A DNA stretch of 64,000 nt from Firmicutes bacterium CAG:95. GTDB taxonomy: Bacteria; Bacillota; Clostridia; Lachnospirales; Lachnospiraceae. A program made the position numbers and the translations under genes. This document shows, one piece after another, positions 1-64,000 of the stretch. The notes beneath the pieces are model-generated. The model made no database searches. It had not been told where the DNA came from and saw nothing but the letters and a program-made list of their open reading frames with translations. The DNA lies in assembly GCA_000438155.1 (NCBI GenBank), contig FR902981.1, positions 22,734 to 86,733 of the forward strand, given 5' to 3'. Within the stretch, counting starts at the first letter, position 1; the number at the start of each line of letters is the position of its first letter.

Positions 1-1758
1 CATATTGGAGATTCGGAGTCAACTCATACAGAAAAAGAAGCATCATCTGCAAGCTTTAATAGCAGAAATGCAGAGAATACAACTTTTTCATCGTATACGG
101 ATACTGGAGGTGGAGCATCTTTTACGACACAGCGTCAAGAGAATGGTAATTTCGGCAAGGGAAAAGTACAGCTGAACTCATTTAAAAATCGGACGGATAA
201 GCAGACTTTTAAGGCAAAGACTGAGCATTTTATGGATACAGGTGGAAGAGCTTTTGAAGCTGTAAAGCCAGAAGAGAATGAAGCGGCTGCATCTACAATT
301 GACGATAAAGCAATTCTCGCTACAATTGTGCTGCATGAAAAAATCCAGGAAAAAAAGAAACGTCTCAGAGATATTCAGATTGAGAAAAAAGATGAGGTAA
401 GGCAATTACAGCAGTTTGTCCGAAAAGAGCAGCAGAATAGTTCCGATACTCTTGGATTTTCAGAATCAAGTGCTGAATTTACAGATAAGAATGAAAGATT
501 TCTGGATAAATATTTTAATGCTTTTAAAGAAAAAGATTTGAGCATGTTTGAAAGAGAAAATCTTACTGCTGTTCCGGCAGGAGTCATGACGGATCAAACC
601 AGACAGGGTATTGTAACTGCACTTCAATTAAAGGAAGGGGGACAAAAAAGTGGAAATAATGTTTCTGGTTTCAATAATGAATCAGTATTTGATAAAAAGA
701 GCGAGTCCAACGGAAAACAAAGTGATGTGGAAACTGCTGTAAGTGTTTCTGAGACAGGAAAAGAAGAAAAGTTTTCAAAGACAACCGTTAATGCAGGTGA
801 TAATAAAGAGAAAAAATCAGTAGACTCTTATTTCAACAAGGAATCTGATAAAGCAAATACAGGAACTGAAAAACTGTCAAATAAGGAAAAACTGGAATTA
901 AAGAAATCAGAACAGAGGACAGCAAAGAAAGCGGAAAGTAAGGCTACAAAAAGGGCTGCTGCAATGGCGGCAGTATCAAATATGCTTAGGGCAAAAAAAG
1001 AACTGCAAAATTCAGTAGGAGATATGAATTCTACCGGAAATCTGCTTAAAGATGGCAGTGGTGGAATGATAAAAGCAGCCATAAGCGGAATAAAAAATTT
1101 TATTGTAAATAAGATGCGGGGATTATTGCTAAAAGCTGCGTCAGCAATTATCGGTGGCTTATTACATATTTTGACAATGGCAACACCGCTTATTATGGTA
1201 GTCGTGATTGTAATTGCGATTATGACAACTTTTATGTCTGTATTTACGGATTCAACGAATATCCCGGATGGTGACGGATATGTGTATTCATTCCTGGATG
1301 ATGAGGAAATCAATAACATTATAGAAAGTCAGTATTTGAACTTTCCGGATACGATGAATTATTTAACAGAAGGTGTTCTTCGTTATGCATTATCTAAAGT
1401 GGGATGTGCGTATGATCAGGCACAGCACTGGAATACAACGGTAGATATATTTGACTGTAGTTCGCTTGCTTATCGCACTTATAGGGAGATAGGCATAGAC
1501 ATTTCAAACAGTGGTGTCTATTCAGCTGCGGAAATATGCCGTGAAGCAGCAGAAAGTGGTTTTATTGCATATGGTGATTTGCAGCCTGGAGATTTGATTT
1601 TCTATGGAGGGCGTGATAATGGAAGATATTTAGGCATATACCATGTAGCCATATACGTAGGGGATGGGAAAATGGTAGAAGCAAGGGGACGATCATCAGG
1701 AGTTGTATATTGTGATGTCCGGACGGCAAATATTGTTGGGTATAGCAGATATATATGA
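1..1758 (+). CDS. Conjugative-element cell-wall hydrolase, 5'-partial. Charged/coiled N-region, TM segment, C-terminal NlpC/P60 peptidase domain.
   Basis: Frame 1 is open from nt 1 with no stop before the listed ATG at 232, so the gene starts upstream of the window. The C-terminus has the NlpC/P60 Cys-His signature (CAYDQ..DCSSLAYRTY ... YHVAIYVGDG). A TM helix (ASAIIGGLLHILTMATPLIMVVVIVIAIMTTF) precedes the domain. Tn916-Orf14, PrgK and TcpG are the comparable hydrolases. Confidence 0.75.
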   Translation, partial: HIGDSESTHTEKEASSASFNSRNAENTTFSSYTDTGGGASFTTQRQENGNFGKGKVQLNSFKNRTDKQTFKAKTEHFMDTGGRAFEAVKPEENEAAASTIDDKAILATIVLHEKIQEKKKRLRDIQIEKKDEVRQLQQFVRKEQQNSSDTLGFSESSAEFTDKNERFLDKYFNAFKEKDLSMFERENLTAVPAGVMTDQTRQGIVTALQLKEGGQKSGNNVSGFNNESVFDKKSESNGKQSDVETAVSVSETGKEEKFSKTTVNAGDNKEKKSVDSYFNKESDKANTGTEKLSNKEKLELKKSEQRTAKKAESKATKRAAAMAAVSNMLRAKKELQNSVGDMNSTGNLLKDGSGGMIKAAISGIKNFIVNKMRGLLLKAASAIIGGLLHILTMATPLIMVVVIVIAIMTTFMSVFTDSTNIPDGDGYVYSFLDDEEINNIIESQYLNFPDTMNYLTEGVLRYALSKVGCAYDQAQHWNTTVDIFDCSSLAYRTYREIGIDISNSGVYSAAEICREAAESGFIAYGDLQPGDLIFYGGRDNGRYLGIYHVAIYVGDGKMVEARGRSSGVVYCDVRTANIVGYSRYI

Positions 1759-1873
1759 TTTTTTGTTTTTTGTATCTGTTTTTTTGAATTATATAGTTTT
1801 CATGCAACAGATTTAAGAAAAGCAATATCGTAAAATGAATATGCAGGAATATTTTGTATGGAGGTAAAGGAAG

Positions 1874-3361
1874 ATGGCAGACGAAATTGCACAGGTATGT
1901 CAGATGGAGATTGAAGGAACAACTATGGTCATTAAAGGCTCTGTTAAAGTGATTTCCTGGCTTGCCCAGGCTATTAAAGCATTGCTGCAGAATGCGGCAG
2001 AGCGTAAGACTGAGCATGGTGGAGAGAAACATGATATGCGAGACATTTGGAAACTAAGTAAGGATGGTCCTCCGCAGGTAATACAGGTGGATGAAAAGAA
2101 TCTGCAGACTGTATTGAGCGCAGCTGCAAAACAGGGATTACGCTGGACAAGGGCAACAGATTTTGACGGTTGTGATGGGAAGGTACCTATTTGCCTGCCG
2201 CCGCAGGATATGGCGATGTTTTCAGCAATAGTGCAGGCAAGTCTTCATAAGGATATTTCAGAATCACAAAAAATACTGGATTCCTATAATGAGGAAATAT
2301 CTGAATTGAAGGAAAAGCTTCTCCATGTGGATGCAGGAGAACGTAATTCTGTCCGAACCAGGATTGAAAACCTGGAGCAGGCACGGGATGAATTGATGAA
2401 TATTCTCGAAGAGAAGAAATCGATGGCTGAAAATGGTGGAATTATGTCATTTCAGGATTATCTTGCTACTGCAGCAGGAACAGAGTTTGAAAAGGACCCG
2501 GAAAAGGCTATGGCAGAATTTGCAAAGGGTGTAGAAATGGGGCCGAAAGTGACGGCGAAAGAATGTATGCAGCCAATCAGGTCAAAAGCAGCAATGCCGG
2601 ATTCGGAAGTCCGTTTTTATTCTCCGGAGATGGGAGTTACTGTTACCCGTAAATTTGAGGTGGAAAATGATGTTGTTTATTCCATATATTCCTTCAAAAC
2701 AGAAAAAGGAGAATTATATGAATTCTCTGATAAAGGAATGACAAAAGCAGAATGGAATACACAAACCTTACCGCAGATGCTCGATAAGGCAGGTATATTA
2801 TTGGATACACCATGCCGGATGTTTGATTCTGAGAAAAGTTTACAAATATATGAGAAGTATTATAACAACACTCCAATAGCATCTGAGGAAAAACTGGCAG
2901 AGAGCTATGAATTGGGTTTTAGTTCTGCAGAGGCACAGAAAAATATCATATCGGCAATAGGAGATAAAATGAAAGAATTGTCCTCTGCAGGAATTGATGA
3001 AAACAAAATAAATATTTCAATATCTGCGGAACAGATGATTCAACGTGATGGAAAGATATCTGTGCAGGTCGGAGATTCCCTGTTCCAGTTTGAAGGTGTG
3101 ATTCCAAAAGCGAAGGATGATGGGATGTATACATTGGAACTTGGAAAAGAATCTATGGTAACGGTAAAAGACAGAGATGGGGGAGAAAAGCAAATTTCAG
3201 CTATGCGTGCACAGAAAGTAATTTCCTCAGTACAACAGGGAATGACCGAAACTCCGGATATTATCTTTTCATCACAACGTGGAGCAGGAAAATCGTCATT
3301 ACTTGAGGCAGCTCAAGCAGGTGCTTTACCTATGAAGACGAATTTGCCAGCAAAGAGGTAA
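1874..3361 (+). CDS. DUF3801/PcfB-like protein with a long C-terminal extension, a conjugation accessory protein
   Basis: The N-terminal approximately 130 aa (EIEGTTMVIKGSVKVISWLAQAIKALL...RWTRATDFDGCDGKVPICLPP) resembles DUF3801 proteins, which sit immediately upstream of T4CP genes in Firmicutes elements. Strong RBS (ggaggtaaaggaag). Position directly 5' of the coupling-protein gene. Confidence 0.55.
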   Translation: MADEIAQVCQMEIEGTTMVIKGSVKVISWLAQAIKALLQNAAERKTEHGGEKHDMRDIWKLSKDGPPQVIQVDEKNLQTVLSAAAKQGLRWTRATDFDGCDGKVPICLPPQDMAMFSAIVQASLHKDISESQKILDSYNEEISELKEKLLHVDAGERNSVRTRIENLEQARDELMNILEEKKSMAENGGIMSFQDYLATAAGTEFEKDPEKAMAEFAKGVEMGPKVTAKECMQPIRSKAAMPDSEVRFYSPEMGVTVTRKFEVENDVVYSIYSFKTEKGELYEFSDKGMTKAEWNTQTLPQMLDKAGILLDTPCRMFDSEKSLQIYEKYYNNTPIASEEKLAESYELGFSSAEAQKNIISAIGDKMKELSSAGIDENKINISISAEQMIQRDGKISVQVGDSLFQFEGVIPKAKDDGMYTLELGKESMVTVKDRDGGEKQISAMRAQKVISSVQQGMTETPDIIFSSQRGAGKSSLLEAAQAGALPMKTNLPAKR

Positions 3362-3365
3362 GAAC

Positions 3366-5738
3366 ATGGCAAGAACACGTGCAGTAGTTATGAACGAGCA
3401 GCCTACGATACAATCAAGACTGATTACATATATTGTCGGATTTGCAGTTATCTTTTATTTGATGACACTGTTTGGAGCAGCATGGACACCGGATTGTGGC
3501 TTTTCAAAATGGGTAAATACTTTTGTGATTTTTATCATTGAGCAGGGACATTTCCTTGTAGGTTTTACACGGGCGACACCGGCGTTTATCTGTGTTGGAG
3601 AGTGTATCTGGACATTAGGATATTTGTATTATATTACGGCGATACAACATCCTTTCAGGGGGCGAGAACATGGTGATGCACATTGGGGCGATGTACATGC
3701 CTTTTCAAAAGCATACGCAAATCATGATAAACGTAATGAGGTAATAGTTAATTTTGGAAGCCAGGCAAAACCTAAACAACCGGTAATTGTAAATACACAT
3801 AATTACTGGCTCGCAGAGGGGGTATATGTAAATATTGACAATAAACTAACATCAAATTTGAATATTCTGGTAGTAGGACCGCCTGGAACGGGTAAATCTT
3901 TCCGATTGGCAAGACCAATATTATCGCAGCTTTGCGGAAACTTTCTTGTTACTGATCCAAAAGGTGAATTAAGTAAACAGACCGGACAATTTTTTAAGGA
4001 TAACGGGTATGAAGACCTGGTACTAAATATTGAATCCGAAGAATCCATGGAACACAGTATTCATTTCAATCCTTTTCGGTATCTGAGAAATGAATCGGAC
4101 ATTTTATCATTGACACAAATTTTGTTTAAGGCAACAAAGGATCCAGATGCAGATAACGGTGGGGATGCTTTCTTTGAACAGTCAGCAGAAACATTATGTA
4201 CCTGCTTGTTCTACCTAATGCATTATACCTATTCACCGGAGGAAAAGGACTGGGAACATTTTGTAGATTTGCTTGAGAGTACCGTCGTAAAAGCAAATGA
4301 ACAAACCGGCGGCATTGATAACTCTGATCCAAATGGCATTTTAAACCGATTTGAAAGAGCAAATGAAGGATGGCTAAAAGGTATTTATACGCTGGATAAG
4401 AATGGCAGACCTCAGCCTCAGAAAGACAATTTGAAGGGGCTGGTGGATATAAGAAAGTTTTACAGTGGCGCCCAGGAAACAACCTCATCTATTGTTGCAT
4501 CATTGGATGCACATTGCCGGTATATGAAATTGCAATGTGTAAAAAAACTTCTTTCTGAGGATGAAATAGATATAAAAAATTCTTTTGGCTATTGTAAGAA
4601 AACAAAAAATTCCCCTACCGGGAAACGAGTATTGTTTATTGTTACATCAGAGGATAAGCGGTATTATGACTGGATTACCTCAATGGTCTATTCCATGTTC
4701 TTTGATGAATTATACCATTTGACGACGGTGGATGAAAAACTACATGATACTCTTCCGGAACATCTGACTTTTTTGATGGACGAGTTTGCAAATATTACAT
4801 TGCCGGATAGCTTTGTAGAGAAGTTATCTACCATGCGTTCCAGAGGTATGAGCGCAGTAGTTATTATACAGAACCTGATTCAGCTTAAACGGAAGTTCCC
4901 GAAGTTTGACATGGACAAGGATTTAATAGGAAATATGTCTATTATAGATATTCTTGGTGCTCCTGATCAGGATAGCTGCGAGTATCTTTCAAAAGCCTTT
5001 GGTACCATGACCATTCATAAACAGACAACAGGATTGTCACGAGGTAGTATGCCAAGTTTTTCAGAAAATGAAGATGTGATGAACAAACCACTATTTTCTG
5101 CGGAAGATATGTATGGCATGAATAAAGACGGTCCGTGTGCAATGATTATCAAAGGAACGAATCCATTGTGGGTATCAAAATGTCAGTTTCAGAATTCACC
5201 GCTTTTGCCGTTACTTACAAGGAAAAAGCCATACCGCATGGTAAGAAATGATGATATGGGAATTGTAAAAAAGATTGATCATACACGTTCACCATGTGAG
5301 CAGCAACCGGAACTTCTTATTGGAAGTGCTGCTGAGGCTTTTCTGAAGCAGTGTGAGGATGAGGGCGTTAAAGTAGTGAAGCTGTCATTAGATGATATAG
5401 ACAATATGGCTGTCTTAGATAGAAATAATAGGGAATTAATCTATAATGATGCAACTACAAAAGAATTCAAAAAAGATTTGCAGCGTCAGACAGAGCGTTA
5501 CTGGAAAGAAAAAACAGAAAACACTTTGAATTATGATAATTATGATGATGAAAAAATACAAGTAGTCCAAAAGCTACGCAATGCCGGGTTCCCGGTTATA
5601 AAGATTAAAGCACTGGATAGATTGATTCAATGTAACATCCATTATGAGGAACTTACGACCTATTTCAGTCCTGATATGGATTTGAAGGAAATCAGTAGTT
5701 TTGCCGACAGGCTGGCAGATATTAAAGAAAAAATGTAA
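3366..5738 (+). CDS. Type IV secretion coupling protein (TraG/VirD4/PcfC family ATPase)
   Basis: N-terminal TM helices. Walker A (VVGPPGTGKS) followed by the family motif LVTDPKGEL. 790 aa, typical T4CP size. Confidence 0.9.
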   Translation: MARTRAVVMNEQPTIQSRLITYIVGFAVIFYLMTLFGAAWTPDCGFSKWVNTFVIFIIEQGHFLVGFTRATPAFICVGECIWTLGYLYYITAIQHPFRGREHGDAHWGDVHAFSKAYANHDKRNEVIVNFGSQAKPKQPVIVNTHNYWLAEGVYVNIDNKLTSNLNILVVGPPGTGKSFRLARPILSQLCGNFLVTDPKGELSKQTGQFFKDNGYEDLVLNIESEESMEHSIHFNPFRYLRNESDILSLTQILFKATKDPDADNGGDAFFEQSAETLCTCLFYLMHYTYSPEEKDWEHFVDLLESTVVKANEQTGGIDNSDPNGILNRFERANEGWLKGIYTLDKNGRPQPQKDNLKGLVDIRKFYSGAQETTSSIVASLDAHCRYMKLQCVKKLLSEDEIDIKNSFGYCKKTKNSPTGKRVLFIVTSEDKRYYDWITSMVYSMFFDELYHLTTVDEKLHDTLPEHLTFLMDEFANITLPDSFVEKLSTMRSRGMSAVVIIQNLIQLKRKFPKFDMDKDLIGNMSIIDILGAPDQDSCEYLSKAFGTMTIHKQTTGLSRGSMPSFSENEDVMNKPLFSAEDMYGMNKDGPCAMIIKGTNPLWVSKCQFQNSPLLPLLTRKKPYRMVRNDDMGIVKKIDHTRSPCEQQPELLIGSAAEAFLKQCEDEGVKVVKLSLDDIDNMAVLDRNNRELIYNDATTKEFKKDLQRQTERYWKEKTENTLNYDNYDDEKIQVVQKLRNAGFPVIKIKALDRLIQCNIHYEELTTYFSPDMDLKEISSFADRLADIKEKM

Positions 5739-5752
5739 GAGAAGGAGAAATT

Positions 5753-6091
5753 ATGATGATGAAGAAAGTATTGAACAAGTTAAAAAAGGTAATGAAAGAT
5801 TTCAGAGAAACTGCTGTGATGGTTGTTTTTGCAGTTGCATTCAGTTATATGAACAGACCGCTTCCCGTTTGTGCATCGGGAGGTTATACACAGCCATTAG
5901 ATAACCTGAAAACAGTATTGATTACGATTGCAGGCTCGGCAGGAGTAATTCTTGCCGTTTATGGCGCAATTCGGTTTGCAGTCGCTTTTCAGAAGATGGA
6001 TCAGAATGGAGAGCATTCTGCTATCTACACAGTAATTGCTGGTGGAGTTCTGATTGGTATTTCAGCAGTTCTTGCTGTAATGGGTGTGTAG
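5753..6091 (+). CDS. Small polytopic T4SS membrane protein, possibly a VirB2/TrbC-like pilin-like component
   Basis: 112 aa with 3 hydrophobic helices. Lies directly after the T4CP in the operon. Strong RBS (gagaaggaga). Confidence 0.4.
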   Translation: MMMKKVLNKLKKVMKDFRETAVMVVFAVAFSYMNRPLPVCASGGYTQPLDNLKTVLITIAGSAGVILAVYGAIRFAVAFQKMDQNGEHSAIYTVIAGGVLIGISAVLAVMGV

Positions 6092-7016
6092 AAATGTGCA
6101 ACTATCAAAAAATGGTCGGAGAAGGAATACAGGTAATATGGGAGATATAGTAAAAAGTTTGTATAATGCAGGTTATTCCTTATGGGATACGATTGTGGGA
6201 ATAGCCATGACACTTTTCACAACATCACCGACCGCTGCAGGCGGAGGGGTATATGGAACAGCATATGCTTTATTTCTGGCGATTTCAGATATTTCCATCC
6301 CGATTGCGATTGTGTTTTTTATGATTGCAATTATTAAGGATGTGACATCTACTCCTCCGGACCAGCAGATACGCCGTTTTTTTAATGATGCAATCAAGTT
6401 TGGAGTTATGGTGGGAATTCTGGTTAATCTGTGGAGCATTATGGGGTATGTGATACAAATATCCGATGGTATTACAGGTAATTTAGCTTCCGGAGCTTCC
6501 TATTCACTTATGATACCTGCAGAACTGGAGTCAACAATAGACGAAGCACTTGAAATGCCAGATTTATCCGGGTATGGAATCTGGGAATCTGTTAAGGAAA
6601 TTATGTCATGGATTGGAGCTTTTTTATTGTTCCTGATATCTGGTATTGTGACTTTGTTTGTAGTTGTTGCAAGTGCTATATCTATTTTATCCTGTGCTTT
6701 TCAAAGGATATTAAAACCGCTGGTATTACTGCCTTTTTCCTGTATAACGGTAGCTCTTGCAACAGGGACATCGGAGGCAGGGAGAGTAACAAGCAGTTAC
6801 ATAAAGGCTTTCTTCGGGTTCTGCATCAGTGGGGCTTTCATGGTAATTTGTGTGAATCTAGGAGCTGCATTAGGGAATGGTCTTGTAAATGTGGACTATA
6901 GTGCCATGTCAGATTTCGGGAAAATCATATTCATCAGTGTGCAGAATGCAATTATTCCGATTATTATTGCAGGGCTTGTAAAAAATGCGGACAGCATTAT
7001 CGGAAAATTTTTCTAA
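6084..7016 (+). CDS. Polytopic membrane protein, a VirB6/TrbL-like T4SS channel component candidate
   Basis: 310 aa with at least 6 predicted TM helices, in the T4SS operon. Confidence 0.4.
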   Translation: MCRNVQLSKNGRRRNTGNMGDIVKSLYNAGYSLWDTIVGIAMTLFTTSPTAAGGGVYGTAYALFLAISDISIPIAIVFFMIAIIKDVTSTPPDQQIRRFFNDAIKFGVMVGILVNLWSIMGYVIQISDGITGNLASGASYSLMIPAELESTIDEALEMPDLSGYGIWESVKEIMSWIGAFLLFLISGIVTLFVVVASAISILSCAFQRILKPLVLLPFSCITVALATGTSEAGRVTSSYIKAFFGFCISGAFMVICVNLGAALGNGLVNVDYSAMSDFGKIIFISVQNAIIPIIIAGLVKNADSIIGKFF

Positions 7017-7034
7017 GATAGGGAGAAATAGACT

Positions 7035-7553
7035 ATGGCAACAATGAATCGAAATGTAAATTTGGAAGAAATCAATTCTGATGCTTTTATGGGAATTCCA
7101 TTTTTAAACCATCAGACCATCGGACAGAAGGTAATATTTTGGGGAAGCGTGGTTGTGGCAGTGATATGGAATATACTTGGTACCTTTCTGTTTCATATCA
7201 ATGCAGTAATCATAATTGCTCTCACGTTGGCACCGCTTGCTTTCGGGGTTGCATTTGGCTGCAATTACAACCAGGACCTATCACTATTGGAATACTTGAA
7301 ACTGATATTATTTAAGCCTGCAACAACCTATTATACAAAGCCTGTGGAAGATTTGGAGCAGATAAAGATAGCTGCAGCAAGGATGGATAAGGAGGCAGAA
7401 CTTCTGGAGAAGCAAAAAGAGGTAACACCGGAGCAACAACGAAAATTACTAATCAGACTGTTATCCGGAGTACTGATTGTGGTGCTTTTGTTTGTTATTT
7501 TCTTAATTGTACTCATAGCTTCCAAGGAAGATGTACTGCATCATGTAATCTGA
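7035..7553 (+). CDS. Conjugation-associated small membrane protein
   Basis: 172 aa. Two to three TM helices, then a charged coiled-coil stretch, then a C-terminal TM. Operon context. Confidence 0.35.
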   Translation: MATMNRNVNLEEINSDAFMGIPFLNHQTIGQKVIFWGSVVVAVIWNILGTFLFHINAVIIIALTLAPLAFGVAFGCNYNQDLSLLEYLKLILFKPATTYYTKPVEDLEQIKIAAARMDKEAELLEKQKEVTPEQQRKLLIRLLSGVLIVVLLFVIFLIVLIASKEDVLHHVI

Positions 7554-7574
7554 TTATAACGGTGAGGTGTACAA

Positions 7575-8819
7575 GTGAAAAAGGTATTGATTATTTTTAT
7601 AGGAATTATGGTGGTATTCACCATATTTTATGCCTTATATTCGTCCGGTGTAATTTCATTTGAAACTGCGGAGGATATGGAAAGTAATAAGTCAGATATT
7701 CTTATTACGATTGATGATTTGGAGAATGACAGGTTTTATGTTTGGCATGATACACAGTATTCATTAGAACAGGATTTGTCAGGAACATCAGACCCTAGTG
7801 TATTTACAATTTGTCCGGAAGGAACAAATAACTGGGATAAGAATAAAAGTGTTAATCGTACTATCTGGTTTTCATCCGGTGAAGATGAAAAAATTCCAAC
7901 TCTTTATCCGGGAGACGAGTTGATCTATGTATCACAAACAAGTGTGCCGGGAGAATCAGAGTCGGCACTTGAAAATGGAAATATAAAATGGGAACGGTTT
8001 GCGGATTACGGTTATTCCATAGGTGTAACAAATCTAACAGTTGATAAAAGTGGGCATTATTATATCTCTTATGATTCAGATGCCGGGTATGCTGGTTACA
8101 TTAATGATTTGACAGATGCACGGGATGTTGCAGAGTTTAAAAATTTCGCAGGTTCAAAGATTTATCTGGATAAGGTAGGGGATGTTGATGTAAGGGAAGG
8201 ACTTGTGAGTGATGGTGGTACAATCTTAAGCCTGAATCAGGATAATGAGTATCTTTGTAAGTGGTATAAAGGAACTTATGTCAGTGATTTCAAACTGACC
8301 GCAAATGTACATGTCTTTTGCAGTATGGAATCCTTTTCTACTGTTGAATGGGAATTTGTTTCAAATGATAGCAACTTGAATCATATAAGAAGTTGCATCA
8401 CCATTACAATACCAGAGGAATTGAAGACGGGATATTATTATATATCAGAACTTGGTTTTTTCCGTTATGTAAATATGGATGATATATCTCTTTATAATGG
8501 TAAACCGTATGATCCGACAGTGAATTGGAATGATCCTATTATTTTGTATGATGTGCATGGACAGGTTATGTATAATCCATTCCAGGGAATTGATGAACGC
8601 AGCCGGGTAGGAGCAGGTACAAGCCGGAGTAATGGTGTAAAGGTTGAGAATCAAAATTATGAAAGTAAGGATGATAACTACAATTCTGATTTTCAGATAG
8701 TAGATGATCCGTATGAAAATAATTCGGATGCTGGTGCCGAGGAATACGAAAATTTTGATGATGACATCTATTATGAAGATGAAGGCGATGTGATGGAAGG
8801 TTATACAGACATGCAATAA
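7575..8819 (+). CDS. Membrane-anchored extracellular protein with acidic C-terminus, function unknown
   Basis: N-terminal signal-anchor (MKKVLIIFIGIMVVFTIFYALY), a large hydrophilic domain, and a D/E/Y-rich tail. Confidence 0.4.
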   Translation: MKKVLIIFIGIMVVFTIFYALYSSGVISFETAEDMESNKSDILITIDDLENDRFYVWHDTQYSLEQDLSGTSDPSVFTICPEGTNNWDKNKSVNRTIWFSSGEDEKIPTLYPGDELIYVSQTSVPGESESALENGNIKWERFADYGYSIGVTNLTVDKSGHYYISYDSDAGYAGYINDLTDARDVAEFKNFAGSKIYLDKVGDVDVREGLVSDGGTILSLNQDNEYLCKWYKGTYVSDFKLTANVHVFCSMESFSTVEWEFVSNDSNLNHIRSCITITIPEELKTGYYYISELGFFRYVNMDDISLYNGKPYDPTVNWNDPIILYDVHGQVMYNPFQGIDERSRVGAGTSRSNGVKVENQNYESKDDNYNSDFQIVDDPYENNSDAGAEEYENFDDDIYYEDEGDVMEGYTDMQ

Positions 8820-8830
8820 ACAAACATATA

Positions 8831-8889
8831 CTTCGTGCCATAATGGCACGAAGTAATGAAATATAGCAAAGGGTATATGAATTGGGAGC
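8831..8889. repeat. Hairpin-containing repeat, copy A (cttcgtgccataatggcacgaag ... tatagcaaa ... attggga)
   Basis: A 10-bp perfect stem with a taa loop. It is similar to the copy at 9537..9599 on the far side of the HD-GYP gene. Confidence 0.6.
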
Positions 8890-8901
8890 AAGACATAAGA
8901 A

Positions 8902-9549
8902 ATGGAACAGTATCAGGTTAAATATCGGGAAAATAAATATCTGGCAGTACAGATGCTGGACAAAAACATAAAGAATATCATAGAAAGAATTAACAAGTAT
9001 TCTCCCAATGTCGGAATGCATTGCGTATATACAGCAATTTATGCATCTACTATTGCGGAGATACTGGGCTATGAGGACTCATTAATTCATCAGATTACTG
9101 CAGGAAGCCTGATACATGATTTGGGGAAAATATTTATACCTACAGAAATTCTAAATAAAACAACATCACTTACTCAAAAGGAATTTGAAATTATAAAATA
9201 TCATCCACAATTTGGATATATACAGATTGAAAATCTGTTTGGCCCGGTTATAAGAGATATTGTTTTATTACATCATGAAAAACTGGATGGTAATGGGTAT
9301 CCAAAAGGTATAACACAAATACCAGAATATGTTCAGATTGTTACGGTAGCAGATGAATATGATGCATTGACAAGCGAACGTTGTTATAAAAAGACATTTT
9401 CTTTTGAACAGGCTTTGATGGAATTAAAAGAAGATGTTCATAAGGGGAAGTTGAATGAAAAAATAGTAAATGTTATCTGCGAAGGATGGCTTCATGATAT
9501 GGAGAAATATCATGATATAAGTGCATTGCAAAATGGCTTCGTGTCATAG
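8902..9549 (+). CDS. Stand-alone HD-GYP domain protein, a predicted c-di-GMP phosphodiesterase
   Basis: HD motif (LIHDLGKIFIP) and HD-GYP signature (HHEKLDGNGYPKG). Confidence 0.8.
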   Translation: MEQYQVKYRENKYLAVQMLDKNIKNIIERINKYSPNVGMHCVYTAIYASTIAEILGYEDSLIHQITAGSLIHDLGKIFIPTEILNKTTSLTQKEFEIIKYHPQFGYIQIENLFGPVIRDIVLLHHEKLDGNGYPKGITQIPEYVQIVTVADEYDALTSERCYKKTFSFEQALMELKEDVHKGKLNEKIVNVICEGWLHDMEKYHDISALQNGFVS

Positions 9550-9599
9550 TGGCACGAAGTATTATTTTGGAAATTGCACATTATAGCAAAATATTGGGA
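9537..9599. repeat. Hairpin-containing repeat, copy B (cttcgtgtcatagtggcacgaag + U-tract ... tatagcaaa ... attggga). Acts as the terminator of the HD-GYP gene.
   Basis: The stem-loop spans the stop codon at 9547-9549 and is followed by uauuauuuugg. Homologous to copy A. Confidence 0.6.
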
Positions 9600-9671
9600 A
9601 AAATATAGCTTTCAGGGTTCATGTTTAGCCGAAGTGGCAACTTATAATCAGTTATATAACAGAAAAAAATT

Positions 9672-10613
9672 GTGAAAGAAGGAGTATCAATGGAAGATTA
9701 CAGACTTATTACAATGAAAGATTGTGAAGAAGTGGAATTGCAGAAGTGTATGGACACAATTAAAGAAAAAAATGTACTTCTTTATAAAAGTATCATGCGG
9801 TGTCTAAAAAAAGAAGATTTCAAGGGAATGCGTGATGATGTATTGCATTGTCTGGCTGATAATGCGGACAGATTTGAAAATGATAAGAATATGGAAATAT
9901 CATTTCAAATAGCTGATCTCTTGCAAGACCAGCGAATTAAACCGGAAGATTTTGAATGGCTGATTTCATATTGGAATACTACAACTCTTGCACCAAGTGC
10001 TGTGATAGTGCTTTTTATGATGGCATTAGACAAGAAGCTGCGCTTAGAAGAAATTCAGTCTTGTTTTGAAAGTGAAGATGAAATGTCTATTTTTGAACGG
10101 ATAGAAGGATATTCCAATGAGGATAAAGAACAGAATGAGAGTAATGCAATAACTGTAGTCAATACAGAGAAGGGAAACGTGCAGAATCCGGAGAATGAGC
10201 AGCAGATAAGGAACAGGAATGGGATTGTTTCTGTATTCAGTGATCTATTAACAGTTATGAGTAGTAGTAAGCAATTTGATGGTAATGATACGGTTTTATT
10301 CCAGAAGAAGTTTACAGAATTGATGACTTGTCTGCAGAATAATATAAATGAGGTCAATGCTTTTGCTGGAGAGATCATTCATGAATGGGAAAAGGATAAA
10401 GAGGAAGTGCGCCGTTTGAGGGCAATTTATAATATTCAGCAAAGTGCGTTGTCAAGACAGCAGCAGAATTTGTATGATGCAGAGGATGAAATATCCAGGC
10501 TGCAGGCAGCTGTCCGTGATGCTGAAAAAATGGAACAGCATTATGAAACAATTAGTCAAAAGGTGGAAGAGATTCAAAAGCTTACTAATACTGCCAATTC
10601 GATTGTAGATTAG
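9672..10613 (+). CDS. Hypothetical protein with a C-terminal coiled coil
   Basis: 313 aa. RBS gaaggag. No recognisable catalytic motif. Confidence 0.4.
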   Translation: MKEGVSMEDYRLITMKDCEEVELQKCMDTIKEKNVLLYKSIMRCLKKEDFKGMRDDVLHCLADNADRFENDKNMEISFQIADLLQDQRIKPEDFEWLISYWNTTTLAPSAVIVLFMMALDKKLRLEEIQSCFESEDEMSIFERIEGYSNEDKEQNESNAITVVNTEKGNVQNPENEQQIRNRNGIVSVFSDLLTVMSSSKQFDGNDTVLFQKKFTELMTCLQNNINEVNAFAGEIIHEWEKDKEEVRRLRAIYNIQQSALSRQQQNLYDAEDEISRLQAAVRDAEKMEQHYETISQKVEEIQKLTNTANSIVD

Positions 10614-10664
10614 AAGGTATGTATGAAATAGATGTCATTTGAATAGTAAAGGCAGGAAAAGTAT

Positions 10665-13600
10665 ATGGGAAATGTTATAGTATTGGCAAATTGCACAGAT
10701 GATAGTGCTGCGCATATTTTTGAAAAACTGAAAGCAAACCTTGTAAATCATGCTTTTGAGAACTGCGATAGTATTCAGACACTGATTCTTGATGAAAATG
10801 TTACAAACGTAGCATTTGATTGGGAAGGACATACTGGAAGTTACAATAATCGTAAAGTTTATGTTAAAAACAAAAATACTCTGTTTGAAATGTATGGCAA
10901 GGATAGTAATTATGTAAGTGCATTTGGTTCATCTGGAGATGTTGTTGTTTATATTCTAAATGACCAAACTGTAGATCAGGGAAGAAATGTTGAGCCAAAC
11001 GGAAATGTATTATCCTTATTGGGATATACCTGTTACGCACATTCCCTGGATTATAGTAGTTATATTACAGGTCTTGCAAATTCAGTTACGTTCTATAGTG
11101 TAAACAGTATAGATGCACAGCTTATGTCTGACCATGTGGTATCTGATAAGCCGGAAAATGTACCACAGACAGGAATTGATGCTTATTATAATGGCGTGAT
11201 TCTTACCACAAGAGACATTGTAAAGGATAATATGACAGTTATCCCGATTTATGGCAGTAACGAAGGGACAACAACATATAGTTCTGATGAGTTTTATATT
11301 ATTAGAACAACAGAATTTAATGAATTGGAAAATGCACAGACAGTTACAGAAGAAGGTGTTTCAGCGTTTGAACCTGTACATGCTATGGATACAGATTTGG
11401 ATGCTGGACAGGAAACTGGAACCATTTCGGTAACGGTTGTAGTATTCTATGAAAAAGATGGAGCTGAGGCATACTTTTCCGTTCCGGTATCAGTTCGTGT
11501 AGAGGAATACACAGACAAGTCATTTGTAGAACAGGAGTATGGTTCTTATGAGAATATTGTAAAAGAACTTGCTTCCTTATCGCAGAAAGTAGAGCAGCTG
11601 CAGCAGGAAATCGAAGCGCTACGTTCTGATAAAAATGCAGATACAGAAAAAATCAATCAATTATCTGTAGAATTGACAGCGTATAAGAGAGCATATGAAG
11701 CACTTTTAGAAAAATTCTCTGAATTTGTATCGAGTAGCACTACTGATGATTCCGGATATTTTGGAAAGTATGAGGACCCGGACACGGGAGAAGTAAAAGA
11801 TGTAGTATACATTGAAGGTAATCCGATAGAATATGAGGATACTGGAGAAACAACCCAAGACGGAAAGAAAATTTATATTTGCAGGTATGATGTAGACGGA
11901 GATGGTGAAGCAGAAACAATCAAATTTTATGTGGACGAGCGAGGAGTTCACATTGTTGATGATACGGGAACTGACACTGGAAAAGTCTTTGAAGATACTT
12001 TAGGAGCAATTCAAAGACAGACGGCTGCTAAGCTGAAAGAAATTGAAAAAGCACTGAATGCATCGCAGACTGGTCTTAATAGTATTATTGAGGCATTAAA
12101 GGAAGCTGGTTATGATTTTGACCTGGATGTGACTGTAGATGAACAGTATAAGGAAGTCGTAAAAGATATTAAGGATATGGCTGAGAGAATTAAGAATCTG
12201 GAAGCACAATTATCCGGAGCAAACCAAATGACATCCCAATATGAAAGTGCATTGGCCAGCATCTACGCTTTGCTAACCAATTCTACCCTGGATCAGGATA
12301 ATGTAAGTGGTATTAATAATACTTTGCTTGCAATTACAAGTAAAATCTCCACGCTGCAAAATAATCTTGATGTAGCCAAAGCGACTGTGAAAGATTTGCA
12401 GGATAAGCTGACAACAGCAGAACAGGAATACAGTGCTTTAGAGGAAGAACTTGCAACAACAAAAAGTCAGCTGCAGAAGGCAAATGAAGATTTGGCAAAT
12501 GCACAGCAGCAGAAGGAAGATTTAATAGCTCAGTATGAAAAAGCATTAGCAGATGGAGATACTGCAGCTGCGGAACGTTTGCAGGCCCAGATTGCAGAAA
12601 CAGAAAATGCAATCCAGAAACTCACAGCTCTGCAGAGTACTCTTGTTCAAAAAGAACAGGATATTAAGGAGGCTCAGGATACAATCAGTCAGTTACGTGA
12701 GCAGCTTGATAAAAAGAATCAGGAAATTGCTGATTTGCGGGCACAGCTTGATGCACTGACTGATACAGCTGATGGATTTAAAATTACTGTCGATACAGCT
12801 AATAAAATGTTCGGGCTGACATTGCCGGATGGCTCCACAGATAAAGAAATTGCTGATGCAATTCAGAATTATGTACGTGATAAGATTACGTCAGATGAAA
12901 CAATAGAGGCAATTCAAAAATTGCTTAATACGGATAAGACAGGAAAGGAACTTGTAGCAGCGGTAAAGACGGCTATTGAAAATGCCGGAGATGAAAATCC
13001 TTCTGATGATGTTGCGGATCCGGACAGTAATAATTATAAAACTGGTTATCAACGAGGTTATGAAGAAGGTGTTACAGCAGGTGCCGCAGGAAAAACGGAT
13101 GATAAAGTAGTCAATATGCAGTCTGAAAGCTATAAACAGGGATATTCTACTGGTTATAATCAGGGATATGCAAAAGCCCTGACAGATAATCCTAATTCTG
13201 ACGGAAATGGAAGTTCTTCTTCGGATTATTCTGCATTAAAGGATCAGATTAACGGTCTGACATCCCAGGTTACAAATCTTACAACAAAGAATAGCCAACT
13301 CCAGAGTAAAGTAGACAAACTGGAGGATGATGTTGATGATCTTGAAAAGGATAATAAAAAGTTGAGCAGCGCAAATAGTAGCCTGGAAGAGAAAAATAGT
13401 TCACTTTCTTCTCAGGTAAATTCGTTAAACAGTGAGTTATCCGGATTAAAGACAACCAATACCAATCTGACATCCCAGGTTACGGAACTGAATAGTAAGA
13501 ATGGAAGCCTATCAAATCAGGTAACTGACCTTACAACAAAGAACAACTCCTTAACCTCAGAAATGTCAACTTTGAGGACACAGGTAAATAATGCAAATAG

Positions 13601-14567
13601 AAATACTACTACACCGGCAGCTTCCTCGACTTCAAAGCAGGAAAATAAAACGACGGCTTCCGATACTAAAGATGCAGCCTCTAAAGAGCAGAGAAAAGGG
13701 GAAGCTGATGATGGGGATGTAATTGAAGGTTCCACGAATAATTTGGATACCAAAACGGAAACGAAGAGCACAGCTGTACCGGATGCTTTAGTGGGGAGTA
13801 CGGTTGCGGCTGAAAACAGTCAAAAGAGACTAGGAACCACAAGTGAAGTTTCCATGTTTTCCGATACTGAGATTAACACCATTCCGGGAACCCAGTATGC
13901 AACAGGAAAAGTCATTCGTTTTGCAGAATCGAACCCGATTGTGAAGTTTTCAGATACAAACGGAAAGGAAATTAATGACATAACGGATGATTCTTTGGAA
14001 AATATTTATAAAATATTTAATTACTATGCAAACCACTTGGAGGAGCTTGGAAATCTGGGATCTGATGAAGTGATAAATGCAGCGAATGATGAATCCAAAG
14101 CGGTTATCTTGAGTTTGGTAGGCGCCGGTGATATTAAACCGAATGTCACTCAGGAAACAGCATTCCGCAATAACAGAAGTGCTATACTGAATCTCAAGTT
14201 TCCGAATATTACCACAGGTGCATTGTATCTTGTAGTGCATGAAAGAGCAGATCAGGCGGGACAGTATGAAGTGTGTCTGACAACAGCAACCGATAATTCT
14301 CTTTCTTTAAATGTAAGTAGTTTATCTCCAGTTGCTGTCGCAAAAGTTGAAATTAAGGATGCGACGGCAGTTGTAAATTCTACATTTACGGAAGATGTAG
14401 AAGCAATGAATACAGAGAAACCTGCAGAAACAAATACAGGAGCATTCAGAGTAGTTATGACGGTTCTGATTATTCTGATGCTGTTAGTATCTGTGGGAAT
14501 TGTAGTAATTCTTAAATTGAAACGTGAAGGAAAATTACCTCAATTCCTGTCGTTTTTATACAACTAA
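10665..14567 (+). CDS. Giant (1300 aa) coiled-coil, S/T-rich, C-terminally membrane-anchored protein. Candidate surface or mating-associated adhesin of the element.
   Basis: No N-terminal signal peptide. Hundreds of residues of heptad-like repeats (LTSQVTNLTTKNSQLQSKV...). T/S-rich linker. A C-terminal hydrophobic anchor (FRVVMTVLIILMLLVSVGIVVIL) followed by KLKREGK. No LPXTG motif. Confidence 0.5.
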   Translation: MGNVIVLANCTDDSAAHIFEKLKANLVNHAFENCDSIQTLILDENVTNVAFDWEGHTGSYNNRKVYVKNKNTLFEMYGKDSNYVSAFGSSGDVVVYILNDQTVDQGRNVEPNGNVLSLLGYTCYAHSLDYSSYITGLANSVTFYSVNSIDAQLMSDHVVSDKPENVPQTGIDAYYNGVILTTRDIVKDNMTVIPIYGSNEGTTTYSSDEFYIIRTTEFNELENAQTVTEEGVSAFEPVHAMDTDLDAGQETGTISVTVVVFYEKDGAEAYFSVPVSVRVEEYTDKSFVEQEYGSYENIVKELASLSQKVEQLQQEIEALRSDKNADTEKINQLSVELTAYKRAYEALLEKFSEFVSSSTTDDSGYFGKYEDPDTGEVKDVVYIEGNPIEYEDTGETTQDGKKIYICRYDVDGDGEAETIKFYVDERGVHIVDDTGTDTGKVFEDTLGAIQRQTAAKLKEIEKALNASQTGLNSIIEALKEAGYDFDLDVTVDEQYKEVVKDIKDMAERIKNLEAQLSGANQMTSQYESALASIYALLTNSTLDQDNVSGINNTLLAITSKISTLQNNLDVAKATVKDLQDKLTTAEQEYSALEEELATTKSQLQKANEDLANAQQQKEDLIAQYEKALADGDTAAAERLQAQIAETENAIQKLTALQSTLVQKEQDIKEAQDTISQLREQLDKKNQEIADLRAQLDALTDTADGFKITVDTANKMFGLTLPDGSTDKEIADAIQNYVRDKITSDETIEAIQKLLNTDKTGKELVAAVKTAIENAGDENPSDDVADPDSNNYKTGYQRGYEEGVTAGAAGKTDDKVVNMQSESYKQGYSTGYNQGYAKALTDNPNSDGNGSSSSDYSALKDQINGLTSQVTNLTTKNSQLQSKVDKLEDDVDDLEKDNKKLSSANSSLEEKNSSLSSQVNSLNSELSGLKTTNTNLTSQVTELNSKNGSLSNQVTDLTTKNNSLTSEMSTLRTQVNNANRNTTTPAASSTSKQENKTTASDTKDAASKEQRKGEADDGDVIEGSTNNLDTKTETKSTAVPDALVGSTVAAENSQKRLGTTSEVSMFSDTEINTIPGTQYATGKVIRFAESNPIVKFSDTNGKEINDITDDSLENIYKIFNYYANHLEELGNLGSDEVINAANDESKAVILSLVGAGDIKPNVTQETAFRNNRSAILNLKFPNITTGALYLVVHERADQAGQYEVCLTTATDNSLSLNVSSLSPVAVAKVEIKDATAVVNSTFTEDVEAMNTEKPAETNTGAFRVVMTVLIILMLLVSVGIVVILKLKREGKLPQFLSFLYN

Positions 14568-14580
14568 TTATGTGTTACGA

Positions 14581-14612
14581 GGGAGTGGTTGATAAAACCG
14601 CTCCCTTTTTTA
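14581..14612 (+). terminator. Rho-independent terminator after the 1300-aa gene
   Basis: gggagtggttgataaaaccgctccc + tttttt, 14 nt after the stop codon. Confidence 0.7.
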
Positions 14613-14735
14613 GACAATACAGCATAATTTTTTTTCTTTATAGCCTGAAGTATAACAAGGCAGGATGTTTAAGAAAGTATAATTAATACATGTATGTAAC
14701 TTGTAAAAATAAGAAGAAATGAAGGAGAAAGATTT

Positions 14736-15380
14736 ATGATTACAAAAAAGAAAATGTGCTTGGCGATAGTGGTAATTTTAGTTGTAAATATTCTGGTTAT
14801 TGCTGGTATTTTATACTATAGCAATATGAGGATGAAACAAGCATATGCCGTCGCACAAACGGAAAAAGAAGAGATGAATATGGATAATCTTACGACTGAT
14901 CTGGAAGAGGTAGCAAACGAGTACGGTGATGGAATGATTGATGCGGAAGATGATGGATTAGATAATTTGGATGTGCTGCGTAATGCACCATCAGCTGAAT
15001 CTTACAATAATGTTTATAATTCCTTGTTAATAGGAGATTATGTAACAGAGGATGGAACAGCTTTTCGTTTTTCCCCTGGCAATTCTTATTCGGGATATTT
15101 TAACGAAGATGCACCTGATGTAGTGAACTACTCCTATGAAATTGTAAATATAAGTGATACAGAAAATGAGATAGTCATTTATAGTGCGGATAAAAGGTCA
15201 GAGGTAAAGTATTCTCTGGATTTGGATATGGAAGGCAATGTAATACTTACCATTCCTGATACAGAAACGAAATATACCTTATGCTATGATGGAATGGCTT
15301 ATAAGGGAGATAAGCCTGCAAAGGTAGATGAGGAAAAGAAATCTGATGAATCGGATACAGAAAGCACTGATAATGAATAA
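14736..15380 (+). CDS. Signal-anchored acidic protein, function unknown
   Basis: N-terminal TM (MCLAIVVILVVNILVIAGILYY), acidic body. RBS gaaggagaaag. Confidence 0.45.
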   Translation: MITKKKMCLAIVVILVVNILVIAGILYYSNMRMKQAYAVAQTEKEEMNMDNLTTDLEEVANEYGDGMIDAEDDGLDNLDVLRNAPSAESYNNVYNSLLIGDYVTEDGTAFRFSPGNSYSGYFNEDAPDVVNYSYEIVNISDTENEIVIYSADKRSEVKYSLDLDMEGNVILTIPDTETKYTLCYDGMAYKGDKPAKVDEEKKSDESDTESTDNE

Positions 15381-15421
15381 TAGGAAAATTGACAAAGTAA
15401 AAGTAAAATGATACAATCTCC

Positions 15422-16159
15422 ATGGAGGTAGTTGTCATGGAAGCATGTGAATATTTTAAACAAAAAAGAGAGCAAACTGGAATGACTATTAGAGAATTTT
15501 GCAAAAAGGTCAATATTTCTGTAGGTTCCTGTGTTGAATATCAGAACGGAACCAAGTCTTTATTATCACTACCTTTGGATAAAACTATTCGTATTTTCTC
15601 TGTTATAAATATTCATATTGAAAGGTTTTATGATGATTACTTTCCTGAATTAAAAGAAGAAATTACAAAAAGAATGATTGTATGGGAAGAAAAGAGAGCA
15701 CCGGAACTTGATCTGGTGAAGCTTCAACACCGCTATCGTGCCCGGATTGCAAAGATGAAAGAGCGTAAGGTATTGCCTGATGTGGAAATAGAACAATTCC
15801 TGCAGGAATATAAGACTCTTTTTAAAGGGTTGAAGGCGGAGATGGATAGCTGTGGAAATATTTCTGAAATCTTATATAAGGAGAGAATATTACCATTTTC
15901 CTGTAGATTGAAAAAACAGATAGAAAATGGAGAAATCAAGAATCCTGTATCAAGACGGATTAATGATGCTATGTTAGCAAAAGAAATAACATATGTGGAA
16001 CTGGCACATATTGTAGATATTACTCCGGTTAGCTTGACCTATGCAAAGACATCCCAAACAGGATATTCAAGTATGAAGATAGGCACGGTACTTAAAATAT
16101 GCTATGCTTTGGATATATCATTTGACGAAATTTGTGAGTTGTTGCTTAAAAACATTTAA
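15422..16159 (+). CDS. Transcriptional regulator with two XRE-type helix-turn-helix domains
   Basis: HTH-like segments at the N-terminus (MTIREFCKKVNISVGSCVEYQNG) and C-terminus (ITYVELAHIVDITPVSLTYAKTSQTGYSSMKIGTVLKICYAL). Confidence 0.55.
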   Translation: MEVVVMEACEYFKQKREQTGMTIREFCKKVNISVGSCVEYQNGTKSLLSLPLDKTIRIFSVINIHIERFYDDYFPELKEEITKRMIVWEEKRAPELDLVKLQHRYRARIAKMKERKVLPDVEIEQFLQEYKTLFKGLKAEMDSCGNISEILYKERILPFSCRLKKQIENGEIKNPVSRRINDAMLAKEITYVELAHIVDITPVSLTYAKTSQTGYSSMKIGTVLKICYALDISFDEICELLLKNI

Positions 16160-16194
16160 AAGGCTATTTTGATTTAGTAAAGGCAACGGTTAGA

Positions 16195-16245
16195 AACCTC
16201 TTTTTTGTTATGCTATTAGTAGAATGACAGAAAAGAGGTTTTTTT
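16195..16245 (+). promoter_or_regulatory. Hairpin plus U-tract between the regulator and the next gene. The right arm overlaps the RBS of the 16246 ORF, so it is a terminator or a translational attenuator.
   Basis: aacctcttttttg ... cagaaaagaggtt then ttttttt and ATG. The aagagg Shine-Dalgarno lies inside the 3' arm. Confidence 0.4.
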
Positions 16246-16974
16246 ATGAACTATACGACAGTAAACATACAAGATGAGCAGCAAACCCGGCATGAATTTT
16301 TATATGGATTGCAAACAATGGCCGTACTATTCAGAAACATAAGACATAAGGGATTTATGTCTGATAGCAGAGAAGGCAAGGTGGTTCTTAGATTTAGTCA
16401 TGAATGCAGTTCAGCCAAAGATTTTCTTTCTTATCTGTTAGCGGTTCATGAAACCGGGCAGGTTATGCTACAGCATGGCGATGTAATTGGCATTAAGATT
16501 AATGGTTCTATTATCTGCTACAGGTATACTGAGCAAGGACACACAAATAAAGATTTGCTGATTTGGAATTATTTTACGGAGCATAAAGAGTTTGAAAAGC
16601 GAGAAAAAGAGAGATATGTTACTAATCTCCATAAGAATAATCAGGTGCTTGATGTGTTGTCTGGTAAGGTCGTGAACATTGATAGTATTCAGTTTGCAGA
16701 TACACGCATCTGTGCCATTGATCAGGAATGTTATTATCCACATGGAGATAGGAGCAGCTTAATTATCACTGATTATTTTGTATATGAATTGAAAGATATG
16801 GGTATAGAAAACATAAATCCTTACCAAAGACCGTTTTGCGATATTAAGTCTGCTTTTATGTTTTTCCAGCATAATAAAAAGAAAGATAGGTATAGTCAGC
16901 GGCTTTTATTATTGAATAGAAAAGAATTGTATTTAGTACGGGACTACAGGCACTTGTTGACAATAGCATTATAG
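16246..16974 (+). CDS. Hypothetical protein (element cargo)
   Basis: 242-aa ORF with an RBS. No recognisable motif. Confidence 0.4.
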   Translation: MNYTTVNIQDEQQTRHEFLYGLQTMAVLFRNIRHKGFMSDSREGKVVLRFSHECSSAKDFLSYLLAVHETGQVMLQHGDVIGIKINGSIICYRYTEQGHTNKDLLIWNYFTEHKEFEKREKERYVTNLHKNNQVLDVLSGKVVNIDSIQFADTRICAIDQECYYPHGDRSSLIITDYFVYELKDMGIENINPYQRPFCDIKSAFMFFQHNKKKDRYSQRLLLLNRKELYLVRDYRHLLTIAL

Positions 16975-16986
16975 GGAGGTTAAGAT

Positions 16987-18855
16987 ATGGAACAGAAAAG
17001 AAAAGAAGACCTAGTAAATAGTGATGATATTTTTAAATATCAGTTATTGAGCAGACTGCAGGGTGACTGCGAATATTATTTAGGAAATGGTAATCGAAAT
17101 AAAAAGCAGTTATGGGCAGAGGATGAGCGTGAGCAGATAGAAGTGATGAAATTACTGTATAATAGCTTTGGGGATGAAAATAAGCCAGAATGGCTCTCAA
17201 TGACAGATATTGAAAACTATGAAAAGCAGATGGTAGTAGATATAACACTTGAAGAGCGTTATACAGAAGCTATGAGAATGACAGGATATGATCGTATTGA
17301 AACACCAACAGACAGTATGGCAACAGTATCCTTTGTTTTTCGTACAGCACCGGAGAGAAGGATAGATGCTGACGGATGGGAGGCATTAGGGGAAGAGCTT
17401 GAAGGTATGAGTCCAATCCTTGAAAGTGATAGAGCAAAATATGAAGATTTAATACATCCGAGTGGTAGAATTGCTTATTATACTCTTAACTTGGAAGGGA
17501 GTGGTATGGACTCTGACCTTAAACCTGTTACTTATTCAAATATAAAGGATGCATTGAGTGCCTACTTAATGTCAGATGCAGATGGTAAACAGTTAGGGTA
17601 CATAATCCATGGTGAACTGCAGTGCATGAGTCATTTTGATTATGTAGATATGAAGAATCATATTACATCCTTATCCGATCCGGCATTATATAATGAAGAA
17701 CTGGCAGGGAATGAAAAGCAAATTATTAGAAAATCATATTCTTCTATGAAAACTATTTTGGATAAGGATAATGTTTATTGTGCATTAAAAGCAGGCGTTG
17801 ATTACATAGAAAACGTATGTATAGGAGAGGTTGGACGAGAAAATACAGAATGGGGAGCATGGAGTGGAAGAGTGGCGAATACTCATCGTCCACAGGATTA
17901 TCTCGATATTAATATTATGGGATATGAGAGACCGCATCTGGTTATATATACTTTATCAGCAGTTCATGCCAATGAAATTGTTCAGGAAATGCAGTATACG
18001 GTTCACACCAATCCCGAAAGACTTGTGGAAAGTATAAGGCAAGGAACAAAAAATATTTCAGAAGAGATTGATGAATTTCTGCATATGGCAGTAGAAAAGT
18101 TAGATACGGATATTATATATCCTATGCAGTTTTATTCGCCATATACGAACAGAGAACTCACAGAGCATTATAGAAAATTGGAAAATGCAGGATATGATCC
18201 TTTACCGTTGAACCAGGAACAGGAAGTACAGGTGGTCACCCCGGACAAAATAAAGGATTTTGTGAAAAAGTATTATGATCATTATGATGGATTGGTTTGC
18301 ACAGAAAAGATATCTGAGGTTCTGGCAGTTTCCATTCAAAAGATGATTGATGCAAAACAAATGGATAACACAAAAGAATCAATAGAGAATGTATTATGTA
18401 AAGAAAGCACACTACATTTTATTGTTTCCAGAATGCCTAATGTGTCTCCGGTGCCGGAAGAAGTAAAGAATGATGTTGTATCATATTTTGAACAATCGTC
18501 AGGTCTTGCAAATTATAAGCCGGTTGAGATATGCAGAGTGTCAAATGATCCGGAAGATTCTCATTTATATGCGGTAATTGGGTATAACTCACAAATGAAT
18601 CAGTATGCATGTTGGACTTCATGGAACCAGGACCGGCATAGTTTAAATTATGGTCATCATAATCTTATGGATGAACAGACAGCAGTTGATACTATTAAGG
18701 AAAGGTTTAATGATATAACAGATGAAGTTCAGAAATATGGTATTGATAATACTTTGTTTAAACTTGTGTCAAGTGAATCTGAAAGAAGTAAGCCGGATGT
18801 AGAAAAGATAGAAGCAGATATTCCGGTAAAATTAAATGGAAGAAGAGGAAGATAA
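16987..18855 (+). CDS. Large hypothetical protein (622 aa) of conjugative-element cargo
   Basis: RBS gggaggt. No P-loop or nuclease motif seen. The N-terminal YLGNGNRNKKQLWAEDERE block resembles conserved domains of unknown function seen in ICE/plasmid accessory proteins. This is from memory, not verified. Confidence 0.4.
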   Translation: MEQKRKEDLVNSDDIFKYQLLSRLQGDCEYYLGNGNRNKKQLWAEDEREQIEVMKLLYNSFGDENKPEWLSMTDIENYEKQMVVDITLEERYTEAMRMTGYDRIETPTDSMATVSFVFRTAPERRIDADGWEALGEELEGMSPILESDRAKYEDLIHPSGRIAYYTLNLEGSGMDSDLKPVTYSNIKDALSAYLMSDADGKQLGYIIHGELQCMSHFDYVDMKNHITSLSDPALYNEELAGNEKQIIRKSYSSMKTILDKDNVYCALKAGVDYIENVCIGEVGRENTEWGAWSGRVANTHRPQDYLDINIMGYERPHLVIYTLSAVHANEIVQEMQYTVHTNPERLVESIRQGTKNISEEIDEFLHMAVEKLDTDIIYPMQFYSPYTNRELTEHYRKLENAGYDPLPLNQEQEVQVVTPDKIKDFVKKYYDHYDGLVCTEKISEVLAVSIQKMIDAKQMDNTKESIENVLCKESTLHFIVSRMPNVSPVPEEVKNDVVSYFEQSSGLANYKPVEICRVSNDPEDSHLYAVIGYNSQMNQYACWTSWNQDRHSLNYGHHNLMDEQTAVDTIKERFNDITDEVQKYGIDNTLFKLVSSESERSKPDVEKIEADIPVKLNGRRGR

Positions 18856-18856
18856 G

Positions 18857-19042
18857 ATGGATCAAGAGAAAGTCAGAATAATAAAGGAGAAAGAAGATGT
18901 ATTTTACCAGGTAGAAGGAGATATTACCCAATATTATGATTTAACTAATCTCAAAAGGAATCATCCTGAATTGAAGGTATATATTGAACAACATCAATTT
19001 GATTTACAAAGGCAGTTTTTTAGAAAAAAGGAACTGGAATGA
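18857..19042 (+). CDS. Small acidic hypothetical protein
   Basis: An internal ATG with RBS agaggaag. The upstream part of the listed ORF overlaps the previous gene. Confidence 0.3.
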   Translation: MDQEKVRIIKEKEDVFYQVEGDITQYYDLTNLKRNHPELKVYIEQHQFDLQRQFFRKKELE

Positions 19043-19155
19043 TATGAGAGGACAGCGCAGTGGCTGTCTTTTCTCATTGTATGTATAATTATAAAGCAAT
19101 GCATTGACAAAATAAAAATAAAATGATACACTAATTGTAAAGAGGAGGTAATATA

Positions 19156-19389
19156 ATGAAACAGGATATATACGGACCTATTGTTGATCAGATTATGGCA
19201 AGCATGACACCGGAAGCCATCCTGGCACATGGCGGCAGAGAAGGCATGATCAGAGAAATGAAGAAGCATGATAGAAAGAATCGTATCATTGTTACAATAA
19301 AGAATTTTTTTAGAACAGTCTGGAACTTAACAAAGGCTGCTATTCTTGTACTTACAGTATTATATTTTATTAATGCAATCTTTTTTTGA
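19156..19389 (+). CDS. Small protein with a C-terminal TM helix
   Basis: Strong RBS agaggaggt 7 nt upstream. 77 aa. Confidence 0.4.
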   Translation: MKQDIYGPIVDQIMASMTPEAILAHGGREGMIREMKKHDRKNRIIVTIKNFFRTVWNLTKAAILVLTVLYFINAIFF

Positions 19390-19399
19390 GGTGATGTAT

Positions 19400-19585
19400 A
19401 TGCATGTATTTGAGTATGGGAAAAAATCAAATATGAATGAATTATCTCCGGATCAGCAACGATTCACTGCTAAGATGATTGTAAAAGAGGTGCAGCGCAT
19501 TGCAAAGGAACATAATATTAGTGAGGAGACTGCGTATTGGGGATATATGCATGGACTTTATGATGGAGATCGGGAACTGCAGTAA
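19400..19585 (+). CDS. Small hypothetical protein
   Basis: Start ATG after RBS gaggtg. Terminated about 180 nt upstream of a strong terminator. Confidence 0.3.
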   Translation: MHVFEYGKKSNMNELSPDQQRFTAKMIVKEVQRIAKEHNISEETAYWGYMHGLYDGDRELQ

Positions 19586-19764
19586 GATATATATAGAATT
19601 GTTGACAATTAAGAAAATAGGGGCAGATAGAAGGACATAAACGGAATTATCTGACAATAGAAGATTACTTGTGGGTTACAAAAAATCTTCTGTGCGCCTA
19701 AAATAGATAAACATTGCGCTTTCGCCATGACAGCACAGGGAATTGTATAAATTTAATAAAGAGT

Positions 19765-19796
19765 GCCCGGAAACGTTATGTTTCCGGGCTTTTTTG
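19765..19796 (+). terminator. Rho-independent terminator, the probable transcriptional end of the conjugative-element module
   Basis: gcccggaaac gttat gtttccgggc + ttttttg. Confidence 0.75.
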
Positions 19797-20254
19797 ATAT
19801 TCTTATATAATAAGAACAGGGAATATGGTCGAAGAAGAATATGATTCATACTATGGATTCTGAATATCCTCTTTCAATCGGGCCGAAAAGCTCCGAAGAC
19901 ATGAAATAGTCTCATAAACACACAAATGACAACAGAAGGCGTCCGGTATTTAACAGATAGAGATAGAATAAAACAGAAGAACTGGAAATCTGATTCAGTT
20001 ATAATGTGGGAAATTTGATTTGGTTCATAAATAAATATAGAAAGATTGATGTCTGTATATGCACATTTTGTATTTCTGCAAGGATGCAGAGGGGAATATA
20101 CATGGAAAATCTGTGCGCAAGACACTATATTTAGTATAGTGCATAGATAAATAAAAAGCAAGATAAAATACATATTTATGCAAAAAACGTAAAAATAGAG
20201 AAAATAGATTTTTTGTAAAGACTATGATATACTATACTACATTAAAAGATAGAT

Positions 20255-20845
20255 GTGAGGTACATAATGAGAAAACAATCAAGAGGAATCAAAAAACTTG
20301 TATTATCGGCAATGTTTATGGCAATTGGTCTGATTCTTCCGTTTATAACAGGTCAAATCCAACAGATTGGCAGTATGCTGCTTCCAATGCATATACCGGT
20401 ATTATTTTGCGGCTTGGTTTGTGGGTGGCAGTATGGAATGATGGTAGGTTTTATTCTTCCGTTGCTGCGTTATCTGTTATTTGGCATGCCGCCAATCTTT
20501 CCGATTGGTGTTTCCATGACTTTTGAACTTGCTGCATATGGAGCAGTGATTGGATTGATTATGCAGCAGTTAAGCAAAAAAAGTGCAGCCGGGAAGGGAA
20601 AGAATTATGTACTGAATCTATATGTATCACTGATTGGTGCAATGCTTGCGGGAAGACTGGTCTGGGGATTGGTCAGATTTATTCTCACGCAGGTAACCAT
20701 GGAACCATTTACATTTGAGATGTTTATGGCGGGAGCATTCCTTGGTGCAGTACCGGGAATTGTTATACAAGTGATTCTGATACCGGGAATTATGGTAGTA
20801 TTGGAACGTGCCGGGGTTTTAAAAGAGGATGGAACTGCCAGGTAG
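20255..20845 (+). CDS. ECF-transporter substrate-specific (S) component. It is QueT-like, but the substrate is uncertain.
   Basis: 196 aa, 5-6 TM helices. Signature MLLPMHIPVLFCGLVCGWQYG is typical of small ECF S units. Confidence 0.6.
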   Translation: MRYIMRKQSRGIKKLVLSAMFMAIGLILPFITGQIQQIGSMLLPMHIPVLFCGLVCGWQYGMMVGFILPLLRYLLFGMPPIFPIGVSMTFELAAYGAVIGLIMQQLSKKSAAGKGKNYVLNLYVSLIGAMLAGRLVWGLVRFILTQVTMEPFTFEMFMAGAFLGAVPGIVIQVILIPGIMVVLERAGVLKEDGTAR

Positions 20846-23121
20846 TGAAAGGAGAAAGCGATATGAATGTAGAGAAGTCTTTGGAGCAGCTGGAAACTTT
20901 GATTACACAACACAGGACAAATGAAATTGAAGGATTTCTACTTGAGAAAATCGAGGACTCTGCAAGTCAGGAGGATATCGGATCCCTGATTACTTTAATG
21001 AACGAGCTCATTGGCTATTACCGGGAAAGTGGTGAATTTGAGAAGGCACTGGGATATTGCAGGGAGGTACTGCAGGTAGCTGCACAGGCAGGACTGGCCG
21101 GTACCATTCCTTATGCGACAACATTGCTTAATGTTGCGAATACCTGCCGGGAAGGTGGACTGGTTCGTGAAGCCATGGTGCATTATCAGGAGGTTCGCGG
21201 GATTTATATCAATAACATAGAAGATACGGATTTCAGATATGTAAATTTATATAATGGTATGGGAATGCTTTTTCAGGATATGGGAGATTATGAGAGTGCC
21301 TGTGACTGTCAGGAACGTGCGTTATCTGTCGCAGTTTTATATCATGAAGCAAGGGCTGAGACTGCAATTCTTTATACAAGTCTTGCAATTTATCAGATAA
21401 AACTGATGAGATACCAGGAGGCAATTGAGAATTTACGTCGTGCTTTTGAACTTTTTGAAGAGGATGAGAAAAAGGATTATCATTACAGTAGTGCGCTTTC
21501 TGCCATGGGAGAGGCTCAGTATCTGGCAGGAAATATGGAAGAGTCTGCATATTATTATGAACGGGCACTCCATGAAATTGAAAGAACGTCAGGAAGAAAT
21601 AAAGCATATGAAATTACCCTGCGGAATCTGAACGCTGTACAGAAGCAGTTGCAGGATCTGCCGCAGGAAAGTATTCACTTTCAGAATGGATTGGAGCTTT
21701 GTGAAAGCTTTTATAAGGAGTATGGAATTCCAATGATCCGCACGAAATTTCCTGCCTATGAAGGAATGATTGCAGCCGGACTTGTGGGAGAAGGATCAGA
21801 ATGCTTTGGGTTTGATGATGAGGTATCGAGAGATCATGACTTTGGACCGGGCTTTTGCTTATGGCTTACGGATCAGGTATATGATGAGATCGGAGAGGCA
21901 CTACAGGAAGAATATGATAAGCTGCCGGATACCTATATGGGGGTAACCAGAATCGAGACACATAAGGCACGCAGGAGTGTCGGAGTGTTCCGTATTGGTG
22001 AATTTTATGAACAGCTGATTGGACTTACGGATGTGCCAACTACACAAAACCAGTGGTTATTTTTAGAGGATTATCAGCTGGCATCAGCGACGAACGGAAA
22101 GGTTTTCCGGGATGATTTAGGCGAATTTACCAGAATCCGGAATGGAATTCTGAAGTATTATCCGGAGGAGGTCCGAATTAAGAAAATTGCAAGGGAAGCA
22201 GCACTGATGGCGCAATCCGGACAGTATAATTATAACCGGATGTTTGGACGTGGCGAAAAGGTAACAGCTGATATTGCTTTGGCAGAGTTTCTGAAGCATA
22301 CCATGTCGATGATCTATCTGCTGAACCGGAGGTTTGCTCCTTTCTATAAGTGGATGCATCGTGGTTTACGGGAGATGAAGGTGCTTACGGAGATCGGGGA
22401 TATTCTGACGGCTCTTGTTGAACTTCCCAATGGAGATGAGCGGATTCCGGATATGATTGAGCTGATTGTGGCAATGATCATTAAGGAGATGAAGAAACAG
22501 GGATTGACAAGTGGTGAGGACAATTATCTGGAGCATCATACGGATAACATTCTTCACAGTATTCCGCAGAAGGATCGAAAGGAACAGAAGGAAGGTTCTT
22601 TTCAAATGGCACTGATTAATGAAGTGATCGGACTGGAATGGGAGACAGCAGGGAATCCGGTTGAAGGATGCAATGTCCGGGATACGGAGAGCTTTGAGGT
22701 GTTTGCCATGTCGAGAGAGAGTATCTATGGAAGCTGGACAACAGAAATGCTGAAAAGCCGGATTCATGATCTGCGGATGATGAAGGATAAAGGGTGGAAT
22801 CCAGAGATTACTCCAGTGAAACAGGAGATTGCAGAAGAAATCATGAAGGTCTGGATGGACTGGCTGGAGGAACTGGCTGTCAGATATCCAAAGTCAGCTG
22901 ATTTTTTGCGAGGAGCATTCCTTTTGGCTGAGATTTTTGCTTCCCCGGAAGAATGTCTGCAGGCAGAACTTCTTTCTTATTCTGAAGAAACGCTGGATCT
23001 GTATGGAAGATTTATTGCACAGCTTTGTGAGGAAGGAAGAAATCTGGCGGAAATGACGATACATAAGCTGGCCTTGTACTGTGGTTCCGGTTCTTTGGAC
23101 AAATTTGAGGAAAGTCTATAG
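20845..23121 (+). CDS. TPR-repeat protein fused to a DUF4037-like (nucleotidyltransferase-like) domain
   Basis: The N-terminal 250 aa have TPR-like repeats (ALGYCREVLQVAAQAGL..., YESACDCQERALSVA..., YSSALSAMGEAQYLAGN). The middle region (FGFDDEVSRDHDFGPGFCLWLTD) resembles DUF4037. Confidence 0.55.
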   Translation: MKGESDMNVEKSLEQLETLITQHRTNEIEGFLLEKIEDSASQEDIGSLITLMNELIGYYRESGEFEKALGYCREVLQVAAQAGLAGTIPYATTLLNVANTCREGGLVREAMVHYQEVRGIYINNIEDTDFRYVNLYNGMGMLFQDMGDYESACDCQERALSVAVLYHEARAETAILYTSLAIYQIKLMRYQEAIENLRRAFELFEEDEKKDYHYSSALSAMGEAQYLAGNMEESAYYYERALHEIERTSGRNKAYEITLRNLNAVQKQLQDLPQESIHFQNGLELCESFYKEYGIPMIRTKFPAYEGMIAAGLVGEGSECFGFDDEVSRDHDFGPGFCLWLTDQVYDEIGEALQEEYDKLPDTYMGVTRIETHKARRSVGVFRIGEFYEQLIGLTDVPTTQNQWLFLEDYQLASATNGKVFRDDLGEFTRIRNGILKYYPEEVRIKKIAREAALMAQSGQYNYNRMFGRGEKVTADIALAEFLKHTMSMIYLLNRRFAPFYKWMHRGLREMKVLTEIGDILTALVELPNGDERIPDMIELIVAMIIKEMKKQGLTSGEDNYLEHHTDNILHSIPQKDRKEQKEGSFQMALINEVIGLEWETAGNPVEGCNVRDTESFEVFAMSRESIYGSWTTEMLKSRIHDLRMMKDKGWNPEITPVKQEIAEEIMKVWMDWLEELAVRYPKSADFLRGAFLLAEIFASPEECLQAELLSYSEETLDLYGRFIAQLCEEGRNLAEMTIHKLALYCGSGSLDKFEESL

Positions 23122-23164
23122 AGACGAAAGTTACGTAACTGTTCAGTACCTTCACAGTTACGAT

Positions 23165-23205
23165 GCAAAATCCATTCCAAATCGGCTTCGCCGATGGGAT
23201 TTTGC
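23165..23205 (+). terminator. Structured hairpin downstream of the TPR/DUF4037 gene. Likely a terminator or a leader structure of the MATE gene.
   Basis: gcaaaatcc a ttccaa atcggc ttc gccgat ggattttgc forms a nested near-perfect stem. The following U-tract is weak (cattttctt). Confidence 0.35.
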
Positions 23206-23301
23206 ATTACTGAATCATTTTCTTACGGTCTCAGCAGTAAATGCTTCGACCTGTACTGAATCGTTACAAATTTACAATAATGATCTGAGGGTAAGGATAA
23301 A

Positions 23302-24654
23302 ATGGAAAAAACAAAATCCTATGAAATCGATATGTGCCATGGGCCTTTGTTTCGAAAAATACTGTTATTTACGCTGCCATTGATGCTTTCAGGTATATTA
23401 CAACTGTTATTTAATGCGGCGGATGTTATTGTGGTTGGACAGTTTGCCGGTAACGAGGCATTAGCGGCAGTGGGTTCTACGAGTGCATTGACCAATCTTC
23501 TGGTGAATTTGTTTATTGGATTATCGGTTGGTGTCAATGTGTTGGTAGCACGGTTTTATGGTGCACAGCAGGAGCAGGAAGCACAGGAAGCAGTTCATAC
23601 TGCAGTTGTAGTAAGTATTCTTGGCGGTATTTTGCTTGCTTTTATAGGAATTGTACTGGCACAACCACTGCTTCAATGGATGGATACACCGGACAATGTC
23701 ATTAGTCATTCCGTGCTTTATATGCGGATCTACTTTGTGGGAATGCCGGTGATGCTGCTATATAACTTCGGAAGTGCAATATTAAGAGCAATTGGGGATA
23801 CCAGACGACCATTGTATTTCCTGGCAGCCGCAGGCGTGATTAATGTTATTCTGAATCTGATTTTTGTGATCAATTTTCATATGGGGGTTGCGGGCGTAGC
23901 GCTTGCAACAATTATATCCCAGTGCGTTTCAGCGGCATTGATCATGCGTTGCCTGATGAAGAGTGAGGGCTGTATCAGGGTAGAATGGACGAAGCTTCGT
24001 ATTCATTGGAGAATGCTTGGAAAGATTGCACAGATCGGACTTCCGGCGGGAGTACAGGGTGTGCTGTTTTCCATATCCAATGTGCTGATTCAGTCATCGG
24101 TAAATTCTTTTGGATCAGTAGCTATGGCCGGAAATACCGCTGCACAGAATGTAGAAGGGTTTGTGTATACTTCAATGAATTCGGTGCATCAGACGGCCGT
24201 GAGCTTTACCAGTCAGAACCTTGGCGGCAGACAGTATGGAAGAATCAATAAAATATTGACAGAGTGTCTTTTATTTGTAACGGCGGTTGGACTGATTCTT
24301 GGCAATGGTGCTTATCTGTTAGGAAATCAGATTCTTGGAATTTATTCTTCTGATCCTGAGGTCATTGCTTATGGATTGGAACGGTTGTCAATTATCTGTA
24401 CCATGTATTGCCTGTGCGGAATTATGGATGTACTGGTGGGATCCATCCGGGGGCTTGGCTATGCAGTGATGCCGATGATTGTTTCCTTAATGGGGGTATG
24501 TTTTTTTCGTGTGGTTTATATTTATACGATATTCCAGTGGAGCAGAACCTTACAGACGCTGTATATTTCCTATCCCATTACCTGGACGTTGACGGCAGCC
24601 GTTCATGTAATCTGTTTTGTGATTGTGCGAAGGAAGATCGGGATGCAGAAATAA
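23302..24654 (+). CDS. MATE-family multidrug efflux transporter
   Basis: 450 aa with 12 TM helices. The N-terminal motif LLFTLPLMLSGILQLLFNAADVIVVGQF is typical of MATE/NorM-like pumps. Confidence 0.85.
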   Translation: MEKTKSYEIDMCHGPLFRKILLFTLPLMLSGILQLLFNAADVIVVGQFAGNEALAAVGSTSALTNLLVNLFIGLSVGVNVLVARFYGAQQEQEAQEAVHTAVVVSILGGILLAFIGIVLAQPLLQWMDTPDNVISHSVLYMRIYFVGMPVMLLYNFGSAILRAIGDTRRPLYFLAAAGVINVILNLIFVINFHMGVAGVALATIISQCVSAALIMRCLMKSEGCIRVEWTKLRIHWRMLGKIAQIGLPAGVQGVLFSISNVLIQSSVNSFGSVAMAGNTAAQNVEGFVYTSMNSVHQTAVSFTSQNLGGRQYGRINKILTECLLFVTAVGLILGNGAYLLGNQILGIYSSDPEVIAYGLERLSIICTMYCLCGIMDVLVGSIRGLGYAVMPMIVSLMGVCFFRVVYIYTIFQWSRTLQTLYISYPITWTLTAAVHVICFVIVRRKIGMQK

Positions 24655-24927
24655 TGGCAGTACAGGGACATTAGCATAGATAAGTAGAAGTACAGTACAG
24701 AAATGATAGGATGTAGTATAGAAGTACTTGTAAAAATCATGGAAGGAAAAGCTCATAAGCATATAGATAACAAGAAAATAAAGCAATAGATAATAAAGTA
24801 ATAAGGTAGTGAAATAACTGGTTAATAAAGTAATAGAGGTATGGTGAAAATCCCTGTAGAATCCGGAGTTATGTTAGAAAGAACATGGCGTTCGGTTTCC
24901 TACAGGGATTTCTTTGACTTCAAATAA

Positions 24928-25446
24928 GCTGCAAATGATTTATTATGTTCTTCTGGAATTGTTGGGTTCATTGGAGAGAACGGAGCTGGAAAGAGTTCAA
25001 CCATTAAGGCAATTCTTAATTTAGTACATAAAGAAACGGGTGATATTTATCTCTTTGGACATCCAATGGAGGGCAATGAAAAGGAGAATGGAAGCAATCA
25101 GTGGAAGGAACAGCTTGGTGTTATTTTTGATGAATGTAATATGCCTGTTGAGTTCACGGCAAAGGAGATTCATCATATTATGAATGAGTTTTACCGGACA
25201 TGGGAGGGAAAAGAAATATTTTGCTTATTTAAGGAAGCTTCAGGTTCTTACAGACAAGAAGGTAAAGGATTTGTCGAAGGGAATGAGATTCCGGATGAGC
25301 AGATCATCGGAAAGATGGAAAATGCATATGGAGCCCATGTACTGGTAAAAAATACGGCAGGATGGAAACAGGAAGGATTTGTTGTGGATCATGCTTCCGT
25401 TGAAGATATTTTGCTTTATATTGTTAAGAGAGACGAGGTGAGATAA
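24928..25446 (+). pseudogene. Remnant of an ABC-transporter ATP-binding protein, BcrA/lantibiotic-immunity type
   Basis: The open frame begins right after a TAA with no start codon. Walker A is intact (GFIGENGAGKSSTIK). There is no ABC signature or Walker B, and the product is only about 170 aa, so the gene is N-terminally truncated and internally deleted. Confidence 0.6.
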
Positions 25447-25448
25447 GA

Positions 25449-25670
25449 ATGAAAGGATTATTGTTAAAGGATTTATACAATGTAAAAGGATTTGCCAGAC
25501 AGTATGTGATCGTTATTCTGGCGATGGCTGTGTGGGGAGTCTGCATGAAAAATATATCATTTGTGTCGATTTATATGGTGATTCTAGGTGGGATGATGAG
25601 CATTACAACCATGAGCATGGATGAAAGCAGTGGATTTAATAAGTTTTATCTCACAACTTGCGAGGAGTGA
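25449..25670 (+). pseudogene. N-terminal fragment (73 aa, 2 TM) of an ABC-2 type permease
   Basis: MKGLLLKDLYN... is a typical ABC-2 permease start. The frame ends after two helices. Confidence 0.5.
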
Positions 25671-25747
25671 ACAGTAATCTGAAAAAGGATTGGCATGAGA
25701 CGAAAAAAATAGTATAGTTAATAGGATAGCAAAGAAAGGGAACACTT

Positions 25748-27280
25748 ATGGAAAAAGCAGATAGTTATCAGGTAAGAAAACTGAATCCGAGGAAAGAGTA
25801 TCTTATTCAGGTGCCAGGGTCGAAAAGTATTACCAACCGGGCGTTTTTGTTAGCTGCGCTATCCGGTAAGAAGTGTGTATTGTCGGGAGTCCTGTTTAGT
25901 GATGATACAAGAGGCTTCTTAGACTGTCTGATCCAGCTTGGATTCCGGGTAGAAATCAAGGAAGAAAAGCAGAAGGTGACCATTCAGGGTACGGATGGCA
26001 GGATTCCAAACCCGGAGGCATCCATCAATGTAAGAAGTGCAGGAACAGCGGCACGGTTTCTTACGGTTGCACTGGCTTTTGCAGGTGGTAATTATTATCT
26101 GGATGCATCCGAACAGATGCGTAAGCGTCCGATGGAGCCGATCCTGAAAATATTAGAGAAATTGAATGTTAAATTCAGATTTAATAATGAAGAATATCAT
26201 TTTCCCTTTGAACTGTCTTCGCAATTTACAGAAGATGAAGAACAGAAAGATAAAGTACAGAATGATAAAATACAGAAAGACAAAATACAGAAGATGGAAG
26301 CGGAAGAAGATAGATGCCGGAATGATGTAGCACAGGAAGAGAATGAGATGAGTGAAATCACTATTGATACGAATCTCAGCAGTCAGTTCGCAAGTGCCTT
26401 ACTGATGGCAGCATGCCTCCTTCCAACGGGATTAAAGATACATCTGACCGGAAGCAGAACCGCTGGATCCTATATTAAAATGACACTTGCTATGATGAAG
26501 CAGTTTGGCATTCGGGTGGAACAGTCAGAAAACTGCTATGTGATCGCTCATCAGGAAGGATGGGGGCTTACGGAATATGAAGTTGAGCCGGATGTATCGG
26601 CAGCCTGCTACTTTTATGCCATGGTTCCTTTACTGAAAACAAGTGTTATTGTTAAGGGGGTTCAGGAGAAATCCTTACAGGGAGACATTCAATTCCTGAA
26701 CGTATTGGAACAGATGGGATGTCAGAAAGAGAAGACGCCCAAAGGAATACGGCTGACTATGAAGGAGCCGGAAATGCATGGCGTGGATATTTCGATGAAG
26801 GACTTTTCGGATCAGACGATGACACTGGCTGCGCTTGCACCTTTTGCAGACCGTGTTACCAGAATTCACAATATCGGACATATACGTTTTCAGGAATCGG
26901 ACCGGATCCGTGCGATTTTGACAGAATTGCAGCGAATGGGAGTTCGGTGCGAAGAGGCTCCGGAGATTGACGGAATTCAGATTTTTCCGTGGGGGAAAGT
27001 TCCTGAAGATCATATTGTAGCGGAAGGTGAAAGTACAATAGAATGTGAAAGTACAACAGAGAATGAAAGTGCAGCAGAAAGTAAAAGTGCAGCAGAGCGT
27101 GAAAGTATAATAGAACGTGGAAACATAACAATAGAAACCTACGATGACCACCGGATGGCAATGGCGTTTACGCTTCCGGGATTAAAGACGGGAAATATAG
27201 TGATTAAGAATCCGGGATGCTGCCGCAAAACATTTGAAAATTACTTTTCGGTAATTGATTCCTTATATCAGTGTCATTGA
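25748..27280 (+). CDS. aroA: 3-phosphoshikimate 1-carboxyvinyltransferase (EPSP synthase) with two low-complexity in-frame insertions
   Basis: The LIQVPGSKSITNRAFLLAAL motif and the overall EPSPS layout. 510 aa versus the usual 430-450 aa, because of D/K/Q- and E/S-rich inserts. Confidence 0.85.
   Translation: MEKADSYQVRKLNPRKEYLIQVPGSKSITNRAFLLAALSGKKCVLSGVLFSDDTRGFLDCLIQLGFRVEIKEEKQKVTIQGTDGRIPNPEASINVRSAGTAARFLTVALAFAGGNYYLDASEQMRKRPMEPILKILEKLNVKFRFNNEEYHFPFELSSQFTEDEEQKDKVQNDKIQKDKIQKMEAEEDRCRNDVAQEENEMSEITIDTNLSSQFASALLMAACLLPTGLKIHLTGSRTAGSYIKMTLAMMKQFGIRVEQSENCYVIAHQEGWGLTEYEVEPDVSAACYFYAMVPLLKTSVIVKGVQEKSLQGDIQFLNVLEQMGCQKEKTPKGIRLTMKEPEMHGVDISMKDFSDQTMTLAALAPFADRVTRIHNIGHIRFQESDRIRAILTELQRMGVRCEEAPEIDGIQIFPWGKVPEDHIVAEGESTIECESTTENESAAESKSAAERESIIERGNITIETYDDHRMAMAFTLPGLKTGNIVIKNPGCCRKTFENYFSVIDSLYQCH
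26250..26294. repeat. 3 x 15-nt in-frame tandem repeat inside aroA, encoding DKVQN/DKIQK/DKIQK
   Basis: gataaagtacagaat gataaaatacagaaa gacaaaatacagaag. Confidence 0.7.
27029..27118. repeat. 5 x 18-nt in-frame tandem repeat inside aroA, encoding ESTIEC/ESTTEN/ESAAES/KSAAER/ESIIER
   Basis: gaaagtacaatagaatgt gaaagtacaacagagaat gaaagtgcagcagaaagt aaaagtgcagcagagcgt gaaagtataatagaacgt. Confidence 0.7.
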
Positions 27281-27332
27281 AGCATGGGGAAGATAAACAT
27301 TTACAGAAGTAAATGGATACAATAATAAGTAA

Positions 27333-28865
27333 TTGGATAATTTCATAAGAGGTGCTATGGAAGAGTATTGGGATATTTTTTTAGAGGAACAACAGAATAG
27401 AGAATTGGAACGGGTACTGCTCGTCGGAGTAGATACGGGAGAAGAACAGAATTTTGATAACTCCATGGAAGAATTGAAACAACTGGCGAAGGCGTGTTTC
27501 ATGGAACCGGTTGGGACGGTTACCCAAAGAATGGAATTCGTGCATAAAGCACTTTACATTGGAACCGGAAAGGTACAGGAAGTACGGGATGCTGCGCAGG
27601 CTTTGGATGCGCAGCTTATTCTAATTAATGATACCTTGACGCCTTCCCAGATCAAAAACCTGCAGAATGAATTAAAAACACCTGTTATTGATCGGACAAC
27701 CCTGATTCTCAATATTTTTGAGATGAGAGCCAGAACACGGGAAGCCAGGTTACAGGTAGAAACAGCCAAGCTGCAATATCTCCTGCCGCGTCTTGTTGGA
27801 ATGCATGAGGCACTGACCAGACAGGGAGGAACCAGTGGCAGTATGAGCAGCCGTGGTGCCGGAGAGAAAAAGCTGGAGCTTGACCGCCGTCACATTGAGC
27901 ACCGTATCAGTGAACTGCGTAAAGAACTGGATGCCATTTCCAGAGAACGTGAAACACAGAGAAAGCGCAGGGGACAATCCCGAATTCCTCTGGTAGCATT
28001 GGTTGGCTATACGAATGCAGGAAAATCGACCATTATGAATCATATGGTCGAACGGTTTGTAGGGGATGAAGAGAAAAAGGTGCTGGAAAGGGATATGCTT
28101 TTCGCAACACTGGATACGACAATCCGGCGGATCAACACCGGAAATAATCAGGATTTTCTGCTAACGGATACAGTCGGGTTCATTCATAAGCTTCCACATG
28201 GTCTTGTGAAGGCATTCCATTCGACATTGGAGGAAATTAAAGGAGCAGATCTGCTCCTGCAGGTCGTGGATGTTTCTGACCCCGGGTATCAGGAACAGAT
28301 GGAGACTACGAGAGAGACCCTGCGGGAGTTGGGGGCTGGAGATATTCCCATGCTGATTGTCTTTAATAAGGCCGATCGGCTCACGAATACAGCGAATACG
28401 ACCGGGAAGCCACGGAACCAGATGGAGCAGGAGCAGAAACTACAGAACCAGAAACTACAGAACCAGAAACTACAGGACCAGAAACTACAGGATCAGAAAT
28501 TGCAGGATCAGAATCCACAGAATCAGATGCTGCAGCTTCACAAGACACCGGATCAGGAAAAAGAATTGCAACAGATGTCTTTGGGGGAAACCACATATCC
28601 GAGAACAGCAGGAACGAATAAGATATACATCAGCGCAAGGCAGCCGGAATCCATCGAATTACTGGTAAAGGAAATTATCAGGAGAGTTTATGCAGATTAT
28701 GAGGAGGTTCGCTTGCTGATTCCCTATGACAAGGGCAGCATTGTTTCGTATCTGCAGGAAAATGCACAGATTCTGGAACAGTCCTATGAACCTGAAGGAA
28801 CACGGCTTCGTGTGAATTGCCATCATGCCGATGCCGGGAAGTATGAGCAGTATGTTGTGAAGTGA
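27333..28865 (+). CDS. hflX: GTPase HflX with a Q/K-rich tandem-repeat insertion
   Basis: HflX N-domain, then G1 (ALVGYTNAGKST), G3 (DTVGF) and G4 (NKAD). 510 aa versus about 420-440 aa. Confidence 0.85.
   Translation: MDNFIRGAMEEYWDIFLEEQQNRELERVLLVGVDTGEEQNFDNSMEELKQLAKACFMEPVGTVTQRMEFVHKALYIGTGKVQEVRDAAQALDAQLILINDTLTPSQIKNLQNELKTPVIDRTTLILNIFEMRARTREARLQVETAKLQYLLPRLVGMHEALTRQGGTSGSMSSRGAGEKKLELDRRHIEHRISELRKELDAISRERETQRKRRGQSRIPLVALVGYTNAGKSTIMNHMVERFVGDEEKKVLERDMLFATLDTTIRRINTGNNQDFLLTDTVGFIHKLPHGLVKAFHSTLEEIKGADLLLQVVDVSDPGYQEQMETTRETLRELGAGDIPMLIVFNKADRLTNTANTTGKPRNQMEQEQKLQNQKLQNQKLQDQKLQDQKLQDQNPQNQMLQLHKTPDQEKELQQMSLGETTYPRTAGTNKIYISARQPESIELLVKEIIRRVYADYEEVRLLIPYDKGSIVSYLQENAQILEQSYEPEGTRLRVNCHHADAGKYEQYVVK
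28434..28535. repeat. About 6-7 copies of a 15-nt in-frame tandem repeat in hflX, encoding QKLQN/QKLQD
   Basis: cagaaactacagaac cagaaactacagaac cagaaactacaggac cagaaactacaggat cagaaattgcaggat cagaatccacagaat. Confidence 0.7.
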
Positions 28866-29040
28866 AATTGAAATTATTAATGAACTGAGTGAACAGTGAG
28901 AACCGGAATGGTTTATGTGCTGAAATTGTTGATCATGGTAGAAGTTGAGTTAACGGAATCATTGATGAATTTATAGGAGCTGTATGAAATGAAATCACGA
29001 ATGAACAATAAGAGTTACATGTAAAGAATGCAAAGCTTAA

Positions 29041-29210
29041 GAATATAGGTAACTATTCAGAGCCATGCAAATTATGACAATATGGACGTCGAATGCATGC
29101 ATTCGTAAGGACATTTGGCATAATTTATATGGCGAAGTAACCACATGAGGTAAACTACGTTGCGTTAGCAACGGTTTTACGAATGGGGATCTGAATAGTT
29201 ACGAATATAG
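29041..29210. mobile_element. MITE-like non-autonomous element. 154 bp, perfect 13-bp terminal inverted repeats, flanked by an 8-bp target-site duplication.
   Basis: TSD GAATATAG at 29041-29048 and again at 29203-29210. TIR gtaactattcaga (29049-29061) against tctgaatagttac (29190-29202). The interior holds nested palindromes (cgaatgcatgcattcg, cgttgcgttagcaacg) and no ORF. Confidence 0.7.
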
Positions 29211-29257
29211 AAAGATTAAAATACAGAAAGATAAGGAAGATCAGGGATATCAGGAAT

Positions 29258-29968
29258 ATGGAAAAAGAACGCTTGAATAAATATCTGGCATCCTGTGGCG
29301 TCTGTTCACGGAGAGATGCAGACAGTCTCATTGATCAGGGACTGGTTACGGTGAATGGAAAACCTGCAGCCATGGGAATGCGTGTCTCGGCAGAGGACTC
29401 CATTTTAGTGCGTGGAAAGAGCATTCATGGAAAGAATGATAAAGTGGTTCTGGCCTATTATAAGCCGGTGGGAGTAACCTGTACGGAACGGGATCGCTTC
29501 GCAGACAGGAAAATTACGGATATGGTAAGGTTCCCGGTGAGAGTGACTTATGCAGGGCGCCTTGACAAGGATTCGGAAGGACTGATTCTTCTCACGAATG
29601 ATGGTGAGCTGATTAATGCCATGATGAAGGGGAGTGCCGGACACGAAAAGGAATATATCGTAAAGTTAAATAAAGAAATTACAGAGGATTTCATTCAAAA
29701 GATGGGAGAGGGAGTCTGGCTTCCAGAGTTAAAAATAAAAACCAGACCGTGCAAAGCTGAGCAGATCGGCAAGTTTACTTTCCGTATCATACTGACTCAG
29801 GGAGTCAACAGACAGATACGCAGAATGTCGAAAGCACTTGGGTATGAAGTGAAGGAACTGAAGCGTATTCGTGTGGTAAATATCGAACTTGCAAAGTTAA
29901 AAAAAGGAGAATATCGGCAGATACTCGGGGCGGAATTACAAGCGTTATACGATGCGGTCTACCAATAG
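29258..29968 (+). CDS. Pseudouridine synthase, RsuA/RluB family (S4 RNA-binding domain plus catalytic domain)
   Basis: S4 domain (RLNKYLASCGVCSRRDADSLIDQGLVTVNG) and catalytic-Asp motif (GRLDKDSEGLILLTNDGEL). Confidence 0.8.
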   Translation: MEKERLNKYLASCGVCSRRDADSLIDQGLVTVNGKPAAMGMRVSAEDSILVRGKSIHGKNDKVVLAYYKPVGVTCTERDRFADRKITDMVRFPVRVTYAGRLDKDSEGLILLTNDGELINAMMKGSAGHEKEYIVKLNKEITEDFIQKMGEGVWLPELKIKTRPCKAEQIGKFTFRIILTQGVNRQIRRMSKALGYEVKELKRIRVVNIELAKLKKGEYRQILGAELQALYDAVYQ

Positions 29969-30193
29969 AAGAGATCTGTGAGGGATTGTGACCCAAGATC
30001 TTGTTAGGAAACGACAAATAGAAAAACAGGTTTCATTTTATGAAAAAGAGTAGAAATCGAATGAGAACGGGAATTATGAAATAACCGCCTGAAAGTAAAA
30101 CAGAATGACTTGCAGGAAAACTTGCAAAATTCAGTTTGCATAAGAGATATAATTCTTATTTAAGCTGAAATATAAAAGAAAGAGATTGCCAAA

Positions 30194-32149
30194 ATGGAAA
30201 CTAAGAAGAAACGAATTGAAGAGCTTGTCGGAATTTTGAATGAGGCATCTGGTGCCTACTATCAGGGGCAGGAAGAGAAAATGTCAAATTATGAATGGGA
30301 TGCCATGTTTGATGAACTGACGGCATTAGAACAGGAAACCGGTTATATTCTTCCGGATAGTCCGACGCAGAATACCGGAGCAGAGGAAACGGGAGGAAAC
30401 CGTGAACCGCATGAATTCCCTGCGCTTTCCCTTGCGAAGACCAAGCAGGTCTCCGAGTTGAAAAAGTGGGCAGAAGGGCGGGATATCTGGCTGTCATGGA
30501 AGCTGGATGGTCTGACACTGGTTCTTACCTATGATAAAGGGAAGCTTACGAAGATTGTAACCAGGGGAAACGGTGCGGTTGGAAATAATATTACTTTTTT
30601 AAAAGATGCCATTAAGGGATTCCCCTTAAAGATTTCCTATCAGGGGCATATGGTTGTCCGTGGAGAAGCAACGATTTCCTATACGGATTTTGAGATGATT
30701 AATGATCTGATCGAAGATGATGATGAGAAGTATGCCAATCCGCGAAATCTTGCCTCCGGAACCTTAAGCCTGGATGATCCGCAGAAGGTAAAGGAACGCT
30801 GTGTATATTTCCATGCATTCACGCTGGTTTACCGTGAAGAAGGAATCCGGTCTTTCGGAGAGCAGATGGATTATCTGGATAAGGAAGGATTCCTTACAGT
30901 TGAACGGGAACGGTGCAATGAGGACAGTCTGGATGAAGTGATTGCACGTTGGACGCATAAGGTTGAGAGCGGGCAGATGGATATTCCGGTGGATGGACTG
31001 GTCATCTGTTATGATGACACCGTGTATGCTGCTACCGGATCGGTAACCGGTCATCATGCGACACGTGCCGGATTTGCGTTTAAATGGGCGGATGTTTCTG
31101 CAACGTCAAAGCTCCGCTATGTAGAATGGTCCTGCGCTGCATCAACAATTTCTCCCGTAGCTGTTTTTGAACCGGTGCAGTTGGAGGGAACGACGGTGAG
31201 CCGTGCTTCCCTTTGTAATATCAGTGAAATGGAGAGACTTGGAATCGGAGAAGAATGCACCCTGGAAATTATTAAGGCAAATAAAATTATTCCGAAGTGC
31301 ATTGCAGTAAAGGAGGCAAAAGGCTCTTTCCACATTCCGGAGACATGTCCTGTATGCGGTGCGCGGACGCAGATCCATATCAGCAATAGCGGGACGAAAA
31401 CACTTCATTGTACGAATCCGGATTGTACCGCCAGGCAGGGAAAGAAATATACCAGGTTTGTAAGCAAGTCCGGAATGGATATCGATGGCTTATCAATTCA
31501 GACTATGCTGCGGTTTATGAACGAAGGATTTGTACATGAATTTGCCGACATTTATCATCTGGGACAGCATGCTGAAACAATCCGCAATATGGAGGGATTC
31601 GGAGATAAATCCTGTGAAAACCTGTTGAATGCGGTTGAAAAGAGCCGGGAAGTGAAAGCGGTGAACTTCATATATGCGCTCTGTATTCCCATGATCGGCG
31701 TCGATGCCGCCAGGAAGATCGTAGGAAGTGTGAGCTTCGGAGGATTCCTTGAGCGGATGAAGAACGGACAGGGATTTGAAGATGTTGACGGAATCGGACC
31801 GGAAAAGTCTGGTTCTGTCATGGAGTGGTATCAGATTGCGAAGAATAAGGAAGCCCTGGAACACCTTTTGCAGGAGGTTCGTATTATACAGGGGGAAGTT
31901 GTCAGTGCGGAAGGAGGTACCTGTGCCGGGCTTATCTTTGTAATTACCGGTGATGTACACCGGTTTAAGAACCGTGATGCATTTAAAAGCTATGTGGAGC
32001 AGCAGGGAGGAAAGGTGACCGGAAGCGTCAGCGCAAAGACAAACTTCCTTATTAATAATGATTCTGAGTCCTCTTCAGGCAAGAACAGGAAAGCCAAAGA
32101 ACTGGGCATTCCGATTCTGACCGAGGATGAGTTCATAGAAAGGTTCTGA
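30194..32149 (+). CDS. ligA: NAD-dependent DNA ligase
   Basis: Adenylation KxDG motif (WKLDGLTLVLTY), Cys4 zinc finger (CPVCGARTQIHISNSGTKTLHCTNPDC), C-terminal BRCT-like region. 651 aa. Confidence 0.9.
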   Translation: METKKKRIEELVGILNEASGAYYQGQEEKMSNYEWDAMFDELTALEQETGYILPDSPTQNTGAEETGGNREPHEFPALSLAKTKQVSELKKWAEGRDIWLSWKLDGLTLVLTYDKGKLTKIVTRGNGAVGNNITFLKDAIKGFPLKISYQGHMVVRGEATISYTDFEMINDLIEDDDEKYANPRNLASGTLSLDDPQKVKERCVYFHAFTLVYREEGIRSFGEQMDYLDKEGFLTVERERCNEDSLDEVIARWTHKVESGQMDIPVDGLVICYDDTVYAATGSVTGHHATRAGFAFKWADVSATSKLRYVEWSCAASTISPVAVFEPVQLEGTTVSRASLCNISEMERLGIGEECTLEIIKANKIIPKCIAVKEAKGSFHIPETCPVCGARTQIHISNSGTKTLHCTNPDCTARQGKKYTRFVSKSGMDIDGLSIQTMLRFMNEGFVHEFADIYHLGQHAETIRNMEGFGDKSCENLLNAVEKSREVKAVNFIYALCIPMIGVDAARKIVGSVSFGGFLERMKNGQGFEDVDGIGPEKSGSVMEWYQIAKNKEALEHLLQEVRIIQGEVVSAEGGTCAGLIFVITGDVHRFKNRDAFKSYVEQQGGKVTGSVSAKTNFLINNDSESSSGKNRKAKELGIPILTEDEFIERF

Positions 32150-32157
32150 AGGTATTT

Positions 32158-32199
32158 ATCTACTGATAAACTGCCAAAGGAGATCTACTGATAAACTGC
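32158..32199. promoter_or_regulatory. Two copies of a 17-23 bp direct repeat (atctactgataaactgc[c/g]ccaaag) in the ligA-metA intergenic region. Candidate regulator binding sites.
   Basis: Exact 17-mers at 32158-32174 and 32183-32199, each followed by ccaaag. They sit about 110 nt upstream of metA. No S-box or T-box-like leader is visible. Confidence 0.3.
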
Positions 32200-32302
32200 G
32201 CCAAAGCAGAGGTTGTCAAAAGAAGAGAAAAGGACTATGATTAATAGTATCGCATGTCAGAGGTAATGACAGCCAATATAACAGGGAAAGGAAATATGTA
32301 CA

Positions 32303-33208
32303 ATGCCGATTAAAGTACAGAACGCATTACCTGCAAAAGAAATTTTGGAAAATGAGAATATATTTGTTATGGATGAAAATCGTGCCATGCATCAGGATAT
32401 TCGTCCCTTAAAGGTCTGCATTCTGAACCTCATGCCAGTGAAGCAGGATACCGAATTGCAGCTGTTACGGGCACTGTCCAATACACCGCTGCATGTGGAA
32501 GTGACGTTTATGAAGATGAACAGTCATATTTCCCTGAATACGCCGATCCAGCATTTGAATCGCTTTTATAATACCTTTGATGAACTAAAGAATAAAAAAT
32601 ATGATGGTATGATTATTACAGGGGCACCAGTGGAGCAGATTCCGTTTGAAGAAGTAGATTACTGGCCGGAGCTGTGCGAAATTATGGACTGGGCGAAGAC
32701 GCATGTAACGTCGACCTTTCATATCTGCTGGGGAGCGCAGGCCGGTCTGTATTATCATTATGGATTAAAGAAGGTATTGCTGCCTAAGAAATTATTCGGG
32801 GTATACCATCATAAGGTGATGAACCGCAAGAATCCGCTTGTTCGTGGATTTGATGATTATTTCCTGATTCCACACAGCCGTCATACGGCAGTTCTTTCCG
32901 AAGATATTCATCAGTGTAAGGAACTGACGGTTCTTGCAGAGTCCGAGGAAGCCGGTGTTCTGCTTTGCATGAGTGAAGGCGGTAAGGAGATTTATGTCAT
33001 GGGTCACCCGGAGTATGACCGTTATACACTGCACAAGGAATATGTGCGTGACAAGGAAAAGGGGCTTCCGATTGATGTGCCGAAGAATTATTATCCGGAG
33101 GATGATGATACGCAGAAACCCTGCCTGGAATGGCGTGCACACTGCAACATTTTGTATTCGAACTGGCTTAATTATTTTGTATATCAGATTACACCGTACG
33201 AATTATAA
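32303..33208 (+). CDS. metA: Homoserine O-acyltransferase, MetA family
   Basis: MPIKV...[21 protein letters not shown] and [11 protein letters not shown] motifs of the MetA/HTS family. 301 aa. Confidence 0.85.
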
Positions 33209-33317
33209 TAACATCAGTGAGCAGAATATCTAAGAGAAGAGGTATTCTGCTTTCTTAATTAAAAAAGATAAAGACTGTTTAAAGAGCTTTGGTATTACCA
33301 AAAAGGAGGGACCGATC

Positions 33318-34292
33318 ATGTGTACAGCAGCAACTTATAAAACAAAAGACTTTTATATGGGAAGAACTCTGGATTATGAATTTTCCTATGGAGAACAGAT
33401 CACGATTACGCCAAGGAAATATCCGTTTGCATTCCGGCATGACGGAATGCCTGATACACACTATGCGATCATTGGAATGGCACATGTGGCAGAAGGGTAT
33501 CCGCTTTATTATGATGCGGTGAATGAAAAGGGACTCGGTATGGCCGGACTTAACTTCGTAGGAAATGCGGTCTATGCAGAGGTTCAGGATGGAAAGAATA
33601 ATATAGCACAGTTTGAATTTATTCCGTGGATTTTAAGCCGGTGTGCAGATCTGAAGGAAGCAAAAGAAACACTTGCTGACATGAATCTTGTGGGAACTCC
33701 GTTCAGTGAGCAGTTCCCTACAGCACAGCTTCACTGGATTATAGCAGATGCGACGGGAGCCGTTGTGGTTGAATCTGTGAGAGACGGTCTGAAGGTATAT
33801 GATAATCCGGTTGGAGTGCTTACGAATAATCCACCTTTTGAAATGCAGATTTTTAATCTGAATAATTACATGCATCTTTCGGAAAAACAACCGGAGAATC
33901 ATTTTGCAAAGGAGGTTCCGCTGCAGGCCTACAGCAGAGGTATGGGAGCATTGGGAATGCCGGGGGATCTGTCATCCATGTCCCGGTTTGTACGTGTGGC
34001 GTATACAAGAATGCATGCAGTATCTGGAAAGGGAGAGGAGGACAGTGTCGGACAGTTCTTTCATATTCTGGGATCGGTAGAACAACAGAGGGGGTGCTGT
34101 GAGGTGACGGACGGAAAATATGAAATCACGATCTATACCTCCTGCATGAATGCTTCCAGGGGAATTTATTATTACACCACTTACCAGAATCATCAGATTA
34201 CGGCAGTGGACATGCACAGGGAAGATCTGGACGCAGAAGAATTGATCTGTTATCCGATGAAAGATGAAGAAACGTTTGTATATCAGAATTAA
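33318..34292 (+). CDS. Choloylglycine hydrolase family (Ntn-hydrolase), bile-salt hydrolase or penicillin V acylase-like
   Basis: Begins MCTAATYKTKDFYMGRTLDYE: the nucleophile Cys2 directly follows Met, with conserved Arg and Asp. 324 aa. Confidence 0.8.
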   Translation: MCTAATYKTKDFYMGRTLDYEFSYGEQITITPRKYPFAFRHDGMPDTHYAIIGMAHVAEGYPLYYDAVNEKGLGMAGLNFVGNAVYAEVQDGKNNIAQFEFIPWILSRCADLKEAKETLADMNLVGTPFSEQFPTAQLHWIIADATGAVVVESVRDGLKVYDNPVGVLTNNPPFEMQIFNLNNYMHLSEKQPENHFAKEVPLQAYSRGMGALGMPGDLSSMSRFVRVAYTRMHAVSGKGEEDSVGQFFHILGSVEQQRGCCEVTDGKYEITIYTSCMNASRGIYYYTTYQNHQITAVDMHREDLDAEELICYPMKDEETFVYQN

Positions 34293-34356
34293 TCGAATCC
34301 CTTGAGAAATATAATAAATAAGAATGTTAAAAACCGTGGCGGGAGCCACGGTTTTT

Positions 34357-34830
34357 CTAATCACGCTTTTCATCAGGTACATGCGGACGTTTGTGGGATT
34401 TTAATTTCATAAAGTCCAGAATGTCTTCTTTGTCACGCAGATCCAGTAACTGAAAATAATATAAGAGCAGACGTTCATCACGATTGAGGTATTTCAATTT
34501 GTTACGAATTTGTGGATCGTTGGTATATTCAACAAATGCCTCGATTTCATCAGGACAATTCATGTTCGTTGGTTGTATGGTTCGTGCAAAATCCATATTA
34601 ATATTATAGGTGACTACTAAATTTAAAAGGTTCTCCACCGGAATTCCATATAATTTGGCAAGATTGTACAGGGAATTAACAGGTGGAGTGATCCGCCCGG
34701 TTTCGTAATGTGAGTATGTCTGACGCGTAATGTTTAAGTGCGATGCAACAAACTCCTGGGAATAGTTGCAGGATTTACGCAGTTCTTTCAGATATTGTTC
34801 TAATGTTCGGTTTTTATTTCCTGTGATCAT
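34357..34830 (-). CDS. XRE-family HTH transcriptional regulator. The start is assigned to an internal ATG, and the listed 247-aa ORF is probably over-extended.
   Basis: HTH (LRKSCNYSQEFVASHLNITRQTYSHYETGRITPPVNSLYNLAKLYGIPVENLL). MITGNK start at 34830 with RBS ggaaagtgg. Upstream in-frame sequence is AT-rich and low-complexity. Confidence 0.55.
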   Translation of the reverse strand: MITGNKNRTLEQYLKELRKSCNYSQEFVASHLNITRQTYSHYETGRITPPVNSLYNLAKLYGIPVENLLNLVVTYNINMDFARTIQPTNMNCPDEIEAFVEYTNDPQIRNKLKYLNRDERLLLYYFQLLDLRDKEDILDFMKLKSHKRPHVPDEKRD

Positions 34831-35159
34831 CCACTTTCCTTTCTGTAGATTTCTGCCGGCCCATCGGGGCTCAATGTTATGATATGTATAGATTCCAAAC
34901 CTCTTGATCTCTATAGTATCCGAAAATGCCCCTCTAAAACATACAAAAAGCACAATAAATATCAAGAAAAAAGAAAATGCACTATAAAAAGTGTATAAAT
35001 TTTCGTGAGAGGATAAAATTGAACATAATTTATAAGATTTTATCGTAATAGAATTTATTTTCATGCAAAATATGTCTTGAAAATATATTATTAATAGCAT
35101 AATACATTATGGAAAGATATTAAAAATAGTATACATATAAAAGGGAAAAGGATGAAAAT

Positions 35160-35882
35160 ATGGATCTGATTGATATTCATTGCCATATTTTGCCTGGGGC
35201 TGATGATGGATCCAAGTCTATGGAGGAAAGTCTTGCAATGTTACGGATTGCACAGCAAAATGCTATCCGTACTATCATTGTGACACCACATAATAAACCT
35301 GGACGACACAATATTCACATCCCCAGTATGAATGTCTATATTAAACAACTACAGGAGCAGATGGGCAGAGCCGGATTGTCAATTGAACTAATCGGAGGAA
35401 ATGAGCTCTATTATCGTATGGAACTTGCACAGGAGCTGCATGGCGGCGTGGCAAGGACGATGGCGGATTCCAGATATGTACTTTTGGAATTTGGACCAAT
35501 GGATGATTACGATTATCTGCGTAATGGTGTCTATGACCTTTTGTCTGAAGGTTATTTCCCGATTATAGCACATGTGGAGCGATATCAGTGCCTGGCAGAT
35601 CATGTTGAACGTATCAAAGATCTGACAGGAATGGGCGCGTATATTCAGGTGAATGCCGGAAGTGTAATGGGTAATGTGGGGTTTGGAATGAAGAGCTTTA
35701 CACGAAAGCTGTTAAAGCAGGAGCTGGTACATTTTGTGGCAACAGATGCACATGACACGAAGAAACGGGCACCGGAATTAAAGAAATGTGCGGATTATAT
35801 TGTTCACAAATATGGGAATCAATATGCTGAGGATATTTTTGTGAATAATCCGGAACATGTTATACGAAATGAGATTCTCTGA
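35160..35882 (+). CDS. PHP-family Mn-dependent protein-tyrosine phosphatase (CpsB/YwqE type)
   Basis: MDLIDIHCHILPGADDGSKSMEESL...VTPH is the CpsB/YwqE signature. Confidence 0.8.
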   Translation: MDLIDIHCHILPGADDGSKSMEESLAMLRIAQQNAIRTIIVTPHNKPGRHNIHIPSMNVYIKQLQEQMGRAGLSIELIGGNELYYRMELAQELHGGVARTMADSRYVLLEFGPMDDYDYLRNGVYDLLSEGYFPIIAHVERYQCLADHVERIKDLTGMGAYIQVNAGSVMGNVGFGMKSFTRKLLKQELVHFVATDAHDTKKRAPELKKCADYIVHKYGNQYAEDIFVNNPEHVIRNEIL

Positions 35883-35929
35883 TGAATCCTGTCAGATGAT
35901 TAATGTGAGAAATTACCAAGGAGAACTTC

Positions 35930-36664
35930 ATGGAAAATCAAAATGAACGTGATGAAATAGAAATTGATCTTGTGGAGTTGTTTTATGTCCTGTGGGGACA
36001 TGTGTGGCTGATCTTAAGTATCGGTCTTTTTTGTGCGCTCAGCTGTTTTGCTCTAAGCAAGTTCGTAATTGCTCCGACGTATAAGTCTACAACCAAAATA
36101 TATATTTTAAATAAGAGCGACAGTTCTTCTGTTACCTACAGTGACGTGCAGATGGGGACACAGCTTACGAAGGATTATACGGAGCTGATCAACAGCCGTT
36201 ATGTATTGGAGGCTGTGATTCAGGAGCTTGGTTTAAATATGGAATACAAAGATCTGCTTAAGAAGATCGATGTAACAACGCCGAGTGATACGCGAATCGT
36301 TTCGATTACCGTAGAGGATCACGATCCGGTGCAGGCAATGAATATAGCGAATTCTGTAAGAGAAAATGCAAGCACCCATATTCAGAATGTTATGGACATT
36401 GACGCAGTTAATGTAGCAGAGACGGCCAATATGCCAACCGAAAAGGCATCCCCGGGCTGCTCAAAATGGGCACTTATCGGAGGACTGCTTGGATGTCTTG
36501 GAATCAGTGCAATAATTCTGATTCGTTATCTCATGGATGATACGATCAAGTCGTCGGATGATATTGAGAAGTATCTGGGCTTAAGCACACTGGCACTGAT
36601 TCCCATGAAGGAAGATGAGGTCAATTCCAAAAAGAAAAAGAAGAAGCATAAACAGAGTAAGTAA
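35930..36664 (+). CDS. Wzz/CpsC/YwqC-type chain-length determinant, the transmembrane modulator of a BY-kinase
   Basis: EIDLVELFYVLWGHVWLILSIGLFCAL N-terminal TM. Second TM near the C-terminus (WALIGGLLGCLGISAIILI), then a K-rich tail. Confidence 0.75.
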   Translation: MENQNERDEIEIDLVELFYVLWGHVWLILSIGLFCALSCFALSKFVIAPTYKSTTKIYILNKSDSSSVTYSDVQMGTQLTKDYTELINSRYVLEAVIQELGLNMEYKDLLKKIDVTTPSDTRIVSITVEDHDPVQAMNIANSVRENASTHIQNVMDIDAVNVAETANMPTEKASPGCSKWALIGGLLGCLGISAIILIRYLMDDTIKSSDDIEKYLGLSTLALIPMKEDEVNSKKKKKKHKQSK

Positions 36665-36739
36665 GGTGTTAAGGAATAACGGGATGATCCCGGATGGGAT
36701 CACGAAGGAAACATAGAGAAGCACGGGAAGATAAGGAGA

Positions 36740-37660
36740 ATGACCATGGATGAGTTAACCATGCAGCATGTATCTTTACGATTTGATAAATCTGAGGATT
36801 ACCGGATTAAAGAAGCATTCAAAACATTGCGCACCAACATTGAATTCAGCGGTGCAGACTTAAAGGTAATCGCCGTAACCAGCTGTACTCCGAATGAAGG
36901 AAAAAGCTCGGTTGCCATGGAACTTGCCAAAGCTTTTGCAGAGGCAGGAAAACGGACACTGCTTATCGATGCCGATATGCGTAAGTCTGTATTAGTAGGG
37001 AGATACAAAACAGGTGCAGTGCGCCTGGGTTTGACTCACATTCTGGTGGGACGGGAGAAACTGAGTGATGTGATCTGTAAAACAAACTTCCCCAAGTTGT
37101 ACATGATTTTTGCAGGCCCCGTTCCACCTAACCCCAGTGAGCTTCTTGGCGGAGAAAATTTTGAACGCCTGATTAATAAAGCAAAGCAGCTGTTTGATTA
37201 TGTGATTGTGGATACTCCACCGCTTGGGAGTGTAATTGATGCAGCAGTTGCTGCCAAGAAGTGTGATGGAACCATTCTTGTTATTGAGAACAATGCGATC
37301 AGTTATAAATTTGCACAAAATGTAAAAGCACAGCTTGACAAGACAGAAAGCCGTATCCTGGGTGTCGTTCTTAACAAGGTGGATATGAGTACGAAGAGCT
37401 ATGGTCATTATGGTAAATACTATGGCAAATATTATGGAAAATATTACGGACAATACGGAAATGAAGGCGGACATGCGAAGACAACAGATCTGAGCAGGCA
37501 GGGAGCGGAAGAAGCCGGAGCAGAAGCAGGAATGCGTGCTTCAAGAAAATTAACCGAGAAGCGTCCGATGGATTCGACAGTAGAAGAAAGTGCAGAATCG
37601 GATCTGAATCTGGATGAGATGCTGGATAGAGGTTCTGACTTAGAAGAGATAAATTTGTAG
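36740..37660 (+). CDS. Bacterial tyrosine protein kinase (CpsD/YwqD BY-kinase) with an extended C-terminal tyrosine cluster
   Basis: Walker A (TSCTPNEGKSSVAMELA), Walker A'/B, and the Y-cluster KSYGHYGKYYGKYYGKYYGQYG, followed by an acidic tail. Confidence 0.8.
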   Translation: MTMDELTMQHVSLRFDKSEDYRIKEAFKTLRTNIEFSGADLKVIAVTSCTPNEGKSSVAMELAKAFAEAGKRTLLIDADMRKSVLVGRYKTGAVRLGLTHILVGREKLSDVICKTNFPKLYMIFAGPVPPNPSELLGGENFERLINKAKQLFDYVIVDTPPLGSVIDAAVAAKKCDGTILVIENNAISYKFAQNVKAQLDKTESRILGVVLNKVDMSTKSYGHYGKYYGKYYGKYYGQYGNEGGHAKTTDLSRQGAEEAGAEAGMRASRKLTEKRPMDSTVEESAESDLNLDEMLDRGSDLEEINL

Positions 37661-37745
37661 TCTGAACTGATTTGAAAAGATGCGCGAACAGTATATGCTG
37701 TCGGAAAAATTACAGCCGGAATAAATGTGACAGAGGAATAAAAGT

Positions 37746-38639
37746 ATGAAAGACAGTGGAAAATGGGCAGTTGTTTTTACCGTTTTAAATATCATATTGA
37801 TTACCGTTTGTGTGGTGCTGCTGCTTAATAAGGACAGGAAACCGCCGGTAATTTCTTTTTCCGGAAATGACCTGATTTATTACAGTGGCATTGACAATGA
37901 GAAGCTTCTGCAGGGAGTGGGCGCTGTAGATGCCAAGGACGGAGATGTCACAGACCGGATCGTAGTAGAAAAGATTGTTCAGAATAAGAATGAAAACCGA
38001 GCCATTGTTTATTATGCGGTAACGGATCTTGACGGAAATGCGGCGAAAGCATCCAGAGTGTTTGAAGCAGTAAACGAAGCTACCGGAGATGCTATGAAGG
38101 ATATCGGAATGGCAGGATTTGACGGAGACATGGATGGATCGCTTCCGGGTGAGCCGGAGACTTTGGAACCTGCAGATGCACAGGAAGAAGAACTACAGGC
38201 CACAGCAAATGCAGAAGATACGTCGGAAGAGGATACAGAAGCTGAAAGTTCTCCTTCCGTATCACCGACACCGGATATAGAGGAACAACGCCGTAAAGAG
38301 CAGGAAGAGGCGGACCGGAAGGCACAGGAAGAGGAAGAGCAAAGACAACAGGAAGAAGCGAGGAGACGGCAGGAGGAGGAAGCTGCTGCCAAGGCCGGAA
38401 ATCCGAAAATTATCTTAAAGAGTACTACCGTAAATGCGACCGCCGGGCAGCTTCCGGCATGGATTGATGCGGTTGGGAGCTTTCAGGATGATAAGGATGG
38501 ATATGAGACGTTATTTAAGAATCTGAAGGCGTCCAAATATGATGTCAATGCCAGGGGAGATCATGCCGTAACGCTGACGACGACAGACTCTGATGGGAAT
38601 GTGTCGGATCCGGTGAGTGTGACGGTGCATGTGAAGTGA
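37746..38639 (+). CDS. Membrane-anchored protein with two Ig-like (DUF5011-type) domains separated by an acidic E/Q/R linker
   Basis: N-terminal TM. The blocks DGDVTDRIVVEKI...YYAVTDLDGNAAKASR and ...YDVNARGDHAVTLTTTDSDGNVSDPVSVTVHV resemble bacterial Ig-like repeats. Confidence 0.45.
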   Translation: MKDSGKWAVVFTVLNIILITVCVVLLLNKDRKPPVISFSGNDLIYYSGIDNEKLLQGVGAVDAKDGDVTDRIVVEKIVQNKNENRAIVYYAVTDLDGNAAKASRVFEAVNEATGDAMKDIGMAGFDGDMDGSLPGEPETLEPADAQEEELQATANAEDTSEEDTEAESSPSVSPTPDIEEQRRKEQEEADRKAQEEEEQRQQEEARRRQEEEAAAKAGNPKIILKSTTVNATAGQLPAWIDAVGSFQDDKDGYETLFKNLKASKYDVNARGDHAVTLTTTDSDGNVSDPVSVTVHVK

Positions 38640-39001
38640 TTGATTGGACGGATATTGAGTGCCGGACGGACGCTCAACCGACGGAATATCAACGCAGACA
38701 CGCGGCGTTTCCTACTCGGCTCGTGCGTCGATTAACCGGCAGTCGCGCAAACTCGTCCTCCGGACTCAGACAGTGCGTTTGGTGCCGGTAACTGGCACAA
38801 GCCTCCTGACGGAAGCCTTGCGAAAGGTCTGCTTGTGATATTTCGTCGGTAGAGCTGAGTGTGGAAGAATGGACTTAATGGAAGAAAAAATGCCAGTTGA
38901 AGAATAATAGTTAGTGGATAGCAATTAATGAATAACAGAATGGATCCTTGGATGATGAGTAAGAACATAAGAGTTCATCCGGGATAAAAGGGTAAAAAGT
39001 A

Positions 39002-40162
39002 GTGAATAATTTGCTGACAAATAAGAAAAACAGAAGAGACCGTGTGGCGAATCTGGAGAAGTCACAGATTCTGGATCCGGAAAAGGTGAAGCGTGATAAG
39101 AAGCGTAAACGCAAGGTGGTTGCGTTGACTGTACTTGCTGCGATTACGGGACTGCTTGCAGCTGCATTTGCAGCGTTCCTGATTGTGGGAGCGATTGGTA
39201 AGGCAAACCTGCGCAGCAATGTGATTGCGGCGCCAAAGCTTGAAAATGCGCCGGTGGTGATAGAACTGCAACCGACAGAGGAAGAAGCTGCAGGCTGGAA
39301 AGAGGGCTGGGTGAAGTATAACGGTCAGATTTATGCATATAACGAGGATATTCTGACATTCCTTATCATGGGAATTGATAAGACGAAGGATGTGAAGGAA
39401 GTAGCGGAAGGAACAAACGGCGGACAGGCCGATGCCCTGTTCCTGGTGGTATTAAATCCGCATGATAATTCCTTAAGTGTCATTGGCATTAACCGGAATA
39501 CAATGACGGATATTTCTGTTTATGATGATAACGGTGCCTATGTTAATACGATTAAAGCGCAGATTACCGTGCAGCACGGCTTTGGGAATGGTGTGGAAGA
39601 AAGCTGTGAGTATCAGGTGAATGCTGTACAGCATCTGTTCTATGAAATGCCGGTTCATGGGTATGCAGCCATTAATATGAGTGCGATCGGACCACTTACG
39701 GATATGGTAGGTGGTGTGGATGTAGTGGCACTGGAGGATATTAAGAGTGGAAACAGCACCGTAATTAAGGAGGGTGAGGAGGTTCATCTGGAGGGTGATC
39801 TTGCTTTTGCCTATATTCATAATCGTGATACGAAGGAGTTCGGTTCTGCGGATCATCGTTTGGAGCGTCAGAAGCAGTTTATTACGACGTATTTGCAGAA
39901 GGTAAAGCAAAAGACAAAGGAAGACATTGGATTTCCGATTTCCGTATATCAGTCGATCGCTCCGCAGACTGTTACCAGTCTGACGGTGGATGAGATGACC
40001 TATCTGGTATCCATAGCAAAGGATTACAGCTTTGATGAGAATTATCTCTATACCCTGAAGGGAGAAACAAAGCAGGGGGATGTATTCGAGGAGTTTTATG
40101 TGGATGAGACCGATCTGTTTGAATTGATTCTAAAGGTATTCTATGAGCCGGTGGAGCAGTAA
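39002..40162 (+). CDS. LytR-CpsA-Psr (LCP) family cell-envelope glycopolymer transferase
   Basis: N-terminal TM, then the LCP core (DALFLVVLNPHDNSLSVIGINRNTMTD...QHGFGNG). Confidence 0.8.
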   Translation: MNNLLTNKKNRRDRVANLEKSQILDPEKVKRDKKRKRKVVALTVLAAITGLLAAAFAAFLIVGAIGKANLRSNVIAAPKLENAPVVIELQPTEEEAAGWKEGWVKYNGQIYAYNEDILTFLIMGIDKTKDVKEVAEGTNGGQADALFLVVLNPHDNSLSVIGINRNTMTDISVYDDNGAYVNTIKAQITVQHGFGNGVEESCEYQVNAVQHLFYEMPVHGYAAINMSAIGPLTDMVGGVDVVALEDIKSGNSTVIKEGEEVHLEGDLAFAYIHNRDTKEFGSADHRLERQKQFITTYLQKVKQKTKEDIGFPISVYQSIAPQTVTSLTVDEMTYLVSIAKDYSFDENYLYTLKGETKQGDVFEEFYVDETDLFELILKVFYEPVEQ

Positions 40163-40258
40163 TTGCAGATAACAGAGAAGTACAGGCATAACAAGTACAA
40201 GCATAAGAAGCATAAAGGATATTCAGAAAACAGCAAGAGGTATCAAAAGAAACCAACG

Positions 40259-41140
40259 ATGAGATGTGTAAAAAAATCAGAAATGAAAAATCAGATCAGA
40301 CAGAAAACAATAAGTAAATTAATGACTGTAATCGTGAGTATCCTGCTGATATTGGGAGCATTCAGTGGATGCGGTTCTTCTAATACAGACAACAGGGAGG
40401 ATACAGCAGGAACGGAAGAGCAGACATCAGAGAGTGTATCAGAGAGTACACCGGAGGCAGAAGAAAATCGTACCGGACTTCAGTTTGAAACGGCAAAGGA
40501 TGGACGAATTGACTTTACGGTTTTACAGGAAGAAAATCCGGAGATCTGGGGATGGCTGTATATTCCGGGAACGGATATTGACCGGCCGCTTTTGCAGAGT
40601 GCTACATCGGATACTTATTATCAGAATCATATGGCAGATGGACAGGAAGGAGAGGCAGGGGCTCTTTATATCGAGATTCCGAATCAGACAAACCTCTGTG
40701 ACTTCAATACCGTGATTCATGGAAAGGATCAGAAGGAAGGAGATCTTTTCTATGAACTGCATAAGTTTGAAGAGCCTGATTTCTTTAATGAACATGAGGC
40801 ACTTTATATTTACACACCGGATAATGTATATACCTATAGTATTTATGCTGCCTACTATGATGAGGGCAGTGATATTCTGCGAAGATACGACTATACCACC
40901 TATCAGGGGTGCAATGCATATCTTGCGGATTACTATGACCGAAGAGACATGACTATGAATAAGAGGGATGGCTGGGAGGACATCACAGCCGGACATTTCC
41001 TTCTGACACTCGATGGAATAACAACAGGAGACCGACAGTTCGTTGTGATGGCAGGACTTGTAAATGCAGGCGTGGCAAGCATGGACCGTATGATATTCGA
41101 TGGAACCGACTTCGTATATGACTTTGAGGACGAAGAGTAA
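40259..41140 (+). CDS. Sortase-B-fold lipoprotein lacking the catalytic His and Cys (pseudo-sortase). Start taken at an internal ATG before a lipoprotein signal peptide.
   Basis: Signal and lipobox (MKNQIRQKTISKLMTVIVSILLILGAFSGC). Class B sortase landmarks (NPEIWGWLYIPGTDIDRPLLQ; DRQFVVMAGLV with the conserved Arg). The His position reads IHGKDQ instead of YGHN, and the TLXTC position reads LTLDGIT, so the Cys is absent. Confidence 0.5.
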   Translation: MRCVKKSEMKNQIRQKTISKLMTVIVSILLILGAFSGCGSSNTDNREDTAGTEEQTSESVSESTPEAEENRTGLQFETAKDGRIDFTVLQEENPEIWGWLYIPGTDIDRPLLQSATSDTYYQNHMADGQEGEAGALYIEIPNQTNLCDFNTVIHGKDQKEGDLFYELHKFEEPDFFNEHEALYIYTPDNVYTYSIYAAYYDEGSDILRRYDYTTYQGCNAYLADYYDRRDMTMNKRDGWEDITAGHFLLTLDGITTGDRQFVVMAGLVNAGVASMDRMIFDGTDFVYDFEDEE

Positions 41141-41213
41141 TGTATTGATATCTGCATCGAAAGATGTTGATATAAACCACACTTAATTTTGCAAGAAGGG
41201 AGGAATTGGTCCA

Positions 41214-41768
41214 ATGAAGAAACTTATTGCATTAGTATCTGCAGCAGCAGTTCTTGTAATGCCTATGGCAGTATGCGCAGCTCCTTCACCGTCAGCAGGT
41301 GCAGTAGTAGCAGCATCTACACAGAGCGCACAGAACAGCGCTGTTGAAACAGCAGCAGCTGAAGTAAGCATGTCTGTTGGTGAATACACAAACAATGCGA
41401 TTGTATCTACTCCCGGACTCTCTGCTGCTGACACTTTGCCAGTAGGACAGGGCGGAAAGATCATCGTTAATGGTGTAGCAACCAATATGACTGTTATCTT
41501 AAGAAAGGTTGACGCTGCAACCGTTAAATCTGCTAAGACAGCAGCAACAGGAAAGATCCTTAACCTCGTTAATGCGAAGCTTCCTGTAGCAAAAGGAAAC
41601 ACTGTAACCGTTAACTTCTATGTTAAAGGCTTAGCCGGAACAGAGAATGTTACTGTATTACAGCTTGTAAATGGTGAATGGGTTCCGGTTACCGTTAAGG
41701 AAATCAGACTCGACCATATCGTACTCGACCTGACACAGTCCGGTCCTGTAATGTTCGTTCAGAACTAA
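41214..41768 (+). CDS. Secreted Ala/Val-rich protein, function unknown
   Basis: Signal peptide (MKKLIALVSAAAVLVMPMAVCAAP). 184 aa. Strong RBS gaagggagg. Confidence 0.5.
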   Translation: MKKLIALVSAAAVLVMPMAVCAAPSPSAGAVVAASTQSAQNSAVETAAAEVSMSVGEYTNNAIVSTPGLSAADTLPVGQGGKIIVNGVATNMTVILRKVDAATVKSAKTAATGKILNLVNAKLPVAKGNTVTVNFYVKGLAGTENVTVLQLVNGEWVPVTVKEIRLDHIVLDLTQSGPVMFVQN

Positions 41769-41803
41769 TAATCTGAACAAAATTTAGAAACTAGTTTTTA
41801 TCA

Positions 41804-41845
41804 ATAGGTAATTGCGAAACTCGCTAGGCTCGTTCGCAATCTTGA
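41804..41845. repeat. 42-bp direct repeat, copy 1 (ataggtaattgcgaaactcgctaggctcgttcgcaatcttga), containing a 9-bp hairpin
   Basis: Exact 42/42 identity with 43979-44020. It overlaps the 5' end of the AraC-HTH ORF. Confidence 0.8.
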
Positions 41846-42285
41846 TTACGCTGGATCGAATGGCTAAAATCAGCGAAAAGATTAACCACTCACAAACGAT
41901 TGATGAGGCCATCGACAGCCTGTGGTATTTTTGGCTTCAGTACACAGCCGAACAATCCCTGCAGCATCCGGAAATCCGCAGGGCACTGGAGCTCATCAAT
42001 AAGCATCTGGATCAGCCAATTACACTGCAGTTCATTGCCAAACAGGTGGGCTTAAGCTCCCACTACCTGAGCCGCCTTTTCCACGCGGAAACCGGAAAGC
42101 CTTTTAATCAATACGTTATAGAGGCCAAAATGCAGCGGGCCGCGAAGCTCCTGCGTGAATCCACAATGAAGGTCTATGAAGTGTCAGACAGTATCGGAAT
42201 TCCCAATTACCGATATTTCGCGGCGCTGTTCAAAAAGCATTGGGGTATGACACCGATAGATTATAGAAAGAATGTGATGAAATGA
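41812..42285 (+). CDS. AraC-family HTH domain protein. It looks like a receiver-less remnant of a YesN-type response regulator. Start uncertain (TTG at 41812 or ATG at 41860).
   Basis: Only the two-HTH AraC DNA-binding domain is present (LQFIAKQVGLSSHYLSRLF...IPNYRYFAALFKKHWGMTPIDY). There is no REC or ligand domain. It is translationally coupled (ATGA overlap) to a YesM-like kinase. Confidence 0.6.
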   Translation: MRNSLGSFAILITLDRMAKISEKINHSQTIDEAIDSLWYFWLQYTAEQSLQHPEIRRALELINKHLDQPITLQFIAKQVGLSSHYLSRLFHAETGKPFNQYVIEAKMQRAAKLLRESTMKVYEVSDSIGIPNYRYFAALFKKHWGMTPIDYRKNVMK

Positions 42286-43982
42286 GAGTACGGAGAAAGC
42301 ATTTGTTCCACTGGGGACTCACCCAGCGTCTGTTCGTAATGACATCCACTATCTCCATTGCAGTGTTGGCCATCATGGCTTTATACGGCTATAATTCCGC
42401 TCATAAGGCCCTCGAACGGCAAATCGCCAGCAACATCTCCAGCTTGAACGACCGTACCCTCAGCTATGTTGACAGCTATGTAGAGAGTGCCCAAAGCCTT
42501 GGCCGTATGATTGCCGCGGATCGTGGAACCGGCATCAGACAGTCTGAGCGTATCGGTATCTTAATTAACACCTTCAGTCAAACCCTCTATCCCGTCGCCC
42601 GCACTATTTATTATATACCTGCCAACGGTGAAGTAATTTCCACTCGTCAGACTTATTATGACATCATGGGAAATAAGATGCTGCCGCTGCTGGCAGAAAG
42701 TGCACAGGATAGTCTCACCGGCCTCGCCTGGAGCCAGCCGTATCACTCTCCTGTTTCCGGTGACACCGTTGCCTTTTCACTGGCTGTAGAGGACCAGCCA
42801 AATGACGAAAAGGGTGTCTTAGTCATAGAACTGGATCTGGGTTACATCAAAAATGATCTGGACCGTTTTCTTCATAAAGGGAACCAGTCTTATCTGCTAA
42901 TGACATCAGAAGGGAACGTCATCCTTTTTAATCGTAATACAGATTTACTGCAATACGAAAACGACACCCTGCGCACCTCTATCGCACCGCAAATGATTGC
43001 CGAGCTGGCAGACTGCCCTCAGGGAATCTCCTATTTACCCAAAGAAGCTCCTTCCTTGCTCGTCACCCGTTCGCCTATCAATCGACTGGGTTGGTCGCTA
43101 TTCACGCTTGTCAACAGCGACAGCATTTTTGCGGCGTACAACAAAACCCTGACCAGGACCTACATTAACGCCGGAATCCTGATTCTGGTGGTTTTGTTGG
43201 GTGTATGTTTCTTCTTAAGCCGCAAATTCGTTTCTCCCATTCGTGAACTGGATGAGAAGATGAGCCATTTTTCCAAGACGCAGCTCAATGAGCCCCTGCC
43301 CGTCAAAAGAAGCGATGAGATCGGTCACTTGACGGAAAGCTATAATCAAATGCTCATGCGCTTAAAACGCCTCATCCGGGAGGTTAAGCAAAGTGAAAAA
43401 GAAAAACAGAATTACAAGATTCAGATGCTGCAAAGCCAAATCAAGCCCCACTTCCTTTATAACACGTTAGCCTGCATCAGAAGCCTGGCGAAGCAAAACA
43501 GAATGGAGGAAATCCGTGAGACAATCTCCTCTCTGGTGGGACTTTTGGCTTATACCTTCGATAAGACGGATGATTTTGTAACCATCAACGAAGAAATTCA
43601 GTCACTCAAAAAGTATATACAAATTCAGCATATGCGATATGGAGATGTCTTCCATATAGAATATCAGATCAGTCCCGATACCAGCGAGTGTTATTGTCCA
43701 AAGCTCACGCTGCAGCCAATCGTTGAAAACGCAATCTTTCATGGAATCTTACCCGCCGAGGAAAATGGAGCTATCCGAATCGAAACAAAGATTTACAACG
43801 AAGAATTGCACATATTTGTAAAAGATAATGGGATTGGATTTAGTGCAGACCGATTTGAGAAGATATTGGCAGGTATCGAGCCGGACAACAATTCCAATGC
43901 ATTCAATCATGTAGGACTTAAAAATGTAAACAACCGGATTATTCTTAATTATGGAGACACTTACGGTATTCATATTTTATAG
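42282..43982 (+). CDS. Sensor histidine kinase of the YesM/LytS family (TM-extracellular-TM, HAMP, His_kinase, HATPase_c)
   Basis: Two TM helices flanking a periplasmic-type domain. Phospho-acceptor block QIKPHFLYNTLACIRSLA and a GHKL ATPase C-terminus. Confidence 0.8.
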   Translation: MRVRRKHLFHWGLTQRLFVMTSTISIAVLAIMALYGYNSAHKALERQIASNISSLNDRTLSYVDSYVESAQSLGRMIAADRGTGIRQSERIGILINTFSQTLYPVARTIYYIPANGEVISTRQTYYDIMGNKMLPLLAESAQDSLTGLAWSQPYHSPVSGDTVAFSLAVEDQPNDEKGVLVIELDLGYIKNDLDRFLHKGNQSYLLMTSEGNVILFNRNTDLLQYENDTLRTSIAPQMIAELADCPQGISYLPKEAPSLLVTRSPINRLGWSLFTLVNSDSIFAAYNKTLTRTYINAGILILVVLLGVCFFLSRKFVSPIRELDEKMSHFSKTQLNEPLPVKRSDEIGHLTESYNQMLMRLKRLIREVKQSEKEKQNYKIQMLQSQIKPHFLYNTLACIRSLAKQNRMEEIRETISSLVGLLAYTFDKTDDFVTINEEIQSLKKYIQIQHMRYGDVFHIEYQISPDTSECYCPKLTLQPIVENAIFHGILPAEENGAIRIETKIYNEELHIFVKDNGIGFSADRFEKILAGIEPDNNSNAFNHVGLKNVNNRIILNYGDTYGIHIL

Positions 43983-44020
43983 GTAATTGCGAAACTCGCT
44001 AGGCTCGTTCGCAATCTTGA
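43979..44020. repeat. 42-bp direct repeat, copy 2
   Basis: Identical to 41804-41845. It begins inside the HK stop codon. Confidence 0.8.
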
Positions 44021-44213
44021 AAGAAAACAAGGAAGAATTCGCGCAGAGCACGAATTCTGGAATGAAAAATGGATAACTGGACATTTTAGGCGCACTTTAA
44101 TAAGCTATGGGCTTTATGAAGTGGTAAGTCCTAAGCTATGAGTGGTTTTATGCTTCGAATATATTCGTGATGATTGATTTTATCTGCGAGAACAACAGTA
44201 ATAAACGTATACT

Positions 44214-44657
44214 TTATTGTTCGCTTGTTTCCAGCCTTTCCACTTGTACCGATATGTCATCGGATAGTTTTGCTGAATATTCTTGATTCAAAAAATCAAA
44301 GCAGGCTTTACAATAAAATTCATTATTGTATTGATATATCTCAAAATTTATAAGTCTGTTTTCGTCTGTTTTTTGCTGTTCCACCGATTTTTGCTTGTCA
44401 GCCTGAAATATAACTATCCTTTTATACCTCATGGCTTCTTCTGGGATTCCGACATTTTCGCTTTCTACGTCTAAAAAGAAATCACATATCTGATTAACTA
44501 AATCATCTATTGTTTCATTAGTAGAATCGTATTCTTTTTCTGTGTTATCTGAATAATCATAAATCACAATAATCTGATCTTTGCTGCTATCTCCACAACC
44601 ACTAATTAACAAACAAATAAATGCAACTAACAAAATCATTATATTTTTGATATGCAT
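44214..44657 (-). CDS. Lipoprotein, function unknown
   Basis: Signal and lipobox (MHIKNIMILLVAFICLLISGCGDSS). Confidence 0.5.
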   Translation of the reverse strand: MHIKNIMILLVAFICLLISGCGDSSKDQIIVIYDYSDNTEKEYDSTNETIDDLVNQICDFFLDVESENVGIPEEAMRYKRIVIFQADKQKSVEQQKTDENRLINFEIYQYNNEFYCKACFDFLNQEYSAKLSDDISVQVERLETSEQ

Positions 44658-44710
44658 GCCTTCTCTTAATTTTTTTCATTATTATTTCAAATTTCCTTTC
44701 ATTGTTGTGG

Positions 44711-45061
44711 CTAATCACTATTTTTGGACGGGATTTCAATAATAATATTTTGTGCAAGCCCTCTTAATAATTCTTTTGTGATTTGCAGTTTAAAATCTTC
44801 CAGCGCATAATACTTCATGGCTTTACCACTTTCAGATATTTCCATTGCACTTGTAACAAGTCGAGCTGTTTCTAGCTTCTTTAAATGCATATAAAGCAAA
44901 GGCCTGCTAATATTTACCAATCGGGCTAGTTCACTCACATATTGTCGTCCCTCTGCCAATATACCGATTATCTTTATCCGTACTGGATGCGAAAGAGCGT
45001 CAAAAACATTGATGTAATCTTCGTATTTATTTAATTTTAAATCTCCAACAATATTTTCCAT
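44711..45061 (-). CDS. ArsR/SmtB-family winged-helix transcriptional regulator
   Basis: ALSHPVRIKIIGILAEGRQYVSELARLVNISRPLLYMHLKKLETARLV. Confidence 0.7.
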   Translation of the reverse strand: MENIVGDLKLNKYEDYINVFDALSHPVRIKIIGILAEGRQYVSELARLVNISRPLLYMHLKKLETARLVTSAMEISESGKAMKYYALEDFKLQITKELLRGLAQNIIIEIPSKNSD

Positions 45062-45063
45062 AA

Positions 45064-45297
45064 TTAAATATCTTTCATCATTTTATCAATGACTTCGACT
45101 TTTTCTTTTACCGTCTGTAAGTCCTTTTTTATTTCGGCATTTTCACGCCTCATATCTTCTGCAAAACTGTCAAACTTTGCTACATCAACGCTCTTAATTC
45201 TTTCTCTTTTTTCCATACTCCGAATAATCAGAATAATTGAAACAAGAATAACAATACCAATTGTTCCAATTACAGGAATAATAATAGAAATATTCAT
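45064..45297 (-). CDS. Small bitopic membrane protein with a coiled-coil tail, first gene of a 3-gene operon with ArsR
   Basis: N-terminal TM (MNISIIIPVIGTIGIVILVSIILII), then a charged helical region. Its stop is 2 nt from the ArsR start. Confidence 0.4.
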   Translation of the reverse strand: MNISIIIPVIGTIGIVILVSIILIIRSMEKRERIKSVDVAKFDSFAEDMRRENAEIKKDLQTVKEKVEVIDKMMKDI

Positions 45298-45657
45298 TCT
45301 CTTGTTCTCCTTTTAATATATTTTTATCATGTGTAAATACTTTATTATACATGATAAAAAATGTCAACATCAAATTAGAATATAAAAAGTATATATGTAA
45401 CTTCTATTGGAAGCATATCAGCTTTTAATGCTAGAGTAGATAGGTTAGAATGAGTTCAACACAATAGAAAGTCAAAAATCAGAAACTTAAGAGTACATTA
45501 AGGATTCTACATTAGAGTTACTAGATGTACGGACAAGCACGACATTTTCATTTGCGAATATTTCACATACTAGAATTAAAAAATGTATTTAAATATCAAT
45601 CTTGAAATTATCATGCCAATGTCTGTAATCAATAACATTCTCTCCATAAATTTGGAT

Positions 45658-46107
45658 TTAGTATAAGTCAATATGACGCTTATGGAAATTGAACATATCT
45701 ATAAAGAAACGTATTCCATCACATCTTACCCCTAAAAGAGGTTTTGGTATCAAACAATTTGAATCTTTTGTAAAAGGTTCAGTTATTGCTTTACTATAGA
45801 TATAGATTTCCTCCACATCATCCCGGTACAGATAACGTGTCAGAAAAGAAAAACCTGTCATCTCCCCATAAAGGAGATCGCAGAGTTCCGCCTGCTCCAT
45901 TCCTTCTACACCCACGTTGCTCTGTTCCAGATATTTTCCGATGTAGGATTCAATCAGCTCCCGGTTCTCATCCGGATTGTCACGAAGCACAGAAGCGAAA
46001 TTCTTAGATATATACTCCTGCACATCCTTCAATACTTCCGGGAAAGTACGGTATATCACACTTTTGTTTAACATCCCGGCAGTTTCATGTATGCCCCATA
46101 TTTTCAT
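45658..46107 (-). CDS. Hypothetical protein, divergent from the MazF-like gene
   Basis: 149-aa ORF with no recognisable motif. Confidence 0.35.
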   Translation of the reverse strand: MKIWGIHETAGMLNKSVIYRTFPEVLKDVQEYISKNFASVLRDNPDENRELIESYIGKYLEQSNVGVEGMEQAELCDLLYGEMTGFSFLTRYLYRDDVEEIYIYSKAITEPFTKDSNCLIPKPLLGVRCDGIRFFIDMFNFHKRHIDLY

Positions 46108-46308
46108 TCTTCAAACCCCTTGGTCTGGTTGCAATATACCGGATATGGGCATAGTTTGCTCCCGGTGTGTCCTTTTTGTTCGGATGCCGGAAACGCTGCT
46201 TATACACTAAGATTGACATTATTTTCTACCTTTCTCCGTGTTATTTTGTTGTACTCTGTCACATTATCTGCTAAAATTAGGAATACAAACCTGCAAAGGA
46301 GAATTGCC

Positions 46309-46992
46309 TTGAAACATACAGCAACATTAGAAGATACGCGCCATTCCTTTGATGAAATGGCTTCCTCGTTACAAAATCATTTTCAGCAGATTAATCTGGA
46401 AGAACCGAAAAACGTCAAACTTGCCAATGAATACTATAAATGGACTTCATTAAAAACAAATCTGATTCTGAATGAAAAAGCCTTTCAAATACCCTCCTCC
46501 GCCCTGCCCAATGTCATCAAGCCATCCGCATTTAAGTGGCTGCACAGCGATAAACAAGCAGTAGTGTCAAAATACTATCAGTACGACAAAGCTACCGATA
46601 AATATGTGATTGCTGTCAAAAAAAGTATCGTGCCGGAAACGGATATTGAACTGATTATGCGCTCTCTTGTACTGATTCGGAAAGCTGTTGTCTGGGTAGA
46701 TTTCGGTTATAACATCGGCACGGAATTTGGCGGCAGGCATCCGGCAATCATACTGAAAAATTTAAAGGATTCCCTTATCGTTATTCCTTTATCTTCACAA
46801 ATGCCCAAAACTATGGACTGCAATATAATGGTTGATAAGGTCTACGGTTTTCCTGAAATGCCGCGCTGGGCAAATGTAACAAGGATTACACAGGTCAGCC
46901 TTTCCAGAGTCCACTTCGAGAAGTTTGGTGATGTAAAACCCGGCGTATTAAAAGAAATCCGTGAAAAACTGGTTTCCTGCGGTATCATTTAG
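46309..46992 (+). CDS. MazF/PemK-fold endoribonuclease toxin domain fused to an N-terminal approximately 110-aa domain of unknown function
   Basis: The C-terminal half matches the MazF/PemK core (AVVWVDFGYNIGTEFGGRHPAIIL ... SLIVIPLSSQ; compare E. coli MazF IWVDFDPTKGSEQAGHRPAVVL ... CLCVPCTTQ). TTG start at 46309 with RBS aaaggagaa and a 5-nt spacer. The alternative ATG is at 46357. Confidence 0.55.
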   Translation: MKHTATLEDTRHSFDEMASSLQNHFQQINLEEPKNVKLANEYYKWTSLKTNLILNEKAFQIPSSALPNVIKPSAFKWLHSDKQAVVSKYYQYDKATDKYVIAVKKSIVPETDIELIMRSLVLIRKAVVWVDFGYNIGTEFGGRHPAIILKNLKDSLIVIPLSSQMPKTMDCNIMVDKVYGFPEMPRWANVTRITQVSLSRVHFEKFGDVKPGVLKEIREKLVSCGII

Positions 46993-47034
46993 GCTTTTTC
47001 TGCATACTTTATTACTGCTACAAAATGTTTGACA

Positions 47035-47685
47035 TCACTGCTGCTTTGTGCTAGTATGATGATGTAAACGTAGGAGCAATCCTGGTAATTTTGTAACCGT
47101 GAAGCCGTCATTTATGGCGGCTTCTTTTCGTACTATAATATATTTGATACCGTTTTCAATCTTCCTCTCCTTCCCTTTCCTCTGCATCTGCTTCTTCCAT
47201 TTGGACCGCCAGCCGCTCTCCCATTCTTTGCAATCCTTCGTATATCCTCTTTGTTTTCTCATAAGGTGCTGCATCCAAAACCAGCTCCGGCTCCCCACTT
47301 TCATTCTCCTGTAGCAGCACAGAAACCTCTCCACTGGATATGTGAAGATAGCGTTGCAGGCAATCTCCATCCACGGATAGATAAGACGGGACAGTTCATG
47401 GGGCGTGGCGGTCGTCCTGCTGTTCCATGAGAAAAGGTTATGTGCCATAGACAAAAGCTGGCTCTGATACTCCTCCAGATTTCCTTTACATGATCTTTTG
47501 ATTTTGTCAAAGGAAATACCATATGGATCCACACATTTTTTTGCTGCCTCAAAAAGCTCCGGTACACTGGATAAAATGTAAAAGGCTGCCCGATAGTCAG
47601 AATCCAGTTTCTTCCCTTCGGTCAGCCCTACAAGATGCTCATATCTTTGTGCCTGATTCACTTTTGCTCTCCTCCCAATAATCAC
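47035..47685 (-). pseudogene. Frameshifted gene of unknown function. The N-terminal part is in one frame and the C-terminal part continues in the frame of ORF 47156..47374.
   Basis: Upstream of about 47380 the protein looks normal (..TATPHELSRLIYPW). Downstream in the same frame it is K/R/W-rich nonsense. The -1 frame instead gives a plausible continuation (DGDCLQRYLHISSGEVSVLLQENESGEPELVLDAAPYEKTKRIYEGLQRMGERLAVQMEEADAEE). Confidence 0.45.
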
Positions 47686-47692
47686 TTAATAA

Positions 47693-48016
47693 CTACTCTC
47701 CCATACATAAATCCGCTTCCTGTTCTTCTTCGATGAAAACACCATGATCGCACATTCCTGTTATTTGATCTAGAAGTTCCTTGGTCTGTATGGGACTGGT
47801 TGCCATAGTCAGCTTTTGTTGTCTGTAATCATAACTGTATACTTCATCAGACAGCACTTCCTCAGGTGCAACCTGTGTTCTATTTATTTCCATTACCATG
47901 CGTTGAAGTTCCTCCGCATTCATATCTCCATTATCCTTCATCAGGATAACTTCATGGATACTGCTGGGAAGAATGAAAAAATTACTTTGTGTTGCTTCCC
48001 CGATTTCCTGTAACAA
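47693..48016 (-). CDS. Hypothetical acidic protein (mobile-element associated?)
   Basis: 107-aa ORF in an operon with the ParB-like gene. Confidence 0.35.
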   Translation of the reverse strand: MLQEIGEATQSNFFILPSSIHEVILMKDNGDMNAEELQRMVMEINRTQVAPEEVLSDEVYSYDYRQQKLTMATSPIQTKELLDQITGMCDHGVFIEEEQEADLCMGE

Positions 48017-48045
48017 ATTTGGATAAAGTATGGCTGTTGCACCAT

Positions 48046-48543
48046 TTATTTCCGATTATCAAGAAGCTCCATAAGTGGAGAAATCAAAGAGGCTATGCGA
48101 AGATACTTTGCAATTTTATCTTTCCCAAGACAGTATTCCTCGCTGACTTTTTCATTAGCATTTAACTTTTTCCGAATTTCAGACCAAGTCCCGTTTTCCC
48201 CAATTTCATGCGGGTTTACGAGTTCTTCAATCTCTTTTATCAGATCATTTCTCCGCCCCTGGCTTTTGATTGCATCATAGTGCTGTTTCAGACAATATGC
48301 CTTTTCAGAGGGGCTTAAATCATCAAAAGAACGCTGGCGCAGATTTGTCTCTGTCGCAATCAGAATGGCATCCTCATAGGTCAGATTTTCCTTGATAATG
48401 ACCGGACCTTTGGTAAGTCCGGCGATACTTCCTGCGTTCTGTCTGTTATGTCCGCTTAAAATCGTGTTTTTTCCGTCATGTACCCATACGTTTGCTTCCT
48501 TTCTCTTGTTGAATTTGTTATTTTGGTTACATTGGATTCTCAT
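48046..48543 (-). CDS. ParB/Srx-like nuclease-domain protein
   Basis: ILSGHNRQNAGSIAGL plus downstream helical region matches the ParB N-terminal (sulfiredoxin-fold) domain, common on ICEs, plasmids and phage. Confidence 0.5.
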   Translation of the reverse strand: MRIQCNQNNKFNKRKEANVWVHDGKNTILSGHNRQNAGSIAGLTKGPVIIKENLTYEDAILIATETNLRQRSFDDLSPSEKAYCLKQHYDAIKSQGRRNDLIKEIEELVNPHEIGENGTWSEIRKKLNANEKVSEEYCLGKDKIAKYLRIASLISPLMELLDNRK

Positions 48544-48710
48544 ACAGGCAACGAGCCAAGATCAGGCTTGCTGAACCTTAGCGACTGCCCATAGTTTCAA
48601 TTTCATATGACACTTGGATAAAAGTAGGACTGTTCACTTACCTCCTCTGTTCTTGTGCGGCAGCTAAATCAGCCTCTATCCTGCAATTTCCTTTTCCAGC
48701 CTTTTTCCGG

Positions 48711-48762
48711 GCGAAAAAACGGGACTAAAAGAGCCTGCATAGAAGAAGGCTAATTTAGTCCC
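48711..48762 (-). terminator. Rho-independent terminator on the minus strand downstream of the S8 protease gene
   Basis: gggactaaa...tttagtccc hairpin. On the minus strand it is followed by guuuuuucgc. Confidence 0.45.
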
Positions 48763-48957
48763 ACTCAAAATTCATTTTTTGCATTTTGTAGCTTATTACC
48801 GCAAACAACCCTCCTTATGTTACATAATTGCTACATCATGCGATTTTACTCCAAAATATGATTGCAAACAGGCCTGTCCTAACCAAACTTCTGAATAAAA
48901 TCAGTATTTTTCATTAGGACTGAATTAGCGGAATCCCCTTTGTTTACGGGCTTCTTA

Positions 48958-50652
48958 CTAACGTAACCTTATTATATCCCCCTCCCCCCATTCCATAAGA
49001 AGTGCAGCACTTCCTGAAGCAAAGGGCGTGGCAAAGGAGGTTCCTGACACGGCAACCGGAACATTTCCCGGACTTAACGTTTTAATGTTTACTCCTGGTG
49101 CTACAAAATCCGGTTTTATGTTAATCGATGAAGGAGGCATATTCCTGCCTCTTCCAGAAAAATCCGCATAGGCTTCAGTATAGGTATCATAGGCCCCAAC
49201 GGTAATCACTCTGGCTGCTGTAGAAGGTATCGTCAGTGTCTTTTCCGGTGTTGACTGAAAAAAGCGGGTTTCCACGCTAAGCACAGAGCTGCTTGGCAGA
49301 TAGAAGTCATACCCTCCACCTTCCACCTGTACCGGCTCTATCATAAAGCTCCAGACCCCTTGGTTAACATAACTATTCGCCGGTAAAAAATCAAAATATA
49401 TTTCCTGTCTGACGGAATACGGGGTGGGCTCACCCTGATAAATCAAAAGCTCTGTATCTTCCATCCGATAACGCACGGCTGTATCTAATGCAGAATTAAG
49501 CTGCAGGATCTGCCCTCCGGGAGATTGTAAGACAATCCGGAAGGTATCAGTATACTCCTTCCATAGCTGCACACTGAATGACGCCTGATACTCACCAACT
49601 GCCAATTCGGTCCGTGGTATATTTCCCTGTGCATCCCTGTTAAATGTTCCGGCTGCATGCCCTCCGGCTGCTCCCTCATTGCCACTCCCTACACAGATCA
49701 CACATCTCCCGAGCTCTGCAATATTATCAAGGAACCTCTCTACAAGTGATGTTCCGTCATGAACCCCATAGGTATTTCCAAAGCTCAGATTAATCACAAG
49801 CGGCATGGAGAGCTGCAGTGCCGTCCGGGCAGCAAAGGTAAGTCCCCTCATCAGTTCTGTAGTCTTGGGAAAAGAATTCGGTCTGCTGTTCCCGAGCTTT
49901 ACAATCAGCAGTTCTGCTTCCGGTGCCACTCCCTGAAACCTGCCATCCATAAAATTCCCTGATCCTGCCGCAATCGTTGCAACTGCGGTTCCATGTCCGG
50001 AAGTGTCCACACTTGGCACGAGCTGTAACGGTGCAGTACTCTGCAATGCCGCATCAATCCGTTCTTTCGAAAACATGACTCCCTGGGTAAAGCCTTCAGG
50101 CGGTAAGCTTTGCATAAATTCTTCATTATGATCCGTAAGAAGTACATCCACCTCCTTCGGATTTAATGTCTGATCCCATAAATAACGGATTCTCGTTTTT
50201 CCACCTTTTTCCTGAAACTCCGGACTCTGATAATCAATTCCGGAATCCAGTATGGCCATTAATACTCCTTTCCCAGACAGGAACGGATCTCTCACCGTAA
50301 CCTCCGGGATACAGGAGGTCTGCTTCCCGTCCAGCACCGAAAAATACAACCGCTTTGGTTTTTCGATATATTCTACCTCCGGCAGCTCCGCAAACGACTC
50401 AATCAGAGATTCCGGTAGTGTTACGATCGCATAGCCTGCAATCAATTCCTCTACCTGTATCAGATCCCCAGACAGCGGCTGCAGGCTTCCGTTGTATTTC
50501 ACAATCAGCTCCCAGCGTTTCTCCTCCTCCAGATATCCCACATCCAGCTGTCTGGACTTTTCCCGTTCTTCCCCGGTTGCCTCTAATGACAGATTTAATA
50601 CACCTTCCAGCTTCTGATTCTGCATCCTTTTCCCCCACAATTCTATCTGCAT
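48958..50652 (-). CDS. Subtilisin-like S8 serine protease without a signal peptide. It is possibly a CspB-like germination protease, or a pro-peptide processing protease.
   Basis: Catalytic triad contexts AILDSGID (Asp), SGHGTAVATIAAG (His) and GTSFATPFASGSAALL (Ser). 564 aa with an N-terminal prodomain-like region and no secretion signal. Confidence 0.7.
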   Translation of the reverse strand: MQIELWGKRMQNQKLEGVLNLSLEATGEEREKSRQLDVGYLEEEKRWELIVKYNGSLQPLSGDLIQVEELIAGYAIVTLPESLIESFAELPEVEYIEKPKRLYFSVLDGKQTSCIPEVTVRDPFLSGKGVLMAILDSGIDYQSPEFQEKGGKTRIRYLWDQTLNPKEVDVLLTDHNEEFMQSLPPEGFTQGVMFSKERIDAALQSTAPLQLVPSVDTSGHGTAVATIAAGSGNFMDGRFQGVAPEAELLIVKLGNSRPNSFPKTTELMRGLTFAARTALQLSMPLVINLSFGNTYGVHDGTSLVERFLDNIAELGRCVICVGSGNEGAAGGHAAGTFNRDAQGNIPRTELAVGEYQASFSVQLWKEYTDTFRIVLQSPGGQILQLNSALDTAVRYRMEDTELLIYQGEPTPYSVRQEIYFDFLPANSYVNQGVWSFMIEPVQVEGGGYDFYLPSSSVLSVETRFFQSTPEKTLTIPSTAARVITVGAYDTYTEAYADFSGRGRNMPPSSINIKPDFVAPGVNIKTLSPGNVPVAVSGTSFATPFASGSAALLMEWGEGDIIRLR

Positions 50653-50832
50653 AGCAGTTCTGTTAGTTAAGGAGACTGCCCACTCCTGAATTAAATTCTT
50701 GCGAAGCCTGACATCATGTGTCCGGCTGCTGTTTAAATACTAACAATTGTTACATATATATACGCAAGAAATAAATTGAATATTTCTGACAGATCCGATA
50801 AAATGTAATTTATAAAATATAACCAGGGAAAT

Positions 50833-51810
50833 TTGATTATGATTAACAATTCCGAAGATATACAAAAACAGACTGATCAGCGCATATGCTTTTCCGGGGA
50901 AACTGAATATCCGGTTCACGTTACCTATGTGGATCTGAACCGTTCCTATATGAACCGGATTGGCTGGAACTGGCATCCGGAAATTGAGGTATTTCTGGTG
51001 GAAGAAGGCTCTGCCATTATTTATTACGATGACAGCCAGATATCCCTGGAGGTCGGACAGGGCGTGATTATCAATCAGAATGTCATGCATTCCATTCTTT
51101 CTGTTTCTCCGTCCCAGAGCTGCAAACTGTTTTCCTATGCCTTCCACCCTTCCTTTCTGTTCGGTTATGGAGATACTCTGTTTACCAGTAAATATGTAAC
51201 CCCTCTGCTTCATCATGCAGGTCTCCGGGCACTTCACCTTCATTCTTCCGATGAAGGACTTGCCCATATTCTGTCCCTTTCCTACCGGATCGTCCAGTTA
51301 AATAAGGATCAGGAATGGGGCTATGAACTGGCAACCAAAGCCTGTATCTGTGAGCTCTGGTGTGAACTTCTCAGAAAGTTTCCTTTCACCCCGGAAAAGA
51401 CCCGGCACACAGCAGTTCTCACCTCCGATGAACTCCGTACCAGGGAAATTATGAAATACATTGAAATCCATTATGCTGAACGCATCACACTGGATGATCT
51501 TGCAGCCCAGGTACACATCAGCAAAAGCGAGTGTTGCCGCTGTGTTAAGCGCTGCCTTCACATGACACCGGTCGAATATCTGATGAAATACCGCATCTAT
51601 ATGGCGGCCTATCTGATTCAGAAAAATGATCCTGCCGTATCTTCTATTTCAGATCTTGCCTTTCAGGTTGGCTTTAACAATGCCAGCTATTTCAATAAGG
51701 TGTTCCGGCAGTACCTGCAGTGTACTCCCGGAGAATTCCGTAAGAAGATTCGCCAGAACCCGGATTTTCAACCTTTTCATACTGACTTTTATTCGGAAAA
51801 TCTCTCCTGA
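50833..51810 (+). CDS. AraC-family transcriptional regulator (cupin-type sensor domain plus HTH)
   Basis: The C-terminal two-HTH AraC domain (LDDLAAQVHISKSECCRCVKRCLHMTPVEYL...GFNNASYFNKVFRQY). Confidence 0.8.
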   Translation: MIMINNSEDIQKQTDQRICFSGETEYPVHVTYVDLNRSYMNRIGWNWHPEIEVFLVEEGSAIIYYDDSQISLEVGQGVIINQNVMHSILSVSPSQSCKLFSYAFHPSFLFGYGDTLFTSKYVTPLLHHAGLRALHLHSSDEGLAHILSLSYRIVQLNKDQEWGYELATKACICELWCELLRKFPFTPEKTRHTAVLTSDELRTREIMKYIEIHYAERITLDDLAAQVHISKSECCRCVKRCLHMTPVEYLMKYRIYMAAYLIQKNDPAVSSISDLAFQVGFNNASYFNKVFRQYLQCTPGEFRKKIRQNPDFQPFHTDFYSENLS

Positions 51811-53211
51811 TCATCGATTGCAGAGTTCCTCGGTCTGCTCATCTGCCTTCTGATAGCAGGCTGCAATCTCCTGCTGCAGCGAAGCCAGCTTCTGCATTTT
51901 CTTTCCCAAATGCTCTACCTCAGAAGCTACCTGTTTTAGCTGAAACGTCACCAGATTTCTGCCCTGCATGTAAAAGGGCATTTCCTTTTCATAGCTTTGG
52001 ATCTGCTCTCCCAGCCTTATCGTTTCCTCTGCTGCCGCAGATAATCCCTCACTCTTTGAAGCAAGTGCTTCATAATCCACCTCGATACAGATTCTGTCCG
52101 GTATTTCCTTCGTATAAGAATCTTCCCACAATGTCTTTCCAAGGAAGTTGAGTCCCCCTGCGGTTTTGGTTGTTGCATCCGTAATTGCCGGAATACCGGC
52201 AAATAAAAAGTGTTTTACATCAGCCAGGGTCGTCTTTTCCCCATTCAGTCCACGGGAGGCTCCACCTGCCGCTTCAATTCCCTGCATCACAACATTGGCT
52301 GCTCCTGCCCGTTCCTCCTCCGGCAGCTTCATAATCTCTTTGGAAAGCTCCGACGCATATTTTCCAAGGGATCCCTGCTTTAAAACTTCTTCATTTCTTC
52401 TTCCTGTAAATTGTGTCACCCATTTTCCTGTTGTCCGGTCCAGCACCAAGGTGGCAAACATATAAGTAATATCATGATATCCGGCAAAGTTTCCCTTCTG
52501 TACCGGAGTCCTGATATAGGTCACATGATTCTCCGGAATGATCTGGTTTCCCAACGGACTTACATAATCATTCTCTCCGTGAATTCCATATAACTTCTGT
52601 ATCCGGCCCTGATATTCTGCTTCACTGTATTTACGCTGGAATCTTGCATCCGCTTTCTCAGACATTCCCTGCCCATCCACGGAATAACAGCGGTCAATCA
52701 GATCTCCAAATTCTGTTTCCATAGTTACAAACTGCGCTTTATTTCCACCTTTGGAATGCCCGGTTACGATTACTCTCTGATTCTCTGTAAGCTGCGCCTT
52801 TCTTGCCACGGTATCAAAATAATCAACGGCGCGCTGTTGCTGTGTCGTGATTTCCTTCGTCATGCCCAGTCCATTATCCGGCCATTCACCATCTCCTGTC
52901 CCCCGGTAGGCAACAAAGATGCGGTCATTCTTCTCATCCAGAAAGGTACACGCCTTCGTTCCATGGTCAAACCCAAGCGTACTGCTCGCATAACATACCT
53001 TAAGGTTACCGATCTGCTCATCCTGCACTGCCTGCTCCAGAATCCGGTATTCATTCTGGTACGTACCTCCCGTTCCGTATTCCGGGACACCGGAAAGCTT
53101 CCCGATCACCTCTTTTAATTCCACCGGTTCCTTAGAAGCTTCCTGATATCCCAGATACATATAGGTATCCAGAATCATGCTGATCTCTTCTTCTGTATAC
53201 TTTCTACCCAT
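51811..53211 (-). CDS. Putative T7SS-secreted lipase/esterase toxin. N-terminal alpha/beta-hydrolase (Mbeg1-like/DUF2974-type, GHSKGG nucleophile elbow), C-terminal helical domain. This is the reversed-LXG, TslA-like arrangement.
   Basis: GxSxG-type motif VTGHSKGGNKAQFV in the N-terminal 300 aa. The last approximately 120 aa are predicted helical/coiled-coil (..TFQLKQVASEVEHLGKKMQKLASLQQEIAACYQKADEQTEEL). The start is 9 nt downstream of a WXG100 gene in the EssC operon. Confidence 0.6.
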   Translation of the reverse strand: MGRKYTEEEISMILDTYMYLGYQEASKEPVELKEVIGKLSGVPEYGTGGTYQNEYRILEQAVQDEQIGNLKVCYASSTLGFDHGTKACTFLDEKNDRIFVAYRGTGDGEWPDNGLGMTKEITTQQQRAVDYFDTVARKAQLTENQRVIVTGHSKGGNKAQFVTMETEFGDLIDRCYSVDGQGMSEKADARFQRKYSEAEYQGRIQKLYGIHGENDYVSPLGNQIIPENHVTYIRTPVQKGNFAGYHDITYMFATLVLDRTTGKWVTQFTGRRNEEVLKQGSLGKYASELSKEIMKLPEEERAGAANVVMQGIEAAGGASRGLNGEKTTLADVKHFLFAGIPAITDATTKTAGGLNFLGKTLWEDSYTKEIPDRICIEVDYEALASKSEGLSAAAEETIRLGEQIQSYEKEMPFYMQGRNLVTFQLKQVASEVEHLGKKMQKLASLQQEIAACYQKADEQTEELCNR

Positions 53212-53220
53212 ATCCTGCTC

Positions 53221-53535
53221 CTAGTTGATGATATTGGATTCCAGACCGCTTCCCTGTTCCATATTGCCGCTTTCCGCTCTCTGGTAATGACCGGCCATCT
53301 CCGTCAGATCCTGTGAATGCTCCGCAATCATCCGGTAAAGCTTATCCATATCCGTCTGCAGGGTTTTAAAACGGGTCAGAAACGTTCCGGACGCTTCTCC
53401 CTGCCAGATTCCCTGCAGTGAATCCACCAGGGTCATCATTTCTCCTGTCAGATTCTTTACCTGTGTTCCTGTTGTTGCAAATGTACCGGATGCCTGAATC
53501 AGTTTTTCCGGTGTAACCTTTAAAATACCTTCCAT
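53221..53535 (-). CDS. esxA: WXG100 (EsxA-like) protein
   Basis: About 100-aa helical hairpin protein with the central WXG motif (LQGIWQGEASGTF). Confidence 0.75.
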   Translation of the reverse strand: MEGILKVTPEKLIQASGTFATTGTQVKNLTGEMMTLVDSLQGIWQGEASGTFLTRFKTLQTDMDKLYRMIAEHSQDLTEMAGHYQRAESGNMEQGSGLESNIIN

Positions 53536-53558
53536 ATGCTGTATCCTCCCGATTTTAT

Positions 53559-53858
53559 TTAGTAACTGCGTGATGCTGCAATTTCTGCATTTCTTGCTTC
53601 CACCTCTTCATATCTGGCGGCAATTTCAAGCATGACCTCAACATATCGCTCAATCAGCTTCTCAAAGAGAAGCATCTGCTCCTTATCCCTTGCAAATGCG
53701 TGGTGAAAGGCTTCCTTGGCCTGCCCATCCCACATACTGCACAATTCCTGTTCCTGGGAATCCAGTTCATTGCACTTTGCCCGGAACTGACCGTTTAAGC
53801 CCCGTAAGTTTTCCGCCTTATTTCTTAATTCTCTTGAAGTAACCTCAAAAAATGCCAT
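53559..53858 (-). CDS. WXG100-like small helical protein
   Basis: 99 aa, W-x-G at CSMWDGQAKEAF. Confidence 0.65.
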   Translation of the reverse strand: MAFFEVTSRELRNKAENLRGLNGQFRAKCNELDSQEQELCSMWDGQAKEAFHHAFARDKEQMLLFEKLIERYVEVMLEIAARYEEVEARNAEIAASRSY

Positions 53859-53869
53859 AATATCCCTCC

Positions 53870-54184
53870 CTAATACGTTCTTAGATTTCCAATTGCTTCA
53901 TTGCATTTTTCGGCACAATACATAGCTTTTGCGTAACCCTCTACCATACGTGCCACCTTTTTTAATTCATCCGCTTCGCCGGATAATCTGGTACATAATC
54001 TCACCTCCCTTTCCATGAAAAGGTCTGCACTTTCTCCCATCCAGCACAGCTTCGTCTCCAACAGGAGCTGACAAATCTTTTCATCTGCCAATAGCCGGAT
54101 CTGGTCTGCGGTTGTCTGCATCTGATCCGCTAATTCCTGCAGCCTGTTAAACTGAACCTCAATCCATTCCTGCAGCATCCACAT
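53870..54184 (-). CDS. WXG100-like small helical protein. Start moved to the internal MWMLQEW, because the upstream extension is a K/R-rich out-of-frame overlap.
   Basis: W-x-G at CWMGESADLF. About 105 aa. Confidence 0.5.
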   Translation of the reverse strand: MWMLQEWIEVQFNRLQELADQMQTTADQIRLLADEKICQLLLETKLCWMGESADLFMEREVRLCTRLSGEADELKKVARMVEGYAKAMYCAEKCNEAIGNLRTY

Positions 54185-54455
54185 TTCCCCTTTCTGCCTG
54201 TTCGTAATACTCTGCAATCTGAAAAAGGCGCTCTGCAAACCACTTCGTTCTTTCAAACGGCCACCCCGCCGCTTCCAGTTCCTCTTTTGCAATTATACAG
54301 AGCCGTTCCATCCCTTTTGTTTCAAATTTTATGGCAAGTGCCATAAACCGTTCCACCGTTTCCTGATACTGCGCAAGAGCCTGCTCACATTCTTCGCTGA
54401 GCAATGCAGCTTCCTCCCGCAGATATTCCGAACGGACCTTCACCATTCCATCCAT
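54159..54455 (-). CDS. Small helical protein (about 98 aa) of the WXG100/partner class. Start taken at the internal MDGMVKV.
   Basis: Helical, E/A-rich. Lies between two WXG100 genes. Confidence 0.45.
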   Translation of the reverse strand: MDGMVKVRSEYLREEAALLSEECEQALAQYQETVERFMALAIKFETKGMERLCIIAKEELEAAGWPFERTKWFAERLFQIAEYYEQAERGNVDAAGMD

Positions 54456-54459
54456 ATCT

Positions 54460-54756
54460 CTACACTTCCTGTGCACGCATAATATTGTTTTGTTCCACAG
54501 CTGCAAGTAATATTCCCATCTGCTCTGCCCTGTCCAGAATTTCCTGCATGGCTGTCACATGCTCTGTATCCATCCTAAGCCATTCCATAAAGGTATTGAC
54601 CCAGGTGGTTCCTGCTTCTCCTTCCCAATGCTCCTGAAGCATTGCTGATCTTTCTTCCATCCATTTAAGAGAATCCTTTACCTTCATCATCTGCTGCCGC
54701 ATTTCCATAATTTCTTTTTTCAACATACTGCTGTTCATCATTACATGTCCGTTCAC
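54460..54756 (-). CDS. WXG100-like protein
   Basis: 98 aa, W-x-G at LQEHWEGEAGTTW. Confidence 0.65.
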   Translation of the reverse strand: MNGHVMMNSSMLKKEIMEMRQQMMKVKDSLKWMEERSAMLQEHWEGEAGTTWVNTFMEWLRMDTEHVTAMQEILDRAEQMGILLAAVEQNNIMRAQEV

Positions 54757-54829
54757 GGTAACCTTGTCCTTTCTACCCGGTTTTGTAATCCAATATCCAT
54801 TCTAAATTTCATTTTCAAGCGCTTCCTGC

Positions 54830-55075
54830 TCAGATCAAAACAAATGGCTCTCCCGGAAGAATACCCTGTGAGATCAGACTCTGTTCCGGATCCATCACCC
54901 GCTCGAGATCAAGTGCATACAGATAATAATTTTTTTCTTCAAAAGAAACCTCCTCCTTACGTTCAATCAGTTCTAAGCTCTGCCTGACAATTTCCCCTGC
55001 CGGCATCTCTCCGTTCCATTCAAAATCATAGCTTTCATTCAGCATCGGCACATAAAGATCTGCCATTATCATCAT
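54830..55075 (-). CDS. esaB: YukD/EsaB-like ubiquitin-fold protein of a type VIIb secretion system
   Basis: About 80-aa acidic protein (MADLYVPMLNESYDFEWNGEMPAGEIVRQSLELIE...) that starts 4 nt after the essC stop. Size and position match the YukD/EsaB beta-grasp protein. Alternative start at 55066. Confidence 0.55.
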   Translation of the reverse strand: MMIMADLYVPMLNESYDFEWNGEMPAGEIVRQSLELIERKEEVSFEEKNYYLYALDLERVMDPEQSLISQGILPGEPFVLI

Positions 55076-55079
55076 ACCT

Positions 55080-58000
55080 CTATTCCTCACCTTCTTTATA
55101 CGGAATGAGAAGCTGCACACTTCCTCCTCCCGATCCCTTTTTCAAAAATCCATTTCCCGGTGGCTCCGACCGGTTCAACAGGGAAAAATTCAATCCCTCA
55201 AATTCCAGTGCCCTCTGCAAGGATGCATTTCCTCCCAGATGAACTCCCCACTGACAGGAGGCCAGGGATTGAAACAATGGTGTTGCATATACTTCCAGAT
55301 CACGCTGCGGATGATACGCTCCGATCACCACTACATTCTGTCTCCGTTTTCCAACCAGATCTTCCCATTGCTGTGTCTTTTCTTTCTCTTCTCCGCAATA
55401 GGAATAAATCTGCCTTGTAAATGCTGCCAGATGTGGAATCATAAGCACAAGCCGGCTTTTCTTCTGCTGTTCCTTTTGCAGCTCTTCCTCCAGCTCCCCT
55501 GCATTCCGGCAGCAGATCACCTCCGGTTCCTTTATTAACCCGGCATGTTCCCCTTCGGTATCCAGAAGCAGTATTTTCCAGTCTGTAACACTTCTCACAC
55601 TGAATAACAGATGATCAATCAGACTGCTCTTTCCGGTCTGATCTGCACCGGATATCAGAAAACCGGAAAGCTTTTGAAGCTCCAGAATTTCAATTGCTCC
55701 TGTTTCCTTGTTATACCCCAGTGGTACCCGGCTGCCTGTTCCGTCATACTTCCGGCTCTTACGATAAACCGTAAGGAACTGCATAAGCTTCGGATATTCC
55801 GGGATCCGCACAATCCGGTCATAAAAGGGCTGCCCCTCCTGATAACCTGCACCCTCCTTATGAAATGCCAGGGTCTGAAACTCCAGAACCCTCTTTTCCT
55901 TTTTACATAATCCTCTTCCTGCAACACCGGCTTTCGGAATCGAAATCCCATGATACTGCCGCAGCACATCCCCATACTGAAAGGGATCGCTTAATTCAAG
56001 TGACAGTGTTGTCTTGATTTTATTCCAAAGCTTTGATTGAAAATCTGACACCCCATTCCCGGTCAGGATAAGAAATACTCCAAGACTGATCCCCTCTGCT
56101 GCCATGGAAAGCAGGAATTCCTCTTCCGCTTCTCCCAGATATCTTCGTAATGTTCCGATACCGTCAACCATGCCGTACAGAACCGGAAGCTTTCCCGGAT
56201 TCTTTCGTATAAAAGTCTTATAATTTTCTCCATTAAGTATCCGTTTCCTTTCACTCCAAAGCTGTCTGAACTGATAAAAGAATACCGGAAGATCCTTAGG
56301 TGTCTGCACCAGCGCAAGACAATGTGGCTGTTCCTCATACAAAAGGAACCCCGGCTGTTCCACAACCAGCAGAAAATATTCTGCCTCCATTGGTGTATTA
56401 TTCCTTGCAATCTGTTCCAGAATAAGGCGGATAAAATGAGACTTTCCTGTTGCCGGTCCTCCACAGATTCCCAGATGCCCCTGTTTCTGCGGTTCATAAT
56501 ACAATACTTTCTGGCACTGATTTTCCGGATCATCATATTTCCCGACCCGGAATACCTGTGCATGGCCGATTTCGTTTTCGGACTCTTCCTTTTCCTGTTC
56601 CTGGATTTTTTCCAGATAAATTACTTCTTCCAGCTCCGGAAGCCACAACAGTCCGGGCCGCCCATATCCATGCTGCTCTGCTATATGGTTTACATAATTC
56701 TCAACGCATTCTATAAGTGAGTCTGCTGTATCACTTACTTTCTCCTTTGGCAGTACGCTTCTCCTTCCGGTTTCCGAAAGAAGAGCCACAGTCTCTTCCT
56801 TCTGTTCCTCCGGCTGATATCTGCCGCCACAGTAGCCCGTCTGGAACAGCTGATATAATTCATCATTCCCAATCTGAAGATAGCATTGTCCGGGAGATGT
56901 CAGATAAGCGGCATCCGGCTTATGAAGCATATCCATACTGTCCTGCTTATCCTGTACACGAAGACAAAGATGGAAACGGGCATTGCTCCAGATCTTATCA
57001 TCTACCGTTCCTGCCGGCTTCTGGGTTGCCAGAATCAGATGCACCCCGAGACTTCTCCCAACCTGTGCAAGCGAAATTACCTCCTGCATGAATTCCGGCT
57101 CTTCTTTCTTTAATTCTGCAAATTCATCAATTACAATGAGCAGATGGGGCAATGCAGCCGCGGCTTTTCCTTCCCGGTAAAGCTGCATATAAGCATCAAT
57201 ATGGTTCACCTCGTATCGGGAAAAAATCCGTTGTCTCCGCTTATTCTCGCTGCTGATTGCAAGCATGGCTCTCCGGATCTGACCACCGGACAGATTGGAT
57301 ATCACTCCTGCACAATGTGGAAAATTCCTGACTGCATTTCCTGTTCCACCACCCTTATAATCAATCACAAAAAAGTTCACATCCTGCGGACTGAACTGGA
57401 TCATAAGGGAAAGCAGGTAGGTTTGAAGCAATTCGCTCTTACCGGAACCTGTTGTTCCCGCAATCAGTCCATGGGGGCCATGAAATTTTTCGTGCACATC
57501 CAGATATACCGGTGCACCCTGCATTCCTTTCCCAATCACTGCCTTAAGACGCTTTTCCGGTCTTGCTTCCTGCCAGCGGACTTCACAGTGAAGTTCTTCG
57601 ATCCGCAGGCAATCAAAGAGTTCCAGGAAATCCACATTTTTAGGAATTCCTTCGTTCTTTCCCCTTCCTGTCCTTTCCCATAACGCAAAGTTCCTGCTAT
57701 AGGAAGAAGCTTTCTTCCGGTCCATGGTATCGTACTGAACAGGAACGGTAATCCTTTTATCCTTTTCATACAGCTGCAGTTCCTGACGATCCTTCTGCCA
57801 GATCATCCGGCTGCGGTATTCCTTAGGAAGCTCCTGTTCTTTCCCTGCAATTCCAACTACCATAACCCGGTCCGCCTTTCCCTCCTGTAAAAGGCTTTGC
57901 AGAACTTCTCCCAGAATCAGCATGGGATCAAACAGAAAAATCAGAAAAGAAACCTGTTCTTTCTGTGCGGAAAGTTCTCTGGTAAGATCCGGGAGAATTT

Positions 58001-59489
58001 CAGCCGCTGCTTCTTTATCCCCGGCCAGAAATCGGACTTCTCCGCTTTCCGACCAGATATGCGGAACCCATTTCATACTGTGATAAACGCTCATCTGCCA
58101 AGGTATGGACGAATCAAAGAAGCAGGCCATACGCATTTCCTCCGGTGAGTGATGAAGCACCTGCTGCCAGAAAATCTGTAACACCCCATCATGCAGGTGT
58201 TTCTCTTCTCCTACTACACCAAGCCGGGAATTCTCCCGGAAGTCCACACCAACCGGTACCTCCTCCAGATACTGAAACCTCTTCCATAAGGCTTCTGCCT
58301 CCTCTTCCATCGAATCCTTTACGAAAACCTTCCTTTCCTCCGGAAGCTTCAGTCTTACAGGAAAATCCTGTCTTCCTGTTCCAAGACGTGTAAACCAGAA
58401 ATCCAGATCAGCTTCATACCGGTTCCAGTTCAATATCAGAAGCCGGTTCTCTGCATAATACTCCGGAACCGCCGGATATCTTCGATGCCAAAGCCCAGCT
58501 CCCTTCTGTGCTAACATCTGCAGCTCTGCTTCCAGTTTTCCCAGATATTCCCGGTACTGGATGATTCTTTCCCTGTTACTCCTTTGCTCCTCTCGACGAC
58601 TGGCCAGCCGGTTTGTAATCCCCCAGAATACTCCAAGCAATGCACTGCATACTCCTGCTGCCAATGTCACATACCGATAGTTGTTTCCTGTTCCATTCGA
58701 AATTCTGCTTCCAAGAAGACTCATCATCAGAATTGGAAAAACCATTGTAACCGATGGGCCTATGGACAGAATCCACGGCGTCTGCGAAGTCTCCTTTTTC
58801 TGTGGTGGACTTAAGACCTCTCTTTCCTGTTCTTCCGGTAAACAAACCTGTTCCGGAATTTTCTGTATGGAGCGTGACACCATTACCGCCCCTGCCCTTT
58901 GCTGTAATTCCTTCCCCGTAAATCCACTGTCCATCACCCGGCATTCTCCAACCAGTGGAACATAAATGAGATATGGGGGAAGAAATTGCATGGAAAGACC
59001 GTATAGCTGCAGGGAATCTCCCTTCTCAAGAATGGTACTTTCCTGCGCTCTTCTTCCGTTATGATATACTCCATCACCGCCAAGATTATGGAGAACACAA
59101 TTTTCGCCTTCCATAACCAGTACGGCATGTCGGCCTCTGACACTGGAATGAAACTGGTAACAGATTCTGTTTTCATAATCACTTCCCAAAGTCACCAAGG
59201 CTTCGGCTTCCAGACGGATTCTCCCTGCGGGAGCCAATCTATGTACAGGCCCCTGCCTGCTGATCAGTACCTTTTCTTCAACCTCAGAATCCGGTAACAG
59301 CAATGAATCCGATAACATGGGATGGGTATTTACCAGAAAGCTTCCCTGCTGATAATTCAGACAGATTTTCTGTCTCCGCAGATGCAAAAAAAATGCTGTA
59401 TCACCCATACAGGTAACATACTTCACAACAGATTCTGAGTCGGAAAAGGCACAAAAGAAAAAATGTTCTGCGTGAATCGTTTTCTTCAA
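55080..59489 (-). CDS. essC: EssC/YukB-type T7SS FtsK-SpoIIIE ATPase (two N-terminal FHA domains, 2 TM, three P-loop ATPase domains)
   Basis: FHA-like segments (LGSDYENRICYQFHSSVRGRHAVLV). TM pair. Walker A motifs GLIAGTTGSGKSE (D1), GGPATGKSHF (D2) and SGADQTGKSSL (D3). Walker B VIDEFAEL. 1469 aa. Confidence 0.9.
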   Translation of the reverse strand: MKKTIHAEHFFFCAFSDSESVVKYVTCMGDTAFFLHLRRQKICLNYQQGSFLVNTHPMLSDSLLLPDSEVEEKVLISRQGPVHRLAPAGRIRLEAEALVTLGSDYENRICYQFHSSVRGRHAVLVMEGENCVLHNLGGDGVYHNGRRAQESTILEKGDSLQLYGLSMQFLPPYLIYVPLVGECRVMDSGFTGKELQQRAGAVMVSRSIQKIPEQVCLPEEQEREVLSPPQKKETSQTPWILSIGPSVTMVFPILMMSLLGSRISNGTGNNYRYVTLAAGVCSALLGVFWGITNRLASRREEQRSNRERIIQYREYLGKLEAELQMLAQKGAGLWHRRYPAVPEYYAENRLLILNWNRYEADLDFWFTRLGTGRQDFPVRLKLPEERKVFVKDSMEEEAEALWKRFQYLEEVPVGVDFRENSRLGVVGEEKHLHDGVLQIFWQQVLHHSPEEMRMACFFDSSIPWQMSVYHSMKWVPHIWSESGEVRFLAGDKEAAAEILPDLTRELSAQKEQVSFLIFLFDPMLILGEVLQSLLQEGKADRVMVVGIAGKEQELPKEYRSRMIWQKDRQELQLYEKDKRITVPVQYDTMDRKKASSYSRNFALWERTGRGKNEGIPKNVDFLELFDCLRIEELHCEVRWQEARPEKRLKAVIGKGMQGAPVYLDVHEKFHGPHGLIAGTTGSGKSELLQTYLLSLMIQFSPQDVNFFVIDYKGGGTGNAVRNFPHCAGVISNLSGGQIRRAMLAISSENKRRQRIFSRYEVNHIDAYMQLYREGKAAAALPHLLIVIDEFAELKKEEPEFMQEVISLAQVGRSLGVHLILATQKPAGTVDDKIWSNARFHLCLRVQDKQDSMDMLHKPDAAYLTSPGQCYLQIGNDELYQLFQTGYCGGRYQPEEQKEETVALLSETGRRSVLPKEKVSDTADSLIECVENYVNHIAEQHGYGRPGLLWLPELEEVIYLEKIQEQEKEESENEIGHAQVFRVGKYDDPENQCQKVLYYEPQKQGHLGICGGPATGKSHFIRLILEQIARNNTPMEAEYFLLVVEQPGFLLYEEQPHCLALVQTPKDLPVFFYQFRQLWSERKRILNGENYKTFIRKNPGKLPVLYGMVDGIGTLRRYLGEAEEEFLLSMAAEGISLGVFLILTGNGVSDFQSKLWNKIKTTLSLELSDPFQYGDVLRQYHGISIPKAGVAGRGLCKKEKRVLEFQTLAFHKEGAGYQEGQPFYDRIVRIPEYPKLMQFLTVYRKSRKYDGTGSRVPLGYNKETGAIEILELQKLSGFLISGADQTGKSSLIDHLLFSVRSVTDWKILLLDTEGEHAGLIKEPEVICCRNAGELEEELQKEQQKKSRLVLMIPHLAAFTRQIYSYCGEEKEKTQQWEDLVGKRRQNVVVIGAYHPQRDLEVYATPLFQSLASCQWGVHLGGNASLQRALEFEGLNFSLLNRSEPPGNGFLKKGSGGGSVQLLIPYKEGEE

Positions 59490-59886
59490 ATAGCACCTCT
59501 TTTATTCTTTCGTGAAAATATTAGATGTCATAAAAACTAATAAAAGATGAAAGGATATGTTAATCGATCAACAATGAATTCATAAGTTATTATGTAAGAT
59601 AACAGATTTGGCATTTCACGTCAAGATGTTTTTGGTAAATTTAAACAATTATTTTACCAGATTAGTTTTATAATTTGGTTATTATCACGATACCTTATCC
59701 CTCTCACTAAACGCATGCTGCGCCTCCGGCTTGCATTCCTTAAGTGTTCCGGACTGGTTCGCACTCAAAATGATCCACTGAATCATTTTCTCATATGCAT
59801 GGCAACAAAAAAACAGACACACCCATTTAAGATGTGCCTGCACTTTCTCAGATTATAAAGCCAATTAAACGTCCTTCCGGTAAAAC

Positions 59887-60615
59887 CTAAAAATAGGAAT
59901 TAAAAATATTACCGGAAGCATAGGTATTACTGTAAGTTCCCTTCGTTGTATAGGTATTTGCCTTTGCTGCTTCCTGTGTTGCTGCAAAATCGATAAAGGA
60001 AGACTGGGAAGATACTCTGGATGCATAAGAATAACTTCCGCTAAACAAAGTCTTCACGGTGTTTGCATCTGCCTTTGCAAAAGCATCCTTGTCAAGTGTC
60101 AGTGTATCGTCCTTACCAATGGTAATACCTGCCTGACCCAACAGCTTCTGATTGGACTCTGTCATGTTCTTTAAGGTATCTACACGCTTCGTGATACTGT
60201 CGGAAGCGGACTTGGCAGACCCTTCAATCAGCTTGTTATAATTGGTTACAAAACTGTCTACCGCTTTATAAATCTCATCCTGACTCTTACTGAATACAGA
60301 ATCCTTACCTGTATTCGTTAACTGATCTGCAGAACTCTTCAAACTCTCTGATGCCGTCTGGATCTGCTTCAAGGTCTCTGCAGAATCCTTGGATGTGGAG
60401 AGTGTTTTCTTCTTTTCATCTACAATAGAAGCAGCTTCCTTGCTGATCTTGTTACCTTTGCCATAATAGGCCTTCATCAGCTTGCCATAGCTTCCATTCT
60501 TAATGCTCATGTAATCGGAAAGAAAATTTAAATTAGAATTTCCTGACATACTCTGAAACAAAAAAGAATAATTCTGCTTCATACCGGTATATCCCATGTT
60601 CAATCGTACTCCCAT
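59887..60615 (-). CDS. S/T/K-rich hydrophilic protein of unknown function upstream of essC, with its own terminator-like region. Start at the internal ATG with RBS.
   Basis: No TM or signal peptide. Low-complexity. Separated from essC by about 400 nt. Confidence 0.35.
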   Translation of the reverse strand: MGVRLNMGYTGMKQNYSFLFQSMSGNSNLNFLSDYMSIKNGSYGKLMKAYYGKGNKISKEAASIVDEKKKTLSTSKDSAETLKQIQTASESLKSSADQLTNTGKDSVFSKSQDEIYKAVDSFVTNYNKLIEGSAKSASDSITKRVDTLKNMTESNQKLLGQAGITIGKDDTLTLDKDAFAKADANTVKTLFSGSYSYASRVSSQSSFIDFAATQEAAKANTYTTKGTYSNTYASGNIFNSYF

Positions 60616-60743
60616 ATGACTTCCCTGCCTTTCCATACGCTAATTATATATTAGCAAAATAATCGGTAAAATACAATCCGATTTACGCAATTCATGTAAA
60701 AAAATACGCAATATCTGATAGGCATACCTTTCCTCCGTATGTT

Positions 60744-62033
60744 ATGCTTAACGAAACGGAAGGGAGAACTATTATGCTGAAAATACATCCTCATCGCAAG
60801 CACCTTAACATTCTTACATTTATACTGACTATCCTGCTCATAGTGAGCGGATGCCGTAAGGAGGAAACAGTCCCTATGCAAATACACGAAACTACGAGTC
60901 CAATATCTGAAGAGTCCGTTTCTACAGAAGCATCCTCACCCCAGCCATCAGCTGACAGTCCGGTTGTTTCCGATCTTCCCTCCCTGAAAGAACTCTATGC
61001 AGACTATTTCCAAATGGGTGTATGCATTAATCCGGTCACAGTTTCTGACAACCAGTATAAGGAGCTGATCTGTCATGAATTTAACAGTGTTACCAACGAA
61101 AATAACCTTAAACCGGAAAATATCATCAGCAAATCGGCTACTCTTGCCGATCTGGAAGGAAACCGTGAACATATACAACTTGATTTCACCCGTGTAATAC
61201 CGGAGCTTGATTTTGCTGTCCGGAATCACCTTAAGGTACGCGGACATACTCTCATCTGGCACAGCCAGACCCCGGACTGGATCTTTTATAAAGACTATGA
61301 TCCATCGGGAGAGCCTGCAGACCGTGAACTGATGCTGAAACGTATGGAAAATTACATCCATGATGTATTTTCCTTTATATCCACAAACTATCCCGATCTT
61401 TTCTATGCATTCGATATTGCTAATGAATGCATTGATGATAACGGTGGTATGAGAGACTCCTTATGGCGTAAGACCATCGGGGACGACTACCTCAATTATG
61501 CATTTTCCTATGCGCGCACCTATGCCCCGGAAGAAATTCTGCTTTTTTATAATGACTATAATACTTATCAGCCAGCCAAACAGGCTGATATCATAAATCT
61601 GCTTTCCCCGGTTGCAGAAGCTGGAAATCTGGACGGAATTGGAATGCAGAGCCACCTCGATACCGACGTATCTCCTGCCAGGTTCACCTTTGCGGCACAG
61701 AAATATGCCGACGAACTCCATGTTGTGATTCACATAACTGAACTGGATATTGTCCAGCCGGATGCAGGAAATCCTGAGAAAATACAGGGACTTTATTATA
61801 AAAGATTCTTTGATGCACTGGTTGCGGCCAAAAAGAACGGAACTCCGATTGAAAGCGTCAGCGTATGGGGACTTACCGATGGCCTCTCCTGGAAATCCGA
61901 TGACCATCCGTTGCTTTTCCACAGTGACCTGACTCCAAAGGATTGCTTTTATGAAATCACATCCGGTGAAGCTTATACAGGAGCGGCTTCACCGGAAATA
62001 ATGGCTTCAAGCTCCCGGAATGCCTGTTCATAG
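60744..62033 (+). CDS. Glycoside hydrolase family 10 endo-1,4-beta-xylanase, lipoprotein
   Basis: Lipoprotein signal (LTILLIVSGC). GH10 catalytic landmarks include the nucleophile motif HITELDI and the acid/base region (NE). 429 aa. Confidence 0.8.
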   Translation: MLNETEGRTIMLKIHPHRKHLNILTFILTILLIVSGCRKEETVPMQIHETTSPISEESVSTEASSPQPSADSPVVSDLPSLKELYADYFQMGVCINPVTVSDNQYKELICHEFNSVTNENNLKPENIISKSATLADLEGNREHIQLDFTRVIPELDFAVRNHLKVRGHTLIWHSQTPDWIFYKDYDPSGEPADRELMLKRMENYIHDVFSFISTNYPDLFYAFDIANECIDDNGGMRDSLWRKTIGDDYLNYAFSYARTYAPEEILLFYNDYNTYQPAKQADIINLLSPVAEAGNLDGIGMQSHLDTDVSPARFTFAAQKYADELHVVIHITELDIVQPDAGNPEKIQGLYYKRFFDALVAAKKNGTPIESVSVWGLTDGLSWKSDDHPLLFHSDLTPKDCFYEITSGEAYTGAASPEIMASSSRNACS

Positions 62034-62596
62034 CTTTCAAACCGGATCCCATGGAAACCAAGTTTCTTCGCAGCTTCTACATTCTCCTTGCGGTCATCAA
62101 TAAAGACACATTCCTCTTCCTTCAGATCATACGTGTCAAGAAGTGTCCGGTAAATATTCGGATCCGGCTTAATCATCTCTACATAAGCCGAAACAATCTG
62201 TCCATTTACATAGGGCATAAACGTAAACTTCTCCCTGCTGTGCAGATCATAATAACTTGCCGGATAGTTGGTCAGAAGATAGGTATGATAACCTCTCTCC
62301 TGAAGCCCTTTCAGCCACTCTGCCGAATAGTCAAAGGCTTCCACAACATCCCGCTTTCCATTTGACATAAAAAACGCAATATCCTGTGCATATTCCGGCG
62401 CATCCTCCTGCATATACTTCATGACTTCCTCTTCTTCAAAAAATCCACGATCCAGTTCCTGCCACCATTTACAATAAACCGAAGCCTTAAGAAGCGGAGC
62501 GATTTTTTCTTCCGGAATTGCGAGCTTACGCATGGCTTCTCCCGGCATAAACCGGATCAGTACACCACCAATATCAAAAACAATATTTCTAATCAT
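61973..62596 (-). CDS. HAD-superfamily hydrolase (subfamily IA-like)
   Basis: Motif I, FDIGGVLI, at the N-terminus. HAD motifs III and IV near the C-terminus (VFIDDRKENVEAAKKLG). Confidence 0.75.
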   Translation of the reverse strand: MIRNIVFDIGGVLIRFMPGEAMRKLAIPEEKIAPLLKASVYCKWWQELDRGFFEEEEVMKYMQEDAPEYAQDIAFFMSNGKRDVVEAFDYSAEWLKGLQERGYHTYLLTNYPASYYDLHSREKFTFMPYVNGQIVSAYVEMIKPDPNIYRTLLDTYDLKEEECVFIDDRKENVEAAKKLGFHGIRFESYEQAFRELEAIISGEAAPV

Positions 62597-62666
62597 GCTG
62601 TTCTCTCCATTTTCTGATCGTAATTATTCAGCTGCTTTTAATCTATAGTAACGATTCAGCCCGGCT

Positions 62667-63305
62667 CTACCTGTAATTCTCCCGTACTTCATCCACGCTC
62701 ATATAAACTACATTATGCTCCGGTTTTATGCCGCTTTTCATAAAGATATCACGGATTGTCACAAACTCATAGCCCTGACGCTTCAACTCCGGAATCAAAG
62801 TCTTGATTGCCTCTACCGTCTGTATATTATCTGCCATATCATGCAGCAGAATCATAAATCCGGGTCTTGCCACCTTAAGCAGACGCTCTGTTCTCTCCTT
62901 TGCACTCACCTCCGGCAGCCAGTCCTCACAGCCATAGCCACTGATAAAGGTAAGATCAATGAGATCATACATTTTCTGATCATAATCAATATAGGGCGGT
63001 CTGAAAAATTCCGGCTTCTCTCCCACAATCTTCTCAATGCGATCGGACGTTTCCCTAATCTCATCCACAATTTCCTGCTCACTCTGCTTCGGCATGGACT
63101 GGTGCGTTTTTGAATGGTTCTCAATGGTACAGCCCATATCATGTGCTCTTTTCACAAGATATTCTGTCTCCTCCGTAATCTGCTGTCCAATCAGAAAAAA
63201 ACTTGCAACTGCATGATTTTCTTCAAGGACATCCAACACCCGGTCTGTAATTCCCACAGTCGGTCCATCATCAAATGTCAATGCAGCCAGCTTTTTCTCA
63301 CTCAT
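62667..63305 (-). CDS. Polysaccharide deacetylase (NodB-homology, CE4)
   Basis: LTFDDGP motif, then the His-containing motifs (HSKTH, LLHD). Confidence 0.8.
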   Translation of the reverse strand: MSEKKLAALTFDDGPTVGITDRVLDVLEENHAVASFFLIGQQITEETEYLVKRAHDMGCTIENHSKTHQSMPKQSEQEIVDEIRETSDRIEKIVGEKPEFFRPPYIDYDQKMYDLIDLTFISGYGCEDWLPEVSAKERTERLLKVARPGFMILLHDMADNIQTVEAIKTLIPELKRQGYEFVTIRDIFMKSGIKPEHNVVYMSVDEVRENYR

Positions 63306-63429
63306 CCTGTCTATGCCTCCTTATCTATTTTCTGAAAAAATTGAAATACCTTCCTCTTTAGCAACAAACTTCCATCCAACTACTATTTTAACCAAAGTAA
63401 TCAAAAGTGCAAGAATAATCTGTGCTTTT

Positions 63430-64000
63430 CTACGAAGCTTCCAGCTCCCTGCGATCCCTGGTAATATTCTTCAGCCATTTAAATTTAAAGTAATGAATAA
63501 ATACGATCGGCATCTTTTCAAACTCATCCAATGTCATTACAAAATAAACCCAGATGGGCGGAAGCTTTAACACATAGGCCGCAATTGCCATCAGCGGCAC
63601 TGCCACACACCACATCATCACGGTATCGAGAATCATACCAAACTTTGCATCTCCGCCCCCACGGAAGCATCCACAGATCAGACAGGTATTCACTGCTTCC
63701 CCAACAAGACGCCAGGTTGTCATAATCATGATCATTCCCAGATAGGAAATTGCAGTTTCGGTCAGCTTATCACTGTAAAACCTGATCATAAACGGACGGA
63801 TTGCAAGAATCACTCCACTTCCAAGCAGACTCACCAGAAAAGTGATCCAGAGCATTCTGCCGGCATACACCTTCGTTTCTTCAATCTTATTGTTTCCAAG
63901 ACTCTGGCTGACAATAATGGTGGTCGCATTGGCAAAACCACGGCAGACAATTGCTCCGATATTCACAACCATCACCGCCACGGCATTCGCAGCCACCATA
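63430..64000 (-). CDS. MATE-family efflux transporter, C-terminal part (the gene continues beyond the window)
   Basis: Polytopic and MATE-like (MVAANAVAVMVVNIGAIVCRGFANATTIIVSQSLG). The ORF is open to the window edge. Confidence 0.65.
   Translation of the reverse strand, partial: MVAANAVAVMVVNIGAIVCRGFANATTIIVSQSLGNNKIEETKVYAGRMLWITFLVSLLGSGVILAIRPFMIRFYSDKLTETAISYLGMIMIMTTWRLVGEAVNTCLICGCFRGGGDAKFGMILDTVMMWCVAVPLMAIAAYVLKLPPIWVYFVMTLDEFEKMPIVFIHYFKFKWLKNITRDRRELEAS

Follow-up and report, generated by a model that had tools for sequence, protein, structure and literature searches.

The aroA–hflX Locus and Its Products

The window, that is, the whole 64-kb stretch of DNA that was analyzed, carries the housekeeping genes aroA and hflX side by side on the forward strand, and the reading frames of both contain in-frame tandem repeats. 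The features concerned, with the evidence used to define them, are the following:

25748..27280, forward strand: aroA, encoding EPSP synthase, 510 aa (ORF, Pfam, PDB matches, AF2 model)
26227..26295, forward strand: aroA array 1, 15-nt units, in frame (TRF, shuffles, codon listing)
26228..26344, forward strand: aroA insert 1, approximately aa 161–199, +38 aa (alignment, pLDDT, gap in the PDB alignment)
27005..27121, forward strand: aroA insert 2, approximately aa 420–458, about +42 aa (alignment, pLDDT)
27023..27119, forward strand: aroA array 2, 18-nt units, in frame (TRF, codon listing)
26675..27151 and 26856..27161, reverse strand: two overlapping antisense ORFs, spurious (ORF list; opposite a strongly conserved sense frame)
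27357..28865, forward strand: hflX, encoding a GTPase of 502 aa from the ATG at 27357 (Pfam, homologue starts, PDB match)
28383..28586, forward strand: hflX insert, approximately aa 343–410, about +67 aa, with the G4 motif NKAD on one side and the G5 motif SAR on the other
28434..28527, forward strand: hflX array, 15-nt units, in frame (TRF)

AroA was recognized by the profile PF00275 with an E-value of 3.3e-91 and 306.5 bits (cut-off 22.8), both domains being covered and the match being split by the inserts, and 39 EPSP synthase (EPSPS) chains of the PDB also matched the protein. The AF2 model, for which a deep alignment with the cluster representatives included was used as input, reached a mean pLDDT of 89.4 and a pTM of 0.87. 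When this model was compared by Foldseek with the closed E. coli EPSPS structures 1g6s and 3fk0, a TM of 0.93 (normalised to the target) and an rmsd of 2.2–2.3 Å were obtained, and the two-domain inside-out alpha/beta fold of EPSPS was found. The residues K26, R31, Q213, E383, R386, D467, H468, R469, and K494 of AroA were invariant in 83 homologues, and S211 and D355 were kept in at least 90% of them. We take the active-site residues of the E. coli enzyme to be K22, R27, S169–Q171, D313, E341, R344, H385, R386, and K411, and the residues of AroA were mapped to them by alignment and with this numbering, not by means of a solved complex. AroA looks like a fully functional enzyme. The identity of the gene, proposed in a first-pass annotation of this DNA, was thus confirmed by the profile match and by the likeness to the E. 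coli structures. The protein had also been described as about 70 aa longer than typical, and this was right, since AroA has 510 aa and its insert-free relatives 423–437 aa; the extra length was put at 73–80 aa.

The mechanical ORF of hflX begins at a TTG at 27333, while the homologues begin at MEEYW. The Pfam families GTP-bdg_N, GTP-bdg_M, and MMR_HSR1 (PF13167, PF16360, and PF01926) were all detected over the cut-off in HflX, and the protein matched the PDB chain 8a57_D with an E-value of 3.5e-119. The alignment to this solved HflX is interrupted at the insert, between residues 326 and 327, and the relatives of 435 aa read NKADR-L(F/T)xxx-YPR at this point, without any insert.

In-Frame Tandem Arrays in aroA and hflX

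Array 1 of aroA was detected by TRF with a period of 15 at 26227–26292 (4.5 copies, 84% matches, score 83); when read with a period of 30 it extends to 26295 and its score increases to 94. The codon listing places its clean units, DKVQN/DKIQK/DKIQK, at 26249–26293 in the coding phase. Array 2 has a period of 18 with 5.4 copies and 77% matches (score 89, or 99 as a 36-nt superperiod), and from 27023 it codes, again in phase, for six hexapeptides of the type E-x-E-S-x-x. The highest score corresponded to the hflX array (6.3 copies, 88% matches, score 118), which codes for QKLQ(N/D) five times in phase. These three were the only arrays with a TRF score of at least 80 in the 64-kb window. The top score in 40 dinucleotide-preserving shuffles of the window was 63, compared with 83–118 for the three arrays, and 200 codon shuffles per gene gave top scores of 58 and 54. 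The in-frame arrays reported for aroA by the first-pass annotation are therefore real, with scores above those of all the shuffles. The same phenomenon had been claimed for hflX, and the in-frame 15-nt array of this gene, together with the ladder of lengths among its relatives described below, bore this out.

We also considered whether aroA array 1 and the hflX array descend from one ancestral repeat, as their units share AAA-xTA-CAG and coincide in 10 of 15 positions at the best rotation. This likeness was reached by 295 of 5000 shuffles; it is not significant, and the idea was rejected. hflX adjoins aroA, and the three arrays fall within 2.3 kb.

The two antisense ORFs had been regarded as by-products of the repeats. 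The longest antisense open stretch over aroA was 119 aa in a sister lineage without insert 2 (L089), 168 aa in the window and 210 aa in an allele with 13 units; the open length thus scales with the number of units, in agreement with that interpretation.

Position of the Inserts in the EPSP Synthase Fold

In the AF2 model, insert 1 lies at the turn between strands 154–158 and 202–207, with a pLDDT of 51–57 compared with at least 95 in the flanks, and the alignment of AroA to 7m0o is interrupted at the same place, between residues 136 and 142 of that structure. Insert 2, with a pLDDT of 43–66, lies at the turn between strands 409–412 and 460–462, directly before the DHR active-site motif. In 28 of 28 more distant EPSPS (35–55% identity, among the matches listed), the first site is a one-residue turn and the second a four-residue turn, against 39 residues and about 39–42 residues, respectively, in the AroA of the window. 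Both inserts are located between paired strands and therefore occupy beta-hairpin tips. Residues 164–184 of insert 1 were predicted by AF2 as a charged helix, with low confidence. According to the model, both inserts are predicted to be flexible and to lie outside the conserved fold. The description of the aroA repeats as low-complexity surface insertions was consequently upheld, since alignment and model place the two of them at hairpin tips.

Copy-Number Variation Among Strains

The variation of the arrays was analyzed in the best 120 AroA matches found in public gut metagenomes, with identities of 81–99% and lengths of 448–549 aa, all of the comparison sequences being metagenome assemblies. 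Since redundant proteins are absent from the collection and loci that resemble each other were shown once, the fractions computed from it are not population frequencies. Anchored extraction of the inserts in these matches revealed that the differences in AroA length consist of whole repeat units. Among 99 species-level AroA proteins, 43 distinct sequences of insert 1 and 59 of insert 2 were found; the former measured 32, 37, 42, 47, or 52 aa, that is, 5-aa steps, and the latter 41, 47, 53, 59, 65, 71, or 89 aa, in 6-aa steps. Between 1 and 5 units of aroA array 1 were present in other strains. One and the same AroA core was found with several insert lengths. The share of identical-core AroA pairs that differ in insert length (45%, 61%) was discarded as a measure, since the non-redundant collection forces such a difference.

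The relatives of HflX occur in three forms: a protein of 435 aa without insert, which is about 96% identical outside the insert; one of 467–475 aa, in which a Q-rich proto-insert of about 32 aa is present but not repetitive; and a ladder of 477, 482, 487, 492, 497, and 502 aa. Exactly one 15-nt unit separates the window from locus L081 in aroA array 1, and again exactly one 15-nt unit in the hflX array, the codons on either side being the same, and the hflX of L090 contains five identical units in succession. In eight loci with an identical AroA protein, aroA differed by 0–3 nt, as did hflX when its insert was excluded; these near-clonal loci had 0, 5, 6, or 7 hflX units. With flanks so nearly identical and unit numbers so different, the arrays change about as often as single substitutions arise within several kb of flanking DNA. 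Length polymorphism, which the first-pass annotation had proposed with slippage as its driver, was therefore found in both genes, as whole-unit steps are abundant between strains, and the unit counts, far from being constant, vary widely among the metagenome strains.

Selection, Recombination, and Origin of the Inserts

For the estimation of dN/dS, the window was compared with three other loci, the sets of insert codons being small. The values for the cores were 0.07–0.10 in aroA and 0.05–0.07 in hflX, and for the codons aligned within the inserts 0.42–1.07 in aroA and 0.10–0.24 in hflX. Purifying selection on the cores of both genes is strong; the inserts of aroA evolve almost neutrally, and the hflX insert is relaxed but not free. 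Since both inserts are kept in nearly all species-level alleles and the dN/dS of the hflX insert is clearly under 1, a degree of constraint, and with it a function, is compatible with the data. Recombination is active at the aroA–hflX locus: the window and L090 differ with a dS of 0.10 in aroA and of 0.47 in hflX. Some of the allele combinations may accordingly be shuffled, not newly mutated.

Shorter and degenerate forms of the inserts were found in the relatives. In the sister lineage L089 (GCA_963634025.1), the aroA gene has two degenerate pentapeptide units in insert 1 and no insert 2, the site reading PGENITIETYDD, and the hflX insert is also missing. In other relatives at 82–88% identity, the inserts at site 2 are of an intermediate kind and differ in composition, and insert 1 has a small extra DEFT-DEFT duplication; short degenerate aroA variants are found in P0110–P0120. 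The representative of the 50%-identity cluster to which the AroA of the window belongs has 437 aa and is insert-free. In a MAFFT alignment (fast mode) of 151 EPSPS sequences, about 28 of the 150 nearest cluster representatives had acquired insertions independently at either or both of these two sites; some of them, in P0263, P0282, and P0285, were clearly repetitive. The two hairpin tips are therefore recurrent permissive sites in this clade of EPSPS. The expansions themselves stood, but the statement that they are unusual was too strong for this clade, where insertions, some of them repetitive, occur at the same sites. By eye, 8 of the first 12 nt of the 18-nt unit match the codons of an ancestral GENITI strand, whose duplication could have given rise to the unit; this is suggestive, not demonstrable.

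Explanation of the Arrays

The three arrays are most probably coding-region minisatellites (in-frame VNTRs) located at permissive surface sites, where they originate by slippage or unequal exchange and are tolerated. They are hosted by the two beta-hairpin tips of EPSP synthase and by the G4–G5 loop of the HflX G-domain, and the insertions are lineage-specific. Three features of a VNTR or minisatellite were found: units arranged head-to-tail above chance, a unit length that is a multiple of three and in phase, and whole-unit differences between strains with conserved flanks. In-frame VNTRs are described in the pe/ppe genes of Mycobacterium tuberculosis (PMC12817950), and transient low-complexity regions arising by slippage in prokaryotic proteins, ancestral functions included, have been reported (Persi et al., 2023; PMC10120016). 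No new mechanism is revealed by the arrays, which belong to a known type of coding-region minisatellite newly found here.

The copy-number differences might, on the other hand, be artefacts of short-read metagenome assembly, the true arrays being fixed. The comparison sequences are indeed all assemblies, many alleles were seen on one contig only, and arrays of up to 234 nt are longer than a usual read. However, the units are degenerate (77–88% matches), so that reads place uniquely; most of the arrays measure 45–110 nt, under the length of a read or of a k-mer with k = 141; and identical alleles were recovered repeatedly (P0013 from 16 contigs, P0016 from 23, and P0066 from 17), also in more than one study and with SPAdes, MEGAHIT, and Logan as the source of the contigs. 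Moreover, the neighboring pseudouridine synthase has 236 aa in all the loci except L082 (270 aa, with another start call), and LigA has a constant length of 651 aa in the same contigs. Fixed arrays are thus very improbable and most of the variation is unlikely to stem from assembly errors, although the longest alleles, such as that with 13 units on a single contig, which is beyond short-read length, are possibly misassembled. Another explanation would have the inserts as foreign or mobile in-frame sequences, of the type of a mini-intein or a Rickettsia palindromic element, with the repeats as part of the element. Rickettsia palindromic elements are in-frame insertions that add extra peptide segments at loops of conserved proteins, and the inserts described here resemble them in being discrete, lineage-specific, and located at loops. 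By contrast with those elements, which are dispersed, palindromic, and mobile, the aroA and hflX units are local, non-palindromic, and gene-specific: the search of the 64-kb window found the units only in their own arrays, no inverted repeats were detected in any insert, and the units of the three arrays differ, the coincidence of aroA array 1 with the hflX array (10/15) being the one reached by 295 of 5000 shuffles. An intein would comprise about 130 aa or more, with splicing motifs at its two junctions; the inserts, of 38–67 aa, are too short and too low in complexity, and no Pfam intein domain was found in AroA or HflX. The graded intermediates of the sister lineages point, furthermore, to local growth. 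As the units are local, inverted repeats are absent and the likeness between units is not significant, an origin from a mobile element is not supported, and we consider it extremely unlikely.

A genome-wide mutational bias that seeds in-frame repeats in many proteins, of which aroA and hflX would be two examples, could also account for three arrays in two adjacent housekeeping genes, and K/E/Q-rich stretches are present in several other proteins of the window. Nevertheless, no comparable array was found in the other approximately 55 ORFs of the window, the other low-entropy K/E/Q-rich segments of its proteins are not tandem arrays, and the sole other in-frame array, with 12-nt units at 37409–37456, is the ordinary functional tyrosine cluster in the tail of a CpsD-like kinase in a capsule locus. 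The density of arrays in the window (3 per 64 kb, 47 per Mb) is also similar to that of unrelated bacterial loci (28 in 856 kb, 33 per Mb). This explanation is given a small chance, and the genome-wide tendency suggested by the first-pass annotation was not supported in the 64-kb window, where only aroA and hflX have such arrays and their density is ordinary. Alternatively, the repeats might act as adaptive "tuning knobs": selection on how long an acidic or polar disordered loop is would adjust how soluble or stable AroA and HflX are, or how they bind partners or interact with the ribosome, and diversifying or fluctuating selection would underlie the polymorphism. Several observations fit this idea: no relative at 81% identity or more lacks insert 1, nearly all species-level alleles retain one or more units of each array, the dN/dS of the hflX insert codons is under that of neutrality, residues 164–184 are predicted with low confidence as a charged helix, and insertions have arisen independently at these two EPSPS hairpins in about 28 of 150 related clusters. 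Structural permissiveness alone, however, would lead one to expect this recurrence just as much. Sister lineages with 84–86% overall identity in AroA, and about 96% in HflX when the insert is left out, lack both insert 2 and the hflX insert; among the near-clonal strains, one has no hflX units at all; and the dN/dS of 0.4–1.1 in the aroA insert codons and a broad length distribution, with no single favored length, also speak against tuning. Such tuning is improbable. We regard as decidedly improbable, too, the wider alternative that the repeats are selected, rapidly adjustable disordered appendages tuning AroA and HflX, or else that aroA–hflX is a local hotspot for in-frame arrays because of some replication or recombination feature; if it held, the recurrent insertions at the same EPSPS sites would mean convergent selection and not mere tolerance. 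A functional role for the loop length is allowed by the data, and nothing here requires one.

For in-frame minisatellites at permissive sites, the units would be gained and lost by slipped-strand mispairing in replication or by unequal exchange between units, whole-unit indels being what is visible in the alleles. The arrays may have grown stepwise from shorter degenerate proto-inserts, which are still visible in the sister lineages. They would be tolerated because the fold is robust, each of them occupies a loop exposed to the solvent, and no step disturbs the frame. Given that every change is a multiple of three and affects a loop that is hydrophilic, exposed, and distant along the strand from the active site, the protein probably tolerates nearly all alleles, and with such near-universal tolerance the polymorphism would be close to neutral.

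Comparison With Known Repeat Systems

Housekeeping enzymes of Plasmodium falciparum and Dictyostelium contain hydrophilic, repetitive, low-complexity inserts in surface loops, with length variation between isolates. The aroA and hflX inserts share with them their hydrophilic and repetitive nature, their location in surface loops of conserved enzymes and their variable length, but those inserts are proteome-wide in AT-rich eukaryotes, whereas here two genes in 64 kb of a bacterium are concerned. In contingency loci, a concept of Moxon, hypermutable repeats switch genes by frameshift or through promoter spacing. The aroA and hflX arrays resemble these loci in being hypermutable tandem repeats for which changes by slippage are proposed. 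They differ from them in that no on/off switching by frameshift or promoter spacing was found: the alleles examined change by whole 15- or 18-nt units, all of them stay open and in frame, and the protein is always made. Contingency loci are also mentioned in the work on M. tuberculosis (PMC12817950).

Close parallels were found in bacterial VNTRs used for MLVA typing, such as the in-frame VNTRs of the M. tuberculosis pe/ppe genes (PMC12817950) and the TR loci of C. difficile (PMC2628660). As in these, the units are head-to-tail and multiples of three, whole units are gained or lost between close strains, the flanks are conserved, and the arrays lend themselves to use as markers. Unlike the classic VNTRs, most of which occur in intergenic DNA or in proteins that are secreted, at the surface, or non-essential, the aroA and hflX arrays of this uncultured gut commensal are located in the catalytic domains of two housekeeping proteins that are both cytosolic and conserved. 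The low-complexity regions surveyed in PMC10120016 are similarly repeat-driven, fast-evolving, and transient, may touch ancestral functions, have slippage as their proposed origin, and decay by point mutation when the arrays are old; that work is a statistical survey across genomes, without these genes, these sites, or population copy-number variation. A literature search returned general work on low-complexity regions and VNTRs, and no paper on aroA or hflX repeats or on coding VNTRs in gut commensals.

The locus therefore offers a natural example of hypermutable in-frame minisatellites within the catalytic domains of two conserved housekeeping proteins of a common, uncultured Lachnospiraceae lineage of the human gut, with dozens of alleles in public metagenomes. 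The three arrays may serve as a high-resolution strain marker, which could split near-clonal strains beyond the resolution of single-nucleotide variants. Additionally, both hairpin tips of EPSP synthase take 40–80 extra residues in nature, which is useful for the engineering of this agriculturally relevant enzyme. Orthology filters based on length or coverage, as well as antisense ORF callers, are misled at loci of this kind.

Divergence, Start Codon and Loop Repeats in the aroA-hflX Region

The synonymous divergence (dS) of the two adjoining genes, aroA (EPSP synthase) and hflX (GTPase), was compared over 25748..28865 between the window and L090, a single Hadza-derived contig. aroA gave a dS of 0.10 and hflX one of 0.47, and this rise indicates a putative recombination breakpoint between the two genes in this pair of sequences. 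For hflX, the mechanically called ORF begins at TTG 27333. The homologues favour ATG 27357 as the probable real start, and so does the sequence AGAGGTG, a good ribosome-binding site.

Within AroA, a small tandem duplication, DEFT-DEFT-EGSG, was observed in insert 1 of a related lineage (the public metagenome homologues P0109 and P0117). This duplication arose separately, and so the insert-1 loop, judging from these sequences, would have acquired new repeats again and again. In the alignments, the Phe of the AGTA-x-R-F-L motif (aroA codon 104, about 26057..26059) was invariant in the EPSPS clade of the window, whereas plant and E. coli EPSPS carry Pro at the equivalent position, the residue whose substitution affects glyphosate sensitivity.

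The genes immediately upstream of aroA differed from strain to strain when the window was compared with the metagenome loci L090-L108. Some of these strains have an intact operon of GntR, an ABC ATPase and a 212-aa ABC-2 permease, and in further strains aroA comes straight after a MatE gene. The window carries:

within 25066..25670: an ORF of 126 aa, and an ABC-2 membrane protein present as a 73-aa fragment

Other Loci in the Window

The following features were also annotated:

232..18855 (+): long same-strand run of genes
35160..38639: capsule-type locus with CpsB phosphatase, Wzz-like chain-length protein and CpsD-like P-loop kinase
48958..50652: CspB-type subtilase with its own prodomain
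53221..59489 (-): 1469-aa FtsK/SpoIIIE-family ATPase and adjoining small ORFs of approximately 100 aa

One product of the gene run is a coiled-coil protein of 1300 aa that ends in a C-terminal membrane anchor and has low-complexity stretches rich in S/T/N; the run may be an integrated element. The FtsK/SpoIIIE-family ATPase and the small ORFs beside it together resemble a locus for type VII (Ess-like) secretion. In the capsule-type locus, the C-terminal YGKYYGKYYGKYYGQYG cluster of the CpsD-like kinase gives rise to an array of four 12-nt units at 37409-37456, and this kinase is followed by a surface protein whose linker is E/Q-rich.

Follow-up and report, generated by a model that had tools for sequence, protein, structure and literature searches.

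Between an hflX-like gene that ends at position 28865 and an rluF-type gene at 29258-29968 of the window (the whole 64,000-nucleotide stretch of DNA that was analysed) lies a 154-bp element, in which perfect 13-bp terminal inverted repeats (GTAACTATTCAGA / TCTGAATAGTTAC) enclose an interior of 128 nt. The downstream gene encodes a 236-aa S4/PseudoU_synth_2 protein identical to CDF07963.1 of Firmicutes bacterium CAG:95, and close members of its protein cluster are annotated as 23S rRNA pseudouridine synthase F. An earlier note on this DNA had reported exact 13-bp terminal inverted repeats with identical flanking 8-mers, placed between hflX and a pseudouridine synthase gene, and both the coordinates and the two neighbours were verified. 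The element has no protein-coding capacity, the two ORFs that overlap it (44 and 58 aa, both on the minus strand) being chance ORFs. Its features, including the parts of the predicted fold discussed further below, are as follows.

29041-29048, no strand: left 8-bp target-site duplication, GAATATAG (read from the sequence; a single copy in empty alleles)
29049-29061, plus strand: left terminal inverted repeat, GTAACTATTCAGA, forming the 5' arm of stem P1 (sequence)
29062-29133, plus strand: hairpin P2, with conserved base GCCATG/TATGGC, a variable long stem and a GC(A/T)TGC apex (predicted fold and covariation)
29134-29140, plus strand: conserved junction strand GAAGTAA between P2 and P3 (alignment and predicted fold)
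29141-29187, plus strand: hairpin P3, with conserved base CCACAT/ATGGGG, a tandem GA/GA internal loop, a variable apical stem and a GNRA-type or GNA-type loop (alignment and predicted fold)
29190-29202, minus strand: right terminal inverted repeat, reading TCTGAATAGTTAC on the plus strand (sequence)
29203-29210, no strand: right 8-bp target-site duplication, GAATATAG (sequence, other copies and empty sites)

First-order Markov simulation of the window (100 runs) gave on average 0.32 perfect 13-bp inverted repeats within 250 nt per simulated window, and identical 8-mers flanking such a repeat appeared in 0 of the 100. The real window contains two perfect 13-bp inverted repeats, one being the 154-bp element and the other a simple hairpin at 8829-8855 (TACTTCGTGCCAT-A-ATGGCACGAAGTA), possibly a terminator. 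The ATAT core of the window 8-mer is itself palindromic and therefore also lengthens the terminal stem in the fold, so that the window copy alone is weaker evidence for a duplication than it appears; it is the other copies and the empty sites that establish the target-site duplication. Directly to the right of the element (29208-29235 in the window; about 2900-2990 in contigs L134-L143) lies a 16-nt tandem unit, AAAGATTAAAATAYAG, whose copy number ranges from about 1 to 4 among strains with identical RluF, and the insertion site coincides with the edge of this array.

Dispersed copies, their duplications and empty sites

Using a two-block pattern built from the conserved parts and one genome per species, we found the same element, 121-160 bp long, at at least 111 loci in at least 57 assemblies, which answers the earlier note's proposal to look for further copies of the 154-bp unit. 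Single assemblies carry the element at up to at least 10 loci, and the neighbouring genes differ between copies. Among the matches listed, the carriers are nearly all Lachnospiraceae (Fusicatenibacter, Waltera, Roseburia, Acetatifactor, Agathobacter and Anaerobutyricum), and the few carrier bins labelled Prevotella, Odoribacter and the like are taken to be mis-binned. The first diverged copies came from four human-faecal contigs filed as 'Bacteriophage sp.', in which the element stands in a different gene context each time, the contexts including sigF/spoIIAB, aspartoacylase-like genes and dnaB. Contigs L001-L004 and L233 (MT838621, MT839705, MT839733, MT836555 and MT837605) are GenBank entries from human faeces titled 'UNVERIFIED: Bacteriophage sp.'; they contain sigF-spoIIAB-spoIIAA, dnaB, metabolic genes and an IS66 transposase, and look like fragments of bacterial (Clostridia) chromosomes, not phage. 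No copy was found in the PLSDB plasmids searched, and in the IMG/VR viral contigs the two-block pattern gave 0 matches and a 16-mer gave 18, all of them chance.

The 8-bp target-site duplication proposed in the earlier note recurs at other loci, each time with a sequence of its own. Among the 94 complete copies in the matches listed, the 8-mers outside GTAAC...GTTAC agree at 8 of 8 positions in 31 and at 7 of 8 in 12, and the duplicated sequence differs from site to site; with shuffled partners, the corresponding frequencies were 0% and 0.6%. The duplicated 8-mers have an A+T content of 84%, compared with 61% in the flanks, and follow a roughly symmetric AA...TTT pattern. Positions 5-13 of the inverted repeat are invariant in 86 distinct copies. 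Assembly CAVFMG01 holds three identical 143-bp copies, each within a different perfect duplication, and one Roseburia MAG holds two identical copies at different sites, which points to recent movement. The family also has minimal derivatives (L108 2365-2385, L078 5417-5437, L079 5601-5632, L062 6297-6333 and L070 about 6950-7040), comprising 21-bp end-to-end palindromes GTAACTATTCTGAATAGTTAC, 32-36-bp versions and one copy reduced to P1 and P2; such derivatives may have arisen by deletion or been left behind by excision.

Contigs encoding an RluF identical to the window's protein allowed the insertion site itself to be compared between strains. As in the window, the site is occupied and bordered by GAATATAG on both sides in L135-138, L140, L142 and L143. 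The empty site with a single 8-mer, which the earlier note had suggested looking for in related strains, is present in L134, L139 and L141: L139 and L141 read GAACATAG in the context ...GCTTAAGAACATAGAAAGATT..., and L134 reads ...GAGCATAG.... In the window lineage, the element was inserted behind hflX and 55 nt upstream of the rluF start codon, and other strains still have this site empty, although empty sites could in principle also be precise excisions. A second family copy, in the opposite orientation, is likewise polymorphic: it precedes the ligA start codon by about 30 nt, at about 3905-4075 in L136, L138, L140 and L142, with diverged flanks (about 5/8 matching), and the window carries the empty allele at about 30150-30165.

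Terminal sequences and the IS66 family

Comparison of sequences gives good support to the view that the ends GTAACTATTCAG and the AT-rich 8-bp duplication are those of the IS66 family, ISBst12 group. ISDge4 of Deinococcus geothermalis, an IS66-family element of this group with a single 449-aa transposase, has the ends GTGACTACTCAGCA / GTAACTGCTCAGCA and an 8-bp duplication (PMC12898284), and one ISBst12-group element is recorded on the Geobacillus plasmid pHTA426 (PMC8024623). The pHTA426 IS, 1635 bp long, has the ends GTATCTATTCAGCCC / GTAACTATTCAGCCC and the duplication GACGAGTT; the better of its two ends agrees with the end of our element at 12 of 12 bases, and its transposase has Pfam matches to DDE_Tnp_IS66, zf-IS66 and DUF6444. 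Metagenomic relatives of this transposase have GTAACTnnTCAG-type end pairs 1.5-1.7 kb apart around the gene in 68 of 80 cases, and many of these 68 ISs end exactly in GTAACTATTCAG, with perfect 8-bp duplications in 11. The left inverted repeat (IRL) of one such metagenomic IS, L149, is identical at 19 of 19 positions to the right end of the window element, which reads GTAACTATTCAGATCCCCA inward with its neighbouring bases. A gut Turicibacter IS of 1627 bp (single 469-aa transposase, ends GTAACTATTCAGCC) has perfect AT-rich 8-bp duplications in 6 of 10 copies. In all, the identity over the 12 bases of GTAACTATTCAG extends to the ends of the pHTA426 IS, the Turicibacter IS and at least 10 metagenomic ISs.

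This match bears on the choice of family made in the earlier note, which had named IS256, ISL3, IS4 and IS6 as families that an 8-bp duplication would fit. The shared GTAACTATTCAG ends, taken with the duplication, fit the ISBst12 group of IS66 better, and to our knowledge none of the four families has ends that start GTAAC. Given the positive IS66 match, these candidates become unnecessary.

Lachnospiraceae also harbour a very abundant 2.25-kb IS66-family IS with ends GTTACTGTTCAG and 8-bp duplications, whose protein clusters are named Blautia stercoris, Blautia sp. and Acetatifactor sp. and reach 8182 member sequences in gut metagenomes. This IS mismatches the end of the element at 2 of 12 terminal positions, and the ISs with exact ends were found in Bacilli, Turicibacter, Deinococcus and environmental metagenomes. 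No ends were recognisable in contig L246, which carries the IS of the Acetatifactor cluster. Among the copies sampled, the 2.25-kb IS was found neither beside the element nor in the same contigs.

The loci that carry the element were also searched for a parent. A tblastn search with 120 ISBst12-type transposases found no IS66-family gene in the window and 0.9 Mb of carrier DNA, and neither the window nor the 8-kb stretches surrounding the copies yielded a transposase gene. Long end pairs, orphan ends and multi-copy ORFs revealed no parent IS in the carrier loci, nor was any long element bounded by these ends and a duplication found there. A candidate truncated end in L085 falls inside a diacylglycerol-kinase gene. 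The interior of the element has no similarity to IS subterminal DNA past about 19-24 terminal nt in any IS examined, and the comparison thus gives no support to an origin by internal deletion of a known IS. Mobilisation needs the ends only, so the lack of interior similarity leaves the reading of the element as one mobilised by an IS66-family transposase intact.

Two further places in the window have sequences like these ends. One is a second candidate element:

23135-23267, plus strand: second, 133-bp candidate element with ends GTAACTGTTCAGT / ACTGAATCGTTAC of the ISBst12 type (sequence and predicted fold)

It is flanked by AAAGTTAC / AAATTTAC, which match at 7 of 8 positions, and adjoins a MATE efflux gene, lying directly upstream of it. 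It is present in 8 of 8 contigs that encode an identical MATE protein; only these orthologous copies were found, and none at other sites. Its interior is unrelated to that of the main family, and its predicted fold (-50 kcal/mol, z = -7.6) has the same three-way-junction layout as the element beside rluF. At 62620-62660 of the window, two direct 12-mers that lie 28 nt apart and resemble the ends of the element, GTAATTATTCAG and GTAACGATTCAG, adjoin the start of a minus-strand gene; neither was found to have an inverted partner, and the pair may be a remnant or may be due to chance. As a separate strain difference, the interval between the MATE gene and an EPSP-synthase gene (window 24654-25748; compared in L225-L232) holds a GntR regulator and ABC-transporter genes in most strains, and short remnants only in the window and in L226 (L226 ORFs of 126 aa and 73 aa).

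The three-way junction

The nested palindromes that the earlier note had seen in the interior resolve, in the predicted fold of the plus strand, into a three-way junction made of P1 (the paired ends), the long hairpin P2 and the hairpin P3. The predicted energy is -62.7 kcal/mol (z = -8.7 against shuffles), compared with -52.3 kcal/mol for the minus strand. The 86 distinct copies conserve their ends, the base of each hairpin (P2 and P3) and the GAAGTAA junction strand; their distal stems, although wholly different in sequence and length, retain their pairing. When the structure of the window copy was placed on the alignment, 84.9% of cells were paired. The covariation score was 0.149, compared with 0.050 in shuffles (0 of 500 shuffles reached 0.149) and with a best score of 0.063 when partners were slid by 1-3 columns, values that derive from related sequences and from a reference structure taken from one of them, the window copy. 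In P2, both sides have changed in 17 of 21 pairs and 94% of cells are paired; in P3, 11-39 sequences have double changes at the apical pairs, and the GA/GA loop is swapped for Watson-Crick TC/GA in five copies.

This pattern suggests that the three-way junction is maintained by compensatory substitutions that keep both P2 and P3, as judged from the alignment and the modelled fold. Such changes can also arise through neutral template switching or self-correction of palindromes at replication, with no selection involved. That the 133-bp candidate shares both ends and layout with the main family and has an unrelated interior argues for selection on the architecture itself. Whether the junction is the working part of the element is a more tentative matter, and we lean against it: it might act as a single-stranded DNA or RNA fold in IS66-family transposition or in host tolerance, or as a portable RNA module that alters the stability or processing of any transcript into which the element has inserted.

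Less likely again, and a minority reading in our judgement, is that the element is primarily a structured non-coding RNA with a function, either a cis-regulatory 5' UTR or a small RNA, its mobility being secondary and its junction selected through transcript stability, processing or attenuation. The earlier note had raised a related possibility, that the interior could be transcribed as a structured small RNA in the 5' UTR of the downstream gene, here rluF. The strength of the fold and the extensive covariation in P2 and P3 would suit such an RNA, as would the better folding of the plus strand in 83 of the 86 copies, but no Rfam 15 family matched the window at gathering thresholds or the element at E <= 10, and no promoter or terminator was predicted within the element above chance. 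One invariant G-T wobble, at alignment columns 19/83, likewise suggests RNA; outside this pair, however, G-T occupies 55 cells and A-C 83, the A-C count being partly inflated by misaligned columns, and the plus strand is not favoured. The loops are ambiguous in the same way. The apical loops CUUG and GNRA of the element are of stable RNA types, G(CUUG)C and GNRA both counting as RNA-type loops. Its GNA triloops are just as characteristic of stable hairpins made of DNA, for which C(GNA)G is a classic triloop.

The position of the copies relative to genes speaks in both directions as well. Many copies end 20-60 nt ahead of a ribosome-binding site, which favours the RNA reading, yet the neighbouring genes are unrelated to one another (rluF, ligA, sigF, dnaB, MATE and others). 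Co-orientation with both neighbours was counted for 46 copies and antisense orientation to both for 22, while 11 lie between divergent and 3 between convergent genes, counts that include orthologous sites and are confounded with replication direction. The orientation is a bias, not a rule, about a third of the copies being antisense to their neighbours. A GC-skew test of replication-linked orientation was, at this scale, fully confounded with gene orientation.

It is extremely improbable that chance or a lineage-specific palindrome accounts for the ends and the flanking duplication, or that they belong to another repeat class (REP/RAYT, an IS200/IS605-type hairpin or an integron attC site): the palindromic ATAT core does extend the stem of the window copy, and the hairpins of the interior bear a superficial likeness to folded sites of the REP or attC kind, but dozens of copies have different perfect 8-bp duplications, conspecific strains have empty sites, and IS66-family ISs have identical ends. 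REP and IS200/IS605 elements are not known to have a target duplication or terminal inverted repeats, and attC sites stand in cassette arrays beside an integrase; neither pattern is seen here. The 8-bp duplication, together with the repeat ends and the empty sites, led us to drop the retron, attC, REP/RAYT and IS200/IS605 readings.

Probable mobilisation and comparison with known elements

We consider it highly probable (about 0.88) that the element is a non-coding, non-autonomous DNA transposon (MITE) with ends of the IS66-family ISBst12 group, mobilised by a transposase of that kind. The earlier note had already read it as a non-autonomous element moved by a transposase, and the further copies, their own 8-bp duplications and the empty sites support that reading. 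The mobilisation would occur in trans: a DDE transposase of the IS66 ISBst12 group, encoded elsewhere, would bind the GTAACTATTCAG ends and move or copy the element, which would enter intergenic, AT-rich DNA at cuts with an 8-bp stagger, whose repair would leave the 8-bp duplication. On the likeliest reading, master copies would need the three-way-junction fold in order to go on spreading or to be tolerated.

It is known that MITEs generate variation between strains in the neighbourhood of genes. The present family, which is widespread in abundant Lachnospiraceae of the human gut and has been active there recently, creates presence/absence polymorphism just upstream of the housekeeping genes rluF and ligA. 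As a small repeat tied to the poorly understood IS66/ISBst12 transposases, it offers a compact substrate for studies of end recognition, and its covarying junction raises the testable question of whether the fold of a MITE is relevant to its spread or to its host. In practical terms, such repeats break metagenome assemblies and may serve as strain markers. In the searchable literature, whose coverage is incomplete, we found no description of a Lachnospiraceae MITE, of a MITE derived from IS66/ISBst12 or of this element.

The nearest known systems by end sequence are the ISBst12-group ISs (ISBst12, ISDge4, the 'ISGka4-family' element of pHTA426 and the Turicibacter IS), with which the element shares the 8-bp duplication, the AT-rich targets and the GTAACTATTCAG ends (12 of 12 positions, and up to 19 of 19 with one metagenomic IS). 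Whereas these ISs are 1.5-1.7 kb long and encode a DDE_Tnp_IS66 transposase, the element has 154 bp and no gene, and its interior bears no recognisable likeness to their subterminal regions. The 2.25-kb Blautia stercoris IS (L263 402-2649, GCA_054657695.1; also L244/L245) comes from the same bacterial family and has 8-bp AT-rich duplications (here TTATTATA), and its left end GTTACTGTTCAGAGGTATGCATAA is identical to that of the element at 18 of 24 positions. Unlike the element, it encodes a small upstream ORF of 54-57 aa and a 557-aa transposase, and it differs at 2 of the 12 terminal bases.

In its general build, the element is like other bacterial MITEs: it is shorter than about 500 bp, has no transposase gene, carries terminal inverted repeats and a duplication of fixed length and variable sequence, and occurs as dispersed copies with empty-site polymorphism. 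Correia (Neisseria), ERIC/IRU (enterobacteria), RUP (pneumococcus), bcr1 (Bacillus cereus group) and MITEAba12 are short, non-coding, intergenic, multi-copy MITEs with terminal inverted repeats, target duplication, strong folding and strain polymorphism, the duplication being TA for Correia, ERIC and RUP and 9 bp for MITEAba12. The element shares with them its length class, inverted repeats, duplication, folding and polymorphism, and differs from them in the parent IS family and in the length of the duplication. It also differs in architecture, since those MITEs form one long imperfect palindrome, whereas the prediction for the element is a three-way junction, in which two hairpins, independent of each other, show covariation across subfamilies.

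Follow-up and report, generated by a model that had tools for sequence, protein, structure and literature searches.

The window analyzed here is a stretch of 64,000 nucleotides from Firmicutes bacterium CAG:95 (contig FR902981.1, positions 22,734 to 86,733 of the forward strand), and the part of interest carries, from left to right, a gene for a secreted protein, a short AraC-type open frame, a YesM-type histidine kinase gene, a remnant of an insertion sequence (IS) and an AT-rich gene module (Table 1). A scan of the whole window found the 42-mer ATAGGTAATTGCGAAACTCGCTAGGCTCGTTCGCAATCTTGA exactly twice on the plus strand, at 41804-41845 and 43979-44020, with a spacing of 2175 bp and 0 mismatches between the copies, as the earlier note had reported. 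No third copy was present in the window, even when up to 3 mismatches were allowed, and none of 100 dinucleotide-preserving shuffles matched the 42-mer, the chance expectation being none. ORF and domain matches likewise confirmed an overlap between copy 1 and the 5' end of an open frame with an AraC HTH only, and that copy 2 lies at the stop of the kinase gene. The common origin of the two copies is limited to 41 nt (TAGG...TTGA), and the first A of the 42-mer differs in source, belonging to the conserved left flank at 41804 and to the kinase codon TTA at 43979.

Table 1. Features and junctions around the two repeat copies, in window coordinates
Feature	Position	Strand	Details or evidence
Conserved left flank: 184-aa secreted-protein gene (41214-41768) and 36 nt of native 3' region	41214..41804	+	
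Junction J1, left flank/IS	41804/41805		Junction string TTTTTATCAATAGGTAATTGCG
Repeat copy 1, solo IS-terminus remnant (IS nt 1-41) with 16-bp inverted repeat and subterminal hairpin	41805..41845	+	100% identity
Junction J2, IS nt 41/regulator codon 368	41844-41845		2-bp GA microhomology; string CAATCTTGATTACGCTGG
YesN-type regulator 3' remnant, native codons 368-514	41844..42285	+	Homology to L001, L017, L078 and others
YesM-type histidine kinase gene, truncated at codon 566/585	42282..43982	+	Pfam domains compared with native protein P0001
Junction J3, kinase/IS	43979-43981		IS terminus joined to kinase codon 566
IS remnant, 225 bp (IS nt 1-226 of the reference copy)	43980..44204	+	blastn, 99.6% identity over 226 nt
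Repeat copy 2, first 41 nt of the IS remnant	43980-44020	+	Scan
Terminator-like hairpin and T-run, between transposase stop and IS terminus	44034..44058	-	Consensus scan, 11-pair stem
Transposase pseudogene fragment, last 23 codons (aa 468-490)	44134..44202	-	tblastn, 100% over 23 aa
Junction J4, internal truncation of the IS remnant	44204/44205		
AT-rich module: genes for a 147-aa lipoprotein-like protein, an ArsR-type HTH protein and a 77-aa membrane protein	44205..45806	-	Pfam HTH_5/ArsR

Several familiar identities for the repeat were ruled out. The 41-mer folds as a DNA hairpin (-6.8 kcal/mol, z-score -2.6), which has no T-run, and it is therefore not an intrinsic terminator. A known RNA family is likewise ruled out, with nothing in Rfam at E<=1 across 41600-44400. 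The same holds for an att site flanking an integrated cassette: no recombinase lies between or beside the repeats, the enclosed DNA consists of two gene fragments, and in strains with a single repeat copy that copy sits in an IS remnant with other neighbours.

The nature of the repeat became clear from its copies outside the window. The 41-mer was found in 41 gut-metagenome contigs with at least 30 distinct left flanks, several of these sites within single samples, and with one invariant right context, which is the same IS in each case; all 41 external copies run on into the interior of this IS as far as the contig extends. The 41-mer is the terminus of an IS, defined from these 41 metagenome insertions, with varied sequences on its outer side and a constant sequence on its inner side, and such a range of unrelated flanks marks an active or recently active mobile element. 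The pattern is not that of a stand-alone short repeat (REP, MITE or terminator element), the solo 41-nt copy being unique to the window. Exact scans of the GTDB species-representative genomes with the 41-mer, and with the 42-mer, a query that included the non-homologous first A, gave no match. We conclude that the 42-bp repeat very probably comprises two leftover, same-orientation copies of one terminus of a multi-copy IS. The mobile origin proposed in the earlier note thus stands in that the repeat derives from an IS, but the repeat is not a small family of its own, being the terminal 41 nt of a 1769-bp element; nor is it an ordinary high-copy terminator element, since it is high-copy only as part of that IS.

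The IS measures 1769 bp (1768-1769 bp in 8 loci), and over this length the sequence to the right of the 41-mer is conserved in 9-11 loci at 95-99.9% identity. Its far end reads ...GTTTCGCAAACGCCTA, and its terminal inverted repeats are imperfect and 16 bp long (TAGGnnnTTGCGAAAC), with agreement at 13 of the 16 positions between the end TAGGTAATTGCGAAAC and the reverse complement TAGGCGTTTGCGAAAC, and with a subterminal hairpin at each end. The coding content is a single 490-aa ORF for a DDE transposase, in which Pfam finds DUF772, an N-terminal domain (E 7.8e-13, 48.7 bits against a cut-off of 23.1), and DDE_Tnp_1 with 19.7 bits, just under the cut-off of 23. A DUF772-type and a C-terminal DDE domain are thus joined in one transposase, as in the IS1182 family, whose members range from about 1.3 to 1.95 kb; the length of the element and its 16-bp ends also agree with this family. 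The best NCBIfam model for the transposase is that of the IS1182 family (NF033551), with 76.3 bits against a cut-off of 270 and a match confined to the C-terminal part (residues 260-461 only). Because this score is far under the cut-off, the element is named IS1182-like and not a member, and its assignment to the family is loose. Elements of the IS1182 family have variable or absent target duplications and favour hairpins or intergenic sites as targets. Here, as judged from occupied sites, duplications of 12 bp (L054), 11 bp (L040) and 14 bp (Butyrivibrio) were seen and none was evident in six of the eight full copies. A relative in Butyrivibrio proteoclasticus pCY360 is 77.5% identical; its first 20 nt and its hairpin stem are the same, and its loop differs.

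Only nt 1-226 and nt 1-41 of this IS are present in the window. At copy 2, the IS end cuts the kinase gene at codon 566 and supplies its stop, the TAG being the first three IS bases and lying inside the repeat. The native kinase sequence at J3 goes on from ...ATTTTAT into TACAAGAGG (TACAAGAGGAGGG is the 3' part of the kinase), and the window kinase, with 566 aa compared with 585 aa in the native protein, has lost its last 19 residues, in the ATPase domain. Pfam finds dCache_1, HAMP, His_kinase (PF06580) and a partial HATPase_c, the last covering profile positions 10-88 of 111 in the window kinase and 10-110 in the native P0001, so that the complete HATPase_c of a YesM-type kinase is missing from the window allele. 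The earlier note had overlooked this truncation. The same kinase/IS junction is seen in six independent samples (L001-L006), where regulator 5' sequence still lies upstream.

On the other side of copy 2, strains with the same right flank match the window from 54656 down to 43980, IS remnant included, and the same remnant with the same J4 in these strains (L027-29 and L034-36) has a different left neighbour. The terminator-like hairpin within the remnant belongs to sequence conserved in all IS copies. The AT-rich module (GC content 0.26-0.35) adjoins the truncated IS and starts the 'AT-rich island', and unrelated contexts (L030-33) carry its part from 44215 to 45806 with 98% identity.

The enclosed fragment has an intact counterpart in other strains, namely an operon with a 514-aa REC+AraC regulator (REC 12-124, HTH 420-510), followed by the 585-aa kinase, whose homologues are named YesM by the sources, and a divergent ABC sugar transporter (SBP and two permeases). 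The match of the native operon to the window is limited to 41844-43980, at 99.95% DNA identity, with one mismatch in 2137 bp. The regulator remnant retains Pfam matches to HTH_18 and HTH_AraC only, its first in-frame ATG at 41860 opens a 141-aa ORF, no ORF in the window combines REC with an AraC HTH, and the window lacks the partner ABC transporter. As the intact operon exists in other strains, the "receiver-less regulator" is a truncation remnant. A comparison with orthologous loci for a full-length YesN, which the earlier note had proposed, therefore bore out its view that the receiver was lost via a rearrangement with a junction at copy 1: the full-length regulator was found, and homology to it starts at 41844. 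The position of the HTH upstream of the kinase, which it had considered unusual, is simply the native order of regulator, then kinase. A genuine family of short AraC partners in relatives, which the earlier note had allowed for, was not found. The 141-aa ORF does occur in other samples without the repeat, but there it results from a nonsense codon, W348*, inside the full-length gene for the regulator and is therefore a pseudogene and not a REC-less family; the relatives carry either the 514-aa regulator or the W348* version. Taken together, these alleles show several independent routes of decay for a YesMN-type sugar-sensing operon in the species, namely IS insertion, a nonsense codon and internal deletions.

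At copy 1, the left flank ends in ...TTTTTATCAA, followed by TAGG. In ten other strains (L007-L016) the match to the window ends at 41804, beyond which lie a terminator hairpin, a NusG-like gene and variable polysaccharide clusters, and the IS terminus at copy 1 is accordingly flush with a conserved chromosomal flank that elsewhere leads to a polysaccharide cluster. J1 and J3 both lie at one particular base of the 41-mer, as would follow from that base being the IS terminus. The two copies are thus remnants of the same IS end, of 41 nt and 225 nt, and not the junctions of one insertion or recombination event bracketing a cassette, as had been suggested. Tiling by overlapping DNA from the native locus towards the loci of either flank gave no join, and the left flank, the native operon and the right flank were not found to be colinear. 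In addition, the 184-aa gene and the kinase gene do not occur together on the same 88-kb contig in one MAG, so a simple single deletion would need to be large or to follow other rearrangements.

In all likelihood, therefore, the repeat represents IS-end scars around a broken fragment of a sensor operon, for which we infer the following order of events. An IS copy would have inserted into the 3' end of the kinase gene, and this copy would then have recombined homologously with the older 225-bp remnant, so that the kinase became fused to the present right flank. A second IS copy would have inserted downstream of the 184-aa gene, and finally an illegitimate event, either a deletion or a rearrangement, may have joined IS nt 41 to the regulator gene at its middle, with loss of everything from IS nt 42 onward in the second IS, of the receiver domain and of both the partner ABC transporter and the polysaccharide cluster. 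Most likely, the HTH-only ORF and the shortened kinase are non-functional pseudogenes, the debris of this rearrangement, and with one mismatch in 2137 bp the remnant sequence is too young to show decay. As the terminator of the 184-aa gene was lost, the regulator and kinase fragments may be co-transcribed from that gene. The sole likely remaining activity of the repeat is to provide 41-42 bp of homology able to delete the 2.1-kb segment.

An early idea held that copy 2 was in a seemingly native context and that the repeat reflected a tandem-duplication junction or a templated insertion; it was dropped in view of the 585-aa native kinase, the occurrence of the repeat as native to the right flank and the later IS finding. 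A templated origin of copy 1 without a second IS ever present at the left flank nevertheless has to be weighed. In replication-based template switching (MMBIR/FoSTeS-like), a nascent strand would leave the left flank, copy about 41 nt of copy 2, 2.1 kb away, and switch to the middle of the regulator gene. The 0-2 bp of microhomology at every junction, the complete identity and proximity of the two copies and the hairpin of the 41-mer, which could stall replication, are consistent with such a route, as is the observation that a full-length IS was not found at the left-flank site in the 10 left-flank strains. However, no more than one base separates the start of copy 1 from the exact IS terminus, a coincidence for which a random switch has a probability well under 1%, and an IS insertion junction accounts for this start directly, so we regard template switching as unlikely.

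It is also conceivable that the structure at copy 1 is an artefact of assembly or scaffolding, in which a contig ending some dozens of bases inside the repeated IS was abutted to a contig starting in the regulator gene. J1 and J2 occur in no other assembly examined, so the copy-1 structure rests on one sequence, and look-ups of the junction-specific ORFs (157 aa, 147 aa and a minus-strand ORF of 42 aa) found no other assembly with them. Moreover, contigs of other samples typically end 28-55 nt inside the IS, and several begin -26 to +16 nt from J2. Against this, the window contains no N runs, De Bruijn assemblers are unable to make a junction with a 2-bp overlap, the window sequence runs uninterrupted across the 225-bp IS remnant, a point against IS-induced breaks in this assembly, and the three flanks are near-identical to real strains up to the junction bases. 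These features make an artefact quite unlikely.

A third possibility is a three-end pseudo-compound transposon, in which the solo end, the regulator/kinase fragment and the IS would have been moved as a unit by the transposase into the left-flank site, a capsule-locus boundary, by way of the solo 41-nt end and the far end of the IS, as in the IS1272-based TnSha1. The solo end keeps a complete inverted repeat and hairpin in the right orientation relative to the far IS end, J1 lies exactly at the IS terminus, as expected of a junction made by a transposase, and extra or duplicated ends and three-end composites are on record in the IS1182 family (PMC5678879). We nevertheless consider this reading very unlikely, because the downstream IS in the window has neither transposase nor far end, no second copy of the unit occurs among the 41 metagenome matches, and the junction between the solo end and the regulator would still require a separate illegitimate event. 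In addition, strains that lack the cargo have the same truncated remnant beside the same right flank, which indicates that the remnant predates the arrival of the cargo.

Finally, a small independent mobile or recombinogenic 42-mer beside an HTH-only protein that works as the receiver-less partner of the kinase is hardly credible: the ORF is intact from its ATG, overlaps the kinase start (ATGA), so that translational coupling is preserved, and is called with the same 141 aa in other samples, but every external repeat copy continues into the 1769-bp IS, the ORF elsewhere follows W348*, the kinase is cut in its ATP-binding domain and the transporter partner is missing.

With the IS-end reading preferred, the case is a new example of a known phenomenon, ordinary IS-driven genome decay, and its main value lies in a correction, in that an apparent receiver-less regulator and an apparent new small repeat both reduce to such decay; in annotation, both ORFs should be marked as pseudogene fragments. 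In addition, ends, length and transposase are now defined for an IS1182-like element that is apparently uncatalogued, is common in human-gut Lachnospiraceae and breaks metagenome contigs at predictable positions. The source strain lacks the variable polysaccharide cluster at the position after the 184-aa gene, unlike other strains. If the three-end transposon were true, IS1182-like elements of gut Lachnospiraceae could capture and relocate adjacent DNA by first duplicating one terminus.

Among known systems, the IS1182 family, with the staphylococcal IS1272 as an example, offers the closest parallels to the element, sharing one DDE transposase with an N-terminal DUF772 and a length of about 1.8 kb (PMC5678879). 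IS1272 has inverted repeats of 16 bp and lands immediately downstream of genes, in many cases with no target duplication, and duplicated or solo ends remain behind (PMC5678879). The present IS resembles it in its imperfect 16-bp terminal inverted repeats able to form stem-loops and in its remnants and duplicated or solo ends. It may also resemble it in intergenic insertion sites just downstream or upstream of genes and in absent or variable target duplications (0, 11, 12 and 14 bp were seen). It differs in its transposase, of 490 aa compared with 548 aa in IS1272 and a distant relative at best, and in its host, a member of the gut Lachnospiraceae (CAG:95); relatives occur in Butyrivibrio, Roseburia and Clostridium. 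TnSha1 and TnSha2, IS1272-based units of one IS and an additional solo inverted repeat (cited in PMC5678879), likewise have a solo IS end, cargo and IS in one orientation, an arrangement in which the two outer ends would be properly inverted relative to each other. In the window, however, the IS is truncated without its far end, the cargo consists of two gene fragments, and there is no sign that the unit moved. A composite transposon differs further, as it would have two complete IS copies and the far (CCTA) end of the left copy at the cargo, whereas here the same end occurs twice in direct orientation.

The yesMN-type system of Bacillus subtilis (Cache-HAMP-His_kinase and REC-AraC, beside an ABC sugar transporter) has the architecture of the native allele. 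The window, with a regulator without residues 1-367, a kinase without its last 19 residues and no transporter, holds a remnant of such a system and not a variant of it. More generally, IS-mediated deletions and homologous recombination between IS copies leave truncated genes and partial IS copies. The present solo remnant is unusually short for such decay (41 nt), comprising exactly the terminal repeat and hairpin. In other respects the locus is alike, with gene fragments bounded by IS ends, a partial IS common to strains in which the DNA on one side of it differs, microhomology at the non-IS junction and the loss of strain-variable loci, here a capsule-type cluster and a sugar-uptake operon.

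The 42-mer ATAGGTAATTGCGAAACTCGCTAGGCTCGTTCGCAATCTTGA occurs as two exact copies (0 mismatches) on the + strand of the 64-kb window, at 41804-41845 (copy 1) and 43979-44020 (copy 2). It is the sole long exact repeat within the window; no further copies with up to 3 mismatches were found there, and dinucleotide-preserving shuffles gave no match. Two overlapping ORFs lie between the copies: the first, which starts at TTG 41812 or at the first ATG (41860) and ends at 42285, has domain matches to an AraC-type HTH only, and the second (566 aa, 42282-43982) carries dCache_1, HAMP, His_kinase and a partial HATPase_c. The description in the earlier note, of two exact 42-bp copies around an HTH-only gene and a kinase gene, was thus confirmed by our scan and by the Pfam-type domain matches. 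Just 41 nt (TAGG...TTGA, hereafter the 41-mer) are homologous between the copies, the leading A belonging to the left flank at copy 1 and to the kinase codon TTA at copy 2.

Among scanned metagenome contigs, 41 carried the 41-mer, whose outer neighbour takes at least 30 distinct forms and whose inner neighbour is a single constant sequence. The interior is kept over 1768-1769 bp in 8 loci (95-99.9% identity; far end ...GTTTCGCAAACGCCTA), and is shorter or cut off in 3 others. Its coding content is a single 490-aa ORF on the strand opposite to the 41-mer, which matches DUF772 and, weakly, DDE_Tnp_1, and which, among NCBIfam models, scores highest with ‘IS1182 family transposase’ (76 bits vs. 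a cut-off of 270). The termini are imperfect inverted repeats (13/16 positions matching), a hairpin can form at either end, and two copies are flanked by target duplications, one of 11 and one of 12 bp; 6 of the 8 complete copies (L040-L059, metagenome contigs) show none. As the outer flanks vary and the inner 1769 bp are constant, with a transposase ORF and inverted-repeat ends, the 41-mer is the terminus of an IS1182-like insertion sequence (IS), which seems to be an undescribed element of gut Lachnospiraceae. The data suggest short intergenic spacers as insertion sites, as described for IS1272; in the same loci, the DNA past the far end often opens with a ribosome-binding site and ATG. When the IS sequence was searched against the window by blastn, only nt 1-226 (43980-44204) and nt 1-41 (41805-41845) were matched.

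Segments and junctions (J1-J4) around the IS remnants, in window positions
Feature	Position	Remark
Left flank	to 41804	kept in other strains
J1	41804/41805	without microhomology
IS nt 1-41 (repeat copy 1)	41805-41845	solo remnant
J2	41844-41845	GA, 2-bp microhomology
Regulator codons 368-514	41844-42285	AraC HTH only
Kinase codons 1-566	42282-43982	cut short; its last three bases, the TAG stop, are the first three of the IS
J3	43979-43981	1-nt ambiguity
IS nt 1-225	43980-44204	starts with repeat copy 2
Last 23 transposase codons	44134-44202	minus strand
J4	44204/44205	truncation inside the IS
AT-rich module and right flank	from 44205	

Each part of the region was located in other human-gut assemblies by exact-protein look-ups, and housekeeping proteins of the window matched those of ‘Firmicutes bacterium CAG:95’, a Lachnospiraceae, with full identity. 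The matching DNA of the native operon in other samples is 99.95% identical to the window. The native YesN-type regulator has 514 aa (REC 12-124, AraC HTH 420-510) and the native YesM-type kinase 585 aa, with a complete HATPase_c (profile positions 10-110 of 111); their neighbours are an FAD oxidoreductase and, divergently placed, an ABC sugar transporter made up of one binding protein and two permeases. Window homology to this locus is limited to 41844-43980, and therefore the window regulator begins at native codon 368, without REC and a 250-residue middle region. The kinase ends 19 codons early, because the native sequence runs on past the break (...ATTTTAT/TACAAGAGG...), and is without the last strands of the ATP-binding fold. 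The transporter genes flanking the intact operon are missing from the window. With 1 base different in 2137, the event must be recent, and sequence decay is no usable test. In other strains the same operon is decaying independently: the native regulator gene (L017 6322-7866) carries a W348* nonsense codon (G1043A), the kinase gene of L018 has a 36-bp gap, and L024 has a separate breakpoint at window-equivalent 42598. Given these losses and the decay elsewhere, both window ORFs are regarded, on sequence grounds, as pseudogene fragments; they may be transcribed by read-through, since the terminator of the upstream 184-aa gene lay past J1 and is now gone. Of the interpretation offered in the earlier note, truncation by rearrangement and a mobile origin of the repeat were upheld, whereas a small independent repeat and a receiver-less partner were refuted, the 41-mer being an IS end and the 141-aa gene calls elsewhere being the product of the W348* codon.

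The left flank (DNA ligase, bile-salt hydrolase, CpsB/Wzz/CpsD-like, LytR, sortase-like and 184-aa secreted protein genes) is kept in ten other strains as far as window base 41804, past which they have a terminator hairpin, a NusG-like gene and then differing polysaccharide clusters. In these strains (L007-L016, locus ~10556-20555), at least 3 different polysaccharide biosynthesis clusters stand behind one conserved flank and NusG-like gene; the region past the 184-aa gene is a capsule-type variable locus, which is missing at this window position. The right flank, from 54656 down to 43980, is 99.3-99.97% identical in six other strains, where the repeat occurs once, with quite different DNA before it (...TTCACAT/TAGG...). 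J4 is common to the window and these right-flank strains, and therefore the 225-bp remnant predates its kinase junction. J1 and J3 hit the identical base of the 41-mer, just as an IS terminus at this base would predict. J3 without J2 was observed in six independent samples, with the regulator 5' sequence still upstream and the contigs ending 28-54 nt into the IS, as expected of a repeat; J1 and J2 were not found in the other assemblies examined. Six contigs from different samples (L004-L006, L022-L024) start -26 to +16 nt from J2 (window-equivalent 41818-41860), none of them carrying J2; these starts could reflect a further breakpoint hot spot or polymorphism between strains, there being an A/G SNP 15 nt upstream.

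Copy 1 might alternatively be a templated insertion copied from copy 2, which would account for the copy identity and the microhomologies but leaves its exact start at the IS terminus unexplained, and we consider this quite improbable. A TnSha1-like compound transposon with three ends is conceivable but improbable: what stands downstream is an immobile IS remnant of old date, and the unit has no second copy among the 41 metagenome matches. That the copy-1 structure is an assembly artefact is unlikely, in view of the 2-bp junction at J2, a window without N runs and a 225-bp remnant that is read through cleanly.

The feature is what ordinary IS activity leaves behind, and we propose the following order of events as the most likely. 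An IS copy would have entered the kinase 3' end and recombined, within shared sequence, with the old 225-bp remnant, joining the kinase to the present right flank. Another IS copy would then have landed 36 bp downstream of the 184-aa gene. Between nt 42 of this copy and codon 368 of the regulator, DNA would next have been lost by illegitimate deletion or rearrangement at the GA microhomology, and with it the remainder of this IS copy, the polysaccharide cluster, the ABC transporter and the receiver domain. An operon natively beside the right flank in its present orientation fits the GC skew of the kinase-regulator segment, which is that of the right-hand block and not the left, and the native locus, in which most neighbours of the segment are on the opposite strand. 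Tiling by DNA overlap did not join the native locus to the left-flank or right-flank loci, and one MAG has the 184-aa gene and the kinase on separate contigs. In addition, the cumulative GC skew peaks at ~41.5 kb (profile 36000-56000), where genes also change orientation, so that the rearrangement junction coincides with a skew switch, which is possibly a replication-terminus-like region or simply two oppositely oriented blocks fused.

Several other elements were observed in the window. Adjoining J4, where the IS remnant is cut off internally, a very AT-rich 1.6-kb module (44215-45806; GC 0.26-0.35) carries genes for an ArsR-type regulator, a lipoprotein-like product of 147 aa and a membrane protein of 77 aa; since it is found again, 98% identical, among unrelated genes (L030-L033), the module may be a mobile cassette in its own right. 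A PemK/MazF-like toxin ORF (46087-46992, +) has 301 aa in the window but a called length of 227 aa in the right-flank strains, which are near-identical otherwise, and neighbouring ORFs within 45658-48543 gave no Pfam matches. A MITE-like element of ~156 bp (29048-29202, - strand), with terminal inverted repeats GTAACTATTCAG...CTGAATAGTTAC, lies between HflX-like and RluB-like genes, and has copies of 83-95% identity in the polysaccharide-cluster leader of other strains (L007 10739-10893) and in L040 and L070; Rfam gave no credible match in 28700-29400, the sole one being a chance-level snoRNA outside the element (E 0.12, 20 bits vs. a cut-off of 75). A second, ~133-bp MITE-like element (23135-23266) has related termini (GTAACGATTCAGTAC...GTACTGAACAGTTAC) and copies of 95-98% identity in the native regulator-kinase locus (L078 2033-2165) and L011.

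A relative of the IS on Butyrivibrio proteoclasticus pCY360 is 77.5% identical, with the same first 20 nt and hairpin stem, a different loop and a 14-bp duplication on its flanks. In that plasmid (63345-65814), two related copies, neither annotated in the record, stand in direct tandem with only the 14-bp TTTATAAATAAATG between them, which also stands before the first copy. The properties of the IS resemble those of IS1272, whose published description includes integration beside genes, a lack of target duplications, 25-bp ends that are duplicated, and composites with three ends (PMC5678879).

Follow-up and report, generated by a model that had tools for sequence, protein, structure and literature searches.

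Can a type VII secretion system (T7SS) be organised around EssC alone, with none of the genes for its usual membrane partners EssB, EsaA and EssA close by? This question is raised by a locus of Firmicutes bacterium CAG:95 (Lachnospiraceae), which was analysed within a window of 64 kb, the whole stretch of DNA under study. A single operon of eight protein genes runs along the minus strand from 59489 to 51811 in the order essC, a yukD-like gene, five genes for small proteins (s1, s2, s3, s4 and s5) and a hydrolase gene. The best explanation, for which a probability of roughly 0.6 seems appropriate, is a self-contained, vertically inherited and EssC-centred T7SS operon that exports a reverse lipase-like cargo, with EssB, EsaA and EssA genetically unlinked to it.

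Organisation and boundaries of the operon

All eight open reading frames are intact and lie on the minus strand where a preliminary description of this DNA had placed them. That description spoke of short or overlapping junctions, and the gaps do range from -20 to 88 nt: 4 nt for essC/yukD, with the YukD-size gene (81 aa) starting 4 nt past the essC stop codon as had been reported, 88 nt for yukD/s1, 4 nt for s1/s2, a 20-nt overlap for s2/s3, 11 nt for s3/s4, 23 nt for s4/s5 and 9 nt for s5/hydrolase. EssC is the only product of the operon with a predicted transmembrane (TM) segment.

A promoter-like site, recognised as a pattern match by consensus scan and sequence reading, lies at 59596..59624 on the minus strand, about 100 nt 5' of essC (TTGACG, a 17-nt spacer and TG-TATCTT), and the TTG start codon of essC is preceded by an AAGAGG ribosome-binding site. 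Further upstream, scan and sequence reading also found an intrinsic-terminator-like hairpin (59813..59841, minus strand) with a 12-bp stem followed by a T-run, which appears to close the upstream FliD_C-like gene and to set the upstream limit of the secretion operon. This terminator lies between the FliD_C-like gene and essC, and the former is an unrelated, separate transcription unit. Its product, previously given as a soluble protein of 242 aa, is 249 aa long, or 238 aa if translation begins at an alternative start. At the downstream end, the stop codons of the hydrolase gene and the convergent AraC gene are immediately adjacent. The flanking genes, reported as a xylanase and AraC, were confirmed as GH10 and AraC.

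EssC and the YukD-like protein

The essC gene (55080..59489, minus strand) encodes an FtsK/SpoIIIE ATPase of T7SSb type, 1469 aa long, that matches PF01580 and passes TIGR03928 (786.5 bits, cutoff 778.4). The profile of the EssC clade matches YukB (9qks) with 633 bits, the best match in the PDB. Two hydrophobic segments form the TM helices (240-259 and 273-292), and three Walker A motifs are intact at 678, 1010 and 1281. The tandem FHA region spans residues 1-190; within it, hhalign aligns 94-165 with an FHA family verified against Pfam (95%, E 2.6e-8). When residues 1-225 were modelled with AF2 (pLDDT 82.5), the top three Foldseek matches were the tandem-FHA N-termini of YukB (9qks_H), S. aureus EssC (1wv3) and Geobacillus EssC (5fwh), with TM scores of 0.64-0.65 to 1wv3 and 5fwh, both of which are crystal structures of the N-terminal domain only. 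The FHA model, TM helices and Walker A motifs agree with the complete EssC of two FHA, two TM and three ATPase domains that had been read from the sequence. Across related loci, identity is 48% in the TM-D1 region, 27% in the FHA region and 29% in D3, with a dN/dS of 0.15 for the gene. Tandem FHA domains that are kept with no EssB partner in sight hint at another interactor.

The next gene (54830..55075, minus strand) encodes a putative YukD/EsaB-like ubiquitin-fold protein, whose PF08817 score of 23.9 bits lies just under the gathering score of 27. Its positional orthologue in a related locus (L009) passes the same family with 35.7 bits, and a homologue adjoins essC in at least 69 loci (dN/dS 0.12).

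Five WXG100-type small proteins

The five genes that follow had been described as encoding WXG100-like helical proteins of about 100 aa, and this description holds: the products have 93-104 aa, and profile-profile comparison (hhalign) links all five positions at 77-99.9%. A W-x-G motif is found in four of them rather than the three first counted (WEG in s1, WMG in s3, WDG in s4 and WQG in s5). Identity across related loci separates the conserved s4 and s5 (60-64%) from the fast-evolving s1-s3 (about 30%).

The WXG100 assignment is carried by s4 and s5, which exceed both the Pfam and the TIGR cutoffs. The core WXG100 protein s4 (53559..53858, minus strand, 99 aa) is EsxA/EsxB-like (TsxA1-type) with a C-terminal YEEVE, and scores 37.4 bits for PF06013 and 52.3 bits for TIGR03930; its median identity is 59-60% across at least 75 loci and its dN/dS 0.075. 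The second core protein, s5 (53221..53535, minus strand, 104 aa), is TsxA2-type with a C-terminal YQRAE, scores 57.1 bits for PF06013 and 56.7 bits for TIGR03930, and carries the database name 'WXG100 family type VII secretion target'. With a median identity of 63-64% across at least 75 loci and a dN/dS of 0.058, s5 is the probable heterodimer partner of s4.

The other three proteins are more divergent. The WXG100-like s1 (54460..54741, minus strand) has 93 aa, or 98 aa from a GTG start at 54756, with its W-E-G at position 39; it falls 0.6 bit short of PF06013 (26.7 bits, gathering score 27.3), and single-sequence tblastn found it in at least seven loci at about 30% identity (dN/dS 0.10). The helical s2 (54159..54455, minus strand, 98 aa) is without W-x-G and had no match in the Pfam search; it ends in YEQAE, a YxxxE motif, has a dN/dS of 0.33 and belongs to a position family whose homology to the WXG100 positions is supported by hhalign at 96-98%. 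The WXG100-like s3 (53870..54178, minus strand, 102 aa) scores weakly against TIGR03930 (18.9 bits) and is a paralogue of s4 (position 3 against position 4, hhalign 99.3%). By analogy with the Lap/Tla proteins, s1, s2 and s3 are proposed as adaptors for the hydrolase.

A hydrolase with a predicted C-terminal targeting domain

The last gene (51811..53211, minus strand) encodes a lipase-like serine hydrolase of 466 aa, as judged from PF11187, AF2, Foldseek and hhalign. The hydrolase or lipase effector of that size in the preliminary description is thus present, but its match to Mbeg1 (PF11187, 49.5 bits) covers only part of the model. The N-terminal domain is a class-3-lipase-like alpha/beta hydrolase, and the triad S153 (in GHSKGG), D215 and H246 is invariant in an alignment of 38 hydrolase sequences. 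The AF2 model has a pLDDT of 87, and its Foldseek matches include feruloyl esterase A and the fungal lipases 3o0d and 1tib. A helical linker (281-362) leads to a predicted C-terminal hairpin with helices at 380-410 and 419-465 and a turn PFYMQG, in which Y453 of YQKAD (YxxxD/E) is again invariant in the 38-sequence alignment. In hhalign, the profile of this C-terminal region matches the core WXG100 families at 94% and 92% (E 1.7e-7 and 7.6e-7), with YMKG placed opposite W-x-G and YxxxD opposite YxxxE. The model therefore points to a "reverse" arrangement, with the lipase domain N-terminal and a WXG100-like targeting domain C-terminal.

The gene is present in at least 56 related loci with a dN/dS of 0.089, and identity is 53% in the catalytic domain and 26% in the hairpin. 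The hydrolase is a conserved component of the cassette and not a variable toxin. This role and the C-terminal targeting domain had been missed earlier, as had the unrelated nature of the upstream gene. In the window no immunity-like gene lies beside the hydrolase, with only a 9-nt gap towards s5 and none after the hydrolase.

The cargo could instead be an antibacterial phospholipase toxin of the TslA/TslM type with an immunity lipoprotein, rather than a housekeeping, dietary or host-directed esterase, and this alternative is a serious one, if somewhat short of even odds. It is favoured by the reverse architecture, the lipase fold and a triad spacing as in TslA, and by F9, a gene for a lipoprotein of about 240 aa that stands directly upstream of the hydrolase in at least 23 related loci and mirrors the tilA-tslA arrangement (PMC10730906). 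However, neither F9 nor F19, a second lipoprotein family, is found in about half of the related cassettes or in the window, where profile searches were also negative, and neither has a match in the extension loci L001, L003 and L005. The catalytic domain, under its low dN/dS, is also more conserved than EssC (53% vs 39%), the closest solved folds include feruloyl esterase A, and the gene is single-copy and without an array of immunity paralogues, unlike polymorphic T7SS toxins (PMC13560087).

Conservation across Lachnospiraceae

Related loci were taken from the best 80 of 576 matches. The cassette keeps the same gene order in at least 56 loci from other Lachnospiraceae species, across which essC is about 39% identical, and its carriers include the cultured strains 10-1, 64-25, Parablautia intestinalis and 1xD8-48. 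The conserved modules are s4, s5, the catalytic domain of the hydrolase and EssC TM-D1, and the fast ones are the EssC FHA region, EssC D3, the hydrolase hairpin and s1-s3. The housekeeping neighbours Zip, FMN_dh, AraC and CspB are likewise syntenic across the clade, so co-occurrence of the cassette genes alone partly reflects vertical inheritance. At least 24 metagenome contigs from the human gut encode an EssC identical to this one, which belongs to a cluster of 1551 members; the source is a common human gut bacterium.

These data bear on whether the locus is a decaying remnant that has lost secretion, a reading that is strongly disfavoured and very improbable. The canonical partners are missing locally, and the YukD-like protein of the window and s1 fall just below their Pfam cutoffs, as decay might produce. 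Against this stand eight intact reading frames with tight or overlapping junctions, the three intact Walker A motifs, purifying selection on all eight genes (dN/dS 0.06-0.33), a gene order kept in at least 56 species despite about 60% divergence of the EssC sequence, and the occurrence of the identical EssC protein on contigs from many human samples.

Where are the membrane partners?

The absence of EssB, EsaA and EssA from the locus, as first reported, agrees with the Pfam records of the window. No Pfam family for EssB/YukC (PF10140), EsaA/YueB or EssA is recorded in the 64-kb window or the 10 kb past its right end, so that neither EssB/YukC nor EsaA/YueB with EssA, which define a T7SSb cluster, is found at the locus, and no essA-esaA-essB set lies just outside the window in those 10 kb. 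None of the three was seen in Pfam-annotated related loci, and the 56 related cassettes, within the best 80 of 576 matches, have no extra conserved membrane-protein gene.

Canonical partners might nevertheless come from genes at other places in the CAG:95 chromosome and join this EssC in a split but otherwise canonical T7SSb. The T7SSb character of EssC (TIGR03928 passed, YukB as best PDB match, an FHA fold like 1wv3/5fwh) speaks for this, as does the contact that the tandem FHA domains of T7SSb make with the EssB pseudokinase, to which they bind (as cited in PMC11217815). It is made unlikely by the lack of any partner gene within 10 kb of essC in the 56 related loci, or in the window and the next 10 kb, and by the other Lachnospiraceae essC loci found, which are of kinase, Ig-like or FHA types and not T7SSb. 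Described T7SSb systems, moreover, keep the partner genes in the essC cluster. Only a little more probable, and still improbable, is that the operon relies on unlinked accessories of a non-T7SSb kind, namely a second, T7SSj/e-like locus or an unrecognised membrane partner such as a lipoprotein. Lachnospiraceae do have a second essC architecture, with an Ig-like protein of 1300-1780 aa, a Ser/Thr kinase with TPR repeats, an FHA protein and a LytTR regulator; two subtypes can co-occur in single clostridial genomes (Garrett et al., PMC11217815), and the lipoprotein genes F19 (upstream) and F9 (before the hydrolase) accompany subsets of the related cassettes. Yet F9 and F19 lack matches in this window and in three extension loci as noted above, no genome has both architectures among the best 80 of 576 matches (weak evidence), and the pThr-binding Arg of the FHA domain is replaced throughout the clade (GS in place of GR), which argues against kinase control.

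Comparison with known type VII systems

Systems without EssB, EsaA and EssA have been described as eight T7SS subtypes, c-j (Garrett, Higginson & Palmer 2024; PMC11217815), reverse lipases have been reported at T7SSe and T7SSg loci (PMC11217815), and two such lipases, TslA (PMC10730906) and TslM (PMC13560087), have been shown by experiment to be substrates of a T7SS. Since both elements were published between 2023 and 2026, the concept is not new, and the earlier view that a streamlined Clostridia T7SS with a lipase would be 'new either way' was too strong in the light of these three reports. The layout of the cassette, on the other hand, fits none of the published subtypes T7SSa-j. No Lachnospiraceae appear in the accessible part of the supplementary text of PMC11217815.

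Compared with T7SSb (S. aureus Ess, B. subtilis Yuk), the operon shares a tandem-FHA EssC with two TM segments and P-loop domains (TIGR03928, YukB 9qks), a separate gene for a putative YukD/EsaB-like protein, WXG100 substrates and small helical partner genes beside a toxin-like substrate. It differs in the absence of EssB/YukC, EsaA/YueB and EssA from the cluster, the window and 56 related clusters, in having two different core WXG100 proteins (s4/s5) instead of one EsxA, and in carrying one conserved cargo where T7SSb has variable LXG toxin-immunity islands. With ESX/T7SSa it shares two non-identical adjacent WXG100 genes and a YxxxD/E after the second helix (in s2, s4, s5 and the cargo), whereas its EssC is a single polypeptide with FHA domains and the operon is without EccB, EccD, EccE and MycP.

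Among the subtypes of PMC11217815, T7SSg resembles the operon in its simple set of two WXG100 proteins, a YukD-like protein and an ATPase, in reverse lipases at some loci and in lacking EssB, EsaA and EssA. Its ATPase, however, is without FHA domains, and it has the DUF5050 beta-propeller TsgL and adjacent Tad pilus genes; DUF5050 and Tad families are absent from the Pfam matches of the window and its extension. T7SSf is similarly clostridial, with FHA domains on the ATPase and without EssB, EsaA and EssA, but has the PPM phosphatase TsfF, the DUF6382-FHA membrane protein TsfJ and the TadZ-like ATPase TsfV. None of these three families is among the Pfam matches of the cassette or its flanks; T7SSf-type families are present in a more distant essC locus (L011). 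The membrane Ser/Thr kinase and large Ig-like TsxI of T7SSd/e/j are both missing from the cassette by Pfam, and a Ser/Thr kinase with an Ig-like protein occurs in the second Lachnospiraceae architecture (for example L075).

The cargo is closest in design to TslA and Tsl2/TslM, substrates of the S. aureus T7SSb, with which it shares an N-terminal lipase domain related to the Yarrowia Lip2 fold (3O0D) and a similarly placed Ser-Asp-His triad. TslA was itself modelled on 3O0D, with the triad S164/D224/H251 (PMC10730906), against S153/D215/H246 here. Genes for small WXG100-like partners are adjacent in both cases, here five of them immediately upstream of the hydrolase. The tail of the hydrolase differs, by comparison of descriptions, in being a short (about 100-aa) WXG100-like hairpin with its own YxxxD/E. 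In addition, the window has no DUF576 (lipoprotein) or DUF1433 (membrane protein) immunity genes, and the hydrolase gene, a conserved single copy, keeps a fixed place as the last gene of the structural operon, unlike a polymorphic island gene.

Proposed mechanism and significance

From these features we infer secretion, protein complexes and lipase activity. An EssC oligomer would serve as both channel and motor. In B. subtilis, YukD binds the cytoplasmic N-terminal region of YukB, and the YukD-like protein may bind that of EssC in the same way. As an EsxA/EsxB-like heterodimer, s4/s5 would engage the C-terminal ATPase domain of EssC through a YxxxE tail and be co-secreted. The C-terminal hairpin of the hydrolase could bundle with at least one of s1-s3 into a rod-like complex that precedes secretion and carries a composite signal, comparable to those that LXG toxins and TslA/TslM form with their Lap/Tla partners. 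The hydrolase would then leave C-terminus-first and be active extracellularly, whether as lipase, phospholipase or esterase; its target could be the membranes of competitors, as for TslA/TslM, or esters of the host, the diet or the envelope.

A stricter version of the EssC-centred reading is a minimal T7SS in which the tandem-FHA EssC is the sole membrane component, and in which EssC, the YukD-like protein and the EsxA/EsxB-like pair suffice to export a dedicated WXG100-fused lipase with no EssB, EsaA, EssA, kinase, phosphatase or Ig-like conduit protein genome-wide. This version is tentative, with about one chance in three by our estimate in its favour. If true, it would be the smallest T7SS core that works and would add an eleventh subtype, one that is widespread among abundant Lachnospiraceae of the human gut.

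Operon structure and boundaries

The operon, from Firmicutes bacterium CAG:95, comprises eight minus-strand genes, whose products carry the accessions CDF07988 to CDF07995. These are essC (55080-59489, 1469 aa), a yukD-like gene (54830-55075, 81 aa), five small WXG100-like genes termed s1 (54460-54741, 93 aa), s2 (54159-54455, 98 aa), s3 (53870-54178, 102 aa), s4 (53559-53858, 99 aa) and s5 (53221-53535, 104 aa), and a hydrolase gene (51811-53211, 466 aa), separated in that order by junctions of 4, 88, 4, -20, 11, 23 and 9 nt. The preliminary description of a compact T7SSb-like locus had placed all of these genes on this strand and at these positions, and as an observation it was confirmed with only small corrections. 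One of these concerns the upstream gene at 59887-60636, which had been counted as part of the locus. Its S/T-rich 249-aa product belongs to a short family resembling FliD_C, the C-terminal domain of the flagellar cap (PF07195 matches 14/22 family members, and FliD 5fhy is matched at E 6e-4). This likeness, together with a terminator of its own and a variable position among related genomes, rules it out as a missing T7SS partner, and it is separate from the operon.

A strong terminator-like hairpin (59841-59813) lies 3' of this upstream gene, and essC is preceded by a promoter-like site (59624-59596) and an AAGAGG ribosome-binding site, both recognised by pattern match; the operon therefore begins at essC. 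At its 3' end, the hydrolase stop codon abuts that of the convergent AraC-family gene on the plus strand (51810/51811), leaving zero intergenic room for a terminator. Rfam returned 0 RNA family matches across the whole window.

EssC, YukD and the WXG100-type proteins

EssC is the sole operon protein with a transmembrane segment (hydrophobic stretches at residues 240-259 and 273-292), and all three of its Walker A motifs (678, 1010 and 1281) are intact. It scores narrowly over the NCBIfam TIGR03928 cutoff (786.5 against 778.4 bits), and B. subtilis YukB (cryo-EM chain 9qks) is matched by the profile of its clade with 633 bits. Pfam detects no FHA domain in the window EssC, but residues 94-165 align with a Pfam-verified FHA family (hhalign 95%, E 2.6e-8). 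Furthermore, residues 1-225, modelled with AF2 (pLDDT 82.5), form two beta-sandwich domains, and Foldseek ranks the N-terminal tandem FHA regions of three proteins highest against this model, namely YukB, S. aureus EssC (1wv3) and Geobacillus EssC (5fwh). Since the canonical 'GR' motif is replaced by 'GS' throughout the clade, phosphothreonine binding by this region is doubtful, as it likewise is for the FHA domains of T7SSb. In some related loci (L057, L065, L070, L076, L080, L081 and L092) the essC calls reach only about 1160-1280 aa, and an ORF of 100-130 aa precedes the gene in L057, L070, L076, L080 and L081, the copies in L080 and L081 matching the FHA2 region; such loci may have had their FHA module split off, or they may contain frameshifts or assembly errors.

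The YukD-like protein falls slightly below the Pfam cutoff (23.9 against 27 bits), but an orthologue from a related locus exceeds it at 35.7 bits. Among the small proteins, the core pair s4 and s5 scores above the WXG100 cutoffs, s1 is 0.6 bit short, s3 is weak and s2 has no WXG100 match in Pfam/TIGR searches, while profile-profile comparison interlinks all five gene positions with probabilities of 77-99.9%. The W-x-G motif had been rightly recognised in this group but assigned to three members, and it is in fact carried by four of the five; YxxxE follows helix 2 in s2, s4 and s5.

The canonical membrane partners were sought among precomputed Pfam hits on identical metagenome contigs, and no member of the YukC/EssB, EssA or EsaA families was found among all called genes of the window and the 10 kb beyond its right end. 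The short contig bearing P0074, a distant FHA-EssC, has no partner genes. The rest of the window holds conjugative-element and housekeeping genes. In the conjugative block (232-19000; G+C 35-40%, below the rest of the window), a coupling protein of the VirD4/TraG type is encoded at 3366-5738, a coiled-coil protein of 1300 aa at 10665-14567 and an LPD11/LPD24 protein at 16987-18855, alongside an NlpC/P60 protein. A cumulative GC skew peak at about 41000-42500, where genes switch from mostly plus to mostly minus strand, may mark a replication-related strand switch.

A probable lipase-like cargo with a proposed C-terminal targeting domain

The hydrolase matches the Mbeg1-like/DUF2974 model PF11187 partially, at 49.5 bits, and across 38 aligned homologues S153 (within GHSKGG), D215 and H246 never vary. 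Its AF2 model (pLDDT 87) consists of an alpha/beta hydrolase domain (1-280), a helical linker (281-362) and a C-terminal hairpin in which helices 380-410 and 419-465 are joined by the turn PFYMQG. Among solved structures, this model comes closest to feruloyl esterase A and to two class-3 lipases of fungi, 3o0d and 1tib; a PDB search by sequence gave chance matches only. At the profile level, the C-terminal 100 residues align with the core WXG100 families at 94% and 92% (E 1.7e-7 and 7.6e-7), placing YMKG over W-x-G and the invariant Y453-x-x-x-D over YxxxE. The enzyme thus shares its reverse architecture, an N-terminal lipase followed by C-terminal targeting, with TslA, whose model was likewise built on 3O0D and whose triad is S164/D224/H251 (PMC10730906), and with TslM, for which this architecture has likewise been described (PMC13560087).

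The 90%-identity database cluster of the hydrolase has a tyrosine-recombinase (integrase) representative and consists mostly of integrases, which account for its 350-aa 'members'. As a result of this clustering artefact, the best listed homologue is merely 74% identical and the closest relatives are hidden; the hydrolase of the related locus L014 is 90% identical. About 5.5 kb past the right end of the window (L001:3167-4426) lies the gene for another Mbeg1-like/DUF2974 hydrolase, a canonical one of 419 aa. This protein matches PF11187 over its full length at 246 bits, is 28% identical to the T7SS-linked enzyme over the N-terminal 166 residues and has no matching C-terminal hairpin.

Conservation across the Lachnospiraceae

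The identical EssC protein occurs on at least 24 human-gut contigs. When the EssC clade profile was scanned against species-representative genomes, the best 80 of 576 matches, taken as loci, were almost all from Lachnospiraceae, and clustering of their ORFs resolved two essC architectures. Type 1 covers 56 of these best 80 loci, whose essC is about 39% identical and which also carry the hydrolase. Its order is essC, yukD, the trio of small genes, the WXG100 pair and the hydrolase gene, and its carriers include the cultured strains 10-1, 64-25, Parablautia intestinalis and 1xD8-48. Type 2, from Faecalicatena, Dorea and Coprococcus (essC 29-33% identical), combines a Ser/Thr kinase bearing TPR repeats with an Ig-like protein of 1300-1780 aa, a LytTR regulator and an FHA protein, and resembles T7SSj/e/i. 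Neither type is T7SSb. A further locus type (L011/L012, essC 28% identical) encodes a 1931-aa Ig-like protein, an fn3 protein, a DUF6382-FHA protein, a ParA/AAA_31 ATPase, YukD, one WXG100 protein, a 603-aa unknown protein and a PARG-kinase fusion, and resembles T7SSe/f/j.

Within Type 1, median identity to the window is highest for s5 (64%), s4 (60%), the hydrolase catalytic domain (53%) and the TM-D1 part of EssC (48%), intermediate for the ATPase domain D2 (38%) and YukD (35%), and lowest for s1-s3 (~30%), D3 (29%), the FHA region (27%) and the hydrolase hairpin (26%). Measured against L014 (86% EssC identity), each of the eight genes has a dN/dS within 0.06-0.33, with the hydrolase at 0.089. 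Taken together, conservation in Type 1 and low dN/dS point to the hydrolase as a conserved, dedicated part of the cassette and not a polymorphic toxin. The flanking housekeeping genes are also syntenic among related loci, and co-occurrence of the cassette genes therefore reflects vertical inheritance in part.

One argument for an antibacterial role comes from a neighbouring lipoprotein gene. In 23 Type 1 loci, a gene for a ~240-aa predicted lipoprotein with a lipobox and no Pfam hit (F9) separates the last WXG100 gene from that of the hydrolase (L007:16567-17307, L029:16264-17010 and 21 other loci). This placement resembles the tilA-tslA arrangement, making F9 a candidate immunity protein and, by analogy, favouring an antibacterial role for the hydrolase. 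In 14 loci, essC is preceded by the gene for a different, acidic lipoprotein (F19). Searches of the window found neither F9 nor F19, apparent F9 matches at 53208-53363 being an artefact of over-extended ORF calls overlapping s5; a single family uniting F8, F19 and F9 was also rejected (hhalign probabilities <2%). The absence of both lipoproteins from the window, the single-copy state of the hydrolase gene and the strong purifying selection on it argue against a typical polymorphic toxin.

Relation to known subtypes and implications

Garrett, Higginson & Palmer (2024, PMC11217815) defined the subtypes T7SSc-j, all of which lack EssB, EsaA and EssA, and noted reverse lipases at loci of T7SSe and T7SSg. 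The cassette matches none of these subtypes: T7SSg loci encode an ATPase without FHA as well as a DUF5050 protein, and Tad genes lie next to them; T7SSf is equipped with a TadZ-like ATPase, a PPM phosphatase and a DUF6382-FHA protein; and T7SSd, e and j pair a kinase with an Ig-like protein. In the accessible portion of the supplements of that study, no Lachnospiraceae are named, and no earlier description of the Lachnospiraceae cassette was found in the literature searched. The preliminary interpretation is partly supported: the locus is a compact, conserved, EssC-centred T7SS variant with a reverse lipase-like cargo, but the claim that it would be 'new either way' was overstated given these published systems.

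In the proposed mechanism, EssC oligomers would provide both channel and motor, with YukD bound to their cytoplasmic region, as B. subtilis YukD binds YukB (PMC12637312). s4 and s5 would form an EsxA/EsxB-like heterodimer bearing the YxxxE tail, while s1-s3, in the manner of Lap/Tla proteins, could bundle with the WXG100-like tail of the hydrolase and present a composite signal to the fast-evolving D3, after which the lipase-like enzyme would act extracellularly. The recognition interfaces may lie in the co-varying, fast-evolving modules, namely D3, the hydrolase hairpin and s1-s3.

If EssC, YukD and two WXG100 proteins suffice, this would be a natural minimal T7SS, helping to show which components form the channel and what EssC FHA domains and YukD do without EssB. 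With a lipase-like cargo whose C-terminal ~100 residues resemble the core WXG100 families, the cassette places C-terminal ('reverse') targeting, known until now mostly from staphylococci, in a different secretion-system background. The findings also extend T7SS diversity to the Lachnospiraceae, a little-studied family that is dominant among human gut commensals, in which the system appears to serve one conserved lipase-like enzyme and not an arsenal of polymorphic toxins.
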